A DNA stretch of 64,000 bases from an uncultured Candidatus Saccharibacteria bacterium (GTDB lineage: Bacteria > Patescibacteriota > Minisyncoccia > Phycocordibacterales > UBA9973): assembly GCA_964354985.1 (NCBI GenBank), contig CAYHBR010000001.1:18407-82406 (forward strand), in the 5' to 3' direction. The translations under genes were made by a program, and so were the position numbers. Each line of letters begins with the position of its first letter. Positions within the stretch are counted from its first letter, which is position 1. Below are positions 1 through 64,000 of the stretch, one piece after another. Below the pieces are notes generated by a model that was not told the origin of the DNA, ran no database searches, and saw only the letters and a list, made by a program, of their open reading frames with translations.

Positions 1-938
1 ACTTTCTCAACTTCGATTCCCATTTCAGTTGCGATTTCTTCTGGCAGTGGGTCGCGACCGAGGTCTTGTGCTAAACGGCGGGAGACTTGTTTGTATTTAG
101 AAATAGTTTCCACCATGTGCACAGGAATACGGATTGTGCGTGACTGGTCAGCAAGCGCACGAGTTATCGACTGACGAATCCACCAAGTTGCATAAGTCGA
201 AAATTTAAAACCCTTATGGTAATCGAATTTTTCAACAGCTTTAAACAAGCCGAGGTTACCTTCTTGAATGAGGTCGAGCAAAGTTAAGTCAGGTGAACGA
301 CCAACATATTTTTTGGCGAGCGAGACGACGAGACGAAGATTCGCGCGAGCGAGCAAGTTTTTGGCTTCCTTGTCACCTTCTTCGATACGCTTCGCGAGCT
401 CGCGCTCTTCGGCTGCGACAAGCAGAGGATATTGACCAATTTCCTTCAAGTAAATCTGAATCGAGTCATAGGCTGTTGCTTCGCGACCAGTCTTTGCTGG
501 CACCAAGTCGGTAGCGTCGACATCGAGCAAGTTTCCGCCTTCAAGCACATCAATACCGGCAACAGAAAACTTATCGTAAAGTTTATCGAGAAACATAATG
601 TTGTTCTCTATGTCTGGGAAAAATTTCAAAATCTCATCATAAGTAATAAATCCGCGCTTCTTGCCTTTGAGAATCAATTCATCGGACTTCAAATCGAGGA
701 GCTTTGACCGCTTTTCAGAAGCTGAAAGTTTTTCTTGCTTTCCTGATTTTGCAATCGGATTATTGTTCGGCTTGTTAATTGTCTTTTTGATTGCTTTCTT
801 TTCTATTTTTTTAGCAACCACTTTTTTAACAATTTTTTTCACTGCCTTCTTTACAGCTGTTTTTTTCACCAATTTTTTAACCGCCTTTTTTGCTGGTTTA
901 CTTGTTGGCTTTTTTGTTTTCTTGATTGGTTTTTTCAT
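1..938 (-). CDS. rpoD: RNA polymerase sigma-70 factor RpoD (partial; the gene start is at 938 and the C-terminal part runs off the left edge of the window)
   Basis: Minus-strand translation of 1-300 gives sigma-70 region 2-4 motifs (..[35 protein letters not shown]..). The Lys-rich N-terminus starts at the ATG at 938..936, overlapping the dnaG stop (TAATG). dnaG-rpoD is the classical order. Confidence 0.85.
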
Positions 939-2701
939 TATAGCTCCGTCGTTTGACGATTATTTTTAATCTGATAAATTCTCTCTCCTAGATTTTTTAG
1001 TTCAGAATACAGTACTTTGGCTTTTACCTCATCTTTATTTTGTTCTGCTTCTCTCATTTTTTTTAGTACACCTGATAATAATTCTTCATTATGAGCAAGT
1101 AACAATGTTGAGATAAGTTCAGAGGCAATAATATCGAGCTTTTCACTTTCACTATAATAGAGTTCGGCTTCTAGCGCGAGCGAAGAAATCCTGTCTTCTG
1201 AAAGTTTACTTGAGAATTCTTCGAACGAAGTGTTCATTGCTTCAGCAAACTCTGTCTTAATATTATTTAAATCTACTTTAGAGTGAAATACTTTTTCAAA
1301 TCCGACTATTCTCTCAGCGGCTTCTTCTTTGGCGGTTCTTGATTTTGGTGGTGACGTTTCTTTTGATAATTCTGATGAACCATCTCGCATTGCTTGGGTG
1401 TTTACTTGAATTATTTTTTTCAAGTCTTCTCTCACAGAAGTTTCTGGAATATCGAAAACCTCACTGACTCTTTTTATATAATATGACTGATCCATATTTC
1501 CAGAAAGAACTGCGACAAGTGGTAACACTTCTTCTTTGGATCTTTTTATCTGACCCCGACCAGGCTCAGCCGTGCGTTTTATTGAACTTATTAAATAATC
1601 AATAACAGGTTCGGCTTTCGCAAGAGCTTTTTTCCAGATTTCTGGATCGTCTTTTATGACATCGGCGGGATCTTTTGCGGTTTTAGAATCAGCTAATTCG
1701 GTAGTAATTGTAATCGCCTTAGCTTCTATTCCGATTTCAAAAGAAAGTGTCGCAGCTTTTCGTAATGCTGACTGCCCTGCTTTGTCATTGTCAAAACAAA
1801 AAATAACATTATCTGTGAATCGTTTCAGCAATCTCAAATGTTCTTCTGTTAGTGCTGTACCGGAAACTGCAACTACGTTTTGATTGCCCGCCTGGTGAAC
1901 CATTATTGTGTCCATCTGACCTTCAACAACTATAACTTTTCCTTCTTTCAAGATTGCAGATTTTGCTAAATCAAGACCAAAGAGAACTGATGATTTGTGG
2001 AAAAGTGGAGTTTCTGGAGAATTAACATATTTTCCCATTTGATCATCACCACCCGGTAAAACGCGGCCAGTGAAGGCAATTGGTTTTCCTTGCGTAGAAG
2101 ATATCGGGAACATAATGCGATTTCGAAAACGGTCATACGAATTATTATTCTGAGTATTATTTTTTCCGGGTATGGCTAGTCCTGCTTTTTCAAGCAAGCT
2201 ATCTTTCCAGCCTTTTTGACGAAGATAGTTTGTAAGATTTGACCAACCATCAGGAGCAAAGCCAATGCGAAATGTTTTTGCCGTTTCGCCGGTTATACCG
2301 CGTGATTTTAAATAATCGATTGCAATTTTTGACTTACGGAGCTCCCCTTCGTAAAATTTTGTAGAAGCTTCGAGTACATCGTAGAGCATAGATTTCTCTC
2401 CGCCGTCGCGTTTGGCGCTGTTATCGAGGGTTAAGCCGGCGCGCTCGGCTAAAAGCCGTAGCGCGCCGGGAAAGTCTAACCCCTCTATCTCCTGCACAAA
2501 ACTAAATATATCCCCGCCTTTCGCGCAACCAAAACAATGATAAGTATTCCTCGTTGGAGAAAGCATAAACGAAGGCGTTCGCTCGCTGTGAAAAGGACAT
2601 TTGGCTTTGTAATATATTCCAGATCTTTCAAGTTTGACGTACGAAGAAACCACATCAACAATGGAGAGCTTCTCTTTAATTTGATCAAGTGGAGTGCTCA
2701 T
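938..2701 (-). CDS. dnaG: DNA primase DnaG
   Basis: 587 aa. N-terminal CHC2 zinc finger ([16 protein letters not shown]) and a Toprim region ([15 protein letters not shown]). Confidence 0.9.
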
Positions 2702-2736
2702 ACAACTTTTTATACAGTTTTACCTGACAACTAATA

Positions 2737-5700
2737 TTATTTATTTTTTTTCTTTGCGAGTGCGTCCTGTTGAGCCTTGAAACCGGTACCAGCTGGGATA
2801 AGTCTTCCGATAATAACGTTTTCCATCAGACCACGGAGTCTGTCTTCTCCACCTTTTACGGCGTTTGCAATAAGCACACGGTTTGTATTTTGGAACGAAG
2901 CGGCGGCAAGCCAACTCTGGGTATTGAGCGAAGCTTCAGTAATACCAAGAACGATCATATCGCCTTTGGCTTCTTCAAGGCCTGCTTCTTTCATTTTGCG
3001 GTTTTCTTCAACCAACTCGATATTTTCAACAACTTCACCTGGTGAAAATGTTGTATCTCCTGGCTGTTTAATTTTTCGGCGTGAGAACATTTGGCGAATG
3101 ATTATTTCGATATGTTTTTTCGAAATCGAAGCACCCTGAAGTTCGTAAACTTTCATTATTTCGTCGATGATATATCTTTCTGCCTGATCCTTGCCTCCAA
3201 AATTAAATATATCAGTGATGTCAGCAGAACCATCTGTCAAAATTTGACCAGCAACTATTTTCTGACCAACCTTTGTGTGCAAAGTTCTGTTTGAGCCAAT
3301 TGTATATTCAATAGTATTTGATTTACCAACTTGTACATCGGAAAGTACGACAAGAATTTTTTCTTTTCCATCTACTCGAATTTCCATAACTTCTCCGTCA
3401 GTTTCAGCAACAACAGCAAGCGCACGATGAGGGCGACGTCGTTCAAAGATTTCTTCAATACGAGGCAGACCTTGTGTAATATCGACACCCGCGACACCAC
3501 CGGCGTGGAAGGTTCGAAGAGTAAGCTGAGTACCAGGCTCACCAATAGCTTGCGCTGCAATAATACCGACAGCTTCACCGAGATCTACCATATGGTTGCG
3601 ACCGAGGTCTAGACCGTAACAAAGTTTACAAAGACCATAAACAGTTTTACAAGTAAGTGGTGAACGAACCATCGCTTCTTTGACACCAATTTCCTGAATC
3701 TTAACAGCGTCTTCTTTTGTAATAAGAGTTCCGGATTTGTAAATTACTTTGCCTTCATCATCTTTAAGATCAGCAGCGAGTACGCGACCACGGATATTTT
3801 TTGAAAGCGGAATAGTGATACCGGAGATAATATCTTCGCGAGCAATTCGGCCTTCTTTTGTACCGCAGTCTTCTTCGGTAATACGCACATCTTGAGCGGC
3901 AACAACCAAACGACGAGTAAGGTAACCGGCGCGAGCAGTGTTGAGTGCTGTGTCGGCAAGACCTTTGCGAGCGCCGTGAGTAGTAATGAAGTATTCAATT
4001 GGAGATAGACCTTCTTTGTACGAAGGAACAATAGGGAAATCAATTGTGCGTCCGGCAGTGTTTACAATGAGTCCTTTCATTCCAGCCATCTGAGTTAGGT
4101 TTGACATCGAACCTCGAGCACCAGAGCGAAGCATGTCTTCGACAGAACCATTTTTCTCAAGGGTTCCTGGAAGCATTTTTTCGATTTCTATTTTTACTCC
4201 ATCCCAAATTTCAATTATCTTACGGTATCTTTCATCAACAGAAATAAGACCGTCATTGAATTGTGAGAACACTTCTTCTTCCATCTTTCTTCCCTTTTCA
4301 ATAACAGCTTTTTTGCCTTCTGGAACTTTAACATTGTCGATACCCCAAGTTATGCCGGCTTTAGTTATAAACTTGTAACCAAAGTTTTTAATTTTATCCA
4401 GAATTATTGGAGTCGCATCAATACCATAGCGATAAATAACTTCATCGATAAGTGCTGAAATACGCTTTTGGTTCATTTCTTCATTTAGAAATGGCATATC
4501 AGCTGGCAAGATTGCATTGAACAAAAGTCGTCCAACTGTTGTTTCAAACACCTTTCCGCCATAGACAGAATATTTTTCTTTTTCTGTTCCAAGAACTTTG
4601 ATTTTTGAACGGAATGAGATTTCGTTAAATTCATTAGCCATTATCGCTTGGTTTGGACTCGCATAATATTTTCCTTCATTTTTTTCACCATCAACAGACT
4701 TGGTCATCCAATAACAACCGAGCGCAATATCAAGCAATTTAACAGAAACGATAGGGTCACCATTTTGTGGCTTAAGCAAATTTTTATTTGAAGCCATCAA
4801 ATCATGAGCTTCTTTCTGAGCTTCGTCTGAAAGTGGAACATAAACAGCCATCTGGTCACCGTCGAAGTCAGCGTTGTAAGCCGAACAAACAAGTGGGTGA
4901 ACTTGGATAGCATTGCCTTCAATAAGAACTGGGTGGAAAGCCTGAATACCAAGTCGGTGAAGAGTTGGTGCACGGTTTAGCAGAACATATTTTCCTTCAA
5001 TAACTTCTTCGAGAATTGCCCAAACTTCTGGCACACCTTCTTCAATAAGTCGGTTTGCACCCTTTGTATTGTGAGCATGCTCATACTTTATGAGTTTCGC
5101 AATAACAAATGGGCGGAAAAGTTCGAGTGCCATATGTTTTGGTAAACCACATTGATCAAGTCGAAGCTGAGGACCAACAACGATAACAGATCGTCCTGAG
5201 TAGTCGACGCGTTTTCCAAGCAAGTTTTGTCGGAACAAACCTTGTTTTGATTTTAGGTTATCTGAAAGTGATTTGAGAGCACGGCGCTGAGACTGACTCA
5301 TTGCCTGACTATCACCCTGACTTGTGATCGAGTTATCAAAAAGTGCATCAACTGCTTCTTGCAGAATACGTTTTTCGTTACGCAAAATAACATCTGGTGC
5401 ACCGATTTCTTTAAGTTTTCGGAGACGATTGTTTCGGTTTATGACACGACGATAAAGATCGTTGACATCAGAAGTTGCGTGGCGTCCGCCTTCGAGAGCA
5501 ACCATTGGACGAAGTGCTGGTGGAATAACTGGGATAGCTGTCATAAACATCCACTCTGGACGTAGGTTTGCTGTGTGCATTGAGCGAACTAAACCAATTC
5601 TCTTTTGAAGTTTTTCACGTTCAACAGAACTCGCCTTCTCAACTTTTTCTTCACATTTTTCAAGCAATTTCTTAAGATCAATGTTTTTGAATAAATTGAA

Positions 5701-6354
5701 AATTGCTTCAGCTCCGATTGAGGCCTCAAAACATGTTCCGTATTTTAGACTGTAGTGGTGGTAAGAAATTTCATTCAAAACTTTACCTTCGTGAATTTCA
5801 CCGATTTCTTTTTTGATGTTTGTGAGAAGTTCTTTGAGTCGTTCCTTTGTTTCTTCGTCACTGGCTGTCTTCATCTTTGTTTTGAATTCAGTTTCGACAT
5901 CTTTTAGAACAGTCGCTTTTTCGTCTTCGTAAACTTTGGTGACGATGTAGCCCGCGAAATAAATAACCTTTTCGAGATCGGTTATTGGAATACCAGTAAG
6001 AATAGACATTCGGGATGGCACACCGCGAAGGAACCAAATGTGAGCAACAGGTGAAGCGAGTTCGATATGGCCCATGCGTTCGCGACGAACGACAGCCATT
6101 GTTATTTCAACTCCGCATTTTTCACAAATAATACCGGCGTAACGAATACGCTTGTATTTTCCGCAGTAACACTCGTAATCTTTTTCTGGACCAAACACTC
6201 GTTCGTCGAAAAGACCTCCGCGCTCAGATCGTCCGGTACGATAGTTGATTGTTTCAGGTTTCGTAACCTCGCCATAACTCCATTCACGAATTCGCTCTGG
6301 GCTAGCCATTTTGAGCGTAATGTAGTCGAAACTTGTTGTATCTAGTGTTTTCAT
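2737..6354 (-). CDS. rpoC: DNA-directed RNA polymerase subunit beta-prime
   Basis: 1205 aa. NADFDGDQMAV catalytic motif and typical beta-prime conserved blocks. Confidence 0.95.
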   Translation of the reverse strand: MKTLDTTSFDYITLKMASPERIREWSYGEVTKPETINYRTGRSERGGLFDERVFGPEKDYECYCGKYKRIRYAGIICEKCGVEITMAVVRRERMGHIELASPVAHIWFLRGVPSRMSILTGIPITDLEKVIYFAGYIVTKVYEDEKATVLKDVETEFKTKMKTASDEETKERLKELLTNIKKEIGEIHEGKVLNEISYHHYSLKYGTCFEASIGAEAIFNLFKNIDLKKLLEKCEEKVEKASSVEREKLQKRIGLVRSMHTANLRPEWMFMTAIPVIPPALRPMVALEGGRHATSDVNDLYRRVINRNNRLRKLKEIGAPDVILRNEKRILQEAVDALFDNSITSQGDSQAMSQSQRRALKSLSDNLKSKQGLFRQNLLGKRVDYSGRSVIVVGPQLRLDQCGLPKHMALELFRPFVIAKLIKYEHAHNTKGANRLIEEGVPEVWAILEEVIEGKYVLLNRAPTLHRLGIQAFHPVLIEGNAIQVHPLVCSAYNADFDGDQMAVYVPLSDEAQKEAHDLMASNKNLLKPQNGDPIVSVKLLDIALGCYWMTKSVDGEKNEGKYYASPNQAIMANEFNEISFRSKIKVLGTEKEKYSVYGGKVFETTVGRLLFNAILPADMPFLNEEMNQKRISALIDEVIYRYGIDATPIILDKIKNFGYKFITKAGITWGIDNVKVPEGKKAVIEKGRKMEEEVFSQFNDGLISVDERYRKIIEIWDGVKIEIEKMLPGTLEKNGSVEDMLRSGARGSMSNLTQMAGMKGLIVNTAGRTIDFPIVPSYKEGLSPIEYFITTHGARKGLADTALNTARAGYLTRRLVVAAQDVRITEEDCGTKEGRIAREDIISGITIPLSKNIRGRVLAADLKDDEGKVIYKSGTLITKEDAVKIQEIGVKEAMVRSPLTCKTVYGLCKLCYGLDLGRNHMVDLGEAVGIIAAQAIGEPGTQLTLRTFHAGGVAGVDITQGLPRIEEIFERRRPHRALAVVAETDGEVMEIRVDGKEKILVVLSDVQVGKSNTIEYTIGSNRTLHTKVGQKIVAGQILTDGSADITDIFNFGGKDQAERYIIDEIMKVYELQGASISKKHIEIIIRQMFSRRKIKQPGDTTFSPGEVVENIELVEENRKMKEAGLEEAKGDMIVLGITEASLNTQSWLAAASFQNTNRVLIANAVKGGEDRLRGLMENVIIGRLIPAGTGFKAQQDALAKKKNK

Positions 6355-6389
6355 AATTATTTTAGATTGAATTTTCGCCAGCCGGCGAA

Positions 6390-9300
6390 TTAGGCTTCAT
6401 CTTCATTACTAATAACGACCGGTTTATCACTTCGGAGTTCGACATCGAGAGCAAGACCGCGTAGGTAGTTGAGCATGACCTGGAATGACGCTGGTGAATT
6501 TGGCTCTTTTATCGATTCTCCTTTTATGATTGATTTGAAGGTTTCTGTTCGACCCTTTATATCGTCCGATTTAACTGTGATCATTTCGCGAAGAGTATAG
6601 GCAGCTCCGTAACCTTCGAGTGCCCAGACTTCCATTTCTCCAAATCTCTGACCTCCACCTTGTGCTTTACCGCCGAGAGGTTGCTGAGTAATAAGAGAGT
6701 AAGGACCGATAGAACGCATGTGAATCTTGTCTTCAACCATGTGGTGCAGTTTCAAAATATACATGTATCCGATAGCAATATCTTGTTCGAAGTGTTCGCC
6801 TGTTCGTCCATCGAAAAGTTTAACTTTACCGTTTTCTGGCAAGCCAGCTTTTACAAGCTCTTCTTTGATTTCAACATCAGTTGCACCAGAAAATGGTGGG
6901 ACGATGGCCTGATAGCCAAGAGTGTGCGCGGCAATTCCAAGATGCATTTCAAGAATCTGTCCGAGGTTCATACGAGACGGAACACCAAGTGGAGTAAGGA
7001 TAATATCAATAGGAGTACCATCTGCCATGTGTGGCATATCTTCTTCGGGCAAGATTGTCGAAATAACACCTTTGTTTCCGTGGCGTCCTGCGAGTTTGTC
7101 TCCAACTGAAATATTTCTAACCTGTGCTAGCTCGATAACAACTTTTTTTATAATACCTGACTCAAGTTGGTGTCCTTGTGCACGAGAAAAAATCTTGACT
7201 GAAATAACGCGTCCGCGCTTTCCGTGTTCAAGACGAAGTGATGTGTCTTTTACGTCGCGTGCTTTTTCAGCAAAAATAGAGCGGAGGAGTCTTTCTTCTG
7301 GAGTAAGTTCTGTCTCACCTTTTGGAGTAATTTTTCCAACAAGAATATCATTTTCGCGAACTTCAGCGCCGATACGAACAATACCTTCTTCGTCGAGGTC
7401 TTTAAGTTTAGCTTCAGAAACGTTCGGAATATCACGAGTAGTTATTTCAGGTCCGAGTTTTGTATCGCGAACGGTCGAAACGAATTCTTCGATGTGAATA
7501 GATGTAAATTTACTATGTTTAACAAGTCTTTCAGAAAGAATGATAGCGTCTTCGTAGTTTGAACCATTCCAACTCATGAAAGCCACGAGTGCATTTTGAC
7601 CAATAGCTATTTGTCCACCGTCAGAAGTCGAAGTATCAGCAAGCAATTCACCTTTCTTAACTTTTTGACCAACAGAAACAACAGGACGCTGGTGATATGA
7701 AGTGAAATAGTTTGTTCGCTCGAAGTTTACGAGGGTGTATCCAACTTTTTTGCCTGACTTTGTGCCTTCAACAATAATATGTTTAGCATCAACAGCGACA
7801 ACGGTACCTTCTTCAGCTGACATAACAAGACGGCCTGTGTCTTTTGCAGCGAGTTGTTCAATACCAGTAGCAACAAGTGGAGCTTCTGGAACAATACAAG
7901 GAAGCGCCTGTTTTTGCATGTTCGAACCCATCAGTGCGCGGTTTGCGTCATCGTGTTCGAGAAATGGAATCATGCTTGTCGCAATAGAAAATGCTTGGTT
8001 AGTCGCGACATCCATGTAGTCAACTTTTTCTCGCTCAATCAAACCTGGGGAAGTTTTGACGCGGGCTTCTACTCGAGCATCTAGCAAAACTCCTTTGTCA
8101 TCATATTTAACTCCGGCATGTGCAATGTTGTAACTTTCTTCTTCAAGCGCATTCATATAGACGATTTCGCCTGTGATTTTTCCATTTTTTACTTTTACGT
8201 ACGGGGTTTCGATTATTCCAAATTCATTTACGCGAGCATAAATAGACAAGTGAAGAATAAGACCAATGTTTGGACCTTCTGGAGTGTGGATTGGGCAAAC
8301 GCGACCGTAGTGAGAAGTGTGAACGTCACGAACTTCAAGTCCGGCACGCTCGCGGGAAAGACCGCCGGGACCAAGAGCCGAAAGAGTACGTAAGTGTTCT
8401 ATTTCGTCCATGATGTTATTTTGACTCATAAACTGAGAAAGCTGGTTTGTTGTGAAAAATTCTTTAATACGAGCTTGGAGTGGGCGCTGATTTATAATCT
8501 GAATAGGAAGAGCAGCAGTAGCATCAATAGTAGACATTCTGTCTTGAACATTTCGCTTGATCTGCATCATACCTGTTCGCATTTTTTGCTGGAGAAGTTC
8601 ACCAACAAAACGAACACGGCGCTGTGCCAAGTGGTCGATATCATCAGACTTTGAACCAGGAGTAGAATTTAGAACCATTAAGTTTTCAAGAATGGTAATA
8701 AGGTCATCGGCGTTGAGGGAACGACGCTCGAGGGATTTCTCATCCATTGGTTTTAGAAAGCGCTTGTTGAAACGGAAACGTCCGACTGGAGAAAGGTCGT
8801 ATCTTGTTGTTTCAAAAAGGGAATTTATAAATTCTTTAGCATTGTCTGGGGTAGCAAGGTCGCCATCTCGAAGACGCTTGTATATTTCAATATACGAAGC
8901 ACCGAGATCTTTGGCTGGATCTTTATCGATAGATAGTTTAATTATTTTTTTGTGTTCGTCCTTTTTGAAAAGTTCAATTATTTTGTCATCAGTATGAAGA
9001 CCGAGAACACGAATAAGTGACGCAATAGAAAACTTGCGCTTTTTATCAATGCGAACATAAATAGCACCGTCAACATCAGTTTCGATTTCTATCCAAACTC
9101 CGCGAGCTGGGATAATTTTCGCACCGAAAACACGTTTGCCTTTTAGTTCAGCTTCTGTAAAGAAAACGCCAAAAGAGCGGGCGAGCTGTGGCACGATGAC
9201 ACGCTCAACTCCGTTGATAATAAATGTTCCGTGACCTGTCATAAGTGGAACATCGGAAAGGAAAATTTCCTGTTCTTTGTCTACTCCACCAGAAACTTTG

Positions 9301-9629
9301 TTTGTTAGTTTGACGCGAGCTTTAATAGGAGCCTCATAAGAGACTTTATTTTCCTTTGCAAAAGCTTCATCAGTTTTTGGCTCACCTACCGAAAAAGACT
9401 CAAACGACAATTCAAACTTTTTGCCTGAATAATCGTGAATCGGTGAGAACTCTTTGAAAACCTCTTTCATTCCTTCCTCAATAAGCCATTGGTATGACGC
9501 TATTTGCGTATCCAAAAGATTAGGGAATTCGACGAACGGCTTTTTGTATTTCGAAAAATACTTCTTCTCACGCATACCCACTTGCCCTAGCGCAAAACCT
9601 TTTTTTATTTTCTCCATTAAAAAATGCAA
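6390..9629 (-). CDS. rpoB: DNA-directed RNA polymerase subunit beta
   Basis: 1079 aa. Conserved beta-subunit blocks (GEMEVWALEGYGAAY, NMQRQAVP-like region). It lies upstream of rpoC on the same strand. Confidence 0.95.
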   Translation of the reverse strand: MHFLMEKIKKGFALGQVGMREKKYFSKYKKPFVEFPNLLDTQIASYQWLIEEGMKEVFKEFSPIHDYSGKKFELSFESFSVGEPKTDEAFAKENKVSYEAPIKARVKLTNKVSGGVDKEQEIFLSDVPLMTGHGTFIINGVERVIVPQLARSFGVFFTEAELKGKRVFGAKIIPARGVWIEIETDVDGAIYVRIDKKRKFSIASLIRVLGLHTDDKIIELFKKDEHKKIIKLSIDKDPAKDLGASYIEIYKRLRDGDLATPDNAKEFINSLFETTRYDLSPVGRFRFNKRFLKPMDEKSLERRSLNADDLITILENLMVLNSTPGSKSDDIDHLAQRRVRFVGELLQQKMRTGMMQIKRNVQDRMSTIDATAALPIQIINQRPLQARIKEFFTTNQLSQFMSQNNIMDEIEHLRTLSALGPGGLSRERAGLEVRDVHTSHYGRVCPIHTPEGPNIGLILHLSIYARVNEFGIIETPYVKVKNGKITGEIVYMNALEEESYNIAHAGVKYDDKGVLLDARVEARVKTSPGLIEREKVDYMDVATNQAFSIATSMIPFLEHDDANRALMGSNMQKQALPCIVPEAPLVATGIEQLAAKDTGRLVMSAEEGTVVAVDAKHIIVEGTKSGKKVGYTLVNFERTNYFTSYHQRPVVSVGQKVKKGELLADTSTSDGGQIAIGQNALVAFMSWNGSNYEDAIILSERLVKHSKFTSIHIEEFVSTVRDTKLGPEITTRDIPNVSEAKLKDLDEEGIVRIGAEVRENDILVGKITPKGETELTPEERLLRSIFAEKARDVKDTSLRLEHGKRGRVISVKIFSRAQGHQLESGIIKKVVIELAQVRNISVGDKLAGRHGNKGVISTILPEEDMPHMADGTPIDIILTPLGVPSRMNLGQILEMHLGIAAHTLGYQAIVPPFSGATDVEIKEELVKAGLPENGKVKLFDGRTGEHFEQDIAIGYMYILKLHHMVEDKIHMRSIGPYSLITQQPLGGKAQGGGQRFGEMEVWALEGYGAAYTLREMITVKSDDIKGRTETFKSIIKGESIKEPNSPASFQVMLNYLRGLALDVELRSDKPVVISNEDEA

Positions 9630-9832
9630 AAACGAGACGGCAAAAACGGCGACAAAACTTACGTCACCTTATTTTTCGGCTTATTTTCTTACTAATATTA
9701 AAATTTGCATAATACCTCTCCCTTGGTATTAGCTAGTAATGCTCCGCTTACGCGAAGTTGGTCGATTGAGGCCCCCATAACACAATCGTCAATCAGGCCC
9801 ATAGTATACACCCGAAAAAAGCTGTGTCAATA

Positions 9833-9858
9833 AAAAAACGGCCGAAATGACCGTTTTT
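9833..9858. terminator. A/T-flanked hairpin, a candidate bidirectional intrinsic terminator
   Basis: AAAAACGG-CCGAAATGA-CCGTTTTT. It lies downstream of the minus-strand ORF 9906..10247. Confidence 0.4.
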
Positions 9859-9905
9859 GAAAATTCACAGATACGCAACTCGGGCACTTCTTCGAAAACT
9901 GCACA

Positions 9906-10247
9906 TTACCGATGTCTTTCTGTATGCCTTTTGGTTAAATTCACTATATCCTGCCTGATTACATTTGAGGCAGTTTTAACCATAAATTTCGGGCAGTATC
10001 CTTTAACCACAACTCTACTAGAGTGAATAATTACTTCTCCTTTGATTTTAAAATTGAATATTTCAAAACTAAAAATTGCCTGATAATTTCTCCAAGGAGA
10101 AAATTGGGCTTTATCTATTTTCTCTCCGTGCTCTGCCCGGAGTCTTGTTATCCTATCTGCTATTCTGAGCCAGACGGTGTTTTGTGAAATTTCAGTGAAA
10201 GGCACTTCCACCACTATTTCAGCCATTGATGAATCCTTGTTTTCCAT
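9906..10247 (-). CDS. hypothetical protein (113 aa) at the position where rplS is expected after trmD
   Basis: Clean ORF in the ribosomal operon context. I do not recognise L19 motifs in it. Confidence 0.4.
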   Translation of the reverse strand: MENKDSSMAEIVVEVPFTEISQNTVWLRIADRITRLRAEHGEKIDKAQFSPWRNYQAIFSFEIFNFKIKGEVIIHSSRVVVKGYCPKFMVKTASNVIRQDIVNLTKRHTERHR

Positions 10248-10273
10248 TTTGACCTCCTTTTTCTATATTGTAC

Positions 10274-11053
10274 CTATTTTATATTTTTTGTCAATTTCCA
10301 CTTTTCTATTTCTTTGTGGTCACCCGATAGTAGAACCTTGGGAACTTTGTGCTTTTTGCCTTTCCATTCGAGTATTTCAGGGCGAGTGTAAAATTCGCTC
10401 GCTGAAATGCGTTCTTCTTCGAGTGATTCAAATTTTCCGAGCACTCCTTCTATTTGGCGAGAGATTGAATCTATTAAAATCATAGCTGGCAATTCCCCTC
10501 CTGTCAGAACATAGTCACCGACAGAAATATCTGCGTAATTTTTCACACCAACTTCTTTTTTAAGGATTGCGGCAACGCGCGCATCGATGCCTTCGTAGCG
10601 ACCAGAGATCATGATGATGTCAGTGTATTTCTGCGTCGAGTTTTTGGTTGAGTTTTTGGTTGAGTTTTTAGTAAAGTTTTTTACAAAATCTTTCGCCATA
10701 GCGGTGTCGAACTTTTTACCACTTGGTGAGAAATTTATAATTTTTATTTTAGGTTCTATTTTTTTTGAGGAGTTTTTATTTTTACTTGAAATTTTCTTTA
10801 TCGCAGCTTCAACTGCTTTTAGTACTGGTTCTGCGCGCAGGATCATTCCTGGGCCACCGCCGTATGGACGATCGTCGACAATACGCGAGACATTACCGTC
10901 AGGCCAGACCTTTTTATACTTCCCTGTTACAAATTGACGAGGATCATAAAAACTCACGCGGATCTTTTTCTCCTTAATAGCCCGCGCCAAAATAGACTCG
11001 GCTAGGTACGAGTCAAACATGTTTGGGAAAATGGTGATTATGTGAAAATGCAT
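10274..11053 (-). CDS. trmD: tRNA (guanine37-N1)-methyltransferase TrmD; the likely true start is MHFHIITIFPNMF, internal to the ORF-track ORF
   Basis: SPOUT-fold motifs (ITIFPNMF.., RYEGIDARV, DYVLTGGELPAMILIDS). It contains an in-frame low-complexity insert NSTKNSTKNSTKNST encoded by a 12-bp tandem repeat. Confidence 0.85.
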   Translation of the reverse strand: MHFHIITIFPNMFDSYLAESILARAIKEKKIRVSFYDPRQFVTGKYKKVWPDGNVSRIVDDRPYGGGPGMILRAEPVLKAVEAAIKKISSKNKNSSKKIEPKIKIINFSPSGKKFDTAMAKDFVKNFTKNSTKNSTKNSTQKYTDIIMISGRYEGIDARVAAILKKEVGVKNYADISVGDYVLTGGELPAMILIDSISRQIEGVLGKFESLEEERISASEFYTRPEILEWKGKKHKVPKVLLSGDHKEIEKWKLTKNIK

Positions 11054-11166
11054 ATACACAAGTACTTTAGCGGTTTTAAGGAGAAATGCAAACTTCGAAA
11101 AAGATAACTGCTGATAAAAAACCACCCATTCCTGGGTAGTTTTTTGAAAAAAAAATTTCGGTAAAT

Positions 11167-11493
11167 TTAGATTCCCTTCAAATCTTCCATTGCAGCATCT
11201 ATTGATGAAGCTTCTGTTGGAACTTGTTTTACTGGGCGCTCGTTTGAACCACCTTCTGGTTCGTTGATCTTGAGGTTGACGCGAGCATTGTTTTTCATAC
11301 CAATAACACGAAGCAATGTTCGGATAGCTTTGGCTGTGTGGCCATCGCGACCGATTATTTTACCCATATCGTCACGATTGACAGTAAGAGTAAGGAGAAC
11401 GCCCATTTCATCGACTGCGCGACCGATCTTTACATCGGCTGGATTATCAACTAGAGAACTGACAACATACTGTAGAAATTCTTGGTCTGACAT
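11167..11493 (-). CDS. KH-domain RNA-binding protein (KhpA/YlqC-like)
   Basis: 108 aa with the GKIIGRDGHTAKAIRTLL KH motif. It sits between rpsP and trmD as in the conserved operon. Confidence 0.75.
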   Translation of the reverse strand: MSDQEFLQYVVSSLVDNPADVKIGRAVDEMGVLLTLTVNRDDMGKIIGRDGHTAKAIRTLLRVIGMKNNARVNLKINEPEGGSNERPVKQVPTEASSIDAAMEDLKGI

Positions 11494-11600
11494 AAATCTT
11501 TTTGAAATGACTGATAAGAGGCAGTTTCGATGTACTGCTCTAGTTTAAATTATACCAAATGCTTTTCTTATGGCAATTGATAAACTCTAATATTTAAATA

Positions 11601-11909
11601 TTATTTAGCGGCTTTAAGTTCTTTTCGTTTTACTGTGGGAGTTTTCTTTGGTAAAACATTTTTCTTTTTACCTTCAATGATTCCCTGCTTTACGAGAAAG
11701 TTGTGGACAGTGTCCGAAACCTGAGCACCGGTTTTGATGCGGTTTTTTACTTCTTCGGCGTCGACAATAAACTCACTTGAGTGAGGGTTGTAAGAACCTA
11801 GAACCTTTAGGAACTTGCCTGTTTTGGCTGCATTTTTATGATCCGTCAATATGATACGGAAGTGCGCCTGATTCTTTCGGCCTATGCGTTGCAATCTGAT
11901 CTTTAACAT
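11601..11909 (-). CDS. rpsP: 30S ribosomal protein S16
   Basis: MLKIRLQRIGRKNQAHFRIIL.. is the canonical S16 N-terminus. The ORF-track N-terminal extension is probably not translated. Confidence 0.85.
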   Translation of the reverse strand: MLKIRLQRIGRKNQAHFRIILTDHKNAAKTGKFLKVLGSYNPHSSEFIVDAEEVKNRIKTGAQVSDTVHNFLVKQGIIEGKKKNVLPKKTPTVKRKELKAAK

Positions 11910-12007
11910 GGCGCTTATATTAACAGAAACAAACGAAATTGGCAAATACCAACTTAATAACCAGTTTTTTAAAGAAAGACTTAGAGAAAAAATATTTAGA
12001 ATTAAAC

Positions 12008-12040
12008 ATTTTTTCTTGCTCATGTCAATATTTTGTGCTA
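12008..12040 (+). promoter_or_regulatory. Candidate sigma-70-type promoter for rnr
   Basis: TTGCTC, a 17-nt spacer, then TATTAT, a few nt before the ATGs at 12033/12051. Confidence 0.35.
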
Positions 12041-14138
12041 TTATAGTGTAATGCAGAAAAAACAACATACTCATAAAAAACCGCAAACAAAAACTGACCC
12101 GAAACCTCAAAATAATATAACCAAATCAAAAGACCTCGTTGAAGGTATTTTAGTTATAACTACTCGTGGCTCTGGGGTTATTCGCTCAAAAGAAATTGAG
12201 AAATCGATTGAAATCGATGCGAGCAAATTAAATACCGGTCTCCACGGTGACATGGTCGTGGCAAAAGTTTTGGGACCATCTCGCTACCCCGACAGTCTCA
12301 TTGGTTCGGTTGAAAAAATTGTGCGTCGTTCAAAAGTTGCTCACGCAGGACTGCTCGCTCATCCGACCGACAAAAAAAGTGGAAATGACGCGAGCCAAAA
12401 TGAATGGATTATGACCGGCAATGATCATCGCCTCTACACCAAAGTCAGAATAACTGAATGGGAAGCTGGCACAACGCCAAACAATATCACTCCTGAAGAA
12501 ACAGTCGTCCTCGTCGCCATTACCAAGTGGCCAAAAGATGGAGTCATCGTGAACGCTATGAACGCTATTCCGAACGACAAACTTCCCGAAGGCAAAGTCA
12601 TCAAAATCGCTGGCAAAAAAGGCGAACCCGATACTGAAGAAAAAGTCTTTGCACTCGAACGCGGTTTCGACGGACACTTTCCCAAAGAAGTTGAGGCTGA
12701 AGCACAAAAAATCCGTGAAGATTTTAAAGTCGAACAAACTGAAAAAGACCGTCGCGATATGCGCGGAGTTTTTACTTGTACAATCGACCCAAAAGATGCC
12801 AAAGATTTTGACGACGCTATTTCAATGCAAATTCTCCCAAATGGTAATACTGAAATAGGAGTGCATATAGCCGATGTTGCTTTTTTCGTTCAACCAGGCA
12901 CAGCTCTCGACGCCGAAGCTCGCGAACGAGCGACAAGTGTATATCTCGTTGACCGCACAATACCAATGCTTCCTGAAGTTCTCTCAAACGACCTATGTTC
13001 TCTTACTCCCGCTACTGACAAATGTGCCATGAGCGCTATTGTTGAACTTACCCCAAAAAATGAAATCGTAAACACATGGTACGGACGGACAATTATTCAT
13101 TCTCAAAAAAGATTTACTTACGAAGAAGCATTTGATGTTCTTGAAAATGGCGGTAAATATGAAAACGAACTTAACACTTTAAATAAAATTGCGAAATATC
13201 TGCGAAATAAAAGAATGCAGGGAGGCGCTCTTTCACTTGAAAGTGATGAAATAAAATTCACGCTCGATGATTTTGGTTTTCCAACAGGTATCACTCGCAA
13301 AGTTCGCAACGACGCCCACAAACTTGTCGAAGAATTTATGTTGCTTGCAAACTCTCTCGTCGCAGAAGAGCTTGGTGAAAATAAAGCCGAGGAGCTCGGC
13401 GGTGCTATGCTTTACCGTATTCACGAAAAACCATCTCTTGAAAAAATGATGGATCTGGTTACTTTTATGCACAGTCTGGGTCACGAAACAGAATTAGTAA
13501 AAGGCATTGTTCCCGCTCATGTACTTGCAAAAATTATTGCCAAAACAGAAGATGAAAATGTACGCGAGATAATGCAAAGTGTTATTATTCGTAGCCAACA
13601 AAAAGCAATATATTCTGGAGACAACAAAGGCCACTTTGGGCTTGCTCTTGTATATTACACTCACTTTACTTCTCCGATTCGCCGATACCCGGACGTTGTC
13701 ATTCACAGACTTCTTGCTGAAATTTCCGAAGGCAAGAAAACAAATAAAAATGAGAAAAAATCATTCGTCGAAATTGCCGCCCATGCTTCGATGCGTGAAG
13801 TAGATGCACAAGAAGCCGAACGCGCATCAGACAAGTACTACCAGACTCTATATATGCGCGACAAGGTTGGTCAAATACTTTCTGGAACAGTCACGGGACT
13901 CAACGACCGCGGACTTTATGTTCGCGATGACATTAGTTATTCAGAAGGCTTTGTCAGATTTAAGGATCAGTTCAATGAAAAATTTGTTTTCAGCCGAAAA
14001 AATTACACTGCAATCGGGGAAAAATCTCGAACACGATTTGCTCTCGGCGATAAAATAAAAGTAAAAGTAACTGACGTTCGCCCTGACAGACGCGAAATTG
14101 ATTTTAAGCTTGTTAAAGAAGGAGAAGAGCAGATATAA
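12033..14138 (+). CDS. rnr: Ribonuclease R (RNB-family 3'-5' exoribonuclease with C-terminal S1 domain); the start could be 12033 or 12051
   Basis: RNB catalytic region (..FTCTIDPKDAKDFDDAIS.., YYTHFTSPIRRYPDVVIHR) and a C-terminal S1-like region. Confidence 0.9.
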   Translation: MCYYSVMQKKQHTHKKPQTKTDPKPQNNITKSKDLVEGILVITTRGSGVIRSKEIEKSIEIDASKLNTGLHGDMVVAKVLGPSRYPDSLIGSVEKIVRRSKVAHAGLLAHPTDKKSGNDASQNEWIMTGNDHRLYTKVRITEWEAGTTPNNITPEETVVLVAITKWPKDGVIVNAMNAIPNDKLPEGKVIKIAGKKGEPDTEEKVFALERGFDGHFPKEVEAEAQKIREDFKVEQTEKDRRDMRGVFTCTIDPKDAKDFDDAISMQILPNGNTEIGVHIADVAFFVQPGTALDAEARERATSVYLVDRTIPMLPEVLSNDLCSLTPATDKCAMSAIVELTPKNEIVNTWYGRTIIHSQKRFTYEEAFDVLENGGKYENELNTLNKIAKYLRNKRMQGGALSLESDEIKFTLDDFGFPTGITRKVRNDAHKLVEEFMLLANSLVAEELGENKAEELGGAMLYRIHEKPSLEKMMDLVTFMHSLGHETELVKGIVPAHVLAKIIAKTEDENVREIMQSVIIRSQQKAIYSGDNKGHFGLALVYYTHFTSPIRRYPDVVIHRLLAEISEGKKTNKNEKKSFVEIAAHASMREVDAQEAERASDKYYQTLYMRDKVGQILSGTVTGLNDRGLYVRDDISYSEGFVRFKDQFNEKFVFSRKNYTAIGEKSRTRFALGDKIKVKVTDVRPDRREIDFKLVKEGEEQI

Positions 14139-14150
14139 TTTAATAAAATT

Positions 14151-15203
14151 ATGGGTAAAAAAACAAGCATAATTTTTGGAATAATTTTTATTTTTTTAGG
14201 GTTATTTTTTGTTTTTCGAGAAATTAAAATTTTTGATAAAATTTCTAGCTTGGGAGTCGTAAATTACTCACCCGCCCAAGTTGGGAATTTATTAGAAAAA
14301 ACGGAGCCTGCTAAAATACCAGGTGTAACTTTAACTTTCGCCGGAGATATGATGCTTGACCGAGGAGTAGAGAGCTCAGTGAAGAAAAACTTTGCTGGAG
14401 ATTTTTCTATGCTTTTTGTAAATGCGAGTGAACTGTTTTTAAATGACGATATAACTTTTTTAAACCTTGAAGGCCCGGTTTCTGACAAAGGACACAATGT
14501 GGGTAGTAAATATTCTTTTGAAATGAACCCGCTAGTTTTACCGGTAATAAAAAATTCTGGAATTGATGTTGTTAGTTTCGCAAATAATCATGTCGGTGAT
14601 TATACTATTATAGCGTTTAAAGATACACTTGTTCGTCTTTCTGAAAATAATATTCTATTTGCCGGCGCCGGTAATAATTATACCGAAGCAAAAACTCCAA
14701 CTATTATCACAAAAAATGGAATGACTGTAGGGTACTTGGCATTTTCTGATGTTGGACCAAATTGGTTGCCGGCTAAAGATGGCAACCCAGGAAAAAACAC
14801 AAGTGACAATGCGGGAATACTCCTTGCTAGTGATCCAAATTTTTCTCAAATCATTTCTGAAGCAAAAACTAAGGTCGATGTGTTAGTGGTTTCTTTCCAT
14901 TGGGGCGATGAATACAAGGCCCATAATATACGCCAAGAAAAACTGGCTCATTTGGCTATTGATTCCGGTGCCGATATTATTGCGGGCGGACACCCACATG
15001 TCGCCCAAGATCTTGAAACATACAATGATAAGCTAATTATTTATTCACTTGGTAATTTCATTTTTGACCAATATTTTTCGAAAGAAACAATGCAAGGACT
15101 GGTTGTCCAAACTACTATTTCAAAAGACGGAGTAATAACCGATACAAAGAAATACACAAACCAACTAAACAAATTTTACGCAATTGAGTCAATTGTGAGA
15201 TAA
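14151..15203 (+). CDS. CapA/PGA_cap family metallophosphatase-like protein (poly-gamma-glutamate capsule synthesis-like)
   Basis: N-terminal TM segment, then LTFAGDMMLDRGV.., VVSFHWGDEY, GGHPHV motifs typical of CapA. Confidence 0.7.
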   Translation: MGKKTSIIFGIIFIFLGLFFVFREIKIFDKISSLGVVNYSPAQVGNLLEKTEPAKIPGVTLTFAGDMMLDRGVESSVKKNFAGDFSMLFVNASELFLNDDITFLNLEGPVSDKGHNVGSKYSFEMNPLVLPVIKNSGIDVVSFANNHVGDYTIIAFKDTLVRLSENNILFAGAGNNYTEAKTPTIITKNGMTVGYLAFSDVGPNWLPAKDGNPGKNTSDNAGILLASDPNFSQIISEAKTKVDVLVVSFHWGDEYKAHNIRQEKLAHLAIDSGADIIAGGHPHVAQDLETYNDKLIIYSLGNFIFDQYFSKETMQGLVVQTTISKDGVITDTKKYTNQLNKFYAIESIVR

Positions 15204-15217
15204 TATAGAGTCAAATT

Positions 15218-17002
15218 ATGGATGTCCCGTTTTATAAAAAATTCCTGTATGGCGCATCAATATTTATTGGTGTTTTTGCTATCGGAATTGGGGCAGGTTT
15301 CGCTATTGATAAAGTACAAAGCATAAGGCAAACTGCTGCAATTGCCAATGCAATCACCGGAGATGAAAATAATACAGTTACTGGAGTGGACTCTGAGGCA
15401 GAAGAAAACACCATCCCTGACTACTCGGTTTCCCAGCTATCCTCAACCAACAACAATCTCCCTGGTATTACACTTACTTTTACAGGCGATATCAAGCTAA
15501 ATGGGAGTATGAAAAATCTAGTAAAAACAAAACTAGATGGTGATTACCAAAAAATATTTGGAGCAGCCAAAGGTTTGATCGAAAAAGCAGATATTACATA
15601 TGGAAACTTCGTTGGTACTTTTGGAAATACTGACAGCAACAAAACTGAAGTAGGAGCTCTCAAAGGACTCCAGCAATCTGGCTTTGATGTTTTGTCACTT
15701 AGTTATACTGGCTCAAATCTTTCTATAAAAAACTTAACTGAAACAATGCTTTCTATCGACGGCAATGGTCTTCTGCGAACTGGCGCTGGTTGGTCATATG
15801 CCAATGCTCGTGAACCAAGGCTTATTGAAAAAGATGGCGAAACTATTGGCTACTTATCTTTTTCTGATAATAAAAATGATTGGCCAAAAGCATTTGAAAA
15901 AGATGCGGGCATACTATCCGCAAATGATCCTCAGATAGAAGAAATAATTTCCGAAGCCAGAGCAAAAAGTAATGTTTTAGTTGTGAGTTTCAATTGGGCA
16001 GAGTCCAGTAAAACTCACACACTCAGGCAAGAACTTCTTGCACACACAGCAATAGATTCTGGTGCTTCAATTGTTGTTGGTCATTATGGCAACAATTTAC
16101 AAGACATCGAATATTATCACGGTGGACTTATTGCCTACAACCTTGGAAATCTTTTAACAGGATCTGGGACTAAAGCTGATGGTATTCATGGTCTGATTTT
16201 AGAAACCAATATTAGCCATGGTGTTATCAACAACATTCGTGCCTATGGAGTAACTGAACATAAAAATGGTTACATAGATTCTGTAAACGAAATCTCAGCC
16301 GAATCACTGATCCGTGAAAAAGGTGTTATAAACCAAAAATCGGAGCCTAAAGATTTTGAAAAAATTCTTCCATACAGCATCGCAAGAAATACTGTAAGCC
16401 GTGGTCCGAAAGTAAATAAAGTTGCTATCACAATTGATGATGGCTGGAATCCAGTTGCTGTCAAAAGAGCTCTCGATGTTTTGAGTACGAAAAGTGCAAA
16501 AGCTACTTTCTTTATTGTTGGGTCAGTCGCTGAAGCAAACAATCTAAATCTTATTCGTGCGGTGACGAATGGCATCGAATTAGGAAATCATACCGAAAAT
16601 CACGGCTGGCTAACACTTATGGGACAGGCACAAATCGCCAAAGAAATGGCTGGTTGGCAAACGAAAATTGATGCTGCGATAAACCAACATTACGAAACTT
16701 TTTGGTTTAGACCACCTTTTATGGCTGGTTTTATTGGACATACTCCGACCGCTGAGTTAGTTACAAAAATCGCCAAAGAAAAAAATATGCGCATTGCACT
16801 TTGGGGTATCGATCCATATTCTGGTGTTTCAGAAAAAGCCAATGCACCAGCGATAACAAATTATATAGTTTCAAAAGCTGAACCCGGAAGTATTATCCTT
16901 CTTCATTTTTCCAAAGAACACATCATTGCTCTTCCAGATATTATAGACGGCCTTCGTGCCAAAGGACTTGAGCCTGTCACGATGTCTGAACTAATGAAAT
17001 AA
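15218..17002 (+). CDS. Fusion protein: an N-terminal CapA-like domain and a C-terminal NodB-type polysaccharide deacetylase domain
   Basis: The first half parallels the upstream gene (LTFTGDIKLNG.., VVSFNWAES). The second half has the NodB motifs (ITIDDGWNP.., GNHTENH). Confidence 0.7.
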   Translation: MDVPFYKKFLYGASIFIGVFAIGIGAGFAIDKVQSIRQTAAIANAITGDENNTVTGVDSEAEENTIPDYSVSQLSSTNNNLPGITLTFTGDIKLNGSMKNLVKTKLDGDYQKIFGAAKGLIEKADITYGNFVGTFGNTDSNKTEVGALKGLQQSGFDVLSLSYTGSNLSIKNLTETMLSIDGNGLLRTGAGWSYANAREPRLIEKDGETIGYLSFSDNKNDWPKAFEKDAGILSANDPQIEEIISEARAKSNVLVVSFNWAESSKTHTLRQELLAHTAIDSGASIVVGHYGNNLQDIEYYHGGLIAYNLGNLLTGSGTKADGIHGLILETNISHGVINNIRAYGVTEHKNGYIDSVNEISAESLIREKGVINQKSEPKDFEKILPYSIARNTVSRGPKVNKVAITIDDGWNPVAVKRALDVLSTKSAKATFFIVGSVAEANNLNLIRAVTNGIELGNHTENHGWLTLMGQAQIAKEMAGWQTKIDAAINQHYETFWFRPPFMAGFIGHTPTAELVTKIAKEKNMRIALWGIDPYSGVSEKANAPAITNYIVSKAEPGSIILLHFSKEHIIALPDIIDGLRAKGLEPVTMSELMK

Positions 17003-17053
17003 AAAAAAACCGCCCCTTATAAAAAGAGACGGCTCTAAACTTATTTGAAAAAA

Positions 17054-17653
17054 TCAATGCATTTCATTTTTTTCTTTACTAGGGCTAGTGTTGTTTTTGC
17101 CATAGTGGTTGTGAACTTGACCGTGGTAATTTGTCACCGGCCCGTGGTAATTTGTAGTACCACCACCTCCTGTAGATGGATTACTGTTATTATTTCTCGA
17201 AGTGCTGGTTATTAAAAACACAACTCCTCCAAAAATTAATAATAAAAGCAGTACCCCAAAACCCTGGAAAAATCCAAAATCAGAATAATAAAAATGATGA
17301 CAACTTGATATTTCGTCGCAATGACTTTGTCCTGAAAATGTTGGGCAATTCACATTGACGATAACATCGCCTTCGTTGCGAACCACTCGAGCACTTTTAT
17401 CCGAACAACCAATGTCGTTCGTGACTTTGCGCTGAGACGGCATTATTCGGTGTGTAGGTTCCGAAATTCGAGGCCCTTGTGAATATTGAAACGGAGGGCA
17501 AGGCGGGCATGGATTATCATTTCTGATTAATGTGGCTTGTGTCTCATTTGGTGCCTGATGTTGCTCCAATAAAACTCCGCTTTGAATTGGTGTCGCCGTA
17601 GCAACTAATGTAATCGCGAACATCGCGAAGGCAATTGCAATGATTTTTTTCAT
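17054..17653 (-). CDS. Secreted Cys/Gly-rich hypothetical protein
   Basis: Signal peptide MKKIIAIAFAMFAITLVATA, a CPPCPP motif, several Cys, and a Gly-rich C-terminus. Confidence 0.55.
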   Translation of the reverse strand: MKKIIAIAFAMFAITLVATATPIQSGVLLEQHQAPNETQATLIRNDNPCPPCPPFQYSQGPRISEPTHRIMPSQRKVTNDIGCSDKSARVVRNEGDVIVNVNCPTFSGQSHCDEISSCHHFYYSDFGFFQGFGVLLLLLIFGGVVFLITSTSRNNNSNPSTGGGGTTNYHGPVTNYHGQVHNHYGKNNTSPSKEKNEMH

Positions 17654-17795
17654 TTCTCTATTTTTTTAGTAAGGTTAGAATTGCCAGTATTATAGCACAT
17701 AACAGTCTATTTTGTCAAGCACAATAAAGGGATGGTCGGGAAGCCATTATCTATGGGTATCATCTTATATAAAACGAGTTTTTGTAAAGGCGAAT

Positions 17796-20153
17796 TTATT
17801 TCGCTACTGCAAGCGCCTCCTCAAATTGTATTGAGAGTAATTTAGATCCCCCATCTGCCCCGACAGTAACACCGTAAAGTGCATCCGCTCGGGACATAGT
17901 TTCGCGATTGTGAGTGACAACTATGAGCTGAGAAACTTTTGAAAGTTCAACAATAAGATCACCGTACTTACGAGAATTGGCTTCGTCGAGTGCAGCATCC
18001 GTTTCGTCAAGAACAAGAAATGGTGGTGGATTCACTTGTGACATTGCAAAAAGAAGAGCAATAGAAGTGAGGGATCTTTCGCCACCAGAGAGCATTGTCA
18101 GTTCACGAACTTTTTTTTGAGGCAAAGAAACATTGATATCTATTCCCTGCTCGAAATGCTCTTCGGTATCTCCGTCGCCTGCCAAATCACTTTCAAATTC
18201 CATATCTTCTTCTATCCCGCGACGCTTACGAGGTTTTTCAACAATTACAGAAAGAAATGCATTTCCTCCTCCAAACATTAACGCAAAGAATTTTTGAAAT
18301 TCAATATTTATTTTCTCAATACCAGTTTTAAATTCTACATCTAATTTATCTTTAAGATCGCTTATCATTTCTTCGAGTGACTTCATTGCAAGATTTACAT
18401 CTTCAAGTTCGTGCGTCAAAAAACCATCTCGCTCAACAACCTCATCGTGCTCCTTTATAACATCACCTGCACCACCAATACCAGCTTCTTCAAGTTTTAT
18501 TTTTATGCGTTCTATTTTCTTGCGACGATCTTCTTGGAGAGAACGGTCTTCCAATATTTCACCAATATTCTCATTCTGGCCTGCGCTTTCTTTATTTGAA
18601 TTATCATTTTCTCTATTTACACGAAGCATATGAGCCCCGAGCAAAGCTGATGCTTCGCGCATTTCCTCATCGAAATCCAACTTTGTTTTCAGAAGAGCAT
18701 TTTTTCGGAATGAAAGTTTCTCGAGCTCTGACTCAAGTCTATTTTTCTCCATCAAAAACTCATAGCGTTTGCCTTCCTTAGCTCGGCGATCTTTTTCCTC
18801 TTCCTCGTATTTTTTCTTGGCAGTTTCCTCGCGTGATTTCAATTCTAATTCCTTTTCACCTATCTCATCGAGCGCATCTTCGATAGCATTTTTTTCAGAA
18901 ATAAGTGATTTGATTTTTGAATCATCAACAACATCACTTTGGTTACTATTATTTAAATAATTGGCATTACCTTCTTTTGAAACATAAGTCTGGCGAAATT
19001 GCCCGACGGCTATTTGCATCTTTTTAAGAGTTGGGATTATTTCATGAATATTGGTTTGTGATAAAACAAAAGAAATAAGTCTTTCCATCTCACTCAGCAG
19101 TTCAGAAACTCGCTCCCCGGAGATAGCTTCATTTGCCTCACTTACTCCGGCAATTTCTTTTTCATTTTGACGCTCATTCTCAACCTCAAGCAAAGCTTCG
19201 ATGCGTCCGAGTTTTCGCGAAAGATCATCGTAGGTTCGGCGTAAAGTTTCTCGGTCGGTGGCAAGCATTCCAAGCTCTACTGGTTTTGATAAATTGCGAA
19301 CATCTTCCGAAATGAGTGACAAATCTTTTTGCAAATTACCAAGCAATTCTTTTATCCCTTGTTCTTCTTCTCCGAAAGTTTTTTCACCATCTATAATATA
19401 TTTCTCCTCGCGAACAATATACTCACGATAAAGCTCGGCGAGTTCTTGGCGGAGTGTTTCAGCTTTTTGGATTTTCTCGACTTGGCGCTTTAGAAATGCC
19501 AAGCGTGGTGCAAGTTCACGCTTTTGAACCAAAACTTCTTTCATATTTTCTCGAGTCTTTATAAGTTTACGGTCAGCATCTTTTAGACGATATTGATAGA
19601 CCTTGAGTCCGAGCGCGTCCTCGATCATATCTTTTCGGTCGCGTGAATTTGAAGATAAAAGCCGGTCAGCCTCACCTTGAGAAATAATATGGTGACCAGA
19701 TGCACCAATATGCACACTAGTAAGCAGTTCTAGAATATCTTTGAGGCGAACTTCAGAACCATTTAAAAGATATCGGGAAACACCATCAGCGTAAACTTCT
19801 CGAGTAATTGTTATTTCATCAAAATCGAGTCCGCCGTTGTGGTTTCCAGTTTTCCCAGATGACGGAGAATTTTGTGGAAATTTAAAAACTTTTGTTTTGT
19901 TATCGAAAGTAATTGAAACCGAGGCACGGTTGAGTTTGCTGAGAGATTTTGAGCCTTTGAAAATGAGATCGCTACCAGACTTACCACGCATCGACTTCAT
20001 CGACTGCTCGCCGAGCACAAAACGGAGCGCTTCGACGACATTACTTTTACCCGATCCGTTCGGCCCAACAATAGACGTCACTGGACGCTCAAATGAAAGC
20101 ACGCTTTTTTTGGCAAATGATTTGAAGCCTGACAGCTCGAGCGTTTTTAGCAT
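17796..20153 (-). CDS. smc: SMC-family chromosome segregation ATPase (unusually short, 785 aa)
   Basis: N-terminal Walker A (GPNGSGKSN). Long coiled coils. C-terminal ABC signature LSGGERSLTSIALLFA and Walker B/D-loop (FLVLDETDAALD). It follows rnc, as in the rnc-smc operon. Confidence 0.8.
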   Translation of the reverse strand: MLKTLELSGFKSFAKKSVLSFERPVTSIVGPNGSGKSNVVEALRFVLGEQSMKSMRGKSGSDLIFKGSKSLSKLNRASVSITFDNKTKVFKFPQNSPSSGKTGNHNGGLDFDEITITREVYADGVSRYLLNGSEVRLKDILELLTSVHIGASGHHIISQGEADRLLSSNSRDRKDMIEDALGLKVYQYRLKDADRKLIKTRENMKEVLVQKRELAPRLAFLKRQVEKIQKAETLRQELAELYREYIVREEKYIIDGEKTFGEEEQGIKELLGNLQKDLSLISEDVRNLSKPVELGMLATDRETLRRTYDDLSRKLGRIEALLEVENERQNEKEIAGVSEANEAISGERVSELLSEMERLISFVLSQTNIHEIIPTLKKMQIAVGQFRQTYVSKEGNANYLNNSNQSDVVDDSKIKSLISEKNAIEDALDEIGEKELELKSREETAKKKYEEEEKDRRAKEGKRYEFLMEKNRLESELEKLSFRKNALLKTKLDFDEEMREASALLGAHMLRVNRENDNSNKESAGQNENIGEILEDRSLQEDRRKKIERIKIKLEEAGIGGAGDVIKEHDEVVERDGFLTHELEDVNLAMKSLEEMISDLKDKLDVEFKTGIEKINIEFQKFFALMFGGGNAFLSVIVEKPRKRRGIEEDMEFESDLAGDGDTEEHFEQGIDINVSLPQKKVRELTMLSGGERSLTSIALLFAMSQVNPPPFLVLDETDAALDEANSRKYGDLIVELSKVSQLIVVTHNRETMSRADALYGVTVGADGGSKLLSIQFEEALAVAK

Positions 20154-20490
20154 GTTGCTTCTATTTTACGGGAAAAAGTCGAGAAATCAAAGGGAAAAAC
20201 TTGATAATAAATTTATCTATATTTGGTATCTTAACCACTATGTCACAAACAACCATGACGGTGAGCTTATTCTACAAATAGCCAAGGATTACTACGAGTC
20301 GAGATTGAAATCTACAATACTCATATCAGGAGACGGTGATTACCATTGCATCATCGAGTTCCTGAAGGAAAAACGGGTGCCGATCACAATCATTTCACCA
20401 AATAAAAGTTATCTTTCATCTTTATTGAGAAAGACGAGAGTTCCAATAGTCATTTTAGAAGATTTCAAACATAAATTAAAAGTAAAATGA
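20152..20490 (+). CDS. NYN/LabA-like domain protein, short and possibly N-terminally degenerate
   Basis: ILISGDGDYHCIIEFLKEKRVPITIIS matches the LabA/NYN C-terminal motif. The ATG overlaps the smc start (CATG). The gene is wedged between smc and DGR-1. Confidence 0.4.
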   Translation: MLLLFYGKKSRNQREKLDNKFIYIWYLNHYVTNNHDGELILQIAKDYYESRLKSTILISGDGDYHCIIEFLKEKRVPITIISPNKSYLSSLLRKTRVPIVILEDFKHKLKVK

Positions 20491-20575
20491 AAAAGCCCCG
20501 GATATGCCGTGACATATCAAGGGTCTCTTTCATACTGATAGGAATATCATAATATATTACCTAAAGACATGCAAG

Positions 20576-21562
20576 TTATTGTAATGTTAATTCTTGCCTT
20601 ATCTTATATCCATTACCATGTTTCAGAAAACCCAAATATGATTGGACTATGTTTTCTTTTCTACCACTTTTCTGAATACACTTCCACATTCTTCGTTTAG
20701 TTACCGTTCGGAGCACTTTATGCCTATGGAAATGAACCCAGCCGAGAAAATCCACGCCAGAAGCCAAGGTTTTTATAAAAACTTTGTCGGGGTGCAGAGA
20801 TAGCTTCAAATTTTCGGTCAAAAAAACTGATATCTGGGACAAGATGGTTTCAAGACTTTTCTTGTCTTGTGACAAAAAGACAAAATCATCAGCGTATCTG
20901 ATGTAGTGTCTTGCTTTCAGCTTATGCTTCACGAACTGGTCAAACTCATTCATATAAATATTTACTAGGATTTGAGAAGTAAGGTTGCCGAGTGGTAAGC
21001 CTTTACCTTTTTCTATTGAATGAAAGCTCATAATAATTTTGGACAATAACCATAGGATATTTTGGTCAGGGATATAACTTGTCATAATTTTAGTTAGCAC
21101 CTCTTGGTCTATCGAAGCAAAAAACTTTCTGATGTCACATTTCAAAACCCAGACTGTCTTTGTATTATTTTTTGAAACGATATTTGAAAAAGCCTCAAAT
21201 CTACTCATCGCCTTGTGTGTTCCTTTTCCTTTTCTACAAGAGAAAGAATCGGAAATAAATGTCTTGTCGAAAAATGGGTATAACTTACGATAAAGTGCAC
21301 GGTGAAGCAACCTATCTCGCACGCAAGCTTTGTGTATACTCCTGGGTTTTGGATCTGAAATATTAAAAGCTTTGTACGGTGAATGTAAATATGTTTTATT
21401 GTAAAGATCATTGTGAAGCGCAATAATATTACCCATAAGGTTTCTCTGAAATAATTGAACATCTTTTCTTTGTCTCTTCCCTTTTACAAATTCACCCCAT
21501 GCTTCAAGCAAATTTTCAAGCGATATGATATCTTGGTATGTATGATCGAATTTAATTCTCAT
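20576..21562 (-). CDS. DGR reverse transcriptase (RT-1)
   Basis: 328 aa. Group-II-like fingers/palm with YADD (RYADDFVF). Motif 4 reads GLPLGNLTSQILVNIY, the DGR hallmark, not the group II intron QGxxxSP. There is no En domain. An adjacent TR/VR pair is present. Confidence 0.85.
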   Translation of the reverse strand: MRIKFDHTYQDIISLENLLEAWGEFVKGKRQRKDVQLFQRNLMGNIIALHNDLYNKTYLHSPYKAFNISDPKPRSIHKACVRDRLLHRALYRKLYPFFDKTFISDSFSCRKGKGTHKAMSRFEAFSNIVSKNNTKTVWVLKCDIRKFFASIDQEVLTKIMTSYIPDQNILWLLSKIIMSFHSIEKGKGLPLGNLTSQILVNIYMNEFDQFVKHKLKARHYIRYADDFVFLSQDKKSLETILSQISVFLTENLKLSLHPDKVFIKTLASGVDFLGWVHFHRHKVLRTVTKRRMWKCIQKSGRKENIVQSYLGFLKHGNGYKIRQELTLQ

Positions 21563-21575
21563 TCCTTAAATATTA

Positions 21576-21585
21576 CCCCCCCCCC
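21576..21585. repeat. C10 homopolymer (G10 on the RT coding strand) about 14 nt upstream of the RT-1 ATG
   Basis: cccccccccc seen directly. The same arrangement recurs upstream of RT-2. Confidence 0.9.
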
Positions 21586-21616
21586 GAGCACTTTTACCAG
21601 TTCTAGGCAGTTTTAA

Positions 21617-21940
21617 AAATCTATATATTTTTGGTACGCTATTTATCAAATATTACCAAAAGCACACAGGCACACTCTGGGACAAAGGATTGACACGCTA
21701 TTTATTGAAAGTATTGAAGCAATTTCAATTGCCAGTTTTTTATCACGACAAGAAAAGCAACCATATGTTCGTGTTGCTATTAGAAAAATCGACACTTTAA
21801 AAGTGTTACTCATGATACTCTGGGAAACCAAATCTATAGACGATAAAAAATACATCGCCCTCTCGGTAAAGCTCGAAGAAATTGGAAAGATGCTCGGCGG
21901 CTGGAATGGACAATTAGCAAAACAAAACTCTCCCAAATAG
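21617..21940 (+). CDS. Avd-like accessory protein (four-helix-bundle / 23S rRNA IVS protein family), plus-strand, with no canonical ATG at the head of the frame
   Basis: A 107-codon open frame ending ..ALSVKLEEIGKMLGGWNGQLAKQNSPK. It is collinear with the plus-strand ORF at 47638..47961 (KLEEVGKMFGGW), and the differences between them are mostly synonymous. The ...ELxxQL...KLEEVGKML.G motif is typical of Avd/IVS proteins. Confidence 0.55.
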   Translation, partial: KSIYFWYAIYQILPKAHRHTLGQRIDTLFIESIEAISIASFLSRQEKQPYVRVAIRKIDTLKVLLMILWETKSIDDKKYIALSVKLEEIGKMLGGWNGQLAKQNSPK

Positions 21941-21960
21941 AGGGAGAGAAATGAAGAGAG

Positions 21961-22087
21961 TTGCGAAACGGCAAACGCGAACCCGTTCTCACGATTCCAC
22001 CTGTTATCAGGCTTGTCATAGTACGCATTGAGCCAACGACCATCGTCGTTACGGTTCGCGTTGAGCAAGTTAGGATCGCCATCGGAA
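21961..22087 (-). repeat. DGR-1 template repeat (TR-1); the ORF-track ORF 21646..22068 is a non-coding artefact of it
   Basis: 127 bp aligning to 22424..22550. About 15 mismatches, all at plus-strand T in this copy (A in the minus sense) against C or A in the other copy. Confidence 0.85.
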
Positions 22088-22342
22088 CGCGCGAGATATC
22101 ATCCGTGCCACCACCCTTTGAGTTCTCTCAGGATTGTATTTTATTCGGCATCGCAATGCCTCAATGTCTCGCGCCAAGTATCTTCGTTTTTGCAGGTTAC
22201 ATGCACTACTCTATCCGAAACCATGATCGCGGATACACTCAATGCAAGGATACTGGGTTCGGTAGCGCCCAACCGTGATCGTGCGCATATTCACCTACTG
22301 CCATCGGCAATTATATCGTATTTTATATTTTATGAAAAAAAT

Positions 22343-22370
22343 AGTCCCCGATTTAAAAAATCGAGGACTA
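22343..22370. other. Hairpin downstream of the target-1 stop (AGTCCcCGATTT-aa-AAATCGaGGACT). A second small palindrome, AGAACTgaAGTTCT, is at 22385-22398, immediately 3' of the VR
   Basis: Inverted repeats seen directly. DGR VRs are commonly followed by a stem-loop. Confidence 0.45.
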
Positions 22371-22405
22371 AGGACTAAATGCAAAGAACTGAAGTTCTGA
22401 GCATC

Positions 22406-23029
22406 TTAATTTTGAGTACTAACTTGCGAAACGGCAAACGCGAACCCGCCCTCACGATCCCACCTGCTATCAGGCTCGCCATAGTACGCAAAGAGCCAAC
22501 GACCACCGCCGAAACGGTCCGCGCTGAGCAAGTTAGGATCGCCACCGGAATCCTTGATCGGTTCGTGCATAGCAACGATCCAGATAAGCCCCATTGCTTC
22601 GATCTCCTCGTCTGTGAACTTTTCACGGATGAGACATGCGATCTCAGCGTTTGGTGTTTCCAATTTGCGATTGGCAGCTTCGCTACGGATCTTCTTAGTG
22701 ATACGGTTGTTGTCTTCGAACAGCATCCCTTTGAGTACCGCAACTTCGGTTGTTATTCCAGAAGTAGGCTTGAAATCTTTTGAAAGTAACACACTCTTAG
22801 CATAATCGCTGAGGCGGTATCCTTTTTTCTCAAGACGCACAATCCATTCTGCCCCGGTAGCGCCGTCAGAAATGACATTGAAGTAAATTACTCCATCTTT
22901 TTCTGTCCAGCTCCTTGCCGGTTCTGCAATAGTGATTTCACCACGAAGGAATCTATTAACTCCTTCTTCTCCACCAAGTTTGTTCCATACGGCTTCTACT
23001 CGGCCAAATGTAATATCAGGATATTTCAT
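22406..23029 (-). CDS. DGR-1 target (variable) protein, 207 aa, with a C-terminal CLec-like variable region (VR-1 at 22424..22550)
   Basis: The C-terminus ..RFGGGRWLFAYYGEPDSRWDREGGFAFAVSQ.. is encoded by VR-1. Residues 1-207 are homologous to the C-terminal ~200 aa of the 613-aa target at 48482..50323. Confidence 0.8.
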   Translation of the reverse strand: MKYPDITFGRVEAVWNKLGGEEGVNRFLRGEITIAEPARSWTEKDGVIYFNVISDGATGAEWIVRLEKKGYRLSDYAKSVLLSKDFKPTSGITTEVAVLKGMLFEDNNRITKKIRSEAANRKLETPNAEIACLIREKFTDEEIEAMGLIWIVAMHEPIKDSGGDPNLLSADRFGGGRWLFAYYGEPDSRWDREGGFAFAVSQVSTQN

Positions 23030-23097
23030 TCTTATAAGTTTTTAGGCTATTAGCCTTTTGTTGCTTACTGTCCGCAAGCTGGAGCGTGACTTTTGTT

Positions 23098-23154
23098 AGC
23101 CATAGCCAGAAAGCACCTCGTCGAAAGGAACCTTTTGGCTATGGCTATTTGCAA
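23098..23154. other. 10-bp perfect inverted repeat (GCCATAGCCA .. TGGCTATGGC) with a 27-nt loop, in the rnc / target-1 intergenic region
   Basis: Seen directly. Possibly regulatory or a small RNA. Confidence 0.3.
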
Positions 23155-23218
23155 GTTAGTTGGAAAGGAACTGTTTTATATTATACTCTTATTAACACAA
23201 AAGTCAATAGCTATGTAG

Positions 23219-23914
23219 TTATTCCCTCCACCCCTTTTTCTCAAGCGCACCTTCCGCCGCCGAAGTTTCGGCTTCTTGTTTAGATTTGCCTTTGCCACTC
23301 GCAATGTGCTCGCTACCAAAGAAAATACCGACAGTAAATTGTTTGTCGTGGTCTGGCCCAGTTTCCTTCATCACTTTGTAGGCCGGAGTGAGCGAGTAGT
23401 GTTCTTGCGCCATTTCTTGGATATAGCTTTTGGCGTCGCGCCAGAGTTTCTTTTTTACGATTTCATCGATACGACCTGCGAGAGTTTTTAAAATAAATTC
23501 GGTTGCAATATCGTAACCTTGGTCGAGGTAGATAGCACCGACAACAGCTTCATAGGTATTGGCGAGTATGTACTGACGGGCTTTGCCATTGTCTTTCTGC
23601 TCGCCTTTCGACAAAAGCAAATATTCATTCATACCGAGCTCGCTAGCAACCTCAGAAATGATAACAGCATTGACGAGTGCCGAACGGTAGCTCGTGAGTT
23701 CACCTTCGGTAACATTTGGATACTTATCAAAAAGGAAACGGGTGATAGCGAGTTCAAGAACCGCATCACCAAGGAATTCGAAGCGTTCGTTGTGAAAAAG
23801 TCCGGTGTTCGGATTTTCGTTGATATATGAGCGATGGATAAATGCTTGAGTTAAAAGACCTCGGTCTTTAAAATTGACGCCGATGGCTTTTTCAAATGAT
23901 GGAAAATCTGGCAT
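23219..23914 (-). CDS. rnc: Ribonuclease III
   Basis: ERFEFLGDAVLEL signature and a C-terminal dsRBD (..GKGKSKQEAETSAAEGAL..). Confidence 0.9.
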   Translation of the reverse strand: MPDFPSFEKAIGVNFKDRGLLTQAFIHRSYINENPNTGLFHNERFEFLGDAVLELAITRFLFDKYPNVTEGELTSYRSALVNAVIISEVASELGMNEYLLLSKGEQKDNGKARQYILANTYEAVVGAIYLDQGYDIATEFILKTLAGRIDEIVKKKLWRDAKSYIQEMAQEHYSLTPAYKVMKETGPDHDKQFTVGIFFGSEHIASGKGKSKQEAETSAAEGALEKKGWRE

Positions 23915-23998
23915 AGAGTTTTTAGATTTCGCAAAAACAGTGTTCCGAAACGATTCGGCACGCTCTTTTTACGCAGAGACTGTACGCGTGACTGCGCG

Positions 23999-24898
23999 TT
24001 AGTTCTGGCTAGTTATAAATTCGACTGATTTTTGAATCATAGCGACAGTATCGTCGTATGTTGTCAGGCTTGGTACTTCGGTCACTGGAAACCATTTGGC
24101 ATCGGTGAGACCGTCTTTTTGCTCCAGGAGTAGCGTCTGAAAGGGCGCTTCACCAAGGAAGTATGTCACCTGCTTTCGTATCTTACCCTTTTCTGGATGA
24201 GATGCAATATACTCGTTTTCGCCGAGAACAGTTTTGACAACAATTGGCAAACCGATCTCTTCACCAATATCGCGGACAATACCGTCTTCTGGTGTTTCGC
24301 TATCTTCAAGACTGCCTTTGGAAAGAGTCCAGTAGCCGAAAATGTCATGCACGAGTGCGAGGTATATCATGCCTTCGTGAAGTGCATAGACAACGGCACC
24401 AACTTTTTTCTCAATTGGCAGAGACTCAATGTCGACAAGCTCGTCTTTTTTCTTTTTGGAAACTTCATCTTTGCCTGGCTCGCCGATTTCTTTGTAAACA
24501 GCACCGAGTACTCCATTGATAAACTTACTGGAATTTTCACCACCAAAACTTTTGGCAAGTTCAATAGCTTCGTTGATTGCGACTTTTGGTGGGACTTGGG
24601 TTCTGTCACCAAAAAGAAGCTCAGTGAGCCCCATGCGCAGAATATTTCGATCAACAATATTTATTTTCTCAAGTGGCCAGTCTGGCGCAGCTTTTGAAAT
24701 AATATCATCAACAACAGAACGATGACGCAGTACGTCAGTGGTGAGAGCAAGAATGAAATCGCCATCTTCAAGACCTGGGCCGTATTCTTTGATATCCCTT
24801 TCTACTACATCAGCAACAGCCTCGTCTGGCACCTTACGAAAATCCCACTCAAAGAGTGATTGGAGAACAATGGATCTTGAAAGATGTCGATGTGCCAT
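23999..24898 (-). CDS. nusB: NusB-like antitermination domain fused to a C-terminal NUDIX hydrolase domain
   Basis: The N-terminal ~140 aa are NusB-like (..SRSIVLQSLFEWDF.., ..AINEAIELAKSFGGE..). The C-terminal half carries the Nudix box GSLEDSETPEDGIVRDIGEEIGL. Confidence 0.7.
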   Translation of the reverse strand: MAHRHLSRSIVLQSLFEWDFRKVPDEAVADVVERDIKEYGPGLEDGDFILALTTDVLRHRSVVDDIISKAAPDWPLEKINIVDRNILRMGLTELLFGDRTQVPPKVAINEAIELAKSFGGENSSKFINGVLGAVYKEIGEPGKDEVSKKKKDELVDIESLPIEKKVGAVVYALHEGMIYLALVHDIFGYWTLSKGSLEDSETPEDGIVRDIGEEIGLPIVVKTVLGENEYIASHPEKGKIRKQVTYFLGEAPFQTLLLEQKDGLTDAKWFPVTEVPSLTTYDDTVAMIQKSVEFITSQN

Positions 24899-24937
24899 AT
24901 TTGATGTAAGGAACTAAATACTTGTGCCGGTGGGCGA

Positions 24938-25192
24938 TTACTTTTTCTTTGCTACTTTTTTACCTGCCTTCTTGTCCGCTTTCTTTGCTGTCTTTTTCGT
25001 TGTTTTTTTCTCTACGCGCTTCATGACGTCGATAACTTGGCGACCTCTGTACACACCTGTGACGAGACTAGCGCGGTGGCGGAGGTGCGGAACACCTGTT
25101 TTGCCGTCCACGGCAATAGGCAAGCCCGAGAGGGCGTGGTGGGAGCGGCGGTTTCGCGTATGACTGCGAGTATGTCTCATTCGTACTACCAT
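24938..25192 (-). CDS. rpmF: 50S ribosomal protein L32 with a Lys-rich C-terminal tail
   Basis: MRHTRSHTRNRRSHHALS..GVPHLRHRASLVTGVYRGRQVI matches the L32 core. The tail is KKTTKKTAKKADKKAGKKVAKKK. Confidence 0.75.
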   Translation of the reverse strand: MVVRMRHTRSHTRNRRSHHALSGLPIAVDGKTGVPHLRHRASLVTGVYRGRQVIDVMKRVEKKTTKKTAKKADKKAGKKVAKKK

Positions 25193-25239
25193 GTAAGATA
25201 GTATACGGATTTCTGAGAAAAAGGCAATATATTAGGCAA

Positions 25240-27288
25240 TTAACTGGCTTTTTGGCCTTCAAATATTTTGACTCTCGCCTTTTCAAGTCGTTTGTTGGCA
25301 TCGGAGAATTTTTCGTAAATTTCGATTTTTTCAGATGGATATTTTTCAGATGAAATTTCGGTTAGTTTTTCTTCAAGTCTTTTTAGCATTTCTTCGATAT
25401 ACATCCCGTCTGTTACGTCAGCGTCTTTTTGGGCACTAAATCCTTCTACTTTGGATAGTTTGTCAAAGAGAATCTTCATAGATGAATTGTCTTGATTTAT
25501 GAGGTATTTTCGATTATTCAAAAAATTAATTCTTTCATCCTCATTTTTCTTTATAAGTTCCTCCATTTTATTTATTGCTTCGGCATGTTTTGCTTTACTA
25601 TCTAAAAATCCCAATTTTTTATTTTTCAATTGTGTAAGTTTTATTTTTTCCTCCAGAATATCCAGATCTTTCACACCTATTTTACCAGTGTAATCACCTA
25701 TTTCTTCAAACTCTTTTCCAAGTTTGGGAACATTCAAAGTTATTCCGACAGATGGGATTTTGAAATAGATTTTTTCACTCATTTGCCCGTCAAAACGACC
25801 CATACTATTCCTAACAGTTTGAAGTGCCCAGTCTGCATTTTCCTTTCTGTTTTCAGTATTTTTAATTTCGCGAGCAATTTCTTCGGGATATGTGTTCATT
25901 TCTCTACTTTGCATATAGATCATATTTTGATCAACGCCGGCATCAACAAAATCATTTATATCATTTTTTTCAACCTCTTGTTTCTGCATTTTTTCTTCAA
26001 AATATTTCTTCAACTCGCTCGGAGATAGTTTGAGCGCTAGTGAGACTGGATTTTTTATTAGTGAAATTTTTCCGCCTAATTTCCGAGAAAGTGAATAGCT
26101 ATTTTCTACACCAAAATTTTCCTCCCAACCTACGCTATTATTTTTTGAACTAAATATTTCATTTATTTTTTCAATATCTCTTCCCTCAATGATTTCAAGC
26201 AAACCATCGTTGGCTTTTTGAACACCTTCCAAATATTCTCTCACTGAAACCAAGTCGACTACCGGACCATTGTCGTTGACTCTTTCTCCAAGTTCCTTAT
26301 TTATACTAAGAAGATTTTTACTTCCTGACTCAAAGCCAAGTGTTGAAATATGAGTGATTAATTTCTGGCCACTTTCACCGTAATAGCGCATAATTCTTTG
26401 GTAAATTTCGCTATCTTTATCTACAAAAACTCTGTTGTATCTTTCGTTGTATTCATGCAATTTATTTTCGCGGAATTCAGAAAACATCTTATAGGCTTCT
26501 CCTCTTTCAGCTTCGTATTTTTCTACTCTCTCTACATCTTGCCCAATAGCTTCCAGATTTCCTTTATTTTTGACCTCGTACATATTCGCGACCTTAGAAT
26601 GTAATTCGTTTTTTATTATAGCAAGAACTTTTTCTTGCTCTTCCTTTGGTAGCATTAATATTTCTTCTTTTTTCTCAATAATATTTAAATCCCATTTGCC
26701 ATTCTGCAAAGCGGAAAGACCGAAATAATGACTTAGGTTTCCCTCACTAGGTAGGTATTTATTAAGGATTGCTTCTTTCTCTTTTTCTTCGGCAACCCGT
26801 ATCCCTTCTTTAGTTTTAGTAAAGAGTTCTTCGACTGTTTTTTCTTTTTTTGACAAAGCTTCTTGATTTTTCTCTTTTTCTGTACTTAAAGTAATAACTT
26901 TTTCCTGCAAACTTTTCCATTCATTTTTTTCAGTACTGAAAACATCGCTGAAAACATCTTTGGTTTTCAATTTGTTATATAAAGCACCGTCATTGTCTGC
27001 GTTTTTGGCTTCGTTTACTACTTGACGACCACTTGAAATAATTCGGCCTCGCTCGCCTCTTACTTCACTAAGTGATGAAAATATTTCATCTCGCTTGTTT
27101 TGGATGTCTTCGAGCTCTGCTTTTTCTTTCTCGTATTCTTCTTGAACTGATTTTTCTTCATCTTGCTTTTTTTGTTTTTTGAGATTTTCTTCTTCCTGTT
27201 TCAAATTTTCCTGCTCTGTTTTTAGAGCTTGGATTTTTTCGAGCGAGGAAGGAATGCCACCTGGATTCATATACAAGAATAATACCAC
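25240..27288 (-). CDS. Large E/K-rich coiled-coil hypothetical protein (682 aa)
   Basis: Long ORF with strong heptad-like E/K/L composition and no signal peptide. Confidence 0.55.
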   Translation of the reverse strand: MVLFLYMNPGGIPSSLEKIQALKTEQENLKQEEENLKKQKKQDEEKSVQEEYEKEKAELEDIQNKRDEIFSSLSEVRGERGRIISSGRQVVNEAKNADNDGALYNKLKTKDVFSDVFSTEKNEWKSLQEKVITLSTEKEKNQEALSKKEKTVEELFTKTKEGIRVAEEKEKEAILNKYLPSEGNLSHYFGLSALQNGKWDLNIIEKKEEILMLPKEEQEKVLAIIKNELHSKVANMYEVKNKGNLEAIGQDVERVEKYEAERGEAYKMFSEFRENKLHEYNERYNRVFVDKDSEIYQRIMRYYGESGQKLITHISTLGFESGSKNLLSINKELGERVNDNGPVVDLVSVREYLEGVQKANDGLLEIIEGRDIEKINEIFSSKNNSVGWEENFGVENSYSLSRKLGGKISLIKNPVSLALKLSPSELKKYFEEKMQKQEVEKNDINDFVDAGVDQNMIYMQSREMNTYPEEIAREIKNTENRKENADWALQTVRNSMGRFDGQMSEKIYFKIPSVGITLNVPKLGKEFEEIGDYTGKIGVKDLDILEEKIKLTQLKNKKLGFLDSKAKHAEAINKMEELIKKNEDERINFLNNRKYLINQDNSSMKILFDKLSKVEGFSAQKDADVTDGMYIEEMLKRLEEKLTEISSEKYPSEKIEIYEKFSDANKRLEKARVKIFEGQKAS

Positions 27289-27338
27289 CTATGACACCAC
27301 TATCGATAAAGCCGGTGTGGATTTATATATATTATTTG

Positions 27339-27409
27339 AGCCGAGAGCGGGAATCGGACCCACGTTCCTACTTTACGAAAGTAGTGTTCTGCCACTGAAC
27401 TATATCGGC
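27339..27409 (-). tRNA. tRNA-Thr (anticodon CGU)
   Basis: Manual cloverleaf: acceptor GCCGATA (one mismatch with its partner strand), D-arm GTTC-AGTGGCA-GAAC, anticodon arm CTACT-TTCGTAA-AGTAG, T-arm GTGGG-TCCGATT-CCCGC. No CCA is encoded. Confidence 0.6.
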
Positions 27410-27466
27410 CTACTAAAACAAGTCTGAGGCACAGACTTGTTCAGTTTTATTTTTAGTTAGAATAAA

Positions 27467-28015
27467 TTATGGTTGCTTTTTAGGGGTTTCTACTGGAGCT
27501 TCTTTTTTTACGGCTTGTGTCACTCCTTGAGATGGATTGATCGAGATCGGAGCAACATTGATTATCTTGTTAGTCGATGGACGATACAATATCGCTTTCA
27601 TCGCGGTGGTGTATGCGAACAGAACATCACCATTTTCAGCTAGTGTAAAAAAATCCTGTCCCTTTAGTTTTTCTTTATCTGAAATCGTGGCAACAGTAGG
27701 AACCTCATCTTTTGGTAATTCCATTAGCTTGCCAAGTGTTCCAACTAGTGTAGCTGTTTTTTTCTGCACTTCAATACTTGGATCTATTTTTAGAGCTTGG
27801 TATTTTTTATAATAATGGAATGAGCCGTATACACCGAGTATTGCAATCAGAAAAATCGTGGGTACAAAAAATTTCTTGTAACTTCTTTTTTTAGCAACAA
27901 TTTCTTTTCTTTCAATTATTTTTTCTTCTTGAATGCTTCCGTCTTTTGTATTCACCTCCTTCATATTTATTTCTTTCATATGTTTAAATAATATTAATAA
28001 TTTTATAATAACCAT
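27467..28015 (-). CDS. Single-pass membrane protein (182 aa) immediately downstream of the giant gene
   Basis: One TM helix (FFVPTIFLIAILGVYGSFHYY) and a ~120-aa extracytoplasmic domain. Its start codon is 3 nt from the giant gene stop, so they are probably co-transcribed. Confidence 0.6.
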   Translation of the reverse strand: MVIIKLLILFKHMKEINMKEVNTKDGSIQEEKIIERKEIVAKKRSYKKFFVPTIFLIAILGVYGSFHYYKKYQALKIDPSIEVQKKTATLVGTLGKLMELPKDEVPTVATISDKEKLKGQDFFTLAENGDVLFAYTTAMKAILYRPSTNKIINVAPISINPSQGVTQAVKKEAPVETPKKQP

Positions 28016-28017
28016 AT

Positions 28018-31000
28018 CTATTGTACAGGAACGGGAGAATCAACTACTGGCAACGGCGGGGCAACTTCTGTAACCGTCGGCACAACTTCAGGAGGAACCT
28101 CTGTTTGTACTGCTGTTATATCTGGGACCAAACCAATGTCTGGTGTCGGTATAGTCTCAGGAACAGGAGCAACCTCTGAAGTAGTGGAATCTGCTGTTGG
28201 TATATTAACATTATTAAGAAGTGTTTGCATCTGGTCACCGGTCACGCAAACTTCAGAACCATCTGATTTTTTAACACATATTTCTTCTGTGTGTACTTTT
28301 TTAGCAAATACTTCATCAAAGTATCCGCGAATAGCAATGACACGGGCGGACACAAAGTCGGTAAGAATTTTTGTTCCAGTTGCGACTTTTGCTTCAATAA
28401 TTGAAATAGGATTTTGAGCTATCTCGGATTGAACATCAGAAATGAGAGTTACCAATCCTTCTGTTGTAGAAATATCTCCCATCAAAAGCGATTGATCTTT
28501 CATTGAATATTTACCCGGCGAATATGTATTTTTTATAAAGGCGATTACTTGACCAACACCTTCTCCGCCAAAAGAAGTAAGTGCTTGTCCGATAACCATT
28601 CCATCTTCTGTTGCTTTCATTGCGACTCCCGGAGTCGTGGAGCTAGCAAGGAAATCCCCCGGTTCAATCACACCATTTTCAACAGAAACATTCATTGGAA
28701 CGCGACCAGAGAGTGCGACTGCAACTTGTGACGAGCCTATTCTTTTTCCATCATCAAGTATAAGTCCCGGCTGAGTAGAAACAACGCCTAATACTTCTTT
28801 ATCGTAAGTATTCGTTGTTCTTGTGACGCCTGACTCAAGTGAGTGATCTATTCTGACCAATTCTCCTGGTAGCAATCCCACATCACTCGTATTGTATATT
28901 TCAGCCAAATCAGCACCGCCTGTATTTGTAGAATTCGTTACCATTAGAAAACTTCCGGCATTGACAACGGGCGATGCGGCTACCGTTGCTACGTTTTGTG
29001 CAAATTGGAATTGGAGGTTTCCAGCGGTTCCAGCTGTCGTTACATATCCATGAACAAATACGCGCTGGGTTAATACTGCCGTTGTTGCAATAGCGCAAGA
29101 AGTTCCACTGGCAATAATATTACAATATGCGGAAGAGGTAGCAGAAATAGCATTAACTCCCTCCAGATTTATTGTCGCGCCGGCTGGAGTAGTGAATGTA
29201 TATTTCAAATCAGCAGTTGCATTTGATACGTTAGTATTAATACTTGCCTGAACATAATAAGTTGTATTTGCAGCCATAGCAAAAACTAATTCCGGATCAT
29301 TTAGAAAGACTGTCGAATTTGAAGTAGCCGTTGTCGGAGAAGCTTTTACTATATATTTACTGCCATCAGTATCGCAATTCTTCCAGGCTCCATTTTCATA
29401 ACAACGGAATTTATTTGAAGTAGTATTGTAATAAGTTCCACCATTTATACCAGCCGGATCAGCGCTCCCTGCGTCAAGCACCAATAGATCCGGTGTCGCT
29501 TTTCCAGTAATAGAACCGATTTGGATTTTACTTGATGTCGCTGTTCCGCCAGCCTCAAGAGTAATCGCGTTTGCGCCAGTTGTCGTAATTGTTCCTGCTC
29601 CTGCAAAAGTTAACCCTGTAGCTGATGTGCCAATAGTATCTATCGAGAGTACGCCGGTTAGTGCACCGCCTGTTGTGAGATTGAGTCCTGTTGAGGCAAT
29701 TGCCAAAGTATCGGAAGTAGAGCCCAACACAATAGTGTCAGTAGATGCCCCGTTTGTACCAATATTGATTGCGTTGTTTCCGCTACCAGTACCGATATTA
29801 ATTGTTTTTGAATCGTTGCCGTTTCCAATATTTACAGTTCCTGTTGTTCCAGAATCTAATGTCACTGAGCCTGTTGTGTCAGATTTTATGGAAACCACAC
29901 CGCCAGTACTAGCAAGCAATGTAATTCCGCCAGAACCAGAATATATATTGACAGTAGTTCCATCTGTAATATTACCAATTGTCACAGTTTTTCCAGAAGC
30001 ACCTGTTCCGATATTTACCGCACCAGTAGTTCCTGAGTCAACAGTTATATCGGAAGTTGTCGTTGAAGAAATTGTTCCCGCACTAGCAAAAGTTAGACCG
30101 GTTGCTGAAGCTCCGATTGTGTCGATAGAGGAGACACCAGTTATGGCGCCCGCACTAGAAACATTTAAACCAGAGGAAGTAACGACAAATGTCCCAGTTG
30201 CATTTCCAATAGCTGTATTTGATGATCCGGTTGTATTTATACTTGCCGTTCCACCAGAGACAGTAATGCCGGCGGACCCTATCAACAAGCCTGCGGAAGT
30301 AATTGTTCCTGACCCAGTTGAAGAAATATTTCCGGAAGTTGAAATAGCGCCAATTGAAGAGACGGAAGCAACTCCAGTTAGTGCGCCCGCGCTCGAAACA
30401 TTTAACCCGGAAGATAATAATGAGAACGTATCATCAGCTCCGTTACCAATGACTATTGTATTTACAGCGACACCATCACCAATGTGAATTGTTTTTCCAC
30501 TTGTTCCTGTACCAAGATTAACCGCACCCGTAGAACCAGAGTCAAGATTGAGAGCACCTGTTGTTCCTGAGGTTATTGAAAGAGCTGAGCCAGAAGCTGA
30601 AGTAATAGCGAGAGTGCTTCCGCCAGCGAGAGTTGTTGCACCTGTGCCTGTCAGTGTTGCGCTTCCTGCAGAAACTCCGAAACGAGTACTACCGCCGGTA
30701 ATAAAGTTTAAACCTTGAGCGTCTGTGGTTCCGAGAGAAGCAGAAGTTCCGAAAGCATTGCCCGACTGAACAAAAGCAAAAGAGTTAATTGTTGTTGCAG
30801 TGGTTGGAGTACATCCTAGACGCCATCTAGTAGCACCGGAATCGTACTGTGTACAGAAAGTTGTACCCGCTGGAATAATAACATCGGAACTAGTTCCAGT
30901 GATAATTCTATTTCCGGCAGTGGAGCTTGCAGACTCATTGCTTATCGTCAGATTGAAAGATGACGCATTCATAAACCGAATATACAAACCATCTACACCG

Positions 31001-34000
31001 CCTGCTATTCCAGTAAATGTTGCAGTATCAGTGCCTGTATAACGGATTAAACCACCCGAAGCTAACACAATATTATTTTGCACGCCTGTTGTTGCATAGT
31101 CAGTTCCTTTTGGTGTAATAAAATTGCCAGCAAAAGTTGAATTTCCGTTTACTGTTAAATTTCCGCCAGCAGTAATTAGTCCGCTTCCTGTAGTTATTGG
31201 TCTATTTGTTGTTGTATTAATACCGAGAGTGCCTGCACCAGTCATATTTAGGATCGAATCGTCCGCGACGAAAGTAAGGGCATTCGCATTATTAGTCATA
31301 ATCCCAGATCCAGTCGTAAAAGTATGACCTCCGGTAATAGCAACATCACCACCCAAATTTATTCCACCAGAACCACTATTTATATTTATAGCAGTTGATG
31401 TAGTAACATTTCCAATAGTAATATTTTTTGCATTTGCATTTGTTCCAATATTTATTGCACCAGTAGTTCCTGAATCTAAAGTTAGGATTCCAGTTGTTCC
31501 CGTAGAAACACTAAGCGAAGAACCATTGCCCGATGAAAGACTGGTAGTCCCCGCTCCAGATAAAGTAAGTGTTCCACCGGAAGACATACTCAAATTTCCT
31601 GCACCACTATCGGTGATACTTAAATTTTTCCCTGCCAAGTCTATCGTGCTATTTGCATCAACAGTCATCGAGTCAGATAGTTCACTAAAATCAAGAGCGT
31701 CGGTTAGACTTGAAGCAATTGATGACCATTTTATCCCTGTAGCTTGGGTAGAATCAGTGGTCAAAACAAAACCATTTGTAACACCAACAGGCAGTCTTGT
31801 TGAACTATTTACTCCGTTTCCAATAATTAAGTCACCTTTTGTCGTCACCGGAGAAAGTGCACTGAATGCAGAAGCAACTGTTGTTTGCCCGGTCCCACCC
31901 TGAGCAACACCCACTGTTCCGGTTGAAGTTAGATTTTTTGAAGCATCAGTAAATACAACTTTTGAAGCAGTAAGACTTGGGAGACTTACTGTACTACCGA
32001 GACTTATTGTCCCCGCACCTGAAATATTAAAATCTCCAGAAGCTAGAGCAAAAGAAATCGGGGTACTACTTGCGGTAGTGATTGTTGCATTGTTATTGTA
32101 AGCGCCTTGCATTGTGCTTATACCACAATCAGCCCAAGCACCTTGCACATAACAACGGAAAATACCGAGAGAATTGTTGTAATACATACTTCCGTTTGTA
32201 CCACCAACTGGGTCGCCGGTATCTGATTTTACATCAAGAGAAAATAAATCTGGAGTGACAGAACCGGCTCCGCCTGTTCCAATCTGAACTTTTCCTGTTC
32301 CTGTCCCAGCAGATTGCAATGACAATGTTCCGGTGCTTGTTCCCCACGTCGAAGCAGCGCCACCAGTCAAAGTCAAAGCTCCGCCTGAAGTAAAAGAAGA
32401 AGCAGATGTTGGAGTAAGATTTACTGCACCAGTTCCTGTTGCGGTGAAGTTTCCTGAAGAAAGTAAGATTGAAAGATCCGATGAAGACGTTGTAGTAATA
32501 GTTGAATTACTTACATATGCTTGTTGTAATGTAACAGCACTGGCAACAGAAGCACCGCAATCCTGCCATCCACCACCTTCATAACATCTAAAAGAATCAC
32601 GGGCGGCATTAAAATACATATCACCGTTATCACCAGTTGGGTCACCAGTTCCACTTGCGATACTTTTTTGATCTAAAGAAAATAAATCTGGAGTAGCAGA
32701 TGGTGCATCGTCGGCTCCAACATGCACGATACCTGTAGCTGAGCCATTTACACTTATAACCAAATCACCCGTACTCGTACCCCATGTCGAAGCAGCGCCA
32801 CCAGTCAAAGTCAAAGCTCCGCCTGAAGTAAAAGAAGAAGCAGATGTTGGGGTAAGGCTTACCGCACCAGCTCCTGAGGCAGTGAAGTTGCCTGAAGTTA
32901 ATACCAAACCTACATCAACCGCACCGGCAGTTGTAATAGTTCCTCCGCTATTATATGCACTTTGTAGTGATGTCGAGCCACCTGTTGTATCGCAGTCAGA
33001 CCAAGAACCATTTGTGTAACATCTAAATTTATTGGAATTTAGATTGTAATACATACTTCCGTTTGTGCCTTCGGCTGGATCTCCTGAATCTGATTTAACA
33101 TCGAGAGACAATAAATCCGGAGTAGTTGACCCTGCTCCGCCAACACCTATTTTAATAACACCAGTTGCGCCTCCGCCGGCTGACTGGAAAGTGATATTCC
33201 CTGCTGTTGTACTTAAACTCGAAGCAGCTCCTCCAACAAAAGTTAGTCCACTACTAGAAGTTATGCCAATAGCTCCAGCTGAACTATTTCCAATATTAAC
33301 AGCACCAGAAGATGTGCCTGTATTTATATTTGTTGCAAAATTACTACTAGCATTTATATTCGCTACTGCCCCAACCGCAGAAAGTCCCGCTGAAGCAGTA
33401 AAAAGTCCAGCCGAAGTCATTGTTCCAGTAGCTGTTGTAAAAATATTTCCTGAAGTTGTTAAATTGTCTCCCGCAGTTAAGGGCGATATTGTCGTGCCAA
33501 CTCTTTGAAATTTACTAGTGTTTGGACTCCAAGATAATCCTCCTGTGCCGTCAGTAATCAAGGCTTCCCCTAGTGCTCCGTCGGCGCTTGGCAATGTGTA
33601 TGTTGTTGAACCGGCAGTTGCAGGAGGAGCAAAACCAACATAGCCTGAAGTAGCGCCGGACAATCTAAGTTCGCCTTTTACATCAAGTGCTGAGCCTGGA
33701 ACTGCTTTTCCGATTCCCACTAAAGGATTTCCAAGACCGTCATCCATTATTCGCATTCTTTCTGAAGATGAGTCTGTTCCACTTGTAAAAAAAACAAGAG
33801 AAGTCCCTGTATCATTTGTTCCAATTACTAAATCACCGCCAAGTCCTCCAACTCCTCTCGAAACCAAGTAGGAATCATTTTTACCAGCTGGCGACCAACT
33901 AGCATCCGTAAAACCAGAAGAATTTATTCCCAAATCAACATACCCGCTTGTTTCACTTCCATTGTCTGCAGTTGCAACAATGTCTGAAGAAGCATTTGTG

Positions 34001-37000
34001 CCAGCATTACTGTTCTTAATGTTTAATTGTAAATAATTATTAACATCACCATATCCGCCGATTATATTGTATGAGGTACTTCCTGAAGGCATCACAACTT
34101 TCAAACGCTCTGGACTAATTGGATCAAAGATATCAGAACCGATCGCAAGATTTCCATTATTATCAATTATAAATGGAGATGTATCACTCGATGAATCATC
34201 TACTCGAAAACTATTTCCATTTCCCAAATTTGAAACAAATAACGGCATTGAAGCAGACGAAGCTAATGTTGTTGCTTTAACTATTGATGCCGTGCTATTT
34301 GCAGTCGATGCGATATTTTCACCAAAAGTAATTCCAGACTGACCGCTAGTTGCAAGTGACCAATTCCACACTTGTCCCAAATCCCCATTGTTGATTGTGT
34401 TTGTTGCAAGTGCTTCTGTTAGAGACGAAAGATGTGTTGCTCCATTAAATCCCCCGGAACAAGTAAGGACTCCAACTGTTCCATCTACACTACATCCAGT
34501 TGAGCCATAACCACCCATAAGATTGAGAGTACCAGATGCGCCCGGAGCACCAATATTTACGGTTGTTGCTGATCCTCCAATATTTAAAGCTGTGGCATTT
34601 GTATTAAAAAGATTTCCTGTTGCGCTTGTAGTAGAAATCGTTCCGCCATTTATTGCGGAGTTTGAAGCAGTGGTAAATAAACCGCTTGAATTGACTGACC
34701 AATTTGCAGAATTTAAAGAAAGAGAATCAAGACCACTTCCCAATGAAATAGTATCCGCAAGAGTATCATCTGTCCCTACATTAATAACGTTACCAGCATT
34801 TCCTGTTCCAATAGATATTGTTTTTCCACTTGTTCCTGTACCAAGATTAACCGCACCCGTAGAACCAGAGTCAAGATTGAGAGCACCTGTTGTTCCTGAG
34901 GTTATTGAAAGAGCTGAGCCAGAAGCTGAAGTAATAGCGAGAGTGCTTCCGCCAGCGAGAGTTGTTGCACCTGTGCCTGTCAGTGTTGCGCTTCCTGCAG
35001 AAACTCCGAAACGAGTACTACCGCCGGTAATAAAGTTTAAACCTTGAGCGTCTGTGGTTCCGAGAGAAGCGGTTGTTCCGAATTGATTGCCACCTTGTAT
35101 ATAAGCAAACCCCGAAAGTGTTCCGATTGTCGCAGGTAATACCACAATGCGCCAGCGACTTATAGCTGAATCATATTCAAGACCGATAGACACTCCTGCC
35201 GGAACAGTTTGATTTAAACTAGATGCCGTTACAATGCGATTGATATCCGTAGAACTTAAACTCTCGTTAACAAGTGTTACTGCAAAACTTGAAGCATTCA
35301 TTATACGGATTTGTTTTCCATCTGCTCCCCCAGTTATTCCCGTGAAAGTAGCTACGCCCAGTCCTGTATAACGGAAAAGATAGCCGGATCCAAAATCAAC
35401 ATCATTATGCGAACCTGTTGTTGCATAATCAGTTCCTTTTGGTGTGATAAAATCTCCTGAAACAGTCAAGTTGCCACTTAGAGTTTTTGCACCCGATATT
35501 GTCTGCGTTCCGCTTGTTACAAGTCCTCTGTTTGTTGCAGAGGCATCTGGAATATTCAATGTAAGAGTTCCTCCGAGCGAAGTCGGTGAACCTGAAATAT
35601 TTGCGTCTGTTCCGGATGTTCCTAGTGTTAAACCAATAGTTGAATTTACTAATTTATTATTTGCAATCGTCCCAGTAACAATATCGCCATTGACGATAGA
35701 GCCGGCGAGATTGAGTTTACTATATGCAACTGATGCACTTGCTGAAAGATCTCCGTCTACAATCGTTCCGTCTAATATTTTGCCTGTAGTAATTGCCCCA
35801 GTGCCAATAGTAATAGCACCAGCATTACTGACAGTTGCGTCGCCCGATGCTGTAACAAAAGTTGGAACACCAGAAACATTGGCGACCAGAAACTGACCCG
35901 AAGAACCTGCTGTAGTGGCAGAAAGAGCGCTCGTTCCATTGCCATAAAGTAAACCTTTTGTTGTAAATGTCCCTGATCCAGTTCCACCTCGCGCGACAGA
36001 AAGATTTCCGGAAGTAATAGCTCCGACATCGAGGGATGTTGTGCCGGCAGCGGTCAATCTACCTTGTGCGTCCACTGTAAAAGTTGGGACCAAAGTACTA
36101 GAACCATAGTCACCTAAAGTGACAGCAGTATTATTTAAAGCGAAAGTAATATTCCCCGAACCAATAAGCCTGTTCGTAAGTGTTCCACTCAATCCAACTC
36201 CAGTGCCTGCGAGCAGGTCACCGTTACCTGTATTTAACAAGCAAGTTGGACAATCAATATTTCCAGTAGTGGCTGAATAACTTATTGGTCCAACACCAGC
36301 TATTGAATTCCTCGCACGGGCATTTGTAAAATATTGATTTGTCCCTTCAGAAATATTACTTGTTGTTAAGCTTACCGCGCCAGTTAGGCCATTTACACTA
36401 GCAACATTTGTTCCCTGTTGAATACGATCCCAAGTTGCACCGTTGTTTAAAATCCAATCCCCAACCGCCCAAGTTGAATTGCCATCTATAGATGTGCTTC
36501 CTGCGACACTTACAATAAATAAATCTCCTGCAATATCAGGTAGTCCATTTTCTAGCCCACCACTAGCAAGAGGCGGTGTATTGGTGTCTGCATCCCAAAC
36601 TCCATCATATTTTAATGAACCAGTAATTGAGCTAGGTAATAATGAAGTATTTATCTTACCACCAACATCAAGAAGAGATATCCAAGAAAGATCGCCCGCA
36701 AGAACTGCGTGGTTGTCAGCAGTACCTGTCCCTAAGTCCGCAGGAACGATTGAACGAAAAGTGGGATTAGTGGAAACGCCATCAGTCGGTCCAAGTAAAA
36801 AATTGTTAGCAGCAACAATTTCTGAAAATACACCGCCACCTTTACATTCAAAGATAGTGCCGTTCCAGCTAAGCCTTTCGTTACTAGCACAAGTTGGGAC
36901 ATTTACTTTTAAGTCTGTCCCTGAAAAAATTAAACCATTACCGATGCTTATTTCTGAAGTATTATCTGATGACCCAGTTGGATTTCCAAGCAATTTACTA

Positions 37001-37605
37001 GCGCTAACACTTGGTAGTTTTGCAAAAGTGACGCTACCATTTAGAATTTTTGAAGAAGTAATAGCATTGCTTACAATAGAAAATGCGCCGGCACTACTCA
37101 TTGAGGCATCACCCGAAACGGTAACTTGGCTCGCCAAGTTTGAACCATCGCCGACAAGTATTTTCCCTGACGACAAAGAAGGTGAGAGTTTGTTATTAAA
37201 TGTCGTCCAATCTGTAGCCGAAAGCAATCCTCTTTTTATAGAAGAGGCAGAAGGAAAATTGAAAGTGTGAATATCTGAGCCGGAAACAATATTAAAATCG
37301 GTGCCGGTTGTCCCTGTGGTAAATGTTTGAGTAGAACCACTTTGACTGTTTAGAATTAAACTGGTTGGTATTATTCCGCAACTAGGACTTCCTGCGGTAC
37401 AATCTGGCTCTAGTGTAACTCCGGGCAAATACAGGGTTGCGTTGGCTATTCGTGGAGCTATTAGACTAAGACCAAAAGTAGATAGAATTAAAATAAAAAT
37501 TCCAAACATAGAAAAAACCGATTTGCGGTTTTGGATAAACCGATAATGAACCAAGTTGGAAATGACAAATTTCTTGAAAGATTTTTCTTTCATTTGACTA
37601 CACAC
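28018..37605 (-). CDS. Giant surface protein (3195 aa): an N-terminal signal/anchor, Gly/Thr/Ser/Ala-rich repetitive beta-solenoid-like modules, a C-terminal globular region and a Pro/Thr/Val-rich tail
   Basis: One uninterrupted ORF. N-terminal hydrophobic segment (FSMFGIFILILSTFGLSLIAP). Pervasive GxT/GS repeats. Four copies of a FRCY..G.W.DC module. ~250-bp exact internal DNA repeats. Only spurious antisense ORFs overlap it. Confidence 0.85.
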   Translation of the reverse strand: MCSQMKEKSFKKFVISNLVHYRFIQNRKSVFSMFGIFILILSTFGLSLIAPRIANATLYLPGVTLEPDCTAGSPSCGIIPTSLILNSQSGSTQTFTTGTTGTDFNIVSGSDIHTFNFPSASSIKRGLLSATDWTTFNNKLSPSLSSGKILVGDGSNLASQVTVSGDASMSSAGAFSIVSNAITSSKILNGSVTFAKLPSVSASKLLGNPTGSSDNTSEISIGNGLIFSGTDLKVNVPTCASNERLSWNGTIFECKGGGVFSEIVAANNFLLGPTDGVSTNPTFRSIVPADLGTGTADNHAVLAGDLSWISLLDVGGKINTSLLPSSITGSLKYDGVWDADTNTPPLASGGLENGLPDIAGDLFIVSVAGSTSIDGNSTWAVGDWILNNGATWDRIQQGTNVASVNGLTGAVSLTTSNISEGTNQYFTNARARNSIAGVGPISYSATTGNIDCPTCLLNTGNGDLLAGTGVGLSGTLTNRLIGSGNITFALNNTAVTLGDYGSSTLVPTFTVDAQGRLTAAGTTSLDVGAITSGNLSVARGGTGSGTFTTKGLLYGNGTSALSATTAGSSGQFLVANVSGVPTFVTASGDATVSNAGAITIGTGAITTGKILDGTIVDGDLSASASVAYSKLNLAGSIVNGDIVTGTIANNKLVNSTIGLTLGTSGTDANISGSPTSLGGTLTLNIPDASATNRGLVTSGTQTISGAKTLSGNLTVSGDFITPKGTDYATTGSHNDVDFGSGYLFRYTGLGVATFTGITGGADGKQIRIMNASSFAVTLVNESLSSTDINRIVTASSLNQTVPAGVSIGLEYDSAISRWRIVVLPATIGTLSGFAYIQGGNQFGTTASLGTTDAQGLNFITGGSTRFGVSAGSATLTGTGATTLAGGSTLAITSASGSALSITSGTTGALNLDSGSTGAVNLGTGTSGKTISIGTGNAGNVINVGTDDTLADTISLGSGLDSLSLNSANWSVNSSGLFTTASNSAINGGTISTTSATGNLFNTNATALNIGGSATTVNIGAPGASGTLNLMGGYGSTGCSVDGTVGVLTCSGGFNGATHLSSLTEALATNTINNGDLGQVWNWSLATSGQSGITFGENIASTANSTASIVKATTLASSASMPLFVSNLGNGNSFRVDDSSSDTSPFIIDNNGNLAIGSDIFDPISPERLKVVMPSGSTSYNIIGGYGDVNNYLQLNIKNSNAGTNASSDIVATADNGSETSGYVDLGINSSGFTDASWSPAGKNDSYLVSRGVGGLGGDLVIGTNDTGTSLVFFTSGTDSSSERMRIMDDGLGNPLVGIGKAVPGSALDVKGELRLSGATSGYVGFAPPATAGSTTYTLPSADGALGEALITDGTGGLSWSPNTSKFQRVGTTISPLTAGDNLTTSGNIFTTATGTMTSAGLFTASAGLSAVGAVANINASSNFATNINTGTSSGAVNIGNSSAGAIGITSSSGLTFVGGAASSLSTTAGNITFQSAGGGATGVIKIGVGGAGSTTPDLLSLDVKSDSGDPAEGTNGSMYYNLNSNKFRCYTNGSWSDCDTTGGSTSLQSAYNSGGTITTAGAVDVGLVLTSGNFTASGAGAVSLTPTSASSFTSGGALTLTGGAASTWGTSTGDLVISVNGSATGIVHVGADDAPSATPDLFSLDQKSIASGTGDPTGDNGDMYFNAARDSFRCYEGGGWQDCGASVASAVTLQQAYVSNSTITTTSSSDLSILLSSGNFTATGTGAVNLTPTSASSFTSGGALTLTGGAASTWGTSTGTLSLQSAGTGTGKVQIGTGGAGSVTPDLFSLDVKSDTGDPVGGTNGSMYYNNSLGIFRCYVQGAWADCGISTMQGAYNNNATITTASSTPISFALASGDFNISGAGTISLGSTVSLPSLTASKVVFTDASKNLTSTGTVGVAQGGTGQTTVASAFSALSPVTTKGDLIIGNGVNSSTRLPVGVTNGFVLTTDSTQATGIKWSSIASSLTDALDFSELSDSMTVDANSTIDLAGKNLSITDSGAGNLSMSSGGTLTLSGAGTTSLSSGNGSSLSVSTGTTGILTLDSGTTGAINIGTNANAKNITIGNVTTSTAININSGSGGINLGGDVAITGGHTFTTGSGIMTNNANALTFVADDSILNMTGAGTLGINTTTNRPITTGSGLITAGGNLTVNGNSTFAGNFITPKGTDYATTGVQNNIVLASGGLIRYTGTDTATFTGIAGGVDGLYIRFMNASSFNLTISNESASSTAGNRIITGTSSDVIIPAGTTFCTQYDSGATRWRLGCTPTTATTINSFAFVQSGNAFGTSASLGTTDAQGLNFITGGSTRFGVSAGSATLTGTGATTLAGGSTLAITSASGSALSITSGTTGALNLDSGSTGAVNLGTGTSGKTIHIGDGVAVNTIVIGNGADDTFSLLSSGLNVSSAGALTGVASVSSIGAISTSGNISSTGSGTITSAGLLIGSAGITVSGGTASINTTGSSNTAIGNATGTFVVTSSGLNVSSAGAITGVSSIDTIGASATGLTFASAGTISSTTTSDITVDSGTTGAVNIGTGASGKTVTIGNITDGTTVNIYSGSGGITLLASTGGVVSIKSDTTGSVTLDSGTTGTVNIGNGNDSKTINIGTGSGNNAINIGTNGASTDTIVLGSTSDTLAIASTGLNLTTGGALTGVLSIDTIGTSATGLTFAGAGTITTTGANAITLEAGGTATSSKIQIGSITGKATPDLLVLDAGSADPAGINGGTYYNTTSNKFRCYENGAWKNCDTDGSKYIVKASPTTATSNSTVFLNDPELVFAMAANTTYYVQASINTNVSNATADLKYTFTTPAGATINLEGVNAISATSSAYCNIIASGTSCAIATTAVLTQRVFVHGYVTTAGTAGNLQFQFAQNVATVAASPVVNAGSFLMVTNSTNTGGADLAEIYNTSDVGLLPGELVRIDHSLESGVTRTTNTYDKEVLGVVSTQPGLILDDGKRIGSSQVAVALSGRVPMNVSVENGVIEPGDFLASSTTPGVAMKATEDGMVIGQALTSFGGEGVGQVIAFIKNTYSPGKYSMKDQSLLMGDISTTEGLVTLISDVQSEIAQNPISIIEAKVATGTKILTDFVSARVIAIRGYFDEVFAKKVHTEEICVKKSDGSEVCVTGDQMQTLLNNVNIPTADSTTSEVAPVPETIPTPDIGLVPDITAVQTEVPPEVVPTVTEVAPPLPVVDSPVPVQ
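30491..30741. repeat. ~250-bp exact intragenic direct repeat, copy 1 (copy 2 at 34820..35070)
   Basis: An identical string runs from tttttccacttgttcctgtaccaagattaaccgcacccgtag... to ...gtggttccgagagaagc at both positions. It encodes the duplicated segment ..STRFGVSAGSATLTGTGATTLAGGSTLAITSASGSALSITSGTTGALNLDSGSTGAVNLGTGTSGKT.. Confidence 0.9.
34820..35070. repeat. ~250-bp exact intragenic direct repeat, copy 2
   Basis: See copy 1. A second repeat pair (~70 bp near-exact, ~120 bp similar) lies at 32342..32460 and 32780..32898. Confidence 0.9.
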
Positions 37606-37639
37606 ACATTATAGTTCATTTATCTAGGAAAAAGTGGGT

Positions 37640-37647
37640 GGGGGGGG
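37640..37647. repeat. G8 homopolymer (C8 in the gene sense) about 30 nt upstream of the giant gene start
   Basis: gggtggggggggtg seen directly in an AT-rich intergenic region. Confidence 0.85.
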
Positions 37648-37693
37648 TGCATTACTTATTCATAAATATATCCAAAAGTTGAGTGTAAGAAGG

Positions 37694-37766
37694 AGCCGTT
37701 GATCGGGATTGAACCGATGACCTCGATATTACCAATATCGTGCTCTACCAACTGAGCTACAACGGC
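37694..37766 (-). tRNA. tRNA-Thr (anticodon GGU)
   Basis: GCCGTTG-TA-GCTC-AGTTGGTA-GAGC-A-CGATA-TTGGTAA-TATCG-AGGTC-ATCGG-TTCAATC-CCGAT-CAACGGC-T. A clean cloverleaf. Confidence 0.8.
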
Positions 37767-37819
37767 GAAGCGAGGAGCAAAATGGAAACTTGTTCACATT
37801 TTGTTCGAGCGAGCCGTTG

Positions 37820-37853
37820 TATGCCTCATACAACGGCGAAGCGAATGGAAAAA
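37820..37853. repeat. Duplicated tRNA-Thr 5'-end fragment inside an 11-bp-stem hairpin
   Basis: The 15-mer acaacggcgaagcga occurs at 37758-37772 (overlapping the tRNA 5' end) and again at 37837-37851. The second copy sits in the palindrome gccgttgtatg-cct-catacaacggc. Confidence 0.6.
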
Positions 37854-37996
37854 CTATACAGGCTTGAAAATCATACTGTATTTTAGGCTTTTATTCAATA
37901 TCTACCTCAAACTATCGTGATTGTCACCTCATATGGTTAACTATACATTCGTTTGACAAAACCTGCATACATGATATAATTAGAAAAAAGAGGAAA

Positions 37997-38407
37997 ATGA
38001 AAGATGTATATATGCCATATAGATCTCTCGGAATAATTGAGAACAACCCGGGAGAGTATTTAATAGTAAAGCGAAGAGGGCAAAACCTTTTCAGTTTTAT
38101 TGGGGGTAAGGAATCCCCTATAGATATGCAAATGCCCATAAAAACCATGATTCGAGAGAACATGGAGGAGGCAGAAATTTGCGGAAATAAAATAGAATTA
38201 AGTGAGGTACGAACCTCGTTTACATATAGAGGTAAAATATTTTATGTTTTCACTGGCAAGATGAAGAAAATAGACCCTTTGCCAGGTTACATTAGCCATG
38301 ACGAAGACATAGAATATTATGTCTGGCTGAATCTGGAAAAGATTGGGCAATTACCTTTAACAGAGGTAGATGTCGAAGTATATTGTTGGGCTTACAATAA
38401 TCTATAA
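37997..38407 (+). CDS. NUDIX-like hydrolase (degenerate Nudix box), 136 aa
   Basis: GGKESPIDMQMPIKTMIRENMEEAEI approximates the GX5EX7REUXEEXGU motif. Confidence 0.45.
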   Translation: MKDVYMPYRSLGIIENNPGEYLIVKRRGQNLFSFIGGKESPIDMQMPIKTMIRENMEEAEICGNKIELSEVRTSFTYRGKIFYVFTGKMKKIDPLPGYISHDEDIEYYVWLNLEKIGQLPLTEVDVEVYCWAYNNL

Positions 38408-38470
38408 AAAATATTTTAAGCTCTAAAAAAGCTGTGCACCACACGGCTTTTTATTTTGTATTTTTTAATA

Positions 38471-38713
38471 TTAATTAGAAATCTTATTTTTACCTTTTAT
38501 TAAAGTCTCGAGCATAAAAGTCAAACTCTCCTCTTCTGACATGGTAGTCTTGTGCTCAAGTGAGCCAAGTAGTTCTACTCGTGCACGGAAAACAAGCATA
38601 GCGTCTTTAAATCGACGCACCAATTCTGGATCTCTAATGTCATCTCGATCACGAATTATTCCGTAATTTGGCTGTATTTTATATATTTTATTATAAGAAT
38701 TTAATGTCTTCAT
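38471..38713 (-). CDS. hypothetical protein (80 aa)
   Basis: An ORF only; no recognisable motif. Confidence 0.3.
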   Translation of the reverse strand: MKTLNSYNKIYKIQPNYGIIRDRDDIRDPELVRRFKDAMLVFRARVELLGSLEHKTTMSEEESLTFMLETLIKGKNKISN

Positions 38714-38739
38714 TTATTAAATAATTATTTATAAATAAA

Positions 38740-39501
38740 CTATACTAAATCTTCTATAATACTTTTAAAACCGTTGCGCGAGACTATTACATGGTCTATG
38801 AGTTCTATCCCGAGAAGTTTACCTGCGTCTATCAACTGACGAGTGACGACAATATCGTCGTTGCTAGGTTTTAAAATACCTGATGGATGATTGTGGACTA
38901 AAATAAGTGCGACAGCTGAATATTCTAGCGCTGGTTTAAAAACTTCGCGTGGGTGGATGATATTTGCATCTATTGTTCCAATAGAAATAACTTCGTCGTG
39001 GATAACTTTGTAATGACTGTTTAAATATATTCCACGCAAGTGTTCCTTTGGCAATTCTGCCATTGCTTGGGTATAGTTGTGGACATCCTTCGCAGTACGA
39101 ATAACCTTGCCTCCATTTGGATTGCGCTCAAAAAGTCTTCGTCCGAGTTCGACAATAGCAACCAGCTGAGTTGCTCTTCCAATTGGTATATCTAAATCCT
39201 TGCTTAATTCTTTTGGGTTGCGGGCATTTGCTAAACTTTTTTCGCCATATTCTTTTATTATCCGATTGCTCAATGTAAGAATATCTTCTTTCTTTGTACC
39301 GACATTTAATATTACAGCTAAAAGTTCTGACATTGAGAGATTTGTGGAGCCATCACGCAATAATTTTTCTCTAGGCTTTTGTTCGTTTGGCAGATCCCGA
39401 ATGGTTAAAACATACGGCTTTTCAGCAGTAATATTTTTATTTTGAACCGAACTAATAATCGGGACCTTAAATGTTGTGGTATAAATATCTTTGGCTTTCA
39501 T
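38740..39501 (-). CDS. radC: RadC-like JAB/MPN domain protein
   Basis: HNHPSG motif (..LILVHNHPSGILKPSNDDIVVTRQL..) and an N-terminal HhH-like region. Confidence 0.8.
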   Translation of the reverse strand: MKAKDIYTTTFKVPIISSVQNKNITAEKPYVLTIRDLPNEQKPREKLLRDGSTNLSMSELLAVILNVGTKKEDILTLSNRIIKEYGEKSLANARNPKELSKDLDIPIGRATQLVAIVELGRRLFERNPNGGKVIRTAKDVHNYTQAMAELPKEHLRGIYLNSHYKVIHDEVISIGTIDANIIHPREVFKPALEYSAVALILVHNHPSGILKPSNDDIVVTRQLIDAGKLLGIELIDHVIVSRNGFKSIIEDLV

Positions 39502-39522
39502 TCCTATAGTCTACCACTCATT

Positions 39523-40191
39523 TTATTTCTTTAGCAATTCCTCGATTTTTGCCTTGAAAGAATCGTAGCTTGAGACACCATCTCCAAACTTTACCCCGTT
39601 TATATAGAATGTTGGGGTAGAATCTACTCCGAGTTTTTCACCATCAGCATAGTCAGCGGAAATAATAGCTGAGTACTTATTACTCTTTACTTCACTCAGA
39701 AATATTTTAGTATCAAGTCCAAGTTTTGAAGCATAACTAGTAAAAATATCTACTGCAGTATTTGAGTTACTCCACTCTGTTTGTTTTTCATATATCATGT
39801 CGTGCATTTCCCAAAACTTACCCTGCGCCGAAGCTGCCTCAGCAGCTTCGGCGCTTGAATGAGAATTTTGGTGAGCCGAGAGCGGAAAATTCCTAAATAC
39901 AAAACTCACATTTGGATTGTCTTTATAATCAGCAATGATTTTCATTACTATTGGATTTACTGCACCACATGCTGGACACTGATAGTCACCAAATTCAACG
40001 ATTTGAACTTTCGCGTTTTTTGCTCCTTCTACTCCGTTTATTCCAGCAACATGACTTCCCTCGCGGATAAGTAAACTGCCATCAACTGGCGCTGTAACCA
40101 GTGCTGGTTTTGGTTGAAATGACCAAAGCAAAATACCACCAACGATTGCGACCAAACTGACAATTAAAATAATTTTTGATTCTTTATTCAT
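39523..40191 (-). CDS. DsbA/BdbD-like thiol:disulfide oxidoreductase (thioredoxin fold, membrane-anchored)
   Basis: N-terminal TM segment and a CPAC active site (FGDYQCPACGAVNP). Confidence 0.75.
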   Translation of the reverse strand: MNKESKIILIVSLVAIVGGILLWSFQPKPALVTAPVDGSLLIREGSHVAGINGVEGAKNAKVQIVEFGDYQCPACGAVNPIVMKIIADYKDNPNVSFVFRNFPLSAHQNSHSSAEAAEAASAQGKFWEMHDMIYEKQTEWSNSNTAVDIFTSYASKLGLDTKIFLSEVKSNKYSAIISADYADGEKLGVDSTPTFYINGVKFGDGVSSYDSFKAKIEELLKK

Positions 40192-40606
40192 GATTTTGTT
40201 TTTTATAAATCACCATTAAGATAGTGATTGCTATTAGTGATAATAGTGACAACAGTGGAATCGTTAGAAAACCAAAATATTCGACGTATTTTGTCGTACA
40301 AGACACTCCTATCTTACACGGAGCAAAGGCCTCTGGTATGACTTTGTAATAAAGTAAATTTTGGTAAATAGAAACCAACAATCCAGCCACTGAAAGTGGC
40401 AAAATATATGATGCCAGTTTTTTATCTTTTAGTAAAATTCCAACTGGGATAAGCAACACAAGTGGGTAGATGGCAACCCTCTGAAACCAACAAAGGATGC
40501 ATGGCGCAAAACCAAGTACTTCACTAAAATACAAACTACCTATCAATGAAAATAAAGCTATCGTCCATGCGATATATGCGCTGTTTAGTTTAATGAATTT
40601 TTTCAT
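40184..40606 (-). CDS. DsbB/BdbC-like disulfide bond formation protein
   Basis: 140-aa polytopic membrane protein with a CILCWFQR CxxC motif. It overlaps the start of the downstream DsbA-like gene. Confidence 0.7.
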   Translation of the reverse strand: MKKFIKLNSAYIAWTIALFSLIGSLYFSEVLGFAPCILCWFQRVAIYPLVLLIPVGILLKDKKLASYILPLSVAGLLVSIYQNLLYYKVIPEAFAPCKIGVSCTTKYVEYFGFLTIPLLSLLSLIAITILMVIYKKQNHE

Positions 40607-40648
40607 GTTCTCTATTTTACCACGAAATTAAGACTAAAATATTTAAAT

Positions 40649-41053
40649 TTATCTATTAAGATAAGTGATGCTTATCTGCAAACAGGTAGCAAATGTTCCC
40701 CACAAAAGGTACGGGATATTGACGTAGACAACCCAGCGGAGCTCAGATGACGCATGCCAAATAGCAGATAGTGCCCATACAAGAGTGCAGAGAACGAGGA
40801 TGATATCGATCGAAGCAAGTATGTTGTTTTTAAGGCCAAATTGAAAATAAGTGAACAAAAAATTGAAAAGTAAATTGAGTGCAAATGGCAATGCAACTAT
40901 CCACGGAATGTTTTTTGTGAATGCTTTATAAAATACAGTGCCAAATGAAAAAATAATAATAGTATATAGTACTGTCCAAACTGGCCCAAAAAGCCACGAA
41001 GGCGGTGCCCATGTTGGTTTTATCAATTGTGAATACCAGTTGTATGTGTTCAT
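40649..41053 (-). CDS. tspO: TspO/MBR family tryptophan-rich sensory protein (likely start MNTYNWYS.., internal to the ORF-track ORF)
   Basis: W..L.KP.WAPP...FGPVWTVLY motif and multi-TM hydropathy. Confidence 0.7.
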   Translation of the reverse strand: MNTYNWYSQLIKPTWAPPSWLFGPVWTVLYTIIIFSFGTVFYKAFTKNIPWIVALPFALNLLFNFLFTYFQFGLKNNILASIDIILVLCTLVWALSAIWHASSELRWVVYVNIPYLLWGTFATCLQISITYLNR

Positions 41054-41127
41054 AATATTATTATAACATCTTACATTAAAAAACAAAAAGCCCCTTTTAA
41101 AGGATGGCTTTTTATTAAAAATTCTTG

Positions 41128-41199
41128 CGCGGCTGATGGGTGCTGACCCCACGACCTTTCCCGTGACAGGGGAATATTCTACCGTTGAACTACAGCCGC
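41128..41199 (-). tRNA. tRNA-Asp (anticodon GUC), with an unusual T-loop
   Basis: GCGGCTG-TA-GTTC-AACGGTA-GAAT-A-TTCCC-CTGTCAC-GGGAA-AGGTC-GTGGG-GTCAGCA-CCCAT-CAGCCGC-G. The T-loop GTCAGCA is atypical. Confidence 0.65.
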
Positions 41200-41247
41200 A
41201 ACTTAACTAAATTACCATAAAACCATCGGAATTGCCACCTTGCAATG

Positions 41248-41321
41248 TGTCGGGGGAGAGAATCGGACTCTCGACCTGACGCTTATGAAGCGCCCGCTCT
41301 TACCAACTGAGCTACCCCGAC
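41248..41321 (-). tRNA. tRNA-Met (anticodon CAU). An elongator, or possibly tRNA-Ile2 (lysidine); it is not initiator-like
   Basis: GTCGGGG-TA-GCTC-AGTTGGTAA-GAGC-G-GGCGC-TTCATAA-GCGTC-AGGTC-GAGAG-TCCGATT-CTCTC-CCCCGAC-A. The G1-C72 pair and lack of GGG/CCC in the anticodon stem argue against an initiator. Confidence 0.75.
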
Positions 41322-41428
41322 AATAGCGACAATATAACATATTTTTATCTTAATTCAAGGTTTTATACTTAAAAAAAATTATCCGATAAAAAAAGACCCA
41401 CATCTCTGTGAGTATTTTTTTATCTTGT

Positions 41429-41745
41429 TGCGGGGCCACGAATCGAACGTGGGTCTTAAGGTTATGCATACCGCTACAGTTTTCACTGCAATTGCTTTTT
41501 GTGGTCTGGACTATGCCTTCACCCATTTGCGCAAACCGATTGGTTATTACAAATTAGGGGTCTGCCGTCTAGTCTCTACACCTTCAATAAAATTGTTTAA
41601 CGAATTTTAAAGCTTGGCTCGGCGTTGTCATTTGTCGTACTTTCTTATAACAAGAAGATTTCACCGAATTTGACAGATATTCCACTAGCTATTACTGGCT
41701 AGTGAGCCCAATTGAGCCTTACGAGATACCTCTTCTCTACCCCGC
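41429..41745 (-). ncRNA. ssrA: tmRNA (ssrA), about 317 nt
   Basis: 5' GCGGGGT pairs with 3' GCCCCGC-A. A tRNA-like T-arm CCACG-TTCGATT-CGTGG sits at the 3' end. The length and position beside a tRNA cluster fit. The internal tag reading frame was not resolved. Confidence 0.65.
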
Positions 41746-41870
41746 GATGTCGCAAAACATTGCCCAACAATGATACCACAGTTTTGCTTTTTTGCAATTT
41801 TTAAGAATAGTGTTTTGTGGACAGATACAGGGGCTTCATTTAGCTGATTTAGCGTGGTAGTATTGTCTGT

Positions 41871-43706
41871 ATGAATGAAGCACAAAACTCACAGAACTCG
41901 GAGGAGAAATTGCACGCTCTCCGCCACACCCTCGCTCACCTTTTGGGGGCATCGGTACTGAAACTTTACCCTGGTTCCAAGCTCACTCTCGGACCTTCTG
42001 TCGATAATGGTTTCTACTACGACATAGATATGACAAGCGCCGACGGCGGCAAAAGCGGTACTGTTGGCGGTGGTGGTAATGGGGGCACTGGTTTCAAAAT
42101 CGGCGATGCTGACATGCCAAAAATCGAAGCTGTCATGCGTGAACTTTTGCCAACATGGACGAAAATGGAACGCCGTGAAGTTTCAGCAGACGAAGCAAAA
42201 GAGATCTTTGCTGGCAATGAATTTAAACACGAACTGATTGAAGAATACTCCGCAACTGGTTTGACAACATACACATCCGGCGCTGGTAGCGCGCACGAAT
42301 TTACTGACCTTTGCCGTGGTGGTCATCTCGAAAATCCAGCCAAAGAAATCGATCCGAATGGCTTCAAACTCGACCGCATCGCTGGCGCGTACTGGCGTGG
42401 TAGTGAGAAAAATAAAATGCTCACTCGTATATACGGTCTAGCATTTGAAGATGAAGAAAAACTTAAGGAATATTTGGCGATGCGCATTGAAGCTGAAAAA
42501 AATGATCATCGCAAACTCGGGGCTGAAATGGACATCTTTGCCTTCGACGACGATGTCGGTGCCGGTCTTCCACTTTGGCTGCCAAACGGTGGTGTGCTTA
42601 CAGAAGAACTAGAGAAACTCGCCAAAGAAACAGAATTCCTCGCTGGCTACGACCGTGTCAAAACTCCGCACCTCGCCAAAGAGTCGATGTATAAAACATC
42701 TGGCCATCTTCCCTACTACGAAGATTCAATGTATCCGCCAATGGAATATGATGGAGGTAAATATTATTTGCGGGCCATGAACTGTCCGCACCACCACAAA
42801 GTTTTTGACGCACGACCAAAGTCATACCGCGACTTGCCACTCCGCCTCGCTGAATACGGCACAGTTTATCGTCATGAAAAATCTGGAGAACTTTTCGGTT
42901 TGATGCGAGTGCGTTCACTTTCGATGAACGACGCACACATTTACTGCACCGAAGAACAATTTGCCGATGAATTTCGCGCGGTCAATGAAATGTATTTGAA
43001 ATATTTCAAAATTTTTGGGATAGAAAAATATGTCATGCGCCTCTCCACTCACGATCCAAAAAAACTTGGTGAAAAATATGTTGATGAACCAGAACTTTGG
43101 AAAAAAACTGAAGATATGGTGCGCAACGTTTTAATTGAATCAAATATTCCATTTATTGAAGTTCCCAACGAAGCTGCTTTTTATGGTCCTAAAATTGATG
43201 TGCAAGTTTGGAGTGCGATTGGTCGTGAGTTTACTCTTGCCACAAACCAAGTCGACTTTGCAGTTCCGGCTCGCTTTGGACTTGTTTACACAGACAAAGA
43301 CGGTACGCAAAAAACACCACTTTGCATTCACCGCGCGCCACTCGGCACACACGAACGCTTTATCGGATTCCTGATCGAACATTACGCTGGCAACTTCCCT
43401 ACTTGGCTCGCACCACTTCAAGTTGCTATTGTTCCAGTTCGCGAAAATCACACCGAAGCCGCTCGAGCACTTGCGCAAAAACTCCGCGAACAAATGATCC
43501 GCGCTGAAATCTACGATGACAGCAACAGCCTTGGTAAAAGAATCCATACAGCAAAAGCCATGCATACGCCGTACACTATTGTGCTTGGCGACAAGGAAAT
43601 CGAAAGCGGCAATCTCTCAATCGAACTTCGCAATGGTGAAAAAATGCAAACAAACGAGGCTGATTTTATTGCGAAATTGATTGAAGAAATTAAGGAGAGA
43701 AAATAA
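41871..43706 (+). CDS. thrS: Threonyl-tRNA synthetase (lacks the N-terminal TGS domain)
   Basis: Class II motifs and HRAPLGTHERFIGFLIEHYAGNFPTWLAP. The N-terminus aligns with the ThrRS editing-domain region (HTLAHLLG..GP..GFYYD). Confidence 0.9.
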   Translation: MNEAQNSQNSEEKLHALRHTLAHLLGASVLKLYPGSKLTLGPSVDNGFYYDIDMTSADGGKSGTVGGGGNGGTGFKIGDADMPKIEAVMRELLPTWTKMERREVSADEAKEIFAGNEFKHELIEEYSATGLTTYTSGAGSAHEFTDLCRGGHLENPAKEIDPNGFKLDRIAGAYWRGSEKNKMLTRIYGLAFEDEEKLKEYLAMRIEAEKNDHRKLGAEMDIFAFDDDVGAGLPLWLPNGGVLTEELEKLAKETEFLAGYDRVKTPHLAKESMYKTSGHLPYYEDSMYPPMEYDGGKYYLRAMNCPHHHKVFDARPKSYRDLPLRLAEYGTVYRHEKSGELFGLMRVRSLSMNDAHIYCTEEQFADEFRAVNEMYLKYFKIFGIEKYVMRLSTHDPKKLGEKYVDEPELWKKTEDMVRNVLIESNIPFIEVPNEAAFYGPKIDVQVWSAIGREFTLATNQVDFAVPARFGLVYTDKDGTQKTPLCIHRAPLGTHERFIGFLIEHYAGNFPTWLAPLQVAIVPVRENHTEAARALAQKLREQMIRAEIYDDSNSLGKRIHTAKAMHTPYTIVLGDKEIESGNLSIELRNGEKMQTNEADFIAKLIEEIKERK

Positions 43707-43754
43707 ATTTCTTAGTAAAAAATAAAATATTAATAATTTTTTTAGTAAACTAAA

Positions 43755-44240
43755 TTAATTTGCCGTTTTATATTTTGTGATATTAAATGTTGGAAAAGGT
43801 ATTCCCGAGCCAGTAACACAATTTGTTGTTGTTGGAAATGTTTCGTAAAATCCTAAAATCCACTGACCGCTCCGCACTGCAGTTTTGGATTGTTCTCTGC
43901 TATATGCACTATTTGCAGATCCTGCTTCGCTATGTAGTTGAGAATTTTCATCGAGTAAACTTTGGCTTGGAGTAATTCCTTGTTGACCAAGCAGTGCAAG
44001 GTTATCGTCACTTGCTTTTGCCCTAGATGAGGCTGATTTCATTGTTTCGTACAACTCTTTTATTTTTGCACTAAATATCGAATACGGATAAACCGGACTC
44101 ATTCCTGCGGGTTTTATTAAAATAGGTCCTGTCCCCATACAAGTAACCCCCGGTGTAAATGTTGTTAATATTCTCCCACCAAAACCTCTTGTACCCCCCC
44201 CATTGCAAATGAAGTAATCGGAATAGCAGTAATTAAGCAA
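43755..44240 (-). CDS. Secreted hypothetical protein whose N-terminus depends on a G/C homopolymer
   Basis: The ORF-track frame starts at a TTG. An upstream ATG frame encodes a textbook signal peptide MKNKIIILCLITAIPITSFA that meets the main frame inside a poly-C run (8-9 nt, about 44195-44203). I could not count the tract reliably enough to say whether the two frames are in phase. Confidence 0.5.
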   Translation of the reverse strand: MLNYCYSDYFICNGGGTRGFGGRILTTFTPGVTCMGTGPILIKPAGMSPVYPYSIFSAKIKELYETMKSASSRAKASDDNLALLGQQGITPSQSLLDENSQLHSEAGSANSAYSREQSKTAVRSGQWILGFYETFPTTTNCVTGSGIPFPTFNITKYKTAN

Positions 44241-44358
44241 AGAATTATAATTTTATTTTTCATACAATAATATTAACATATAAAAAAATCTGCAACAAAA
44301 TTTTTTTATATATTTTCAAAAATTCTTAAGACAGATCTGCTCCCATAACTATAGAAAC

Positions 44359-46500
44359 CTAGATATCCAGTTTCGCCATCTTGGCATTGGACTGGATGAA
44401 GCTCTTGCGTGGCGCAACTTCAGAGCCCATGAGTGTGTCGAAAACTTTGTTGGCTTCTTCGGCGTCGTCGATAGTAACTTGCTTGAGAATGCGCTTGGCA
44501 GGATCCATGGTTGTTTCCCAAAGCTCATCGGCATTCATTTCGCCGAGACCTTTGTAGCGTTGGATGTGGATTTTGTTGGCAGCTTTTTTGCCTTTTGCTT
44601 CGGTTTCTTCTTCGGTTTCATCGGCACCAGTGTCTCCTGAACCACCTGCCTCGTCGTCAAGGGCTTCTATTTCTTCTATCTCAACATCGCCTCCAGTTAT
44701 CTTGTTTTTTTCTTCATCTGAATATGCATAGGAAATCTGTTTGCCCTGTTTTATTTTATACAGCGGTGGCTGTGCGATGTAAACATAGCCGGCATCGATC
44801 ACACTTCGGAAATAACGGAACATAAGGGTCAAAATAAGTGTACGAATGTGCGCGCCGTCAACATCGGCATCGGTTGCCAGGATAATTTTGTGATAGCGAA
44901 TTTTCGAAATATCGAGCGTGTCGCCGATCGAAGTTCCCATCGCAATGACGAGATTTTTGATCTGCTCACTACCGAGCATGCGGTCGAGTCTGGCTCGTTC
45001 AACATTTAAAATTTTACCACGCAAAGGAAGCACGGCTTGCGTCTTTCGGTCGCGACCCATTTTGGCAGTACCGCCGGCCGAGTCTCCCTCTACAATGAAA
45101 ACTTCTGACTCACTGGCGTCTTTGCTCTGACAATCTGCGAGTTTGCCCGGAAGTGTCATGCCTTCAAGTGCGCCTTTGCGGAGAATAGAATCCTTGGCAG
45201 CTTTGGCGGCTTTGCGAGCGCGAAGTGCAAGAACGGCTTTGCCGATAATACCTTTGGCATCGTCAGGATTTTCTTCGAGGTACTGCTCGAAGGCTTCACC
45301 GAAAACTTTTTGGACTGCACCCTGTGCTTCGGTTGAACCGAGCTTGGCTTTGGTTTGACCTTCAAACTGGATTTCAGCAAGCTTGACGGAAATTATCGCA
45401 GTCAAACCTTCGAGTACATCGTCGCCGGTAAATCCACCATCGGCTTCTTTGAGTACAGAATTTTTCTTGGCGAAGCTGTTGACCAAACGAGTGAGCGCCA
45501 TTTTGAAACCAGCGACATGGGTTCCGCCTTCAGCTGTGTAGATATTGTTGGCAAATGGCATGAGCCTGTCTGCCATATCGTCGACATACTGGAGCGCAAC
45601 TTCAACGCCGACGCCATCGATTTCTTTTTCAACATAGAAAATTTTATCGTGAACAGGCTTGAGGTGCTTGTTGGTGAATTTGACGAGCGAAACGAGACCG
45701 CCTTCAAAAAAGAACGAGACGGATGGAAGTTCGAGGTCAAGGTCTTTGATCCAGTAAGTGTCAGTGTCGTCTATTGTTGCGCCTTTTTTTGAGACTGTTT
45801 TTTCATCATTATTTTTTTCATCACCGTACCCACGCGCGTCGACGATTTCTATACGAAGTGAACTTACCAAATATGCTTGCTGACGCAAATGGTTGACGAT
45901 TGTTTCAAAATTGAAAGTTGTATCTGGAAAAATAATACCGTCTGGCTGGAAAGTAATAATCGTACCGTTTTTCTTTGACGCGTCGACTTTTTTGACGGCA
46001 GCTTTTTTCTTGCCTTGCGAATATTCTTGGACAAACTTACCTCCTTCACGATGGACTTCAGCACGAGTATAAATAGAAAGTGCGTTGACGACAGAGGCGC
46101 CGACACCGTGCAAACCGCCAGAAACTTTGTAGCCAGATTCATCGCCACCAAATTTGCCGCCAGCGTGGAGTGTCGTCATGACAGTTTCAAGAGCCGAGAC
46201 TTTAGTTTTTGAGTGAATACCAGTTGGAATACCGCGACCGTTGTCGGCAACACGGATTTTGTTTCCCGGCAAAAGCACGACTTCGATACGATTACAAAAA
46301 CCACCCATGGCTTCGTCGCGCGAGTTGTCGAAAATTTCCCAAATGAGGTGATGCAGACCGTCAATGCCTGTCGTACCAATGTACATACCAGGGCGTTTGC
46401 GAACTGGTTCGAGACCTTCAAGGACGGAAATAGCCTCCGCACCGTAATTGCCTTTCTTAGTCTTTTCTTTGGTTTCTTTCTGTTCTGATTCTTTGGCCAT
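44359..46500 (-). CDS. gyrB: DNA gyrase subunit B
   Basis: GHKL ATPase motifs (..ILRKGALEG..), a Toprim region (VEGDSAGG) and the gyrB-specific C-terminal domain. Confidence 0.9.
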   Translation of the reverse strand: MAKESEQKETKEKTKKGNYGAEAISVLEGLEPVRKRPGMYIGTTGIDGLHHLIWEIFDNSRDEAMGGFCNRIEVVLLPGNKIRVADNGRGIPTGIHSKTKVSALETVMTTLHAGGKFGGDESGYKVSGGLHGVGASVVNALSIYTRAEVHREGGKFVQEYSQGKKKAAVKKVDASKKNGTIITFQPDGIIFPDTTFNFETIVNHLRQQAYLVSSLRIEIVDARGYGDEKNNDEKTVSKKGATIDDTDTYWIKDLDLELPSVSFFFEGGLVSLVKFTNKHLKPVHDKIFYVEKEIDGVGVEVALQYVDDMADRLMPFANNIYTAEGGTHVAGFKMALTRLVNSFAKKNSVLKEADGGFTGDDVLEGLTAIISVKLAEIQFEGQTKAKLGSTEAQGAVQKVFGEAFEQYLEENPDDAKGIIGKAVLALRARKAAKAAKDSILRKGALEGMTLPGKLADCQSKDASESEVFIVEGDSAGGTAKMGRDRKTQAVLPLRGKILNVERARLDRMLGSEQIKNLVIAMGTSIGDTLDISKIRYHKIILATDADVDGAHIRTLILTLMFRYFRSVIDAGYVYIAQPPLYKIKQGKQISYAYSDEEKNKITGGDVEIEEIEALDDEAGGSGDTGADETEEETEAKGKKAANKIHIQRYKGLGEMNADELWETTMDPAKRILKQVTIDDAEEANKVFDTLMGSEVAPRKSFIQSNAKMAKLDI

Positions 46501-46523
46501 ATATGACGATATTATAGCAGATT

Positions 46524-47567
46524 TTAGATGGAAATGCGAGGGATTTTAGGTGGAAATTGCTGGGTTTTTGGTCCGATTTTGGTGGGTTTTCTAAAATTAT
46601 ATATAATCGTTTGCTTAAGTCGATGAGTATTCCCATGACTAAGTAATCCAATATAAGATGTTGTAGTTGCACCTGATTGTCTCTGTCTTAAATTTCTGAA
46701 CATTCTCTTTTTGGTAGATGTCCTTGGCACTCGATGGTACGGGAAATGCACCCAACCGAGAAAATCCACACCTGAGGCAAATGTTTTTATAAATACCTTA
46801 TCAGGATGCAAGGATAGATTGAGTCTTGTCTCTAGAAATGCCGATATTTTTGGCAGAACATCTTCTAAGTATTTTTTGTCTTTATGAAGGATAACAAAAT
46901 CATCCGCATATCTGACGCAGTATGTAATTTTCAAATCTCTCTTAAGAAAGTGATCGAACTCGTTCATATAAATGTTCACTAAAAGTTGGCTCGTGAGATT
47001 ACCAAGAGGTAGTCCGACGCTGTGCCTGTCTTTTGTGTTGAAACTGCCGACAATCTCCTTGAAAAGCCGTATTATATCTTCATCTCCCATTCGGAGTTTC
47101 AAAATATCTTCCAAGATTCTGTGATCAATATTCGCAAAAAACTTTCTGATGTCGCATTTCAGCACCCACATAGTCTGCGTATGATTTTTAGAAACCTTAA
47201 GCGCATAGTTTCGAAATCTATCAAGCGCGCGGTGTGTGCCTTTGCCTCGACGACATGAGTACGAATCAAAAATAAATTTGGTGTCAAAATATGGATACAA
47301 AATCCTATAAATAGCATGGTGGAGAAGCCGATCGCGGACACTTGCCTTGTGAATGTCCCGAGGCTTTGGGTCGTTGATACGAAAAGCTTTGTACGGACCG
47401 TGACGGTATGTCTTGTCGACAAGTTCACGGTGAAGGGCAAGTATATTATCGGTTAGATGCACTGAAAATTGGGCGACATCTTTACGGTTCCGTTTTCCGC
47501 GCAGGAATTCTCGCCACGCAACAAGTAAGTTTTCCACCGAAATGATATTATTGTAGGTATGAATCAA
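46524..47567 (-). CDS. DGR reverse transcriptase (RT-2); the likely true start is the TTG at 47567, and the ORF-track N-terminal extension reads through the poly-G tract
   Basis: 348 aa, about 65% identical to RT-1. Same GLPLGNLTSQLLVNIY and YADD motifs. Homology with RT-1 begins at ..IHTYNNIISVENLL.. Confidence 0.85.
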   Translation of the reverse strand: MIHTYNNIISVENLLVAWREFLRGKRNRKDVAQFSVHLTDNILALHRELVDKTYRHGPYKAFRINDPKPRDIHKASVRDRLLHHAIYRILYPYFDTKFIFDSYSCRRGKGTHRALDRFRNYALKVSKNHTQTMWVLKCDIRKFFANIDHRILEDILKLRMGDEDIIRLFKEIVGSFNTKDRHSVGLPLGNLTSQLLVNIYMNEFDHFLKRDLKITYCVRYADDFVILHKDKKYLEDVLPKISAFLETRLNLSLHPDKVFIKTFASGVDFLGWVHFPYHRVPRTSTKKRMFRNLRQRQSGATTTSYIGLLSHGNTHRLKQTIIYNFRKPTKIGPKTQQFPPKIPRISI

Positions 47568-47577
47568 CCGACTAATA

Positions 47578-47587
47578 CCCCCCCCCC
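47578..47587. repeat. C10 homopolymer (G10 in the RT sense) about 10 nt upstream of the RT-2 start
   Basis: cccccccccc seen directly, in the same position as at RT-1. Confidence 0.9.
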
Positions 47588-47637
47588 GAATTTCGTACAG
47601 CAACGCCTCGATCCTGAGCAGGATCAAAGAGGGATAT

Positions 47638-47961
47638 TTGATTTGGGTTAGTATTGTTCCGCATATTGCTAAAGGTGCTCGCTATACGATAGGTTCACGA
47701 ATTGAGAATAAATTCCTCGACCTGCTTGAACTTTCATACATTGCTTATTTTATAGAAAAAGATAAGAAAGAGGGAAAAATCACACAATGCATTTTAATGT
47801 TGGATACACTAAAGTTTCTTGTTTCTGTTGCATGGGAGGGTAAACTGATTTCAAATGCACACTGCGAGAATGTGGCATTGAAACTCGAAGAAGTCGGCAA
47901 GATGTTTGGTGGTTGGAAGAAAAATCTCGCAAATCCCGAAAAGAAAAACCGCGATCTATAA
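47638..47961 (+). CDS. Avd-like accessory protein (four-helix bundle / 23S rRNA IVS protein family), TTG start, on the opposite strand from RT/TR/VR
   Basis: 107 aa ..IAKGARYTIGSRIENKFLDLLELSYIAYF...VALKLEEVGKMFGGWKKNL. Conserved with the locus-1 frame with synonymous third-position changes. The antisense ORF-track ORF 47745..48149 has a low-complexity, nonsense-like translation here. Confidence 0.65.
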   Translation: MIWVSIVPHIAKGARYTIGSRIENKFLDLLELSYIAYFIEKDKKEGKITQCILMLDTLKFLVSVAWEGKLISNAHCENVALKLEEVGKMFGGWKKNLANPEKKNRDL

Positions 47962-47994
47962 AAACTATAGCAGTCGCGGAAAAGAAAATAGTTT

Positions 47995-48123
47995 CGGAGA
48001 CGGAACACGAACTTGTTGTCCGGATTCCACTCATTACCCTGTTTCGCCCAATTGTTGTTCAGCCACAAACCATCACCGTCGCGTTTGAGATTGAAGACGT
48101 TCGAGTTACCGTCAGAGTCAGTA
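47995..48123 (-). repeat. DGR-2 template repeat (TR-2); the ORF-track ORF 47745..48149 is a non-coding artefact of it
   Basis: 129 bp aligning to 48498..48626. About 21 mismatches at TR adenines (plus-strand T against C/A/G in the VR) and a single non-A mismatch. Confidence 0.85.
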
Positions 48124-48481
48124 TTTGTGCGGCATGCCATCTGTGTCACTGCCGACTTAAGCGCACCATGTGCCAGAAGCCGTGCTGTATTGGTATGCGT
48201 GATCTAACCCAGTAGGCGATCCTGTTGGATCGAAATCACCCAGCGCGTCGCACCAAGTTTTTTCTTTTTAAAGACCTCTATGTAAATCCTCCGCGAAAAG
48301 CCGTAACCGTTCGCGCTCTCAATCCACACGAAGTAAATTGGTCTTGAAAAACCGTAGCCGTTCAATGAAACCAATCTAGAAATAGTATACCAAAAAAACT
48401 GAACTCGCTTCGCGAGTAAATGCCAAAGGGTCAAAGAACCCAAGAGTCAAAGAATCAGAAAAATACAAAGAAACAATTGGT

Positions 48482-50323
48482 CTAAGATTTAGACTTGCGG
48501 AGACGGAACACGAACTCGTAGCCCGGAGAACACACAAAACCCTGCGACGCCCAACTGTAGTACAGCCACAAACCAACACCGTCGCGTCCGAGAAAGAAGA
48601 CGTACGAGTCACCGTCAGAGTCAGTAATTTGCTTCATTCCAATACGCACCCATTCATTGAGGGGTTGATCTTTGTATTTGAGGCGATAATTCGGACCAGT
48701 ATCGGGTGGACATAATTCTAAACCAAGCTTTTGCGCTCGCTCAAATATTTGGTCAGTTGTGGCATTTGTCTTGAATCCAAGATCGGCGACAGTGAGGCGG
48801 ATGAGGGTGGCTTCTTCTTGATTCTTCCCTGGAATAAAGTCCGGGTTTTTCATCATGGATTTTGCGTAATCAGAAATGTTGATTTTAGCAGTCTCCATTT
48901 CGGAAATGAGCTGTTCTGCTGTCTTTCCGCCGATCACAATGTTCTCTCTGCGGATTTTCTTGTCAGGAAAAGACGTGTACACATGCTCAAGATTTTCCGG
49001 CAATTTTTGAAAGATTCCTGGCTCAAGCTGGCCAACATAGGCTTTGGTATTTTCGTCTATTTCGCTAGGTACGTGGGCAATTTGATCTTTACTGCAATCA
49101 AAAATGACGAGCATGTCTGCCTCGGTATTTCTGCCTGCGCGAAGTTCGGCAATACGCGGGTCGGTCTGGTAACCGAAACCTTCGATTGAGGAGTTTATTT
49201 CATACAAGAATATCAAATCGTCTTTATTGAACGGCTCTTCCTGTTCACGCTTCTGGTCGAGAGCAGTAAGCATTTTCATGTCATTGCTTTTCTTTCGGTA
49301 CGCATCTGCTTCACCACCAAAATCCTGGAGTTTTGTATCAAGCGCTTCCTGCATAATTGGCTCTACTCCCTGGTGCGGCAGAACACCCCGAACTTCGCCG
49401 ATTCGGTTATCGCCATCCATGCGGATGGCAAGACGAGGCTGGGTCGGCTCACCATTTGAGTCGTTCGTATAGAAAACATAGAAGTCGCCATTTTCGATTT
49501 GCGCTTCAGCAGTTGCCTGACCGGCAGTACACCAACCAGTACCCTTACCATCGAGCGAATCATATAATTTTTCAGCGGCGCCGTCTTCGCCTTGTTCATA
49601 TTTTTTCCATTCACCTTTGACTTCCTCGCGGTTCTCCATTGAAGCGGCGAGAGATTTTGAAATGAGTTCGGCGTATAAGCTCGGAAACTTTTGAGAAAAG
49701 GCTTCGCGGATCTCGGGTTCTTTGAGATTTTTATTATCCTCCTTAACTTTAAGATAAATGTCGGCGATTTGCGCCAACGGCTCACGGTAGATATCGGGGT
49801 ATGGTGCAACAGTACTATCGGTACGCTTTTTGAACTCGCCACGCTCTTTGTCGAATTGGGAAAGTTTGGTGATATTTTTCCAAACAAAGTATTTGAACCA
49901 TGCAGGATACATGGCATCGTCTGAAGTAAGGTAGTCCATCCATGAATCAAGTGATGCACGTTGATCTTCAATGGCAACATTCATCATCTGCTCGCGGACA
50001 TTTTCTGGTATTTCCTCTACCGATTGTCCTCGTTCGCGGGCAATGCGTTTCTGCAACTCAAAATATGATTCAGGAAAATTCTCCTTCTTTATGATGAACG
50101 CATCATAGATTTTATCGCGAAACATTTCGAGATTGCGTTCGCGTTTCTTTTCGTCAGGGTTGAGAAAAACATTCTCCAAACGATCCATATAAGCCTCAAT
50201 ACGCTCGGAAGGATCGTTAGGCATTTTTTCGCCAGTGTGACGTTCTTCTCGTACAACGGCTCGATTTACCTCAGGAGAAGTTTGGAGTTCTGGGCTCTTA
50301 ATGTGGAGTGGATGCTTTTCCAT
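48482..50323 (-). CDS. DGR-2 target (variable) protein, 613 aa, with a C-terminal CLec-like variable region (VR-2 at 48498..48626)
   Basis: The C-terminus ..DSDGDSYVFFLGRDGVGLWLYYSWASQGFVCSPGYEFVFRLRKSKS is encoded by VR-2. The C-terminal ~200 aa are homologous to the 207-aa DGR-1 target. Confidence 0.8.
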   Translation of the reverse strand: MEKHPLHIKSPELQTSPEVNRAVVREERHTGEKMPNDPSERIEAYMDRLENVFLNPDEKKRERNLEMFRDKIYDAFIIKKENFPESYFELQKRIARERGQSVEEIPENVREQMMNVAIEDQRASLDSWMDYLTSDDAMYPAWFKYFVWKNITKLSQFDKERGEFKKRTDSTVAPYPDIYREPLAQIADIYLKVKEDNKNLKEPEIREAFSQKFPSLYAELISKSLAASMENREEVKGEWKKYEQGEDGAAEKLYDSLDGKGTGWCTAGQATAEAQIENGDFYVFYTNDSNGEPTQPRLAIRMDGDNRIGEVRGVLPHQGVEPIMQEALDTKLQDFGGEADAYRKKSNDMKMLTALDQKREQEEPFNKDDLIFLYEINSSIEGFGYQTDPRIAELRAGRNTEADMLVIFDCSKDQIAHVPSEIDENTKAYVGQLEPGIFQKLPENLEHVYTSFPDKKIRRENIVIGGKTAEQLISEMETAKINISDYAKSMMKNPDFIPGKNQEEATLIRLTVADLGFKTNATTDQIFERAQKLGLELCPPDTGPNYRLKYKDQPLNEWVRIGMKQITDSDGDSYVFFLGRDGVGLWLYYSWASQGFVCSPGYEFVFRLRKSKS

Positions 50324-50378
50324 ATATGGTTCGTATTTTAGCAGATTTAGATGATAAAACGAAAATTTGGATCATGAT

Positions 50379-52415
50379 TTATCTCACCTCCCAACCTTTC
50401 ACTTTCAGCGCTTCAGTCACCTTTTGCATTATCGGCTCTATCTCAGCGTCGGTCAGCGTTTTATCGTTCGATTGAAAAACCGTTCGGAAAGCCACGCTCG
50501 TTTTTCCGTCTTTTGTAAATGTATCGAAAAGTCTCGGACCAGCCACGACAAGCTCGCCGGCATTTTCGCGGATAGTTGTAGCGACAGTTTCGGGGTCAGT
50601 CCCCTCGTTCACCCAAAGAGCAATGTCGCGAACAATGAAAGGATACGACGACCACATTTTGAATTGCCTTACAGTTCCACTTTTTCCATATTTTTTATTT
50701 ATGCCATTTATTGTTTTTTCAATTATGTTATTTTTCGGAAAAATATATTCGGTCGCTGAATGCTCTTTGGTTCCTTCTTCGAGTGTGCATTCTTGCACGC
50801 CTTTTTTGTCAGCCCAGGCAACATGGATTTCTTCGCCCTCGGTACTATCTTTTGGAAAAACCGTCCCGATTTCGAAAAGTTTAATTTCATCCATCTCAAG
50901 TAGTGCGGAATTTTTAACATTAAGGTCATAGGCTTCTTTGAGACCGTCGCTGAGGTTTGTGCGAAGCGCTGATTTATCTTTGGCAGCATAAGCAACTTCT
51001 ATTTCACCTTTCTTGCGGAATGCGTAGGTGAGCACTTCGGAAAAACCAGTCTCAAGAAAATGCGCGCGGGTCATCATTATTTTTGCACTTGTGTCGTTGA
51101 GTTTTGGTGAGAAAACGGCCATGCTTTGACCTACAGAGTTTTCTGTCGCACGCGTAATATCTGGCAAAATGCCGGCGATTTTTTCATAACCATAAACACG
51201 ACCGATTTCATCGGCGATATCGTGCGGACCAGTGAGGTCAGGGCGATTGGAAGGAACTGTTAGCACGAAAGAATTTTTTTTATTTGCATCATTCACGACA
51301 TTTTCATTATTTACTCCGTTGTTACCGCCACGCGTATATATATAACTATACTGTTTCAAAATCTTTTCGGTTTCATCTCCAGAAATATTCGCGCCGAGCA
51401 ATTTATTTATTTCAAAAACAGAAAATGAAACTGTTTTCGGTGAAGCCTGCAAAGATGGCGCTGGATAAACATCAACAATTTCTTCGAAAACTGCGTCGGG
51501 ACACATTTCCAAAATAATTGACGAGAGTTCGAGCATGGCATACGGCGCAAGCTCTGGTGTGAGGTCATTTTCAAAACGCTTTGCGGCATCAGTAAGTAGA
51601 CCAAGCCTGCGTGCAGTTTTGCGAACGGTGACGGGCTCAAAATTGGCGACTTCCAAAACGATGTCTGTGGTGTTTGCATCAACCTCAGCTTTTGTGCCAC
51701 CTTTGACACCAGCGATAGCGAGCACGGCATTGCCACTATCACGCGGACCACTCGTTATCACGAGCTCGTCGTTTTTGAGTGTCGTATATGCATCACTACC
51801 GAGAAGAGTCACGCCTTCGACTGGGTGAATAATATTTCTAGCTACTATTTTTTGTGAGCCATCTGATTCGGTTTCAATTTTCCGTGTATCAAAAGCATGT
51901 GTCGGCTGACCAGTATTGAAAAGCACGAGGTTTGTGGCATCGACAATGTTGTTGATCGAGCGCTGGCCGATTGATTCGAGATGCGTGACAACCCAAGCTG
52001 GCGATGGACCGATTTTTATATTGCGAACAATGCGTCCCATATAGCGACGAGCTCGATCGTCTTCTATTTCAACAACGAGTTTCGTCGCGACTGATTCGGG
52101 AACTTTATAGTGCGGAGTCGGATCGTTATATGGAATATTGAGCAAACCAGAAAGTTCGCGCGCGACACCCATGTGCGAAAGCAAGTCGTGTGCACGGTCT
52201 GGCAAAACTTTCAAATCGAAAATCCAATCCTTTTGCATTTTTGTTTCGCCGTTTTTGGTGCCGTTTTTGGTGCCGTTTTTTTCATCTGAAATCTTTTGCT
52301 CGATCTCGTCGATCGATTCTATTTCGCAAACATGAAAAGTAAAAACCTCCGCCAATTTTTCGGGAGCCGGAATTTCGGGAACATACCATTTGAGCCAGTT
52401 GTAGGAGATTTTCAT
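50379..52415 (-). CDS. pheT: Phenylalanyl-tRNA synthetase beta subunit (likely start MKISYNWLKWYVP)
   Basis: A canonical PheT N-terminus, a B3/4 domain, and a C-terminal ferredoxin-fold anticodon-binding domain. Confidence 0.85.
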   Translation of the reverse strand: MKISYNWLKWYVPEIPAPEKLAEVFTFHVCEIESIDEIEQKISDEKNGTKNGTKNGETKMQKDWIFDLKVLPDRAHDLLSHMGVARELSGLLNIPYNDPTPHYKVPESVATKLVVEIEDDRARRYMGRIVRNIKIGPSPAWVVTHLESIGQRSINNIVDATNLVLFNTGQPTHAFDTRKIETESDGSQKIVARNIIHPVEGVTLLGSDAYTTLKNDELVITSGPRDSGNAVLAIAGVKGGTKAEVDANTTDIVLEVANFEPVTVRKTARRLGLLTDAAKRFENDLTPELAPYAMLELSSIILEMCPDAVFEEIVDVYPAPSLQASPKTVSFSVFEINKLLGANISGDETEKILKQYSYIYTRGGNNGVNNENVVNDANKKNSFVLTVPSNRPDLTGPHDIADEIGRVYGYEKIAGILPDITRATENSVGQSMAVFSPKLNDTSAKIMMTRAHFLETGFSEVLTYAFRKKGEIEVAYAAKDKSALRTNLSDGLKEAYDLNVKNSALLEMDEIKLFEIGTVFPKDSTEGEEIHVAWADKKGVQECTLEEGTKEHSATEYIFPKNNIIEKTINGINKKYGKSGTVRQFKMWSSYPFIVRDIALWVNEGTDPETVATTIRENAGELVVAGPRLFDTFTKDGKTSVAFRTVFQSNDKTLTDAEIEPIMQKVTEALKVKGWEVR

Positions 52416-52428
52416 AATATATATAAAA

Positions 52429-53154
52429 TTAAATTTGATTGAAGCGAAGGTCCCCATGATACGCCGGTCTTATATCTGGCATGCTGTAGCGGATTTTCAT
52501 CAAGCGGTCGGCGCCCATACCAAAAGCAAAACCCTGCCATTCTTTCGGGTCGATCCCGGCCGATTCCAAAACTTTCGGATGAAACATACCAGCGCCGAGA
52601 ACTTCGAGCCACTTGTCGCCGACTTTGACATCGACTTCAACACCGGGCTCGACAAACGGAAAAAACGACGGACGCAAACGAACTTCGGTAGCGTCGCCAA
52701 AAAATTGTTTCATAAAATGATCGAGCACACCCTTGAGATTTGCGAGAGTGATATCTTTGCCGATCATGACGCCGTCGATCTGATAAAACTGTGTTTCGTG
52801 TGTCGCGTCTGTGGCTTCGTTGCGGAAAACTTTGCCAAAAGAAACAAAAGCACATGGCAAGCGACCTTCTTCGGCAGCGCGTTTGATCGAGCGAAGTGAA
52901 GTGTTGGTATTGTGTGTACGCATGACGAAACCGGGTTTGTCTTTAATGTGATATGTGTCCTGCATGTCGCGAGCGGGATGGTCTTTGGGAACATTGAGCG
53001 CATCAAAGTTGAACCATTCACTTTCGAGTTCAGGCCCATTGGCAGTTTCAAAACCGAGATCGTTTAAAATACGTACGGCTTCAAAACCCGTGTGCATAAG
53101 CGGGTGTTCGCGACCAAGGATTTGGGGGGTATTTTTATTATTCTGATCTGCCAT
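52429..53154 (-). CDS. pheS: Phenylalanyl-tRNA synthetase alpha subunit (minimal, 241 aa)
   Basis: Class II motifs (..FRNEATDATHETQFYQIDG.., GFAFGMGADRLMKIRY). It lies upstream of pheT. Confidence 0.85.
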   Translation of the reverse strand: MADQNNKNTPQILGREHPLMHTGFEAVRILNDLGFETANGPELESEWFNFDALNVPKDHPARDMQDTYHIKDKPGFVMRTHNTNTSLRSIKRAAEEGRLPCAFVSFGKVFRNEATDATHETQFYQIDGVMIGKDITLANLKGVLDHFMKQFFGDATEVRLRPSFFPFVEPGVEVDVKVGDKWLEVLGAGMFHPKVLESAGIDPKEWQGFAFGMGADRLMKIRYSMPDIRPAYHGDLRFNQI

Positions 53155-53321
53155 ATATAGAGCCCATTATACACGATTGGGCTTGGTTATAAAGGTCGGC
53201 GAGACTATAATATAGCCATGAAAAAATGGCTATTTATTTTTGCTATCGCGCTCCTTATTTTGGGTTTGTATTTGGGCTGGCTAGATAATGGTCCGAGGTG
53301 GTAAAATATAATTTTTAATAA

Positions 53322-56300
53322 CTATTTATACATCTCTGCAATCTTGCAGTATGGGCACTCTTTTTCTTTGCCACCATAACCCTTCCAGTTGCAGGGACGC
53401 TCCGTCCAAGTTCCATCTTTCATCGACAAATCATAGTCTTTGATGTCTTTTACTAAAAGAGAAATTTGTTCTTCGTTGATAGCCGTCTGATAAATCATTT
53501 TCTTAGCATCAATTTCTTCCACATAACACAAACGAGAAAGTTCGACTTTTTGATTCCCTGCTTTGTTTTTTCCATTGATATTATTTTCGATTAAGTATGA
53601 ATACATGGCAAGTTGTCTCATATAATCAGACAAACGACCTTCGTCATCAAGCCTTTCGACATCTTTCGCTGTCCGAGTTTTGCCAGTTTTAAAGTCTGTC
53701 ACGCGGAGCGCTTCACTGCTATCACTTTCTATCAAGTCAATCTTGCCAGTAATTATTAAGTCCGGAGCTTCTGGATCTCTGTATGAAAAAGATTTTTCAC
53801 TCTCGCGCATTTCCCATAAGTCAGGCAATTGATTTTCAACAAATCTAACAACAGCGCTGTTGGCTTCTTTAGAAAATCTTGAGATTGTATTCATATCAAC
53901 AATATTGCATTTGTCGATTGCTGATTTTACAGCTTCCAATATCTCATTTTTTGAAGGAGTATTTTCATTTTTTATTATTTGCTCAATCGCCCCATGAACA
54001 ATACTGCCAAATTGCAGACTCTCCGACTGGGGTTCAGGTATTTGTAAAAAAGATTTGAAATACCATTTCCACGGGCAATCATAGAAAGTATTAAGAAGAG
54101 TGACTGAAACTTTTTTACTTGAGTATTCGAGGGCAACAAGTTCTTGAAGCTCTTTTTTGGAAAGTGGTTTATCTTCCGTTTTTGATGTATTCACGAAAAG
54201 GAGTGGGTCATTTTCCAAAATTTCATTTTCTGTTTTGACGCTATTCCGGAAATCAAAAGTGCCGTCAGGCAATGCTTCGAGGATTGATGCTATTTTTTCT
54301 GGTGAACCACTGTGAGACAAAAGTGAATATGAGATAGTGCAAAACTTTTTCGCGCGAGTGATAGCAACATAGAGTTCGCGTTTTGCGACCGACTCATCTT
54401 TCTTTTCGATTTTACTAGAAAGGGATTCTGGCAAACTAAAACCTGACTTATTTGAGCCCATTAAAGAACGCTCACCTATATGGGCCACCCAAACCACTTC
54501 AAATTCTAGTCCTTTCGAGCCATGTAAAGTCATAACCTGTATTCCGTCATTTGAACCGAAAATAGCAAGTGGAATATTTTCGCCGTACTCTTCAAGACGA
54601 GAAACGTACTGCAGGAAATCAGAGAGACTAGCTTTCGGGTTTCTTTCTATTAGAGTTAGCGCCAGATGCAACATTGAGCGAATGATCTCTATACGTTTGA
54701 TGTAAACTTCGTGAGACGACACACTGTCAGTAAAAAAATCGCTTCCGATAGTTTGAATAATATTGTAAATACTTTTTTCTTTTGTCTCTAATATTATGTT
54801 TTCTATTTTTTTGCCAAAGAAAGAAGTGTCTTCATTTTGAAGCAAACTGTTTAGCGAAATTTTATAGGAATTTGTATCATAAAGAAAACGATGAGCAAGA
54901 ATAGGATTTATGTTTGAGATAGGATCGAGTACCAATTCCGCAACTGAAGTATTGTCGTAAGGATTATTTACTACTTTTAATATCTTTAAAAAAGTACCGA
55001 CTTCTGGAATATCAAAAAGTCGAAGTGATTGGTTTGAAGAGACAGGTAAACCCATATCGCGTAAAATAGTAATCGCATTTCTGACTTGTGCATTTTTAGG
55101 AACAAGCAAAGCGCATTCTTTAGCCGGAACCCCGCTGGCTATTTTTTCTTTAAATAATAGCCCCGCATTAATAATTTCATCACGCGGATATTTTGTCTCA
55201 ACAAGCGAAATCGGATGACTAAAAGCATCGTGTGATTCGAGCTTTCCGATTGAAAGAGAACTCGACAAGAGTGCGTCTGCCACATCGAGAATGTTTTGAG
55301 TTGAACGATAGTTTTCTATAAGCGTGATTACTTTTGTGCCGATAAAAGTTTCGACAAACTCCTTGAAATGAGAAAGCTTGGCCCCGCCAAAACCATAGAT
55401 AAGTTGCCTATCATCCCCAACAACAAAAATATTGGCTTGCTCTACTCCGCCCCAAACAAGTTTTAGAAATTCATTTTGAATACCTGATGAATCTTGGTGT
55501 TCATCCACCAAAACATAAAGGTAACGCTCACGGAGTGATGCGACGGCATCCTGCGACTCGCCGACAATTTTTATTAGAAAAGAAAGAATGTCGTCATAGT
55601 CCATAACATTTTTTTCACGCTTTTCTTGCTCGTAAAGTTCATAAAACTTCACCACCTCACGGGTACGAGCAAGACTATCCAGTCTGTTTTGTATTTCTTT
55701 TTTTATCTGGCCCTTTGTTTCACCGCGAGAAGAAAGACTGCTTGGATCGTCCGAAATAGTCGCAATTTCTTTTTCTATTTCAATTAAAAAATTTTCGGGC
55801 GACATCCCCTCTCTTCTCAAAAGTGAAATCAACGACTTTAGGTCGTGATAATACATTGAGCTGTTTCCGCGAGGTCTAAGATATTCCCAATCATTAGTAT
55901 TTAAAATATGATCGAAAAGTGAAATAGTTTCAGAGTCTTCGAGAGTTGTCGGCGCTTTCTGTAAACCAATATGAGCATAGAATTCTTCTATTATTTTTGT
56001 ACCAAAAGAGTGATAAGTATTTATCTCTACCTTACTCGAATCCGCGCCAATATATTTACGCAACCTCTGGCGCATTGCCTCAACGCCGGACTTTGTGAAA
56101 GTAAGGCAAAGGATTCCGTCGGCAGGAGCAAGGTTATTGTTTATTATGTTAGCTATTCGGAGAGACAGGATTTGAGTTTTCCCTGTGCCGGGTCCCGCGA
56201 TAACCATAACCGGCCCCTCGGTCGTGCCTGCAGCCTTCTTTTGGGCAACATTGAGCTTGTCATAGGCCTCTATAAAGTTTTTTCTGTAAGCATCTTGCAT

Positions 56301-56333
56301 TTGAGCATTATAGCGTACTTGGATTTTAGACAC
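53322..56333 (-). CDS. UvrD/PcrA-like SF1 helicase fused to a C-terminal PD-(D/E)xK (RecB/Cas4-like) nuclease domain with a 4-Cys cluster
   Basis: N-terminal Walker A (GPGTGKTQ) and UvrD motifs (..VLVDEHQD.., VGDDRQLIYGFGGA). The C-terminus has CPWKWYF...C-x-C...CPYC, consistent with an Fe-S-binding nuclease. Confidence 0.75.
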   Translation of the reverse strand: MSKIQVRYNAQMQDAYRKNFIEAYDKLNVAQKKAAGTTEGPVMVIAGPGTGKTQILSLRIANIINNNLAPADGILCLTFTKSGVEAMRQRLRKYIGADSSKVEINTYHSFGTKIIEEFYAHIGLQKAPTTLEDSETISLFDHILNTNDWEYLRPRGNSSMYYHDLKSLISLLRREGMSPENFLIEIEKEIATISDDPSSLSSRGETKGQIKKEIQNRLDSLARTREVVKFYELYEQEKREKNVMDYDDILSFLIKIVGESQDAVASLRERYLYVLVDEHQDSSGIQNEFLKLVWGGVEQANIFVVGDDRQLIYGFGGAKLSHFKEFVETFIGTKVITLIENYRSTQNILDVADALLSSSLSIGKLESHDAFSHPISLVETKYPRDEIINAGLLFKEKIASGVPAKECALLVPKNAQVRNAITILRDMGLPVSSNQSLRLFDIPEVGTFLKILKVVNNPYDNTSVAELVLDPISNINPILAHRFLYDTNSYKISLNSLLQNEDTSFFGKKIENIILETKEKSIYNIIQTIGSDFFTDSVSSHEVYIKRIEIIRSMLHLALTLIERNPKASLSDFLQYVSRLEEYGENIPLAIFGSNDGIQVMTLHGSKGLEFEVVWVAHIGERSLMGSNKSGFSLPESLSSKIEKKDESVAKRELYVAITRAKKFCTISYSLLSHSGSPEKIASILEALPDGTFDFRNSVKTENEILENDPLLFVNTSKTEDKPLSKKELQELVALEYSSKKVSVTLLNTFYDCPWKWYFKSFLQIPEPQSESLQFGSIVHGAIEQIIKNENTPSKNEILEAVKSAIDKCNIVDMNTISRFSKEANSAVVRFVENQLPDLWEMRESEKSFSYRDPEAPDLIITGKIDLIESDSSEALRVTDFKTGKTRTAKDVERLDDEGRLSDYMRQLAMYSYLIENNINGKNKAGNQKVELSRLCYVEEIDAKKMIYQTAINEEQISLLVKDIKDYDLSMKDGTWTERPCNWKGYGGKEKECPYCKIAEMYK

Positions 56334-56437
56334 TATTTATAACCACCAAAGCAAGGTTTTTTATAACAGAATCGCGTTATTTGACAATAATAAATACAGG
56401 TGTATAATGTGGGCTCATTCTTTAAAAAACTAAAAAC

Positions 56438-56779
56438 ATGAAAGTTAAGAAGATCAACACCGCCCTAGCAAATTTCTTTAAAAATTTTAATGGTGGTTTA
56501 TCAAAACCATCGATTGAAGAAATCCGAGTTGAAATCAGAAATTATATCGATGACCGAAAAGCCGGTGCAACAGTTGCCCTACTCGAGTCGATAAAATCTG
56601 CGGGTTCAACACCCAAAAAGGTGGGAGAAATTTATGCCGAACAAGTTCTCGAAAAAGAACTTGCGGAAAAAAAATTAAACAAACACGAGTATGAAAAAAA
56701 ATTCACTAAACTTTCAAAAGAGTTTTGTGAACTGATAACTACTGCCGACATGGCTTGGCGAAGTTTTAGTCGGAATTAA
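56438..56779 (+). CDS. hypothetical protein (113 aa)
   Basis: A clean ORF followed by a terminator. Confidence 0.4.
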   Translation: MKVKKINTALANFFKNFNGGLSKPSIEEIRVEIRNYIDDRKAGATVALLESIKSAGSTPKKVGEIYAEQVLEKELAEKKLNKHEYEKKFTKLSKEFCELITTADMAWRSFSRN

Positions 56780-56801
56780 AAAAAATTAAATATATCCACA
56801 A

Positions 56802-56830
56802 ATCCCCAGCACAAGCCGGGGATTTTTTAT
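56802..56830 (+). terminator. Rho-independent terminator
   Basis: CCCCAGCacaaGCCGGGG followed by TTTTTT. Confidence 0.6.
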
Positions 56831-56878
56831 TTTATATTTTGCTTATAAATTATTCGGAAAATTTGTGCGGAATCAAAA

Positions 56879-57991
56879 CTACTTTGCAATAGTATTTTCA
56901 AAAGCCTTTAATATACCTAGTACAATATTTGCTTGGTCGGATTTTGAAAGTTTTTCACCCTTTGAGAGAGTTGCATTTTCTAGGATAGTTTCTGGTGTAA
57001 CTTTTCCACCAGTTGCGCTGGAAATAAATTTATACCAAGGATATTTTACACTTGCTGTACCGTCAGCATTTACAACAGCATGAACATTCATTTTTACAGG
57101 AAGCAATCCGAAAAGTTTACCTTTTTGCTTATAGACAGCTTCTGTCCTGCTTCCATCAGTCACGACACTTTTAACATTTACATCACCAGCAATAGCTAGA
57201 GTAATAAATGACTTGAGTGAATCTTCGCTTTTAACGGTTGTGACAACAGGAAGCTCTTTACCCTTATCTTCTTCTTTAACATCGTTTTGAGTAATCGTTA
57301 TTGGAACACCAATAGATGCAGCCACTCCCGCAATTGCATCTTTTACACTTGTTCCATTTTTTAAACACTCAGCAGATTTATCAAGAAAATTGCGGATTTT
57401 TTCATCACGAACTTTGTTTACTCCGCCATCTCTGTATTCGGACATAAGATCAAGATATGAACCACGGATAGCGGCCTTGTCACTTGAAGTTGTATCTCCG
57501 TCATCTGAAATAGAACTTGAAATCTCGTCGTAAGAATCTTTTAGTGAGTTGTACTCTTCGGCTTCATCATCGGAAGCATTTTTTGAGGCATCAAGTTTAA
57601 TATTTTTTGAGTAACTATCAGATCTCCAAGCAAGACTAGCTTTCTCTTCTGGTGAAAGAGTTGCGACTGCTCCAGAAATCTTACTGCAGAAATCGGCATC
57701 ACTTACGCCCTCCATTTTTTTAATAAGTGAGTCCACCGCAGAGCTAAGGCCTGCGTTAGTACCAGCAACCACCGTATCGGTGGAACTAGAATCATCGCTA
57801 CTATCTTCTGAGCTATCTTCTAGGTCATTTTCTGAATCGTTTTCTGATTCTGATGAACTTGAGCTTAAGTTCCCTCCTGTAATAACTGAATCATCGAGAC
57901 CTCCGTCTTTTGCAAAAATAAAACTAGGGATACCTACCAAGAGTGACAGCACGCTGATTGTGAGTAAGAATTTTCGCATATTTTTAATCAT
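56879..57991 (-). CDS. Secreted acidic low-complexity protein (370 aa)
   Basis: Signal peptide MRKFLLTISVLSLLVGIPSFIFA followed by S/D/E-rich tracts. Confidence 0.55.
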   Translation of the reverse strand: MIKNMRKFLLTISVLSLLVGIPSFIFAKDGGLDDSVITGGNLSSSSSESENDSENDLEDSSEDSSDDSSSTDTVVAGTNAGLSSAVDSLIKKMEGVSDADFCSKISGAVATLSPEEKASLAWRSDSYSKNIKLDASKNASDDEAEEYNSLKDSYDEISSSISDDGDTTSSDKAAIRGSYLDLMSEYRDGGVNKVRDEKIRNFLDKSAECLKNGTSVKDAIAGVAASIGVPITITQNDVKEEDKGKELPVVTTVKSEDSLKSFITLAIAGDVNVKSVVTDGSRTEAVYKQKGKLFGLLPVKMNVHAVVNADGTASVKYPWYKFISSATGGKVTPETILENATLSKGEKLSKSDQANIVLGILKAFENTIAK

Positions 57992-58085
57992 TATTATTTA
58001 TTAATAGGCCTACTGGCCACTATGTTTAATTATATCAAAGATTGACTTATGTCTATAATTTGGGAAAATCGTGTTTTTTTCATCT

Positions 58086-58115
58086 AAAGCCCCGCCTGTT
58101 TACAGGCGGGGCTTT
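58086..58115. terminator. Strong bidirectional intrinsic terminator
   Basis: AAAGCCCCGCCTG-ttta-CAGGCGGGGCTTT. Confidence 0.7.
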
Positions 58116-58119
58116 GTGT

Positions 58120-58401
58120 TTAATAATTATTTTGATGTTCGCGTCTTGGTCTCTCTTCCATTGGACGAGCGATGTTGACGATCAGTTTTCGGCCTTCAAA
58201 TTCTTTGCCATTCCACATTTCAATGGCTTTGTCCGCACCAGCTTGGTCTGACATTTCGATAAAACCAAAACCGCGTGAGCGTCCGGTCATCTTGTCGGTG
58301 ATAATACGAGCCAATGTTACTTCCCCTGCTCCTGCGAACGCATCGCGAAACGCATCTTCGGTTGTTCCGTAAGGTAAACCGCCAATGTACAATTTTACAC
58401 T
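58120..58401 (-). CDS. RRM-type RNA-binding protein (start at MSVKLYIGGL)
   Basis: RNP-2 KLYIGGL and RNP-1 RGFGFIEM motifs. Confidence 0.8.
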   Translation of the reverse strand, partial: SVKLYIGGLPYGTTEDAFRDAFAGAGEVTLARIITDKMTGRSRGFGFIEMSDQAGADKAIEMWNGKEFEGRKLIVNIARPMEERPRREHQNNY

Positions 58402-58472
58402 CATGAATTTTAAAAACACTAACTAATAAACTATGTAGGGAATATAGCATATAATAAACAATAGGCAACAAT

Positions 58473-59504
58473 ATGAAATACCTATTTTACACAACTTCAC
58501 AGACCGCCTGGGCGGGACTACTAAAGTCTATTGAAAAGGCTGAAAAATCGATATACCTAGAAATGTATATTTTTATAGATGACACACCGGAAGCCAACTA
58601 CCTTATTGATGTTTTTTCAAATAAAGCCAGGCAGGGGGTTTCCGTCAAGATAATACTGGACGCATTTGGAAGTTACTCACTTTCTAGAAAAGCAGTTGAA
58701 TCCATGAGAGAAGCCGGCGTTGAAGTAATATTTTTCAAAAAGATTTTTAGACGACTCCATAGAAAATTTGTTGTAATCGATGAAAAAGTAGGATTCCTCG
58801 GTGGAGTGAATGTCCATAAAACTGCACGACTTTGGAATGACTTATTGGTCAGACTCGAAGGAGCAATACTGCGATCACTGATAACCTCATTTCGTAGAAC
58901 ATACATCTCTTGTGGTGGGAAAGACACCTATTTGCATTCATACAAAGCCAAAGCAATTTTTGGACGAACGAGGACATGGATACTTGAGCACTTACCCGCA
59001 ATTCGTAATTTTCGTCTGCGTGATACTTATATTGAAACAATAGAAAAAGCCGAACATCATGTTACTTTTGTTACGCCATATTTTTTGCCACACAAATGGT
59101 TTATAAAACTCTTAAAGGAAACATTGCGACGTGGAGTAACTATTGAAGTTATCGTCCCACTTGAAACTGATATTCTTTTTCTAACAACTGCCAACAAATA
59201 CTATATGAATCTTCTGTCTAGATATGGCGTTATTTTCTATCAGACAAATCAAATGACACACGCAAAAGTATTTATGATAGATGACAAATTGACCCTTCTT
59301 GGATCAAACAACATTGACGCCTTGTCTTTTGATTACAACGCGGAAATCGGAGTTTTTTTTGAGAACGAAAAAATGATAGCGGGCTTAAGAAAAATAATTG
59401 AAAAGTGGAAAGCTAATTCTGTAATATTTACGGAACTCAAACGGATTTCCTTTCCCGCAAAGATCTTCTCATTATTTGTGAGACTTTTTCAACCGTATTT
59501 GTAG
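58473..59504 (+). CDS. Phospholipase D-family protein (cardiolipin synthase-like) with two HKD motifs
   Basis: HRKFVVIDEKVGFLGGVN and HAKVFMIDDKLTLLGSNN. Confidence 0.8.
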   Translation: MKYLFYTTSQTAWAGLLKSIEKAEKSIYLEMYIFIDDTPEANYLIDVFSNKARQGVSVKIILDAFGSYSLSRKAVESMREAGVEVIFFKKIFRRLHRKFVVIDEKVGFLGGVNVHKTARLWNDLLVRLEGAILRSLITSFRRTYISCGGKDTYLHSYKAKAIFGRTRTWILEHLPAIRNFRLRDTYIETIEKAEHHVTFVTPYFLPHKWFIKLLKETLRRGVTIEVIVPLETDILFLTTANKYYMNLLSRYGVIFYQTNQMTHAKVFMIDDKLTLLGSNNIDALSFDYNAEIGVFFENEKMIAGLRKIIEKWKANSVIFTELKRISFPAKIFSLFVRLFQPYL

Positions 59505-59513
59505 TAGTTCCTG

Positions 59514-59554
59514 CGTAAAAAAATCCTGCAGTTTCCTGCAGGATTTTTTTACGC
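59514..59554. terminator. 19-bp perfect inverted repeat, a candidate bidirectional terminator
   Basis: GCGTAAAAAAATCCTGCAG-tttc-CTGCAGGATTTTTTTACGC. Confidence 0.65.
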
Positions 59555-59722
59555 AACCTCGTCACCTTCTTCTTCCTCATCTACCATCTGAACTCCAGCA
59601 TCATCCATCATCTCTTCGTCGTCCATATCTGCCATATCATCAGGACTATCAGTGAGAGGCATATCAGCTGCTTCCATCTCTAAAGACTTCTTCTCTTCTT
59701 CGTCCACAATATCATTGCTCAT
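59549..59722 (-). CDS. Small highly acidic protein (57 aa), absent from the ORF track because it is under 60 aa
   Basis: MSNDIVDEEEKKSLEMEAADMPLTDSPDDMADMDDEEMMDDAGVQMVDEEEEGDEVA, lying between a terminator and the ABC exporter gene. Confidence 0.35.
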   Translation of the reverse strand: MSNDIVDEEEKKSLEMEAADMPLTDSPDDMADMDDEEMMDDAGVQMVDEEEEGDEVA

Positions 59723-59794
59723 AATAAATATATTTTTATCTAGTAATTTCTCAGCCCTGATTGTAACGGAAGTGAAAATAAATGCAACCTAAAA

Positions 59795-61546
59795 TTATTT
59801 TCCGTGCATCAACATATCCATTGCGTGATCTATAGAACCTGCCGGAACAACCTTTGTCCCGTTTACAAAAAATATTTCATCTGCCTTTTCGATAGTATGC
59901 AATCGGTGTGCTATCACAACTCTGGTTGTTTCTTTTGGTAATTTTTCAAGAATACTTTGGAGTAGGGCTTCTGAAATAGTATCAATGTTCGCTGTGGCTT
60001 CATCTAAAATCAAGATATCTGGCTTCCTTAAAACAGCCCTGATAAATGCAATCAGCTGTTTTTGTCCCAAGCTTATAGACTCAGCACCAGTTGAAACTAC
60101 TGTGTCGAGTCCATTATCAAATCTGTTTATTAAATCAGCAAGACCAGCCGATAAAATCAATTTTGAAATTTGTTCGTTAGTATAACCGGAATAATCAGAA
60201 TTACCATAAAGAATATTTTCACCAACTGTCCCTGCAAATAAAAATGGTTCTTGTAAAATAAAACCAATTCTTTTTGTTCGCTCTACACTGGAATAAGAAC
60301 GAAGATCTTTGCCGTGAAGCAAAACAGTACCTTTTGTCGGATCAAAAAGGCGGGCCATAAGTGATGCGGTAGTGGTCTTTCCACCTCCGGTTGGGCCAAC
60401 AAGGGCGTAAGTTTTGCCTTTTTCCAAAACAAAATGGGCATTCCGCAAAACTTCTGTTCCCTCGGGATAAACGAAATCAACGTGATGAAATTCGAGCAAT
60501 GAATCAGAGTTTGTTGGTTTCTCGTCAGTTTCTATCAATTCCAAATCAGAGTCGAGAGCGAGAATATCCGATATTCTGTCCCAGCCTGCCATCGCAACTT
60601 GGAAGTTTGCCCAAACAACCGCAATCTGACGGAGAGGCGTATAGAAATTTGTTGTATATGATAAAAAACTTACTAGCAATCCTAGTGTAAAATTTCCAGT
60701 AGAAATAAAGTAAACCCCGAAAGCCAAGACCAAGACCTGCGCAATATTTGACGCCAAGCCGTAAACAGGAGGGAAAATATTATTTGCAATACCCGCTTTT
60801 ACGGCAGTTTTATAACTTCTCTCATTTGCGTCGCTAAAGCGAGTTCTAAAATAATCTCTTCTATTAAAAGCTACTACGACTTTAAAATTTTCAATACTCT
60901 CCTGAATTTCCGAGCTAAGCCCACCGATACTTTTTAGATTGTTTGCATTGGTTTTTTTTACCCAAGGTGAAACAATGCTTGTAAAAATAAATATGAGCAA
61001 TGCGGGAAAGAGAGCAATAATTCCCAATTCCCAATTTATAAATATCAGAAAAATACCTGCACCTGTCATTATAAAAACGCTTCCGATGAACTGAACGAGA
61101 GATTGCGACAAAAAATTATTTAATTTATCAGTATCATTATTTATCCTCGAAATAAGGTCACCGGCTTTATTTTGATTAAAAAAAGAAATAGGGAGCGATT
61201 GCAATTTATTAAAAATCGAATTGCGCATATTGAACAATGCGTGTTGTCCGACAGTGCCCATCAATTTTGTTTGATAGTAACTCGAAACCAGTCCGCCTAG
61301 ATAAACCACTAAAAGAATTCCGGAAAAAACAATAACGCCGTGAAATTGTTTTGTAATAATATAATTATCAATTGTAAAACCAATAATAATCGGAGCAATG
61401 AGCGTCAATGCTGAATTTATTATTATGGCAATCATTGCGAGTGACAATCGCTTTTTTTCAGTCAGTAAAAGTGGCGCCAGTGCCCGAAAGGTACCTATAA
61501 TACCTACCTTTTTTTGTATTTTTTCTCTATTAAGATTGTATTTCAT
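59795..61546 (-). CDS. ABC exporter, fused permease plus ATPase (MsbA/MdlB-like); likely start MKYNLNREK
   Basis: Six TM helices, then Walker A (GPTGGGKTT), the ABC signature (LSLGQKQLIAFIRAV) and Walker B (ILILDEATANID). Confidence 0.85.
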   Translation of the reverse strand: MKYNLNREKIQKKVGIIGTFRALAPLLLTEKKRLSLAMIAIIINSALTLIAPIIIGFTIDNYIITKQFHGVIVFSGILLVVYLGGLVSSYYQTKLMGTVGQHALFNMRNSIFNKLQSLPISFFNQNKAGDLISRINNDTDKLNNFLSQSLVQFIGSVFIMTGAGIFLIFINWELGIIALFPALLIFIFTSIVSPWVKKTNANNLKSIGGLSSEIQESIENFKVVVAFNRRDYFRTRFSDANERSYKTAVKAGIANNIFPPVYGLASNIAQVLVLAFGVYFISTGNFTLGLLVSFLSYTTNFYTPLRQIAVVWANFQVAMAGWDRISDILALDSDLELIETDEKPTNSDSLLEFHHVDFVYPEGTEVLRNAHFVLEKGKTYALVGPTGGGKTTTASLMARLFDPTKGTVLLHGKDLRSYSSVERTKRIGFILQEPFLFAGTVGENILYGNSDYSGYTNEQISKLILSAGLADLINRFDNGLDTVVSTGAESISLGQKQLIAFIRAVLRKPDILILDEATANIDTISEALLQSILEKLPKETTRVVIAHRLHTIEKADEIFFVNGTKVVPAGSIDHAMDMLMHGK

Positions 61547-63320
61547 AAGTATTTGTAGACTTTTGTGAATTAAAAATCTGAACATATTCTGGTGAAGTTT
61601 CAAGTAATTCTGCGTGTTTACCCTGAGCCAAGAGCTCGCCTTCCATGAGGACAATAATGCTGTCATATTCTTCTATTGAAGATATTTTTTGGGTTACAGA
61701 AATCAGTGAAATATTAGGATAATTTTTTGCAATATTATTTAAAATATTTAATTCTGTTTTTACGTCAACTCGAGCAGTAAAATCATCGAGTAAAAGAATA
61801 CTCGGATTCGTGGCAAGCGCCCTCGCCAACATAATTCTCTGTTTCTGCCCACCAGAGAGACTTGTACCGCGCTCTGATACTACCGTCTCAAGTCCATTTG
61901 GGAGTGAGCTTATAAAATCTGTGAGCTCGGCTGTTTCTATCGCCAAAGAAAGCGACTTGTCTGTAACTTTTGTATTAAATGCAATATTCTCTCGGATACT
62001 CATATTGAAAATACCACTGTCTTGGAAAACTAAACCGACCTGATTGTGAAAACTTTCAGAATCATATTTATTTATTTCTAAACTATCGAACAAGACCAGT
62101 CCTTCGGTGGGGTAAATAAGTCCAGTTAAAACATAAAGTAACTGAGTCTTTCCGGCAGCAGTTGGGCCAATGATCGCAGTTCTCGTCCCTGCTTTGAGAG
62201 AAAAACTAACATCCTTTAGAGAATAATTATCGCCATAAGTCATTGTGATATTTTTAAACTCAATATCGCCTTTTATTTCATCTTTTATAAAACCCGGCTC
62301 TTCAACTTCTTTCGAGTCCAAAACTTCACAAATGCGGGAATACGACGCACTGGCTTGAGCAATTAAATTACTCATAAAACCGATTATAATTATTGGGAAA
62401 ATCAAAAGTGCGATGTATGCATAAAAAGCGGTAAAGTCTCCGATAGTCATATTGCCATTTATCACATAATGCCCACCGACTGAAACAACAGCCAAAGTGG
62501 CAAGGCCGGAAACAAAAGTAATTATTGGGATAAGCGATGCGAATAATGACAAAATACCGAGGCCAACATTTTTGGCTTCAGTATTTACTTTTAGAAATTT
62601 TTGATATTCTGACTGTTGTGCATTTACAACTCGAACGATTGCTGCCCCTAAAATACTTTCATTGATGACTTTGTTGAGCCAATCAACTATTTCCCTAATT
62701 TTCAAAAACAAAACTTTTATTTTTGAAAAAATAATTCCAAAAGTTACGCCAATAATTGGGATTATTGTAAGGACAATGAGTGCCAACCTCCAGTTTATAG
62801 AAATGAGCAGTGCACTTGCTCCAAAAATTATCACAACAGAAGAAACTAAAGTAACTATAGCTTGAGAGACAAATAATTTTATAGAATCAATATCAGAAGT
62901 GAGTGTTGTTAGAATTTTAGATGGTTGTATTTTTTGGATGAAAGCAAAACTTTGTCTAGAAATTTTATCAGAAAGTTTTGTCCTGAGATCTTTTGCAACG
63001 CGCTCTGAGGCATATGTCTGAACGAGGCTTTGTAAATAAAGAAAAATAAAAATTGAAATTATCACAACAGCGAACTGTATAATAGTCATGTTGATATTTA
63101 AAGTTTCATTTATGTATGCATCTATGCTTTTGGCAATCATTTTCGGCACAAGCAAATTTAAAATATTTGTCAGAAGTGCAAAACCACACAGAAGTGAAAT
63201 TATTTTTTTATACGGGGAAAGAACCGCAAAAACGCTCGGTTTTTTTTCTTCTTTTTGTGTGTTGTTGTATTTTTGTTTATCGTTTTTTTTCATAAAAAAA
63301 ATGGTGCGGAGGCAAAACAT
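61530..63320 (-). CDS. ABC exporter, fused permease plus ATPase; the heterodimer partner of the downstream gene
   Basis: TM domain, then GPTAAGKTQ, LSGGQKQRIMLARAL and LLLDDFTARVD. Confidence 0.85.
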   Translation of the reverse strand: MFCLRTIFFMKKNDKQKYNNTQKEEKKPSVFAVLSPYKKIISLLCGFALLTNILNLLVPKMIAKSIDAYINETLNINMTIIQFAVVIISIFIFLYLQSLVQTYASERVAKDLRTKLSDKISRQSFAFIQKIQPSKILTTLTSDIDSIKLFVSQAIVTLVSSVVIIFGASALLISINWRLALIVLTIIPIIGVTFGIIFSKIKVLFLKIREIVDWLNKVINESILGAAIVRVVNAQQSEYQKFLKVNTEAKNVGLGILSLFASLIPIITFVSGLATLAVVSVGGHYVINGNMTIGDFTAFYAYIALLIFPIIIIGFMSNLIAQASASYSRICEVLDSKEVEEPGFIKDEIKGDIEFKNITMTYGDNYSLKDVSFSLKAGTRTAIIGPTAAGKTQLLYVLTGLIYPTEGLVLFDSLEINKYDSESFHNQVGLVFQDSGIFNMSIRENIAFNTKVTDKSLSLAIETAELTDFISSLPNGLETVVSERGTSLSGGQKQRIMLARALATNPSILLLDDFTARVDVKTELNILNNIAKNYPNISLISVTQKISSIEEYDSIIVLMEGELLAQGKHAELLETSPEYVQIFNSQKSTNTYEIQS

Positions 63321-63381
63321 GGTCGCTTCGCTCCCTGTTTATGCACTCTCGCGTTTTATAGTCGCTTCGCTCCTTAAAACG

Positions 63382-63467
63382 CGGAGGATGTGAGATTCGA
63401 ACTCACGGTCCCATTACAGGACGACGGTTTAGTAAACCGTTGGTTTAAACCACTCACCCAATCCTCC
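63382..63467 (-). tRNA. Type II tRNA (long variable arm), Ser-like, with an apparent anticodon ACU
   Basis: GGAGGAT-TG-GGT-..-ACC-A-ACGGT-TTACTAA-ACCGT-CGTCCtgtaatGGGACCG-GTGAG-TTCGAAT-CTCAC-ATCCTCC-G. The GCU anticodon expected for tRNA-Ser reads ACU here. Confidence 0.6.
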
Positions 63468-63657
63468 AATAACTATTAATCTCAAACTGCGATGGCGGTG
63501 GCGATGTCCGGAAGTTTGAACCGAAAAGGTGGCTCAAATTCGATGATATTGATAAAAGTATACGCGAATTAAGGGCTATGTTCAAGGTTCATCCAGAATG
63601 GTTTGAAACACCTCACCCAGAGTCCAATAGGGGTAAAAATGAGGTGGATTATAATAT

Positions 63658-64000
63658 TTAAAGCAAGCTCTCTACAACCTTCTTTAATTCTATAATTTTA
63701 TCTTCACTAATATTGCCGTTCTTATAATTCCACATAACATTTAAAGGCTTTAAATCTCTACGGCTTGCTTTGCTTATCCCAAGATAATTCTCAATATCAA
63801 CATCAAAACTATAAATTTTTTTTGTAAAATCATTCTTTTTATTTTCAATAAAGCCGTTTATTAAATCATGCACACCTTGATTTTGATCTTTATCGTAAAT
63901 AACGGAGTGGTAAATACCAAGCTCTCCAAACAAATTCATATATCTATGAATATTATATTTTCCCATAGCATCAAGAAAATATAAATGTTTGGTTTTCAAA
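63658..64000 (-). CDS. hypothetical protein, probably truncated by the window edge
   Basis: The ORF reaches the last window base and has no recognisable motif. Confidence 0.3.
   Translation of the reverse strand, partial: LKTKHLYFLDAMGKYNIHRYMNLFGELGIYHSVIYDKDQNQGVHDLINGFIENKKNDFTKKIYSFDVDIENYLGISKASRRDLKPLNVMWNYKNGNISEDKIIELKKVVESLL

Follow-up and report, generated by a model that had tools for sequence, protein, structure and literature searches.

A G8 tract between signal peptide and mature domain in a secreted-protein gene of a Patescibacteria bacterium: a candidate phase-variation switch in the OFF frame

We found that a run of eight G residues divides a gene for a small secreted protein in the stretch of DNA analyzed here (64,000 nucleotides; hereafter the window). 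The tract lies exactly where a signal peptide passes into the mature domain, and at its present length it leaves the two parts in different reading frames. By sequence comparison, homology firmly establishes a one-gene, two-frame architecture. The best reading of this architecture, which we hold tentatively, is a slippage-prone contingency gene caught OFF. Such a switch is of a known kind and would occur here in a lineage and a protein family where it is undescribed; the switching itself is what we infer.

The coding strand of the gene is the minus strand, and the coordinates of its parts and of other features of the window are collected in Table 1. A preliminary description of the window had noticed a poly-G tract at the junction of a signal-peptide frame and a mature frame, an ATG frame running into a homopolymer of 8–9 nt, and an ORF starting from a TTG in another phase. 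These observations held up: a regular-expression count settled the tract at exactly eight (G8; C8 on the plus strand), the TTG-initiated ORF lies in the −1 frame relative to the ATG-initiated one, and a profile of homologues aligns through both parts. The minus strand reads ...TGTTAATATTATTGT ATG AAA AAT AAA ATT ATA ATT CTT TGC TTA ATT ACT GCT and goes on ATT CCG ATT ACT TCA TTT GCA ATG GGG GGG GTA CAA ... TAT TAA. The first G of the tract is the third base of codon 21, an ATG, whereas the mature frame reads the tract as GGG GGG GG(T). At G8, translation from the ATG stops after 32 codons (giving MKNKIIILCLITAIPITSFAMGGVQEVLVGEY*), a short ORF for which a 32-aa gene is called in the ENA and NCBI annotations, and the mature domain, being in the −1 frame, lacks an export signal.

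Table 1. Positions of features in the window (64,000 nucleotides); strand is given where assigned.
Feature	Position	Strand	Remarks
Homopolymer tract	44194..44201	(−)	Exactly G8 (C8 on +)
Signal-peptide coding segment	44204..44263	(−)	20 codons, MKNKIIILCLITAIPITSFA; ATG at 44263-44261
32-codon ORF read with G8	44165..44263	(−)	MKNKIIILCLITAIPITSFA-MGGVQEVLVGEY*; stop TAA 44165-44167; product of the putative OFF state
Mature-domain frame	43755..44201	(−)	−1 relative to ATG frame; GGGTRGFGGRIL...KYKTAN, 148 codons + TAA 43755-43757
TTG-initiated ORF	43755..44240	(−)	161 aa; −1 frame relative to 32-codon ORF
Public 127-aa gene call (P0001)	43755..44138	(−)	Starts at internal ATG
Extended −10-like element TGtTAATAT	44270..44278	(−)	6 nt upstream of signal-peptide ATG; inferred
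Predicted hairpin	44137-44194	(−)	Begins at last G of tract
G10 tracts	21576-21585 and 47578-47587	coding strand of RT	12-15 nt upstream of DGR RT start codons
G8 on + (C8 on gene strand)	37640-37647	(+)	26 nt upstream of TATAAT (37612-37607)
3195-aa ORF	28018-37605		ATG at 37592
DGR1	20576-23029		Complete
DGR1 template/variable repeats	21961-22087 / 22424-22550
DGR1 target	22406-23029		207 aa
DGR2	46524-50323		Complete
bAvd	47638-47961	(+)	Avd-type four-helix-bundle gene
DGR2 template/variable repeats	47992-48126 / 48495-48629
DGR2 target	48482-50323		613 aa
DsbA-like gene	39523-40191		Near the secreted-protein gene
DsbB-like gene	40184-40606		Near the secreted-protein gene
tRNA-Met	41247-41321
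Group I catalytic intron	41485-41724	(−)	Full length; Rfam, 56.9 bits (gathering score 50)
thrS	41871-43706	(+)

The two possible N-termini differ sharply in character. That of the ATG frame combines a basic MKNK, a hydrophobic core (maximum 11-residue Kyte–Doolittle mean of 2.92) and the residues S-F-A, and its n/h/c anatomy marks it, on sequence, as a canonical Sec signal. The first 13 codons of the TTG ORF (MLNYCYSDYFICN) are signal-peptide DNA read out of frame; they match nothing in the protein family, and this N-terminus is non-hydrophobic (Kyte–Doolittle maximum of 0.40). A stop just before the TTG closes the mature frame upstream, leaving no other start available to it. Ahead of the signal-peptide ATG lies the putative extended −10-like element, and homologous genes carry TGTATAAT or TGTACAAT 8–14 nt before their ATG; a sigma-70 scan that required a −35 element returned no promoter on the minus strand.

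When the tract length was varied in silico, G9 (+1) or G6 (−2) joined both frames into a protein of 169 or 168 aa, respectively, the G9 product being MKNKIIILCLITAIPITSFA-MGGG-TRGFGGRIL.... With G7 or G10, the frames stayed unjoined and a third short out-of-frame product resulted. The preliminary claim that a 1-nt change decides whether the protein carries its signal peptide therefore stands for the gain of one G and falls for the loss of one.

Evidence that the two frames belong together comes from the protein family. Pfam and NCBIfam searches of the fused protein gave no family, as did Pfam on all 24 family members. A word-indexed protein search with the single sequence retrieved the gene's own entries only (the 127-, 161- and 32-aa calls), and the same kind of search with the family profile retrieved only three proteins. 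When the mature frame served as query in an exhaustive HMMER search of 1.84 billion representatives, 24 proteins were recovered at E ≤ 1e-3, the gene's own entry included, with E values down to 2e-15. The 23 homologues are proteins of 114–200 aa in which a signal peptide and a short variable linker precede the conserved motifs (P/S)FGGx(V/I), PGVTCxGxGP, GPY, GxWILGxY, C and YGxS, in this order. Six columns are invariant across the family (F, G, C, G, G and C, two Cys among them), and the window gene keeps all six. An in-frame signal peptide is present in 22 of the 23 homologues and ends 4–10 residues before FGG (farther away in two long-form members); several of these signal peptides end in xFA, like that of the window gene, and the fused G9 protein places its signal peptide where the homologues have theirs. 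The window gene at G8 does not have this in-frame signal peptide, which it would have at G9 or G6.

For scoring, we built a profile from the homologues only, with the window sequence left out. The fused protein scored highest (109.2 bits), followed by the 161-aa TTG ORF (100.7 bits) and the 127-aa call (65.8 bits), the last falling about 35 bits below the 161-aa ORF. The alignment to the fused protein began at residue 5, thus running through the signal peptide, and that to the 161-aa ORF began at residue 17, at TRGFGG, three residues past the tract. As the alignment includes the signal peptide and the fused protein scores best, signal peptide and mature domain are parts of one ancestral ORF. 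Because the conserved region starts only three residues after the tract, the 127-aa database call is truncated, having lost the conserved FGG...PGVTC block with the first invariant Cys. These alignments show that the DNA from the tract to the internal ATG is coding sequence and that the frameshift has made artefacts of the public gene calls. The mature domain is predicted to form an OB-fold-like beta-barrel into which a helical hairpin of about 60 residues is inserted (model pLDDT 95.6). We conclude that the gene is genuine and encodes a small secreted protein of a previously unnamed family with a predicted OB-fold-like core.

All located family members whose contexts we examined are on CPR/Patescibacteria-type contigs, and neither a Gly run nor a homopolymer occurs at the tract position in the homologues. 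Likewise, a scan of JGI metagenomes with five family sequences found three loci, at which the genes are intact and without a homopolymer. The closest homologue, P0003 (L086, 414–908; 34% identity), has the same helical insertion and lacks a signal peptide. A second frameshifted member was sought at its locus, which has no upstream signal-peptide frame and no tract; P0003 may be a truncated remnant, or its contig may be rearranged. Other family members (in L090/L091 at 6001–12360, L095 and L093) stand at the head of same-strand clusters encoding large unannotated proteins, and the cluster of L090 ends in a weak PrgI-like match, so that the context of the family may be a surface or secretion apparatus. 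Within the window, the gene has no paralogues, and genes resembling dsbB and dsbA lie nearby.

With dnaG, rpoB/C, RNase R, SMC, gyrB and thrS on it, the window is chromosomal. Its GyrB is closest to that of a groundwater MAG (89%), with many Paceibacterota next, and on these sequence grounds the window belongs to a Patescibacteria/Paceibacterota (CPR) bacterium. The GyrB cluster has one member, the species is known from one study, and a protein search of the GTDB species representatives, in which the species itself is not represented, gave no relative. In the closest relative, gyrB and thrS converge across a gap of 120 bp that contains no gene; the secreted-protein gene is thus a lineage-specific insertion. 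A weak tblastn match in L007 was rejected as a homologue because it sits on an unrelated ORF. In the neighboring thrS product, residues ~55–75 form a Gly-rich insertion (TSADGGKSGTVGGGGNGGTGFKIGD) that is missing from the ThrRS of the closest relative (611 aa vs 595 aa in L004) and is encoded with G runs no longer than 2. A full-length group I catalytic intron is placed between tRNA-Met and thrS and may interrupt a tRNA gene uncalled by ARAGORN.

We compared the tract with the codon usage and run lengths of the window and with the run lengths of related genomes. Across 29 long ORFs (17,564 codons) of the window, Gly is encoded least often by GGG (8% of 1440 Gly codons). Runs of at least two Gly in these 29 genes never give more than five consecutive G (0/119), and for ten out of ten GGG or GGGG peptides, including a GGGG in ThrRS, the G runs in the coding sequence are 2 long. 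To write Met-Gly-Gly-Gly as ATG GGG GGG GGT thus departs strongly from the usage of this genome. The G/C runs of the window comprise eleven of length 5, one of 6, none of 7, two of 8 and two of 10, and the pattern GGGGGGGG has eight matches (in four tracts) against 0.42 expected from dinucleotide shuffles, none of 100 of which reached eight. Among 426,627 bases from 48 related Paceibacterota genomes of similar GC content (42%), there were 26 runs of 6, five of 7 and none of 8 or more. Given that the rare Gly codon is used twice in a genome that avoids G runs, the tract resembles a selected mutable tract.

The other three long tracts are non-coding and lie at the 5′ ends of genes. One is a C8 situated 48 nt upstream of the ATG of a 3195-aa ORF and just downstream of tRNA-Thr(GGT); the encoded protein has no Pfam match and is internally repetitive, and the C8 could be a promoter-region tract of a giant surface protein. 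The remaining two, both G10, lie in the divergent avd/RT intergenic regions of two diversity-generating retroelements (DGRs). Their core, TCGGGGGGGGGGTA[A/T]TA, is identical in both cassettes, and the flanks around it are only about 50% identical; the G10 may be a conserved functional DGR element or a promoter-located repeat. Since G10 is kept at equal length in two diverged cassettes, long G runs can be stably maintained in this genome; some of them may have roles other than switching, which counts against reading the G8 tract as a switch.

Both DGRs are complete; in each, the RT (RVT_1) is encoded on the minus strand, and an Avd-type four-helix-bundle gene on the plus strand diverges from it. 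Mismatches between template and variable repeats fall at template adenines in 23/24 and 15/15 cases, and the target proteins have no Pfam match. The secreted-protein gene was considered as a DGR target and rejected, as it has no repeat in common with either template repeat. Two Logan contigs from different runs (L084 and L085) stop inside the DGR2 variable repeat, at 48516 and 48515, suggesting real population heterogeneity and hence an active DGR. We also considered whether the four long tracts form a small dedicated set of contingency switches for the cell-surface repertoire, one gating export of the secreted OB-fold-like protein and the others acting from the promoter regions of the putative 3195-aa surface giant and of two active DGRs; we regard this as improbable. 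If it were true, repeat phase variation would control secreted proteins together with the on/off state of targeted hypermutation, and no earlier phase-variation system would be on record for the candidate phyla radiation.

Tract length was compared across assemblies from one study and essentially one population, all of them consensus sequences. The gene is carried by a 71.5-kb contig of ENA ERZ4201063 (33.7x), by a 2.7-kb contig of ENA ERZ4201065 (3.9x; a slightly different strain with 7 SNPs, all in thrS), and by Logan contigs of ERR3856787 and ERR3856788. Every gene-carrying contig read (L001, L002, L003, L084 and L085) has G8; a 94.6-kb NCBI MAG contig that also carries the gene is outside this count. 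L003 has no change in the 660-bp gene region against 7 SNPs in the adjacent thrS. By exact look-up among 15 billion proteins, the products of G6, G7, G9, G10 and G12 alleles were absent, whereas three G8 products were present in the same collection. The two Logan contigs reaching the G10 at 47578 match the window there, as does the one reaching the C8 at 37640, and L084 and L085 pass the tracts unbroken. Their break inside the DGR2 repeat indicates that the assembler does break at heterogeneous populations. G8 is thus the true majority allele. The lack of length polymorphism is weak negative evidence on switching, being at consensus level and from one population.

These results bear on what the preliminary description had proposed for the tract. 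It had taken a single length that keeps the signal peptide in frame as the sign of no switching; a single length was indeed observed, and it is out of frame. As for its suggestion of a textbook phase-variation switch, the structural part is supported (one gene, a tract at the junction, rare codons), and the switching itself finds no support in the assemblies, each one read being G8 and hence OFF. Its other suggestion, a homopolymer sequencing error, is unlikely because G8 recurs in no fewer than two runs and in both ENA assemblies, whose contig names are of SPAdes style.

The main rival to a contingency gene is a fixed pseudogene, in which a dispensable gene was inactivated by a G9-to-G8 deletion and is decaying, with reversion non-adaptive and at ordinary rates. 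We consider this somewhat unlikely. It would account for the G8 in all assemblies read and for the failure to find an ON allele anywhere; in addition, the gene is missing from the 120-bp gyrB–thrS gap of the closest relative and is therefore dispensable, and P0003, itself a possible remnant, also lacks a signal peptide. However, the frameshift is the only lesion in the gene, with the 148-codon mature frame open and the invariant residues intact, and an ancestral G9 made of the rarest Gly codon in a genome that avoids G runs would still need explaining. Nor does the contrast between gene and thrS in L003 point to relaxed constraint, small as these numbers are. An assembly or sequencing artefact would instead make the real tract G9 and the gene intact. 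Homopolymers are error-prone, and the assemblies may share overlapping reads of one project (ERR3856787/8, ERZ4201063/5), but two independent Logan assemblies and both ENA assemblies all show G8, the 3.9x assembly comes from a slightly different strain, and the G10 and C8 tracts are reproduced as well. The style of the contig names suggests short reads, with which all assemblies are unlikely to share a consensus error in an 8-nt run. We give this explanation very little credence, less than any other except the division into two genes discussed below.

Programmed recoding, highly improbable in our view, would make G8 functional through −1 ribosomal frameshifting on G_GGG_GGG or RNA-polymerase slippage on G8/C8. 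The heptamer has the form X_XXY_YYZ in the ATG frame, a −1 slip would yield the G9 product, the G8 length is stable across samples, and downstream of it a predicted hairpin of about 17 bp pairs codons of the FGG motif with those of the PGVTC motif (MFE of −23.6 kcal/mol for 102 nt). This hairpin starts only 0–1 nt past the tract, as against the usual 5–9 nt; its significance is marginal (z of −1.77, with 11 of 200 shuffles as good), and it corresponds to no Rfam element. All-G heptamers shift poorly in the bacteria studied. Moreover, every homologue gene inspected consists of one ORF and has no shift site, P0003 lacks an upstream signal-peptide frame, so the two-frame layout is not conserved, and there is no upstream hairpin of the kind that known slippage stimulators would require. 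If recoding occurred, a G8 population would yield a peptide across ...SFAMGGGTRGFGGR (junction FAMGGGTRGF). The least credible explanation is two separate genes, a 32-codon leader or small exported peptide followed by a cytoplasmic protein starting from TTG 44240 or ATG 44138. The public annotation (32 aa plus 127 or 161 aa) fits it, and GGGGG, a possible Shine–Dalgarno-like site, lies 11 nt before ATG 44138. Yet the family is a secreted one, with a signal peptide in nearly all homologues and two invariant Cys, the 127-aa form lacks the first of these and about 35 bits of the conserved core, and the N-terminus of the TTG frame is non-hydrophobic and matches nothing.

Under the preferred reading of a contingency gene caught OFF, slipped-strand mispairing at G8 during replication would add or remove G's, and the gene would act as a translational phase-variation switch that is OFF in most cells of every sample sequenced so far. 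With G9 or G6, the OB-fold-like protein would be exported; with G8, only a 32-aa product containing the signal peptide would be made. Because the tract is in the variable linker past the cleavage site, whole-codon changes would merely add or remove Gly. The gene shows several properties by which phase-variable genes are recognized: a tract of at least 7–8 nt in the 5′ part of the coding sequence (codons 21–24 of the fused gene), over-represented relative to composition and codon usage, whose length in silico decides between a full-length and a truncated product. A selected switch rather than decay is suggested by the rare codons of the tract, by its position in the only part of the protein where gaining or losing a Gly is harmless, by the lack of a second lesion, and by the other long tracts at the 5′ ends of surface-related genes.

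The closest analogue is the pair pilC1/pilC2 of Neisseria gonorrhoeae, in which RecA-independent frameshifts in a poly-G within the signal-peptide-coding region switch an exported protein (PMC5354566). Both cases have a signal peptide, a G run and a mature domain in the other frame. In pilC, however, switching was shown experimentally and isolate alleles differ, whereas one length (OFF) is seen here; moreover, pilC encodes a pilus tip adhesin of a proteobacterial pathogen, in contrast to a small OB-fold-like protein of a CPR bacterium. Contingency genes of Campylobacter and Helicobacter have G/C homopolymers of about 8–10 nt, both intragenic and intergenic, with bimodal lengths, and affect surface structures (PMC8355987, PMC2823697). 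The window resembles these genera, which have small AT-rich genomes, in its bimodal G/C tract lengths; unlike their tracts, whose lengths vary in cultures and strains, those of the window are identical across assemblies, and two of the four (G10) lie in DGR cassettes. In Mycobacterium tuberculosis (e.g., glpK), short coding G/C homopolymers reversibly gain or lose one base and so toggle function (10.1101/717272, PMC10334774). Those variants were found through population polymorphism and in metabolic genes, whereas here the gene encodes a secreted protein and shows one length. The on/off geometry in the signal-peptide region is also that of the Neisseria opa genes. There, CTCTT repeats in the leader-peptide coding sequence switch a surface protein on and off; opa is a multi-copy family with a pentanucleotide repeat and demonstrated switching, as opposed to the homopolymer found here. 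The literature searched contained no report of phase-variable genes in Patescibacteria.

Whether or not the tract switches, public annotations split one secreted protein into hypothetical proteins of 32 aa and 127 or 161 aa, and the analysis defines a previously unnamed family whose members are small, secreted and disulfide-containing, with a core predicted to be OB-fold-like. Should there be no switching, the gene is a frameshifted accessory gene of the ordinary kind. A tract that did switch would make it the first contingency locus to be reported from the candidate phyla radiation. For CPR bacteria a life attached to other cells is assumed, and a secreted protein turned on and off stochastically would bear on how they interact with their hosts.

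Follow-up and report, generated by a model that had tools for sequence, protein, structure and literature searches.

Positions 46,524 to 50,323 of the window, that is, of the whole stretch of 64,000 nucleotides that was analyzed, contain a gene for a 613-aa target protein, a non-coding template repeat (TR) whose variable counterpart (VR) lies at the 3' end of the target gene, a gene for an accessory protein (Avd), and a gene for a reverse transcriptase (RT). An earlier sequence-only reading had taken this locus for a complete diversity-generating retroelement (DGR-2) made up of RT, an opposite-strand Avd-like gene, and a TR/VR pair; all of these parts were found, and the interpretation is supported by the present analysis. 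The cassette had also been placed between pheST and gyrB, and Pfam indeed identifies its flanking genes as GyrB, PheT, and PheS; pheT/gyrB synteny is not kept outside the window's own strain. The features of the locus are as follows:

46524–47627, minus strand: DGR reverse transcriptase, maximal ORF of 367 aa from TTG 47627
47578–47587, minus strand: G10 simple-sequence tract, within the 70 nt that separate the divergently oriented starts of avd and RT
47638–47961, plus strand: Avd accessory protein, 107 aa, convergent with TR and divergent from RT
47938–47979, minus strand: hairpin (47979–47949) and U-tract (47948–47938), 12 nt past TR, overlapping the avd stop codon
47992–48126, minus strand: TR, non-coding, direct repeat with VR
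48127–48392, minus strand: structured 5' leader of the TR transcript, roughly 250 nt, covarying
48392–48384, minus strand: conserved extended -10-like box TGGTATACT, part of the leader region
48365–48344, minus strand: leader stem-loop SL1, from the covariation alignment
48328–48281, minus strand: leader helix P2, enclosing SL2 (48315–48292), from the covariation alignment
48253–48127, minus strand: long-range leader helix P3, 12 bp, ending 1 nt before TR
48403–48452, minus strand: target 3' flank with repeats, then a GC-rich hairpin and a T-run, from a terminator scan
48482–50323, minus strand: target gene, 613 aa, with an N-terminal module of about 460 aa, ending in a putative C-type-lectin-like domain (about 150 aa) that holds VR
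48495–48629, minus strand: VR, at the 3' end of the target gene, with an A-free IMH-like stretch GTTCGTGTTCCGTCTCCG at 48515–48498

TR and VR form an ungapped direct repeat of 135 nt with an offset of 503 and 82% identity. When their alignment is tabulated by TR base in the minus sense, 24 of the 135 positions are mismatched and 23 of these carry A in TR, so that the mismatches are not spread evenly; within the narrower limits of 129 nt first proposed, the estimate of about 21 out of about 22 mismatches on TR adenines proved to be exact (21/22). The adenines are changed to T in 13 cases, to G in 7, and to C in 3, and the sole non-A mismatch is G>T (TR 48027/VR 48530). With 40 A's in the 135 positions, a hypergeometric test gives P=3.5e-14 for 23 or more of the 24 mismatches landing on A. 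C and T of TR are never changed in VR, and A never stands on the VR side of a mismatch; therefore, the direction of transfer is from TR to VR. VR corresponds to codons 566–609 of the target ORF and ends 13 nt ahead of the stop codon. The 44 VR-aligned codons contain 37 TR adenines, of which 34 occupy codon position 1 or 2 (14/20/3 at positions 1/2/3), and ten of these codons are AAY. The 18-nt A-free stretch (61% GC) is the same in TR and VR, and past it both copies diverge (CCGAAAC versus CCGCAAG), a sequence arrangement that suggests an IMH-like element and putative 3' homology. The only ORF across TR (47745–48149, minus strand) is, as had been recognized, an artefact of TR being read in the VR frame, and it continues antisense through avd.

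An independent sister contig, L081, is 99.7% identical to the window over 7,963 bp, with 22 substitutions, all of which lie within VR (48516 to 48621); TR adenines underlie 21 of them, and the other falls on the single non-A site. The two contigs do not differ in TR, and about 7,800 bp outside VR contain zero substitutions. Thus, the last homing events were very recent relative to divergence by point mutation. What this two-contig comparison shows is retrohoming at some time after the split of the lineages. The target homolog P0002 also differs from the window target by 15 residues, all of them in VR. In a set of 106 homologs, entropy averages 2.38 bits at VR codons whose position 1 or 2 holds a TR adenine and 0.47 bits at the other VR codons (Mann–Whitney p=2e-6). 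Moreover, about 40 related loci contain the same target, an A-biased TR with 86–100% of mismatches on A, and adjoining avd and RT genes, and in a second, paralogous cassette of the window all 15 of 15 TR/VR mismatches are on A.

RT was assigned to the DGR clade on the basis of motif 4 ([ILV]GxxxSQ), a YxDD box, and a closer relationship to the Bordetella phage DGR RT (bRT) than to intron or retron RTs. The GNLTSQ motif 4 and YADD box described earlier are present (LGNLTSQ and YADD), and RT matches Pfam RVT_1 at 6e-24 and PHROG 1423 at 3e-108. Its best PDB match is 8ub7 (1.8e-40, 142 bits over 288 residues), compared with about 1e-21 for group II RTs and at most 80 bits for group II or retron RTs; by sequence comparison, RT is closest to bRT. 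The real start codon is likely TTG 47567, which gives a protein of 347 aa. RT is called with this length on L081, where the upstream frame is broken by G11 in place of G10, and homology to the DGR-1 RT starts at residue 23. The distance from TR to the RT start is 365–425 nt, depending on the start codon chosen. The opposite-strand gene passes the Pfam threshold for bAvd (45.8 bits, cutoff 40), scores below the cutoff of NCBIfam DivGenRetAVD (54.7 bits, cutoff 80), and matches the PHROG "Avd protein of DGR" at 9e-15, which bears out its identification as Avd-like. This protein is 38% identical to the DGR-1 copy, and its TTG start is preceded by the Shine–Dalgarno-like AGAGGGA.

The two repeats might be explained without a DGR, as a partial gene duplication or a gene-conversion tract beside an unrelated RT of a group II intron, a retron, or a defense system. 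The best NCBIfam model for RT is in fact that of the group II intron RT/maturases (TIGR04416, 153 bits), and several defense-RT models match RT weakly. However, the group II score is far under the cutoff of 300, the retron and DRT models of NCBIfam are all far under theirs, and RT (347–367 aa) is devoid of the maturase and endonuclease extensions. No intron was found by Rfam in 46400–50400 at E<=1, in agreement with the earlier statement that the cassette is not a group II intron, and Rfam gave no match to retron or defense ncRNAs either. The A-only mismatch spectrum with the correct polarity and the linkage of Avd, TR, and RT, which recurs in dozens of loci, also stand against this explanation, which is effectively refuted, its probability being practically nil.

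The two remaining alternatives accept a DGR. The VR differences between the window and L081 could result from recombination between alleles already present or between tandem copies of the target, with no new retrohoming involved, and up to three tandem copies of the 613-aa target in a sister lineage could swap VR segments. Nevertheless, the window contains a single target copy, the 21 A-site differences all fall on TR adenines while non-A bases encoded by TR are untouched, and recombination would merely shuffle variants previously made by a DGR; we regard this origin as extremely unlikely. It is also very improbable that the element is a fossil, once active and now silent with a frozen VR. Such a state might be suspected from the RT start, which is ambiguous and hangs on a slippery G-run, from the avd of the second cassette, which has no canonical start codon, and from 35 of 80 related loci where the target occurs without avd or RT in view. 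Against it, the cassette has kept RT, Avd, TR, leader, and hairpin intact, all five are conserved, and the differences from L081 are confined to VR. With high confidence, the locus is thus considered a chromosomal DGR of the Patescibacteria (CPR) clade, arranged as target/VR–leader–TR–(avd)–RT, complete and, judging from these comparisons, evidently with recent retrohoming.

This element is the expected biology for a Patescibacterium, and its kind is already known. The TR-(avd)-RT layout corresponds to architecture B3, the form taken by 90% of CPR DGRs (Wu et al. 2018, PMC5758913), and the same order is found here (TR 47992–48126, minus; avd 47638–47961, plus; RT 46524–47627, minus). Homologs with source names come from MAGs of Patescibacteria, Paceibacterota, and similar groups, and there is no fundamental difference from the B3 elements of Wu et al. 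or from DGR clade 2 of Roux et al. 2021 (PMC8144416). The value of the element lies in being a very clean example of a DGR with many comparators. Moreover, no description of this family of 613-aa targets, of the leader of 250 nt, of the terminator-like hairpin, or of the G/(GA)n tract was found in the accessible papers.

The leader preceding TR was aligned across 34 cassettes, yielding 46 base pairs, 42 of them with compensatory double changes. In this alignment, 92.7% of cells are paired, versus 37–48% in slid controls, and the observed covariation values were reached in 0 of 500 shuffles; the leader has no match in Rfam 15 at E<=1. On the other side of TR, the hairpin (dG -11.5 kcal/mol) and its U-tract were scored by a pattern and energy scan against background, and the strict pattern occurs in 37 of 41 cassettes, with a background of 0.0074 per 100 nt and at least six mutually compensating sequence classes in the stem. 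The structure is terminator-like and, by analogy, a candidate Avd-binding stem-loop; such stem-loops have been predicted just 3' of TR in 207 of 278 Avd-containing DGRs (Handa et al., 10.1101/2023.10.23.563531). RNAalifold, applied to MAFFT-aligned sequences from 3' of TR, returned zero pairs, as variable loop lengths broke the register. A template:primer duplex between the U-tract and the GAAA/GCAA end of TR was considered and rejected: co-change (GAAA/UUUC, GCAA/UUGU) is seen in two to three lineages only, it is confounded by the Avd C-terminal codons on the opposite strand, and the pairing fails in L065, L069, and L071, where TR ends in GCCAG.

The 3' flank of the target contains three to four (C/T)TTTGR repeats (about 48452–48423; TTTG[AG] background of 0.48 per 100 nt) and, approximately 80 nt downstream of VR, a GC-rich hairpin of terminator-like appearance (CTCGC-GAAG-GCGAG, 48417–48403) followed by a T-run. 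In loci with an inverted TR-(avd)-RT, both the repeats and the hairpin remain with VR.

The target protein has no sequence match in Pfam, NCBIfam, PADLOC, PHROG, or the PDB, a profile of the C-terminal module likewise found nothing meaningful in the PDB, and Pfam returned nothing useful on nine of its long relatives. An exact look-up in the contig index found neither this protein nor P0001. More than 1,800 homologs were found, and the N-terminal module belongs to a large family without Pfam annotation (1,979 cluster representatives). An AF2 model built from close homologs only reached a pLDDT of 69.8, and its Foldseek search was uninformative; the present model reaches 88.6, and its C-terminus gives C-type-lectin-like fold matches of modest score, including the DGR variable protein TvpA. 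These fold matches would accord with the proposed CLec-fold VR; at the sequence level there is no match to the Pfam FGE-sulfatase or DUF1566 families. A PcfJ-like central beta domain was also considered and has no profile support. Targets without a membrane segment or known domain are described as typical of DGR clade 2 and as unexplained (Roux et al. 2021, PMC8144416), and the present target likewise shows neither a transmembrane segment nor a recognizable domain. For its N-terminal module, a good structural model now exists.

Among known systems, the DGR of Bordetella phage BPP-1 (mtd-avd-TR-brt; 8ub7 series) offers one comparison. Both have homologous RTs with the xGxLTSQ and Y[AM]DD motifs, Avd, A-specific transfer from TR to VR, AAY-rich TR codons, and a VR located at the C-terminus, here in a putative C-type-lectin-like domain; in both, TR is closely followed by a stem-loop on its 3' side and adjoins a helix at its 5' edge (Handa et al., 10.1101/2023.10.23.563531). 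In contrast, the present element carries a hairpin with a U-tract downstream of TR and a large structured RNA ahead of it, resides in a bacterial chromosome instead of a phage, diversifies a target that is no tail fiber, and has its GC-rich inverted repeat about 80 nt past VR, which is a few nt in BPP-1. Unlike Treponema denticola TvpA and other variable proteins with the C-type-lectin/FGE-sulfatase fold, the putative lectin-like domain is here fused to a cytoplasmic-looking module of 460 aa found only in relatives without Pfam annotation.

In the proposed mechanism, a promoter with the conserved extended -10 box (about 48392–48384) would produce a non-coding RNA of roughly 440 nt, in which the structured leader (250 nt) and TR (135 nt) are followed by a pyrimidine-rich linker and the hairpin with its U-tract. 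RT and Avd would bind this RNA and copy TR into cDNA with misincorporation opposite adenines, starting near the A-free 3' end of TR and probably ending at the 12-bp P3 at the TR 5' edge, in the manner of the "cPRT Stop" duplex of Bordetella phage. The cDNA would then replace VR, with the invariant A-free 18-nt stretch providing IMH-like 3' homology, and about 21 codons of the putative C-type-lectin-like domain would be recoded, allowing about 10^20 possible proteins. The roles of leader, P3, and hairpin are proposed by analogy. If the hairpin and U-tract are a real terminator, the RNA would be without the long 3' spacer needed by the Bordetella phage system.

We offer, as a tentative and rather doubtful proposal, that in CPR DGRs the scaffold of RT and Avd is the 5' leader of about 250 nt instead of a 3' spacer, and that a slipped-strand G/(GA)n phase switch is added to it. 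The RNA requirements of CPR DGRs have so far been extrapolated from a phage only, and the leader and P3 provide testable predictions on the bounds of the cDNA in the most DGR-rich bacterial group. The phase switch, to which the tract between avd and RT may correspond judging from its sequence, would, if true, let subpopulations switch their hypermutation machinery on or off, and control of such a system by a contingency-type repeat would be a regulatory idea new to DGRs. Among related loci totalling 676 kb, 26 of 30 tracts with G>=8 or (GA)>=6 lie at most 150 nt from an RT start. The tract measures G10 in the window and G11 in L081, and lengths of 11, 12, 14, 14, and 18 are found in a sister lineage with identical flanks.

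The cassette under study (DGR-2, 46524–50323) is a complete, recently active diversity-generating retroelement (DGR) of the standard CPR type. Its components are listed below together with those of DGR-1 (20576–23029), a second, paralogous cassette of the window.

Features of the two cassettes (window coordinates)
46524–47627, minus: reverse transcriptase (RT) ORF; Pfam RVT_1 6e-24, motifs LGNLTSQ and YADD
47578–47587, minus: G10 run between the divergent avd and RT starts
47638–47961, plus: accessory protein gene avd; Pfam bAvd 45.8 bits (threshold 40), PHROG "Avd protein of DGR" 9e-15
47979–47949, minus: hairpin 12 nt past the template repeat, dG -11.5, then UUUUUCUUUUC
47992–48126, minus: template repeat (TR); ungapped direct repeat of 135 nt, offset 503, 82% identical to the variable repeat
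48127–48392, minus: predicted structured leader RNA, ~250 nt (RNAalifold, 34-cassette alignment)
48253..48127, minus: predicted 12-bp long-range helix P3, its 3' strand ending 1 nt before the TR
48328–48281, minus: predicted helix P2, enclosing stem-loop SL2 (48315–48292)
48365–48344, minus: predicted leader stem-loop SL1
48392–48384, minus: near-invariant extended -10-like box, TGGTATACT
48403–48452 region, minus: three to four (C/T)TTTGR repeats after the target stop, spaced ~9–10 nt
48417–48403, minus: GC-rich GAAG-loop hairpin and T-run following these repeats
48482–50323, minus: target ORF, 613 aa, with the variable repeat near its 3' end
48495–48629, minus: variable repeat (VR), the gene copy of the 135-nt repeat
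20576–21562, minus: DGR-1 RT
21576–21585: DGR-1 G10 run, at the equivalent site
21617–21940, opposite strand: DGR-1 avd frame; Pfam bAvd 46.3 bits
21961–22087, minus: DGR-1 TR
22078–22330, minus: DGR-1 leader equivalent, a conserved structured RNA upstream of the TR
22424–22550, minus: DGR-1 VR, within a 207-aa target ORF

Read in the sense of the target gene, TR and VR differ at 24 of 135 positions, and the TR base is A at 23 of them (A>T 13, A>G 7, A>C 3), the sole exception being a G>T at 48027 (TR) and 48530 (VR). All 29 C and all 31 T of the TR copy are unchanged, and the gene copy never has A at a mismatch. Given that A occupies 40 of the 135 positions, 23 or more of the 24 mismatches would fall on A with a hypergeometric probability of 3.5e-14. 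Beyond the repeat edges, similarity drops at once to background. The sequence-only reading of this locus as a complete DGR with adenine-specific mismatches is thus confirmed in its observation and supported in its interpretation, and its narrower repeat limits return the count that it gave, 22 mismatches with 21 on A. ORF 47745–48149 (minus) is, as stated there, only a VR-frame reading of the TR, and it continues antisense through avd. In this frame, 34 of 37 TR adenines occupy codon position 1 or 2 and ten codons are AAY, a composition that allows about 10^20 protein variants.

Variation among relatives follows the same pattern. Over 1,800 target homologs were found, the best 120 all at least 76% identical, and in an alignment of 106 of these the 21 VR codons with a TR adenine at position 1 or 2 have a mean entropy of 2.38 bits, against 0.47 bits at the 22 VR codons without A and 0.46 bits in the remaining protein (Mann–Whitney p=2e-6), while AAY-templated codons show 11–17 residue types. 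The nearest homolog, P0002, differs from the window target at 15 residues, every one in the VR. Its contig (L081; ENA ERZ4201065) is 99.7% identical to window 44462–52423 over 7,963 bp with an identical TR, and its 22 substitutions are all confined to the VR, 21 of them at TR-adenine positions, a comparison that serves in effect as the population-level check proposed earlier. The only remaining differences are an alignment-edge indel and the length of the G tract at 47578–47587 (G10 in the window, G11 in L081). The 22nd substitution lies at 48530, where L081 has the TR-encoded G and the window T. This change turns Trp598 (TGG) into Cys (TGT) in the window; Trp is found in 100 of the 106 homologs and Cys in four others.

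The RT carries both motifs previously ascribed to it, LGNLTSQ (motif 4) and YADD. Among solved structures it is closest to 8ub7 (328 aa; E 1.8e-40, 288 residues aligned), whose catalytic and template-contact residues fall at positions 181/182, 187 and 215/216 in the alignment; 8ub7 is identified as the Bordetella-phage DGR RT (bRT), since these numbers agree with those given for bRT (Handa et al., bioRxiv 10.1101/2023.10.23.563531). The NCBIfam group II intron model registers at 153 bits, under its cutoff of 300. Among solved-structure sequences, group II intron and retron RTs reach ~1e-21 or worse, the RT matches PHROG 1423 at 3e-108, and Rfam 15 contains no intron or other RNA family matching 46400–50400, so that the earlier exclusion of an intron stands. 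The opposite-strand gene is likewise Avd-like by Pfam and PHROG; it scores 54.7 bits with the NCBIfam equivalog, under the cutoff of 80. The neighbours GyrB, PheT and PheS (Pfam) place the cassette between pheST and gyrB as described, a synteny not conserved among related loci.

The order of the cassette is that of Architecture B3, TR-(avd)-RT with a reverse-strand avd, found in 90% of a CPR set (Wu et al., PMC5758913), and opposite-strand Avd is the norm for CPR DGRs. Patescibacteria DGRs form a dedicated clade 2, whose targets typically have no transmembrane or known domains, for reasons left to be established (Roux et al., PMC8144416). Since these features are known for CPR, the cassette belongs to a DGR type already described and would not surprise a specialist; the leads are the clean activity evidence, a large unannotated target family, a covarying leader RNA and a position-specific variable repeat.

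The target has no sequence match in Pfam, NCBIfam, PADLOC, PHROGs or PDB sequences and no hydrophobic segment (maximum Kyte–Doolittle 19-residue mean 0.63). A large family shares its N-terminal 460 aa, with 1,979 representatives after clustering at 50% (1,078 at E<=1e-30) and protein lengths of ~450–1,585 aa; in nine long relatives, no Pfam domain scored above threshold. An initial AF2 model had low confidence (pLDDT 69.8), and a diverse alignment gave a better second one (pLDDT 88.6, pTM 0.64), whose C-terminal 150 aa score 93–97. Foldseek ranked eight Mincle CRDs at the top for this second model (probability 0.35–0.72, E 0.19–0.56) and found no match for its N-terminal part. A C-type-lectin-like VR domain is the consistent reading, though at modest scores.

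The VR is followed by an 18-nt A-free stretch common to the TR (48515–48498) and by the stop codon. The repeats and GAAG-loop hairpin beyond it remain with the VR in loci with an inverted TR module; they may act in cis in homing, or may just form a terminator.

The 355 nt between target stop and TR are conserved across lineages. Of 46 pairs predicted in the leader, 42 show compensatory double changes, and 92.7% of cells are paired, against 37–48% in controls with partners slid by 1–3 columns; double-change cells number 367 against 59–88, and none of 500 shuffles equalled any observed measure. SL1 and SL2 have a common CGGYUAYGG loop, the window cassette has a ~26-nt insertion in one loop, and Rfam 15 contains no match to the leader. 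Handa et al. looked at only 40 nt upstream of TRs and described a "cPRT Stop" duplex just upstream of the phage TR (bioRxiv 10.1101/2023.10.23.563531). Because P3 likewise lies at the 5' side of the TR, it is a candidate barrier fixing the 5' limit of cDNA synthesis. The hairpin after the TR overlaps the avd stop codon, and a strict pattern finds its layout in 37 of 41 cassettes (background 0.0074 per 100 nt), while the other four visibly share it; the stem exists in six or more mutually compensating sequence versions. The hairpin resembles an intrinsic terminator, and its position also fits the Avd-binding stem-loop predicted for 207 of 278 Avd-containing DGRs, among them CPR members (Handa et al., bioRxiv 10.1101/2023.10.23.563531).

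The two cassette G10 runs are the only G/C runs of at least 10 nt in the 64 kb. In 676 kb of related loci, 26 of 30 G>=8 or (GA)>=6 tracts lie within 150 nt of an RT start; of the remaining four, three directly follow avd at a contig end. L081–L089 also show a G-run or (GA)n tract at this site. Between identical 40-nt flanks of near-identical contigs, tract length varies, being 10 or 11 in the window's lineage and 11, 12, 14, 14 or 18 in a sister lineage, two contigs of which are also broken at this point; sequencing error in homopolymers is possible for individual differences. RT gene calls vary with the tract (367, 366, 351 and 347 aa). Since homology to the DGR-1 RT begins at residue 23, translation probably starts at TTG 47567, which would place the tract in the 5' UTR or promoter. 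The tract may be a slipped-strand switch of RT/avd expression, possibly phase variation; in a literature search combining DGRs with phase variation or repeats, none of the top-ranked papers mentioned DGRs.

DGR-1 has all 15 TR/VR mismatches on A (P=1.3e-11) and is 59% (RT), 38% (Avd) and 29% (C-terminal target module) identical to the cassette under study. Its avd frame is open, with ATG, GTG and TTG absent before 21803, and therefore either a non-canonical start or reliance on the other cassette's Avd is implied. A scan of species-representative genomes returned 80 target-family loci in Paceibacteria, Microgenomates, Magasanikbacteria, Falkowbacteria, Moranbacteria and Berkelbacteria MAGs; about 40 have a TR with 86–100% of mismatches on A adjoining avd and RT, the module being oriented as in the window or wholly inverted. 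Many genomes (L001, L004, L008, L022, L042, L058, L066 and others) encode the 613-aa family with a diversified-looking VR and lack avd and RT in the 5 kb to each side; therefore the target can occur separately from the retroelement, or can be served in trans. In L019 (TR 2203–2339) and L020 (TR 5313–5441), an A-biased TR, leader and hairpin stand beside the target, and tblastn detected neither avd nor RT up to 5 kb away; such TRs are either orphans served in trans or accompanied by a very divergent RT.

In the sister lineage with targets ~88% identical (L082, L083, L085, L086), the order is RT(-) Avd(+) target(+), and as many as three 613-aa targets stand in tandem, interleaved with extra Avd-like ORFs. 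This arrangement, with a serine recombinase beside the RT and an N6_N4 methyltransferase and ResIII helicase downstream, suggests a mobile or rearranging context. Elsewhere in the window, a 3,195-aa ORF (28018–37605, minus), rich in internal direct repeats (55–300 nt families, 29823–35485), is probably a giant repetitive surface protein.
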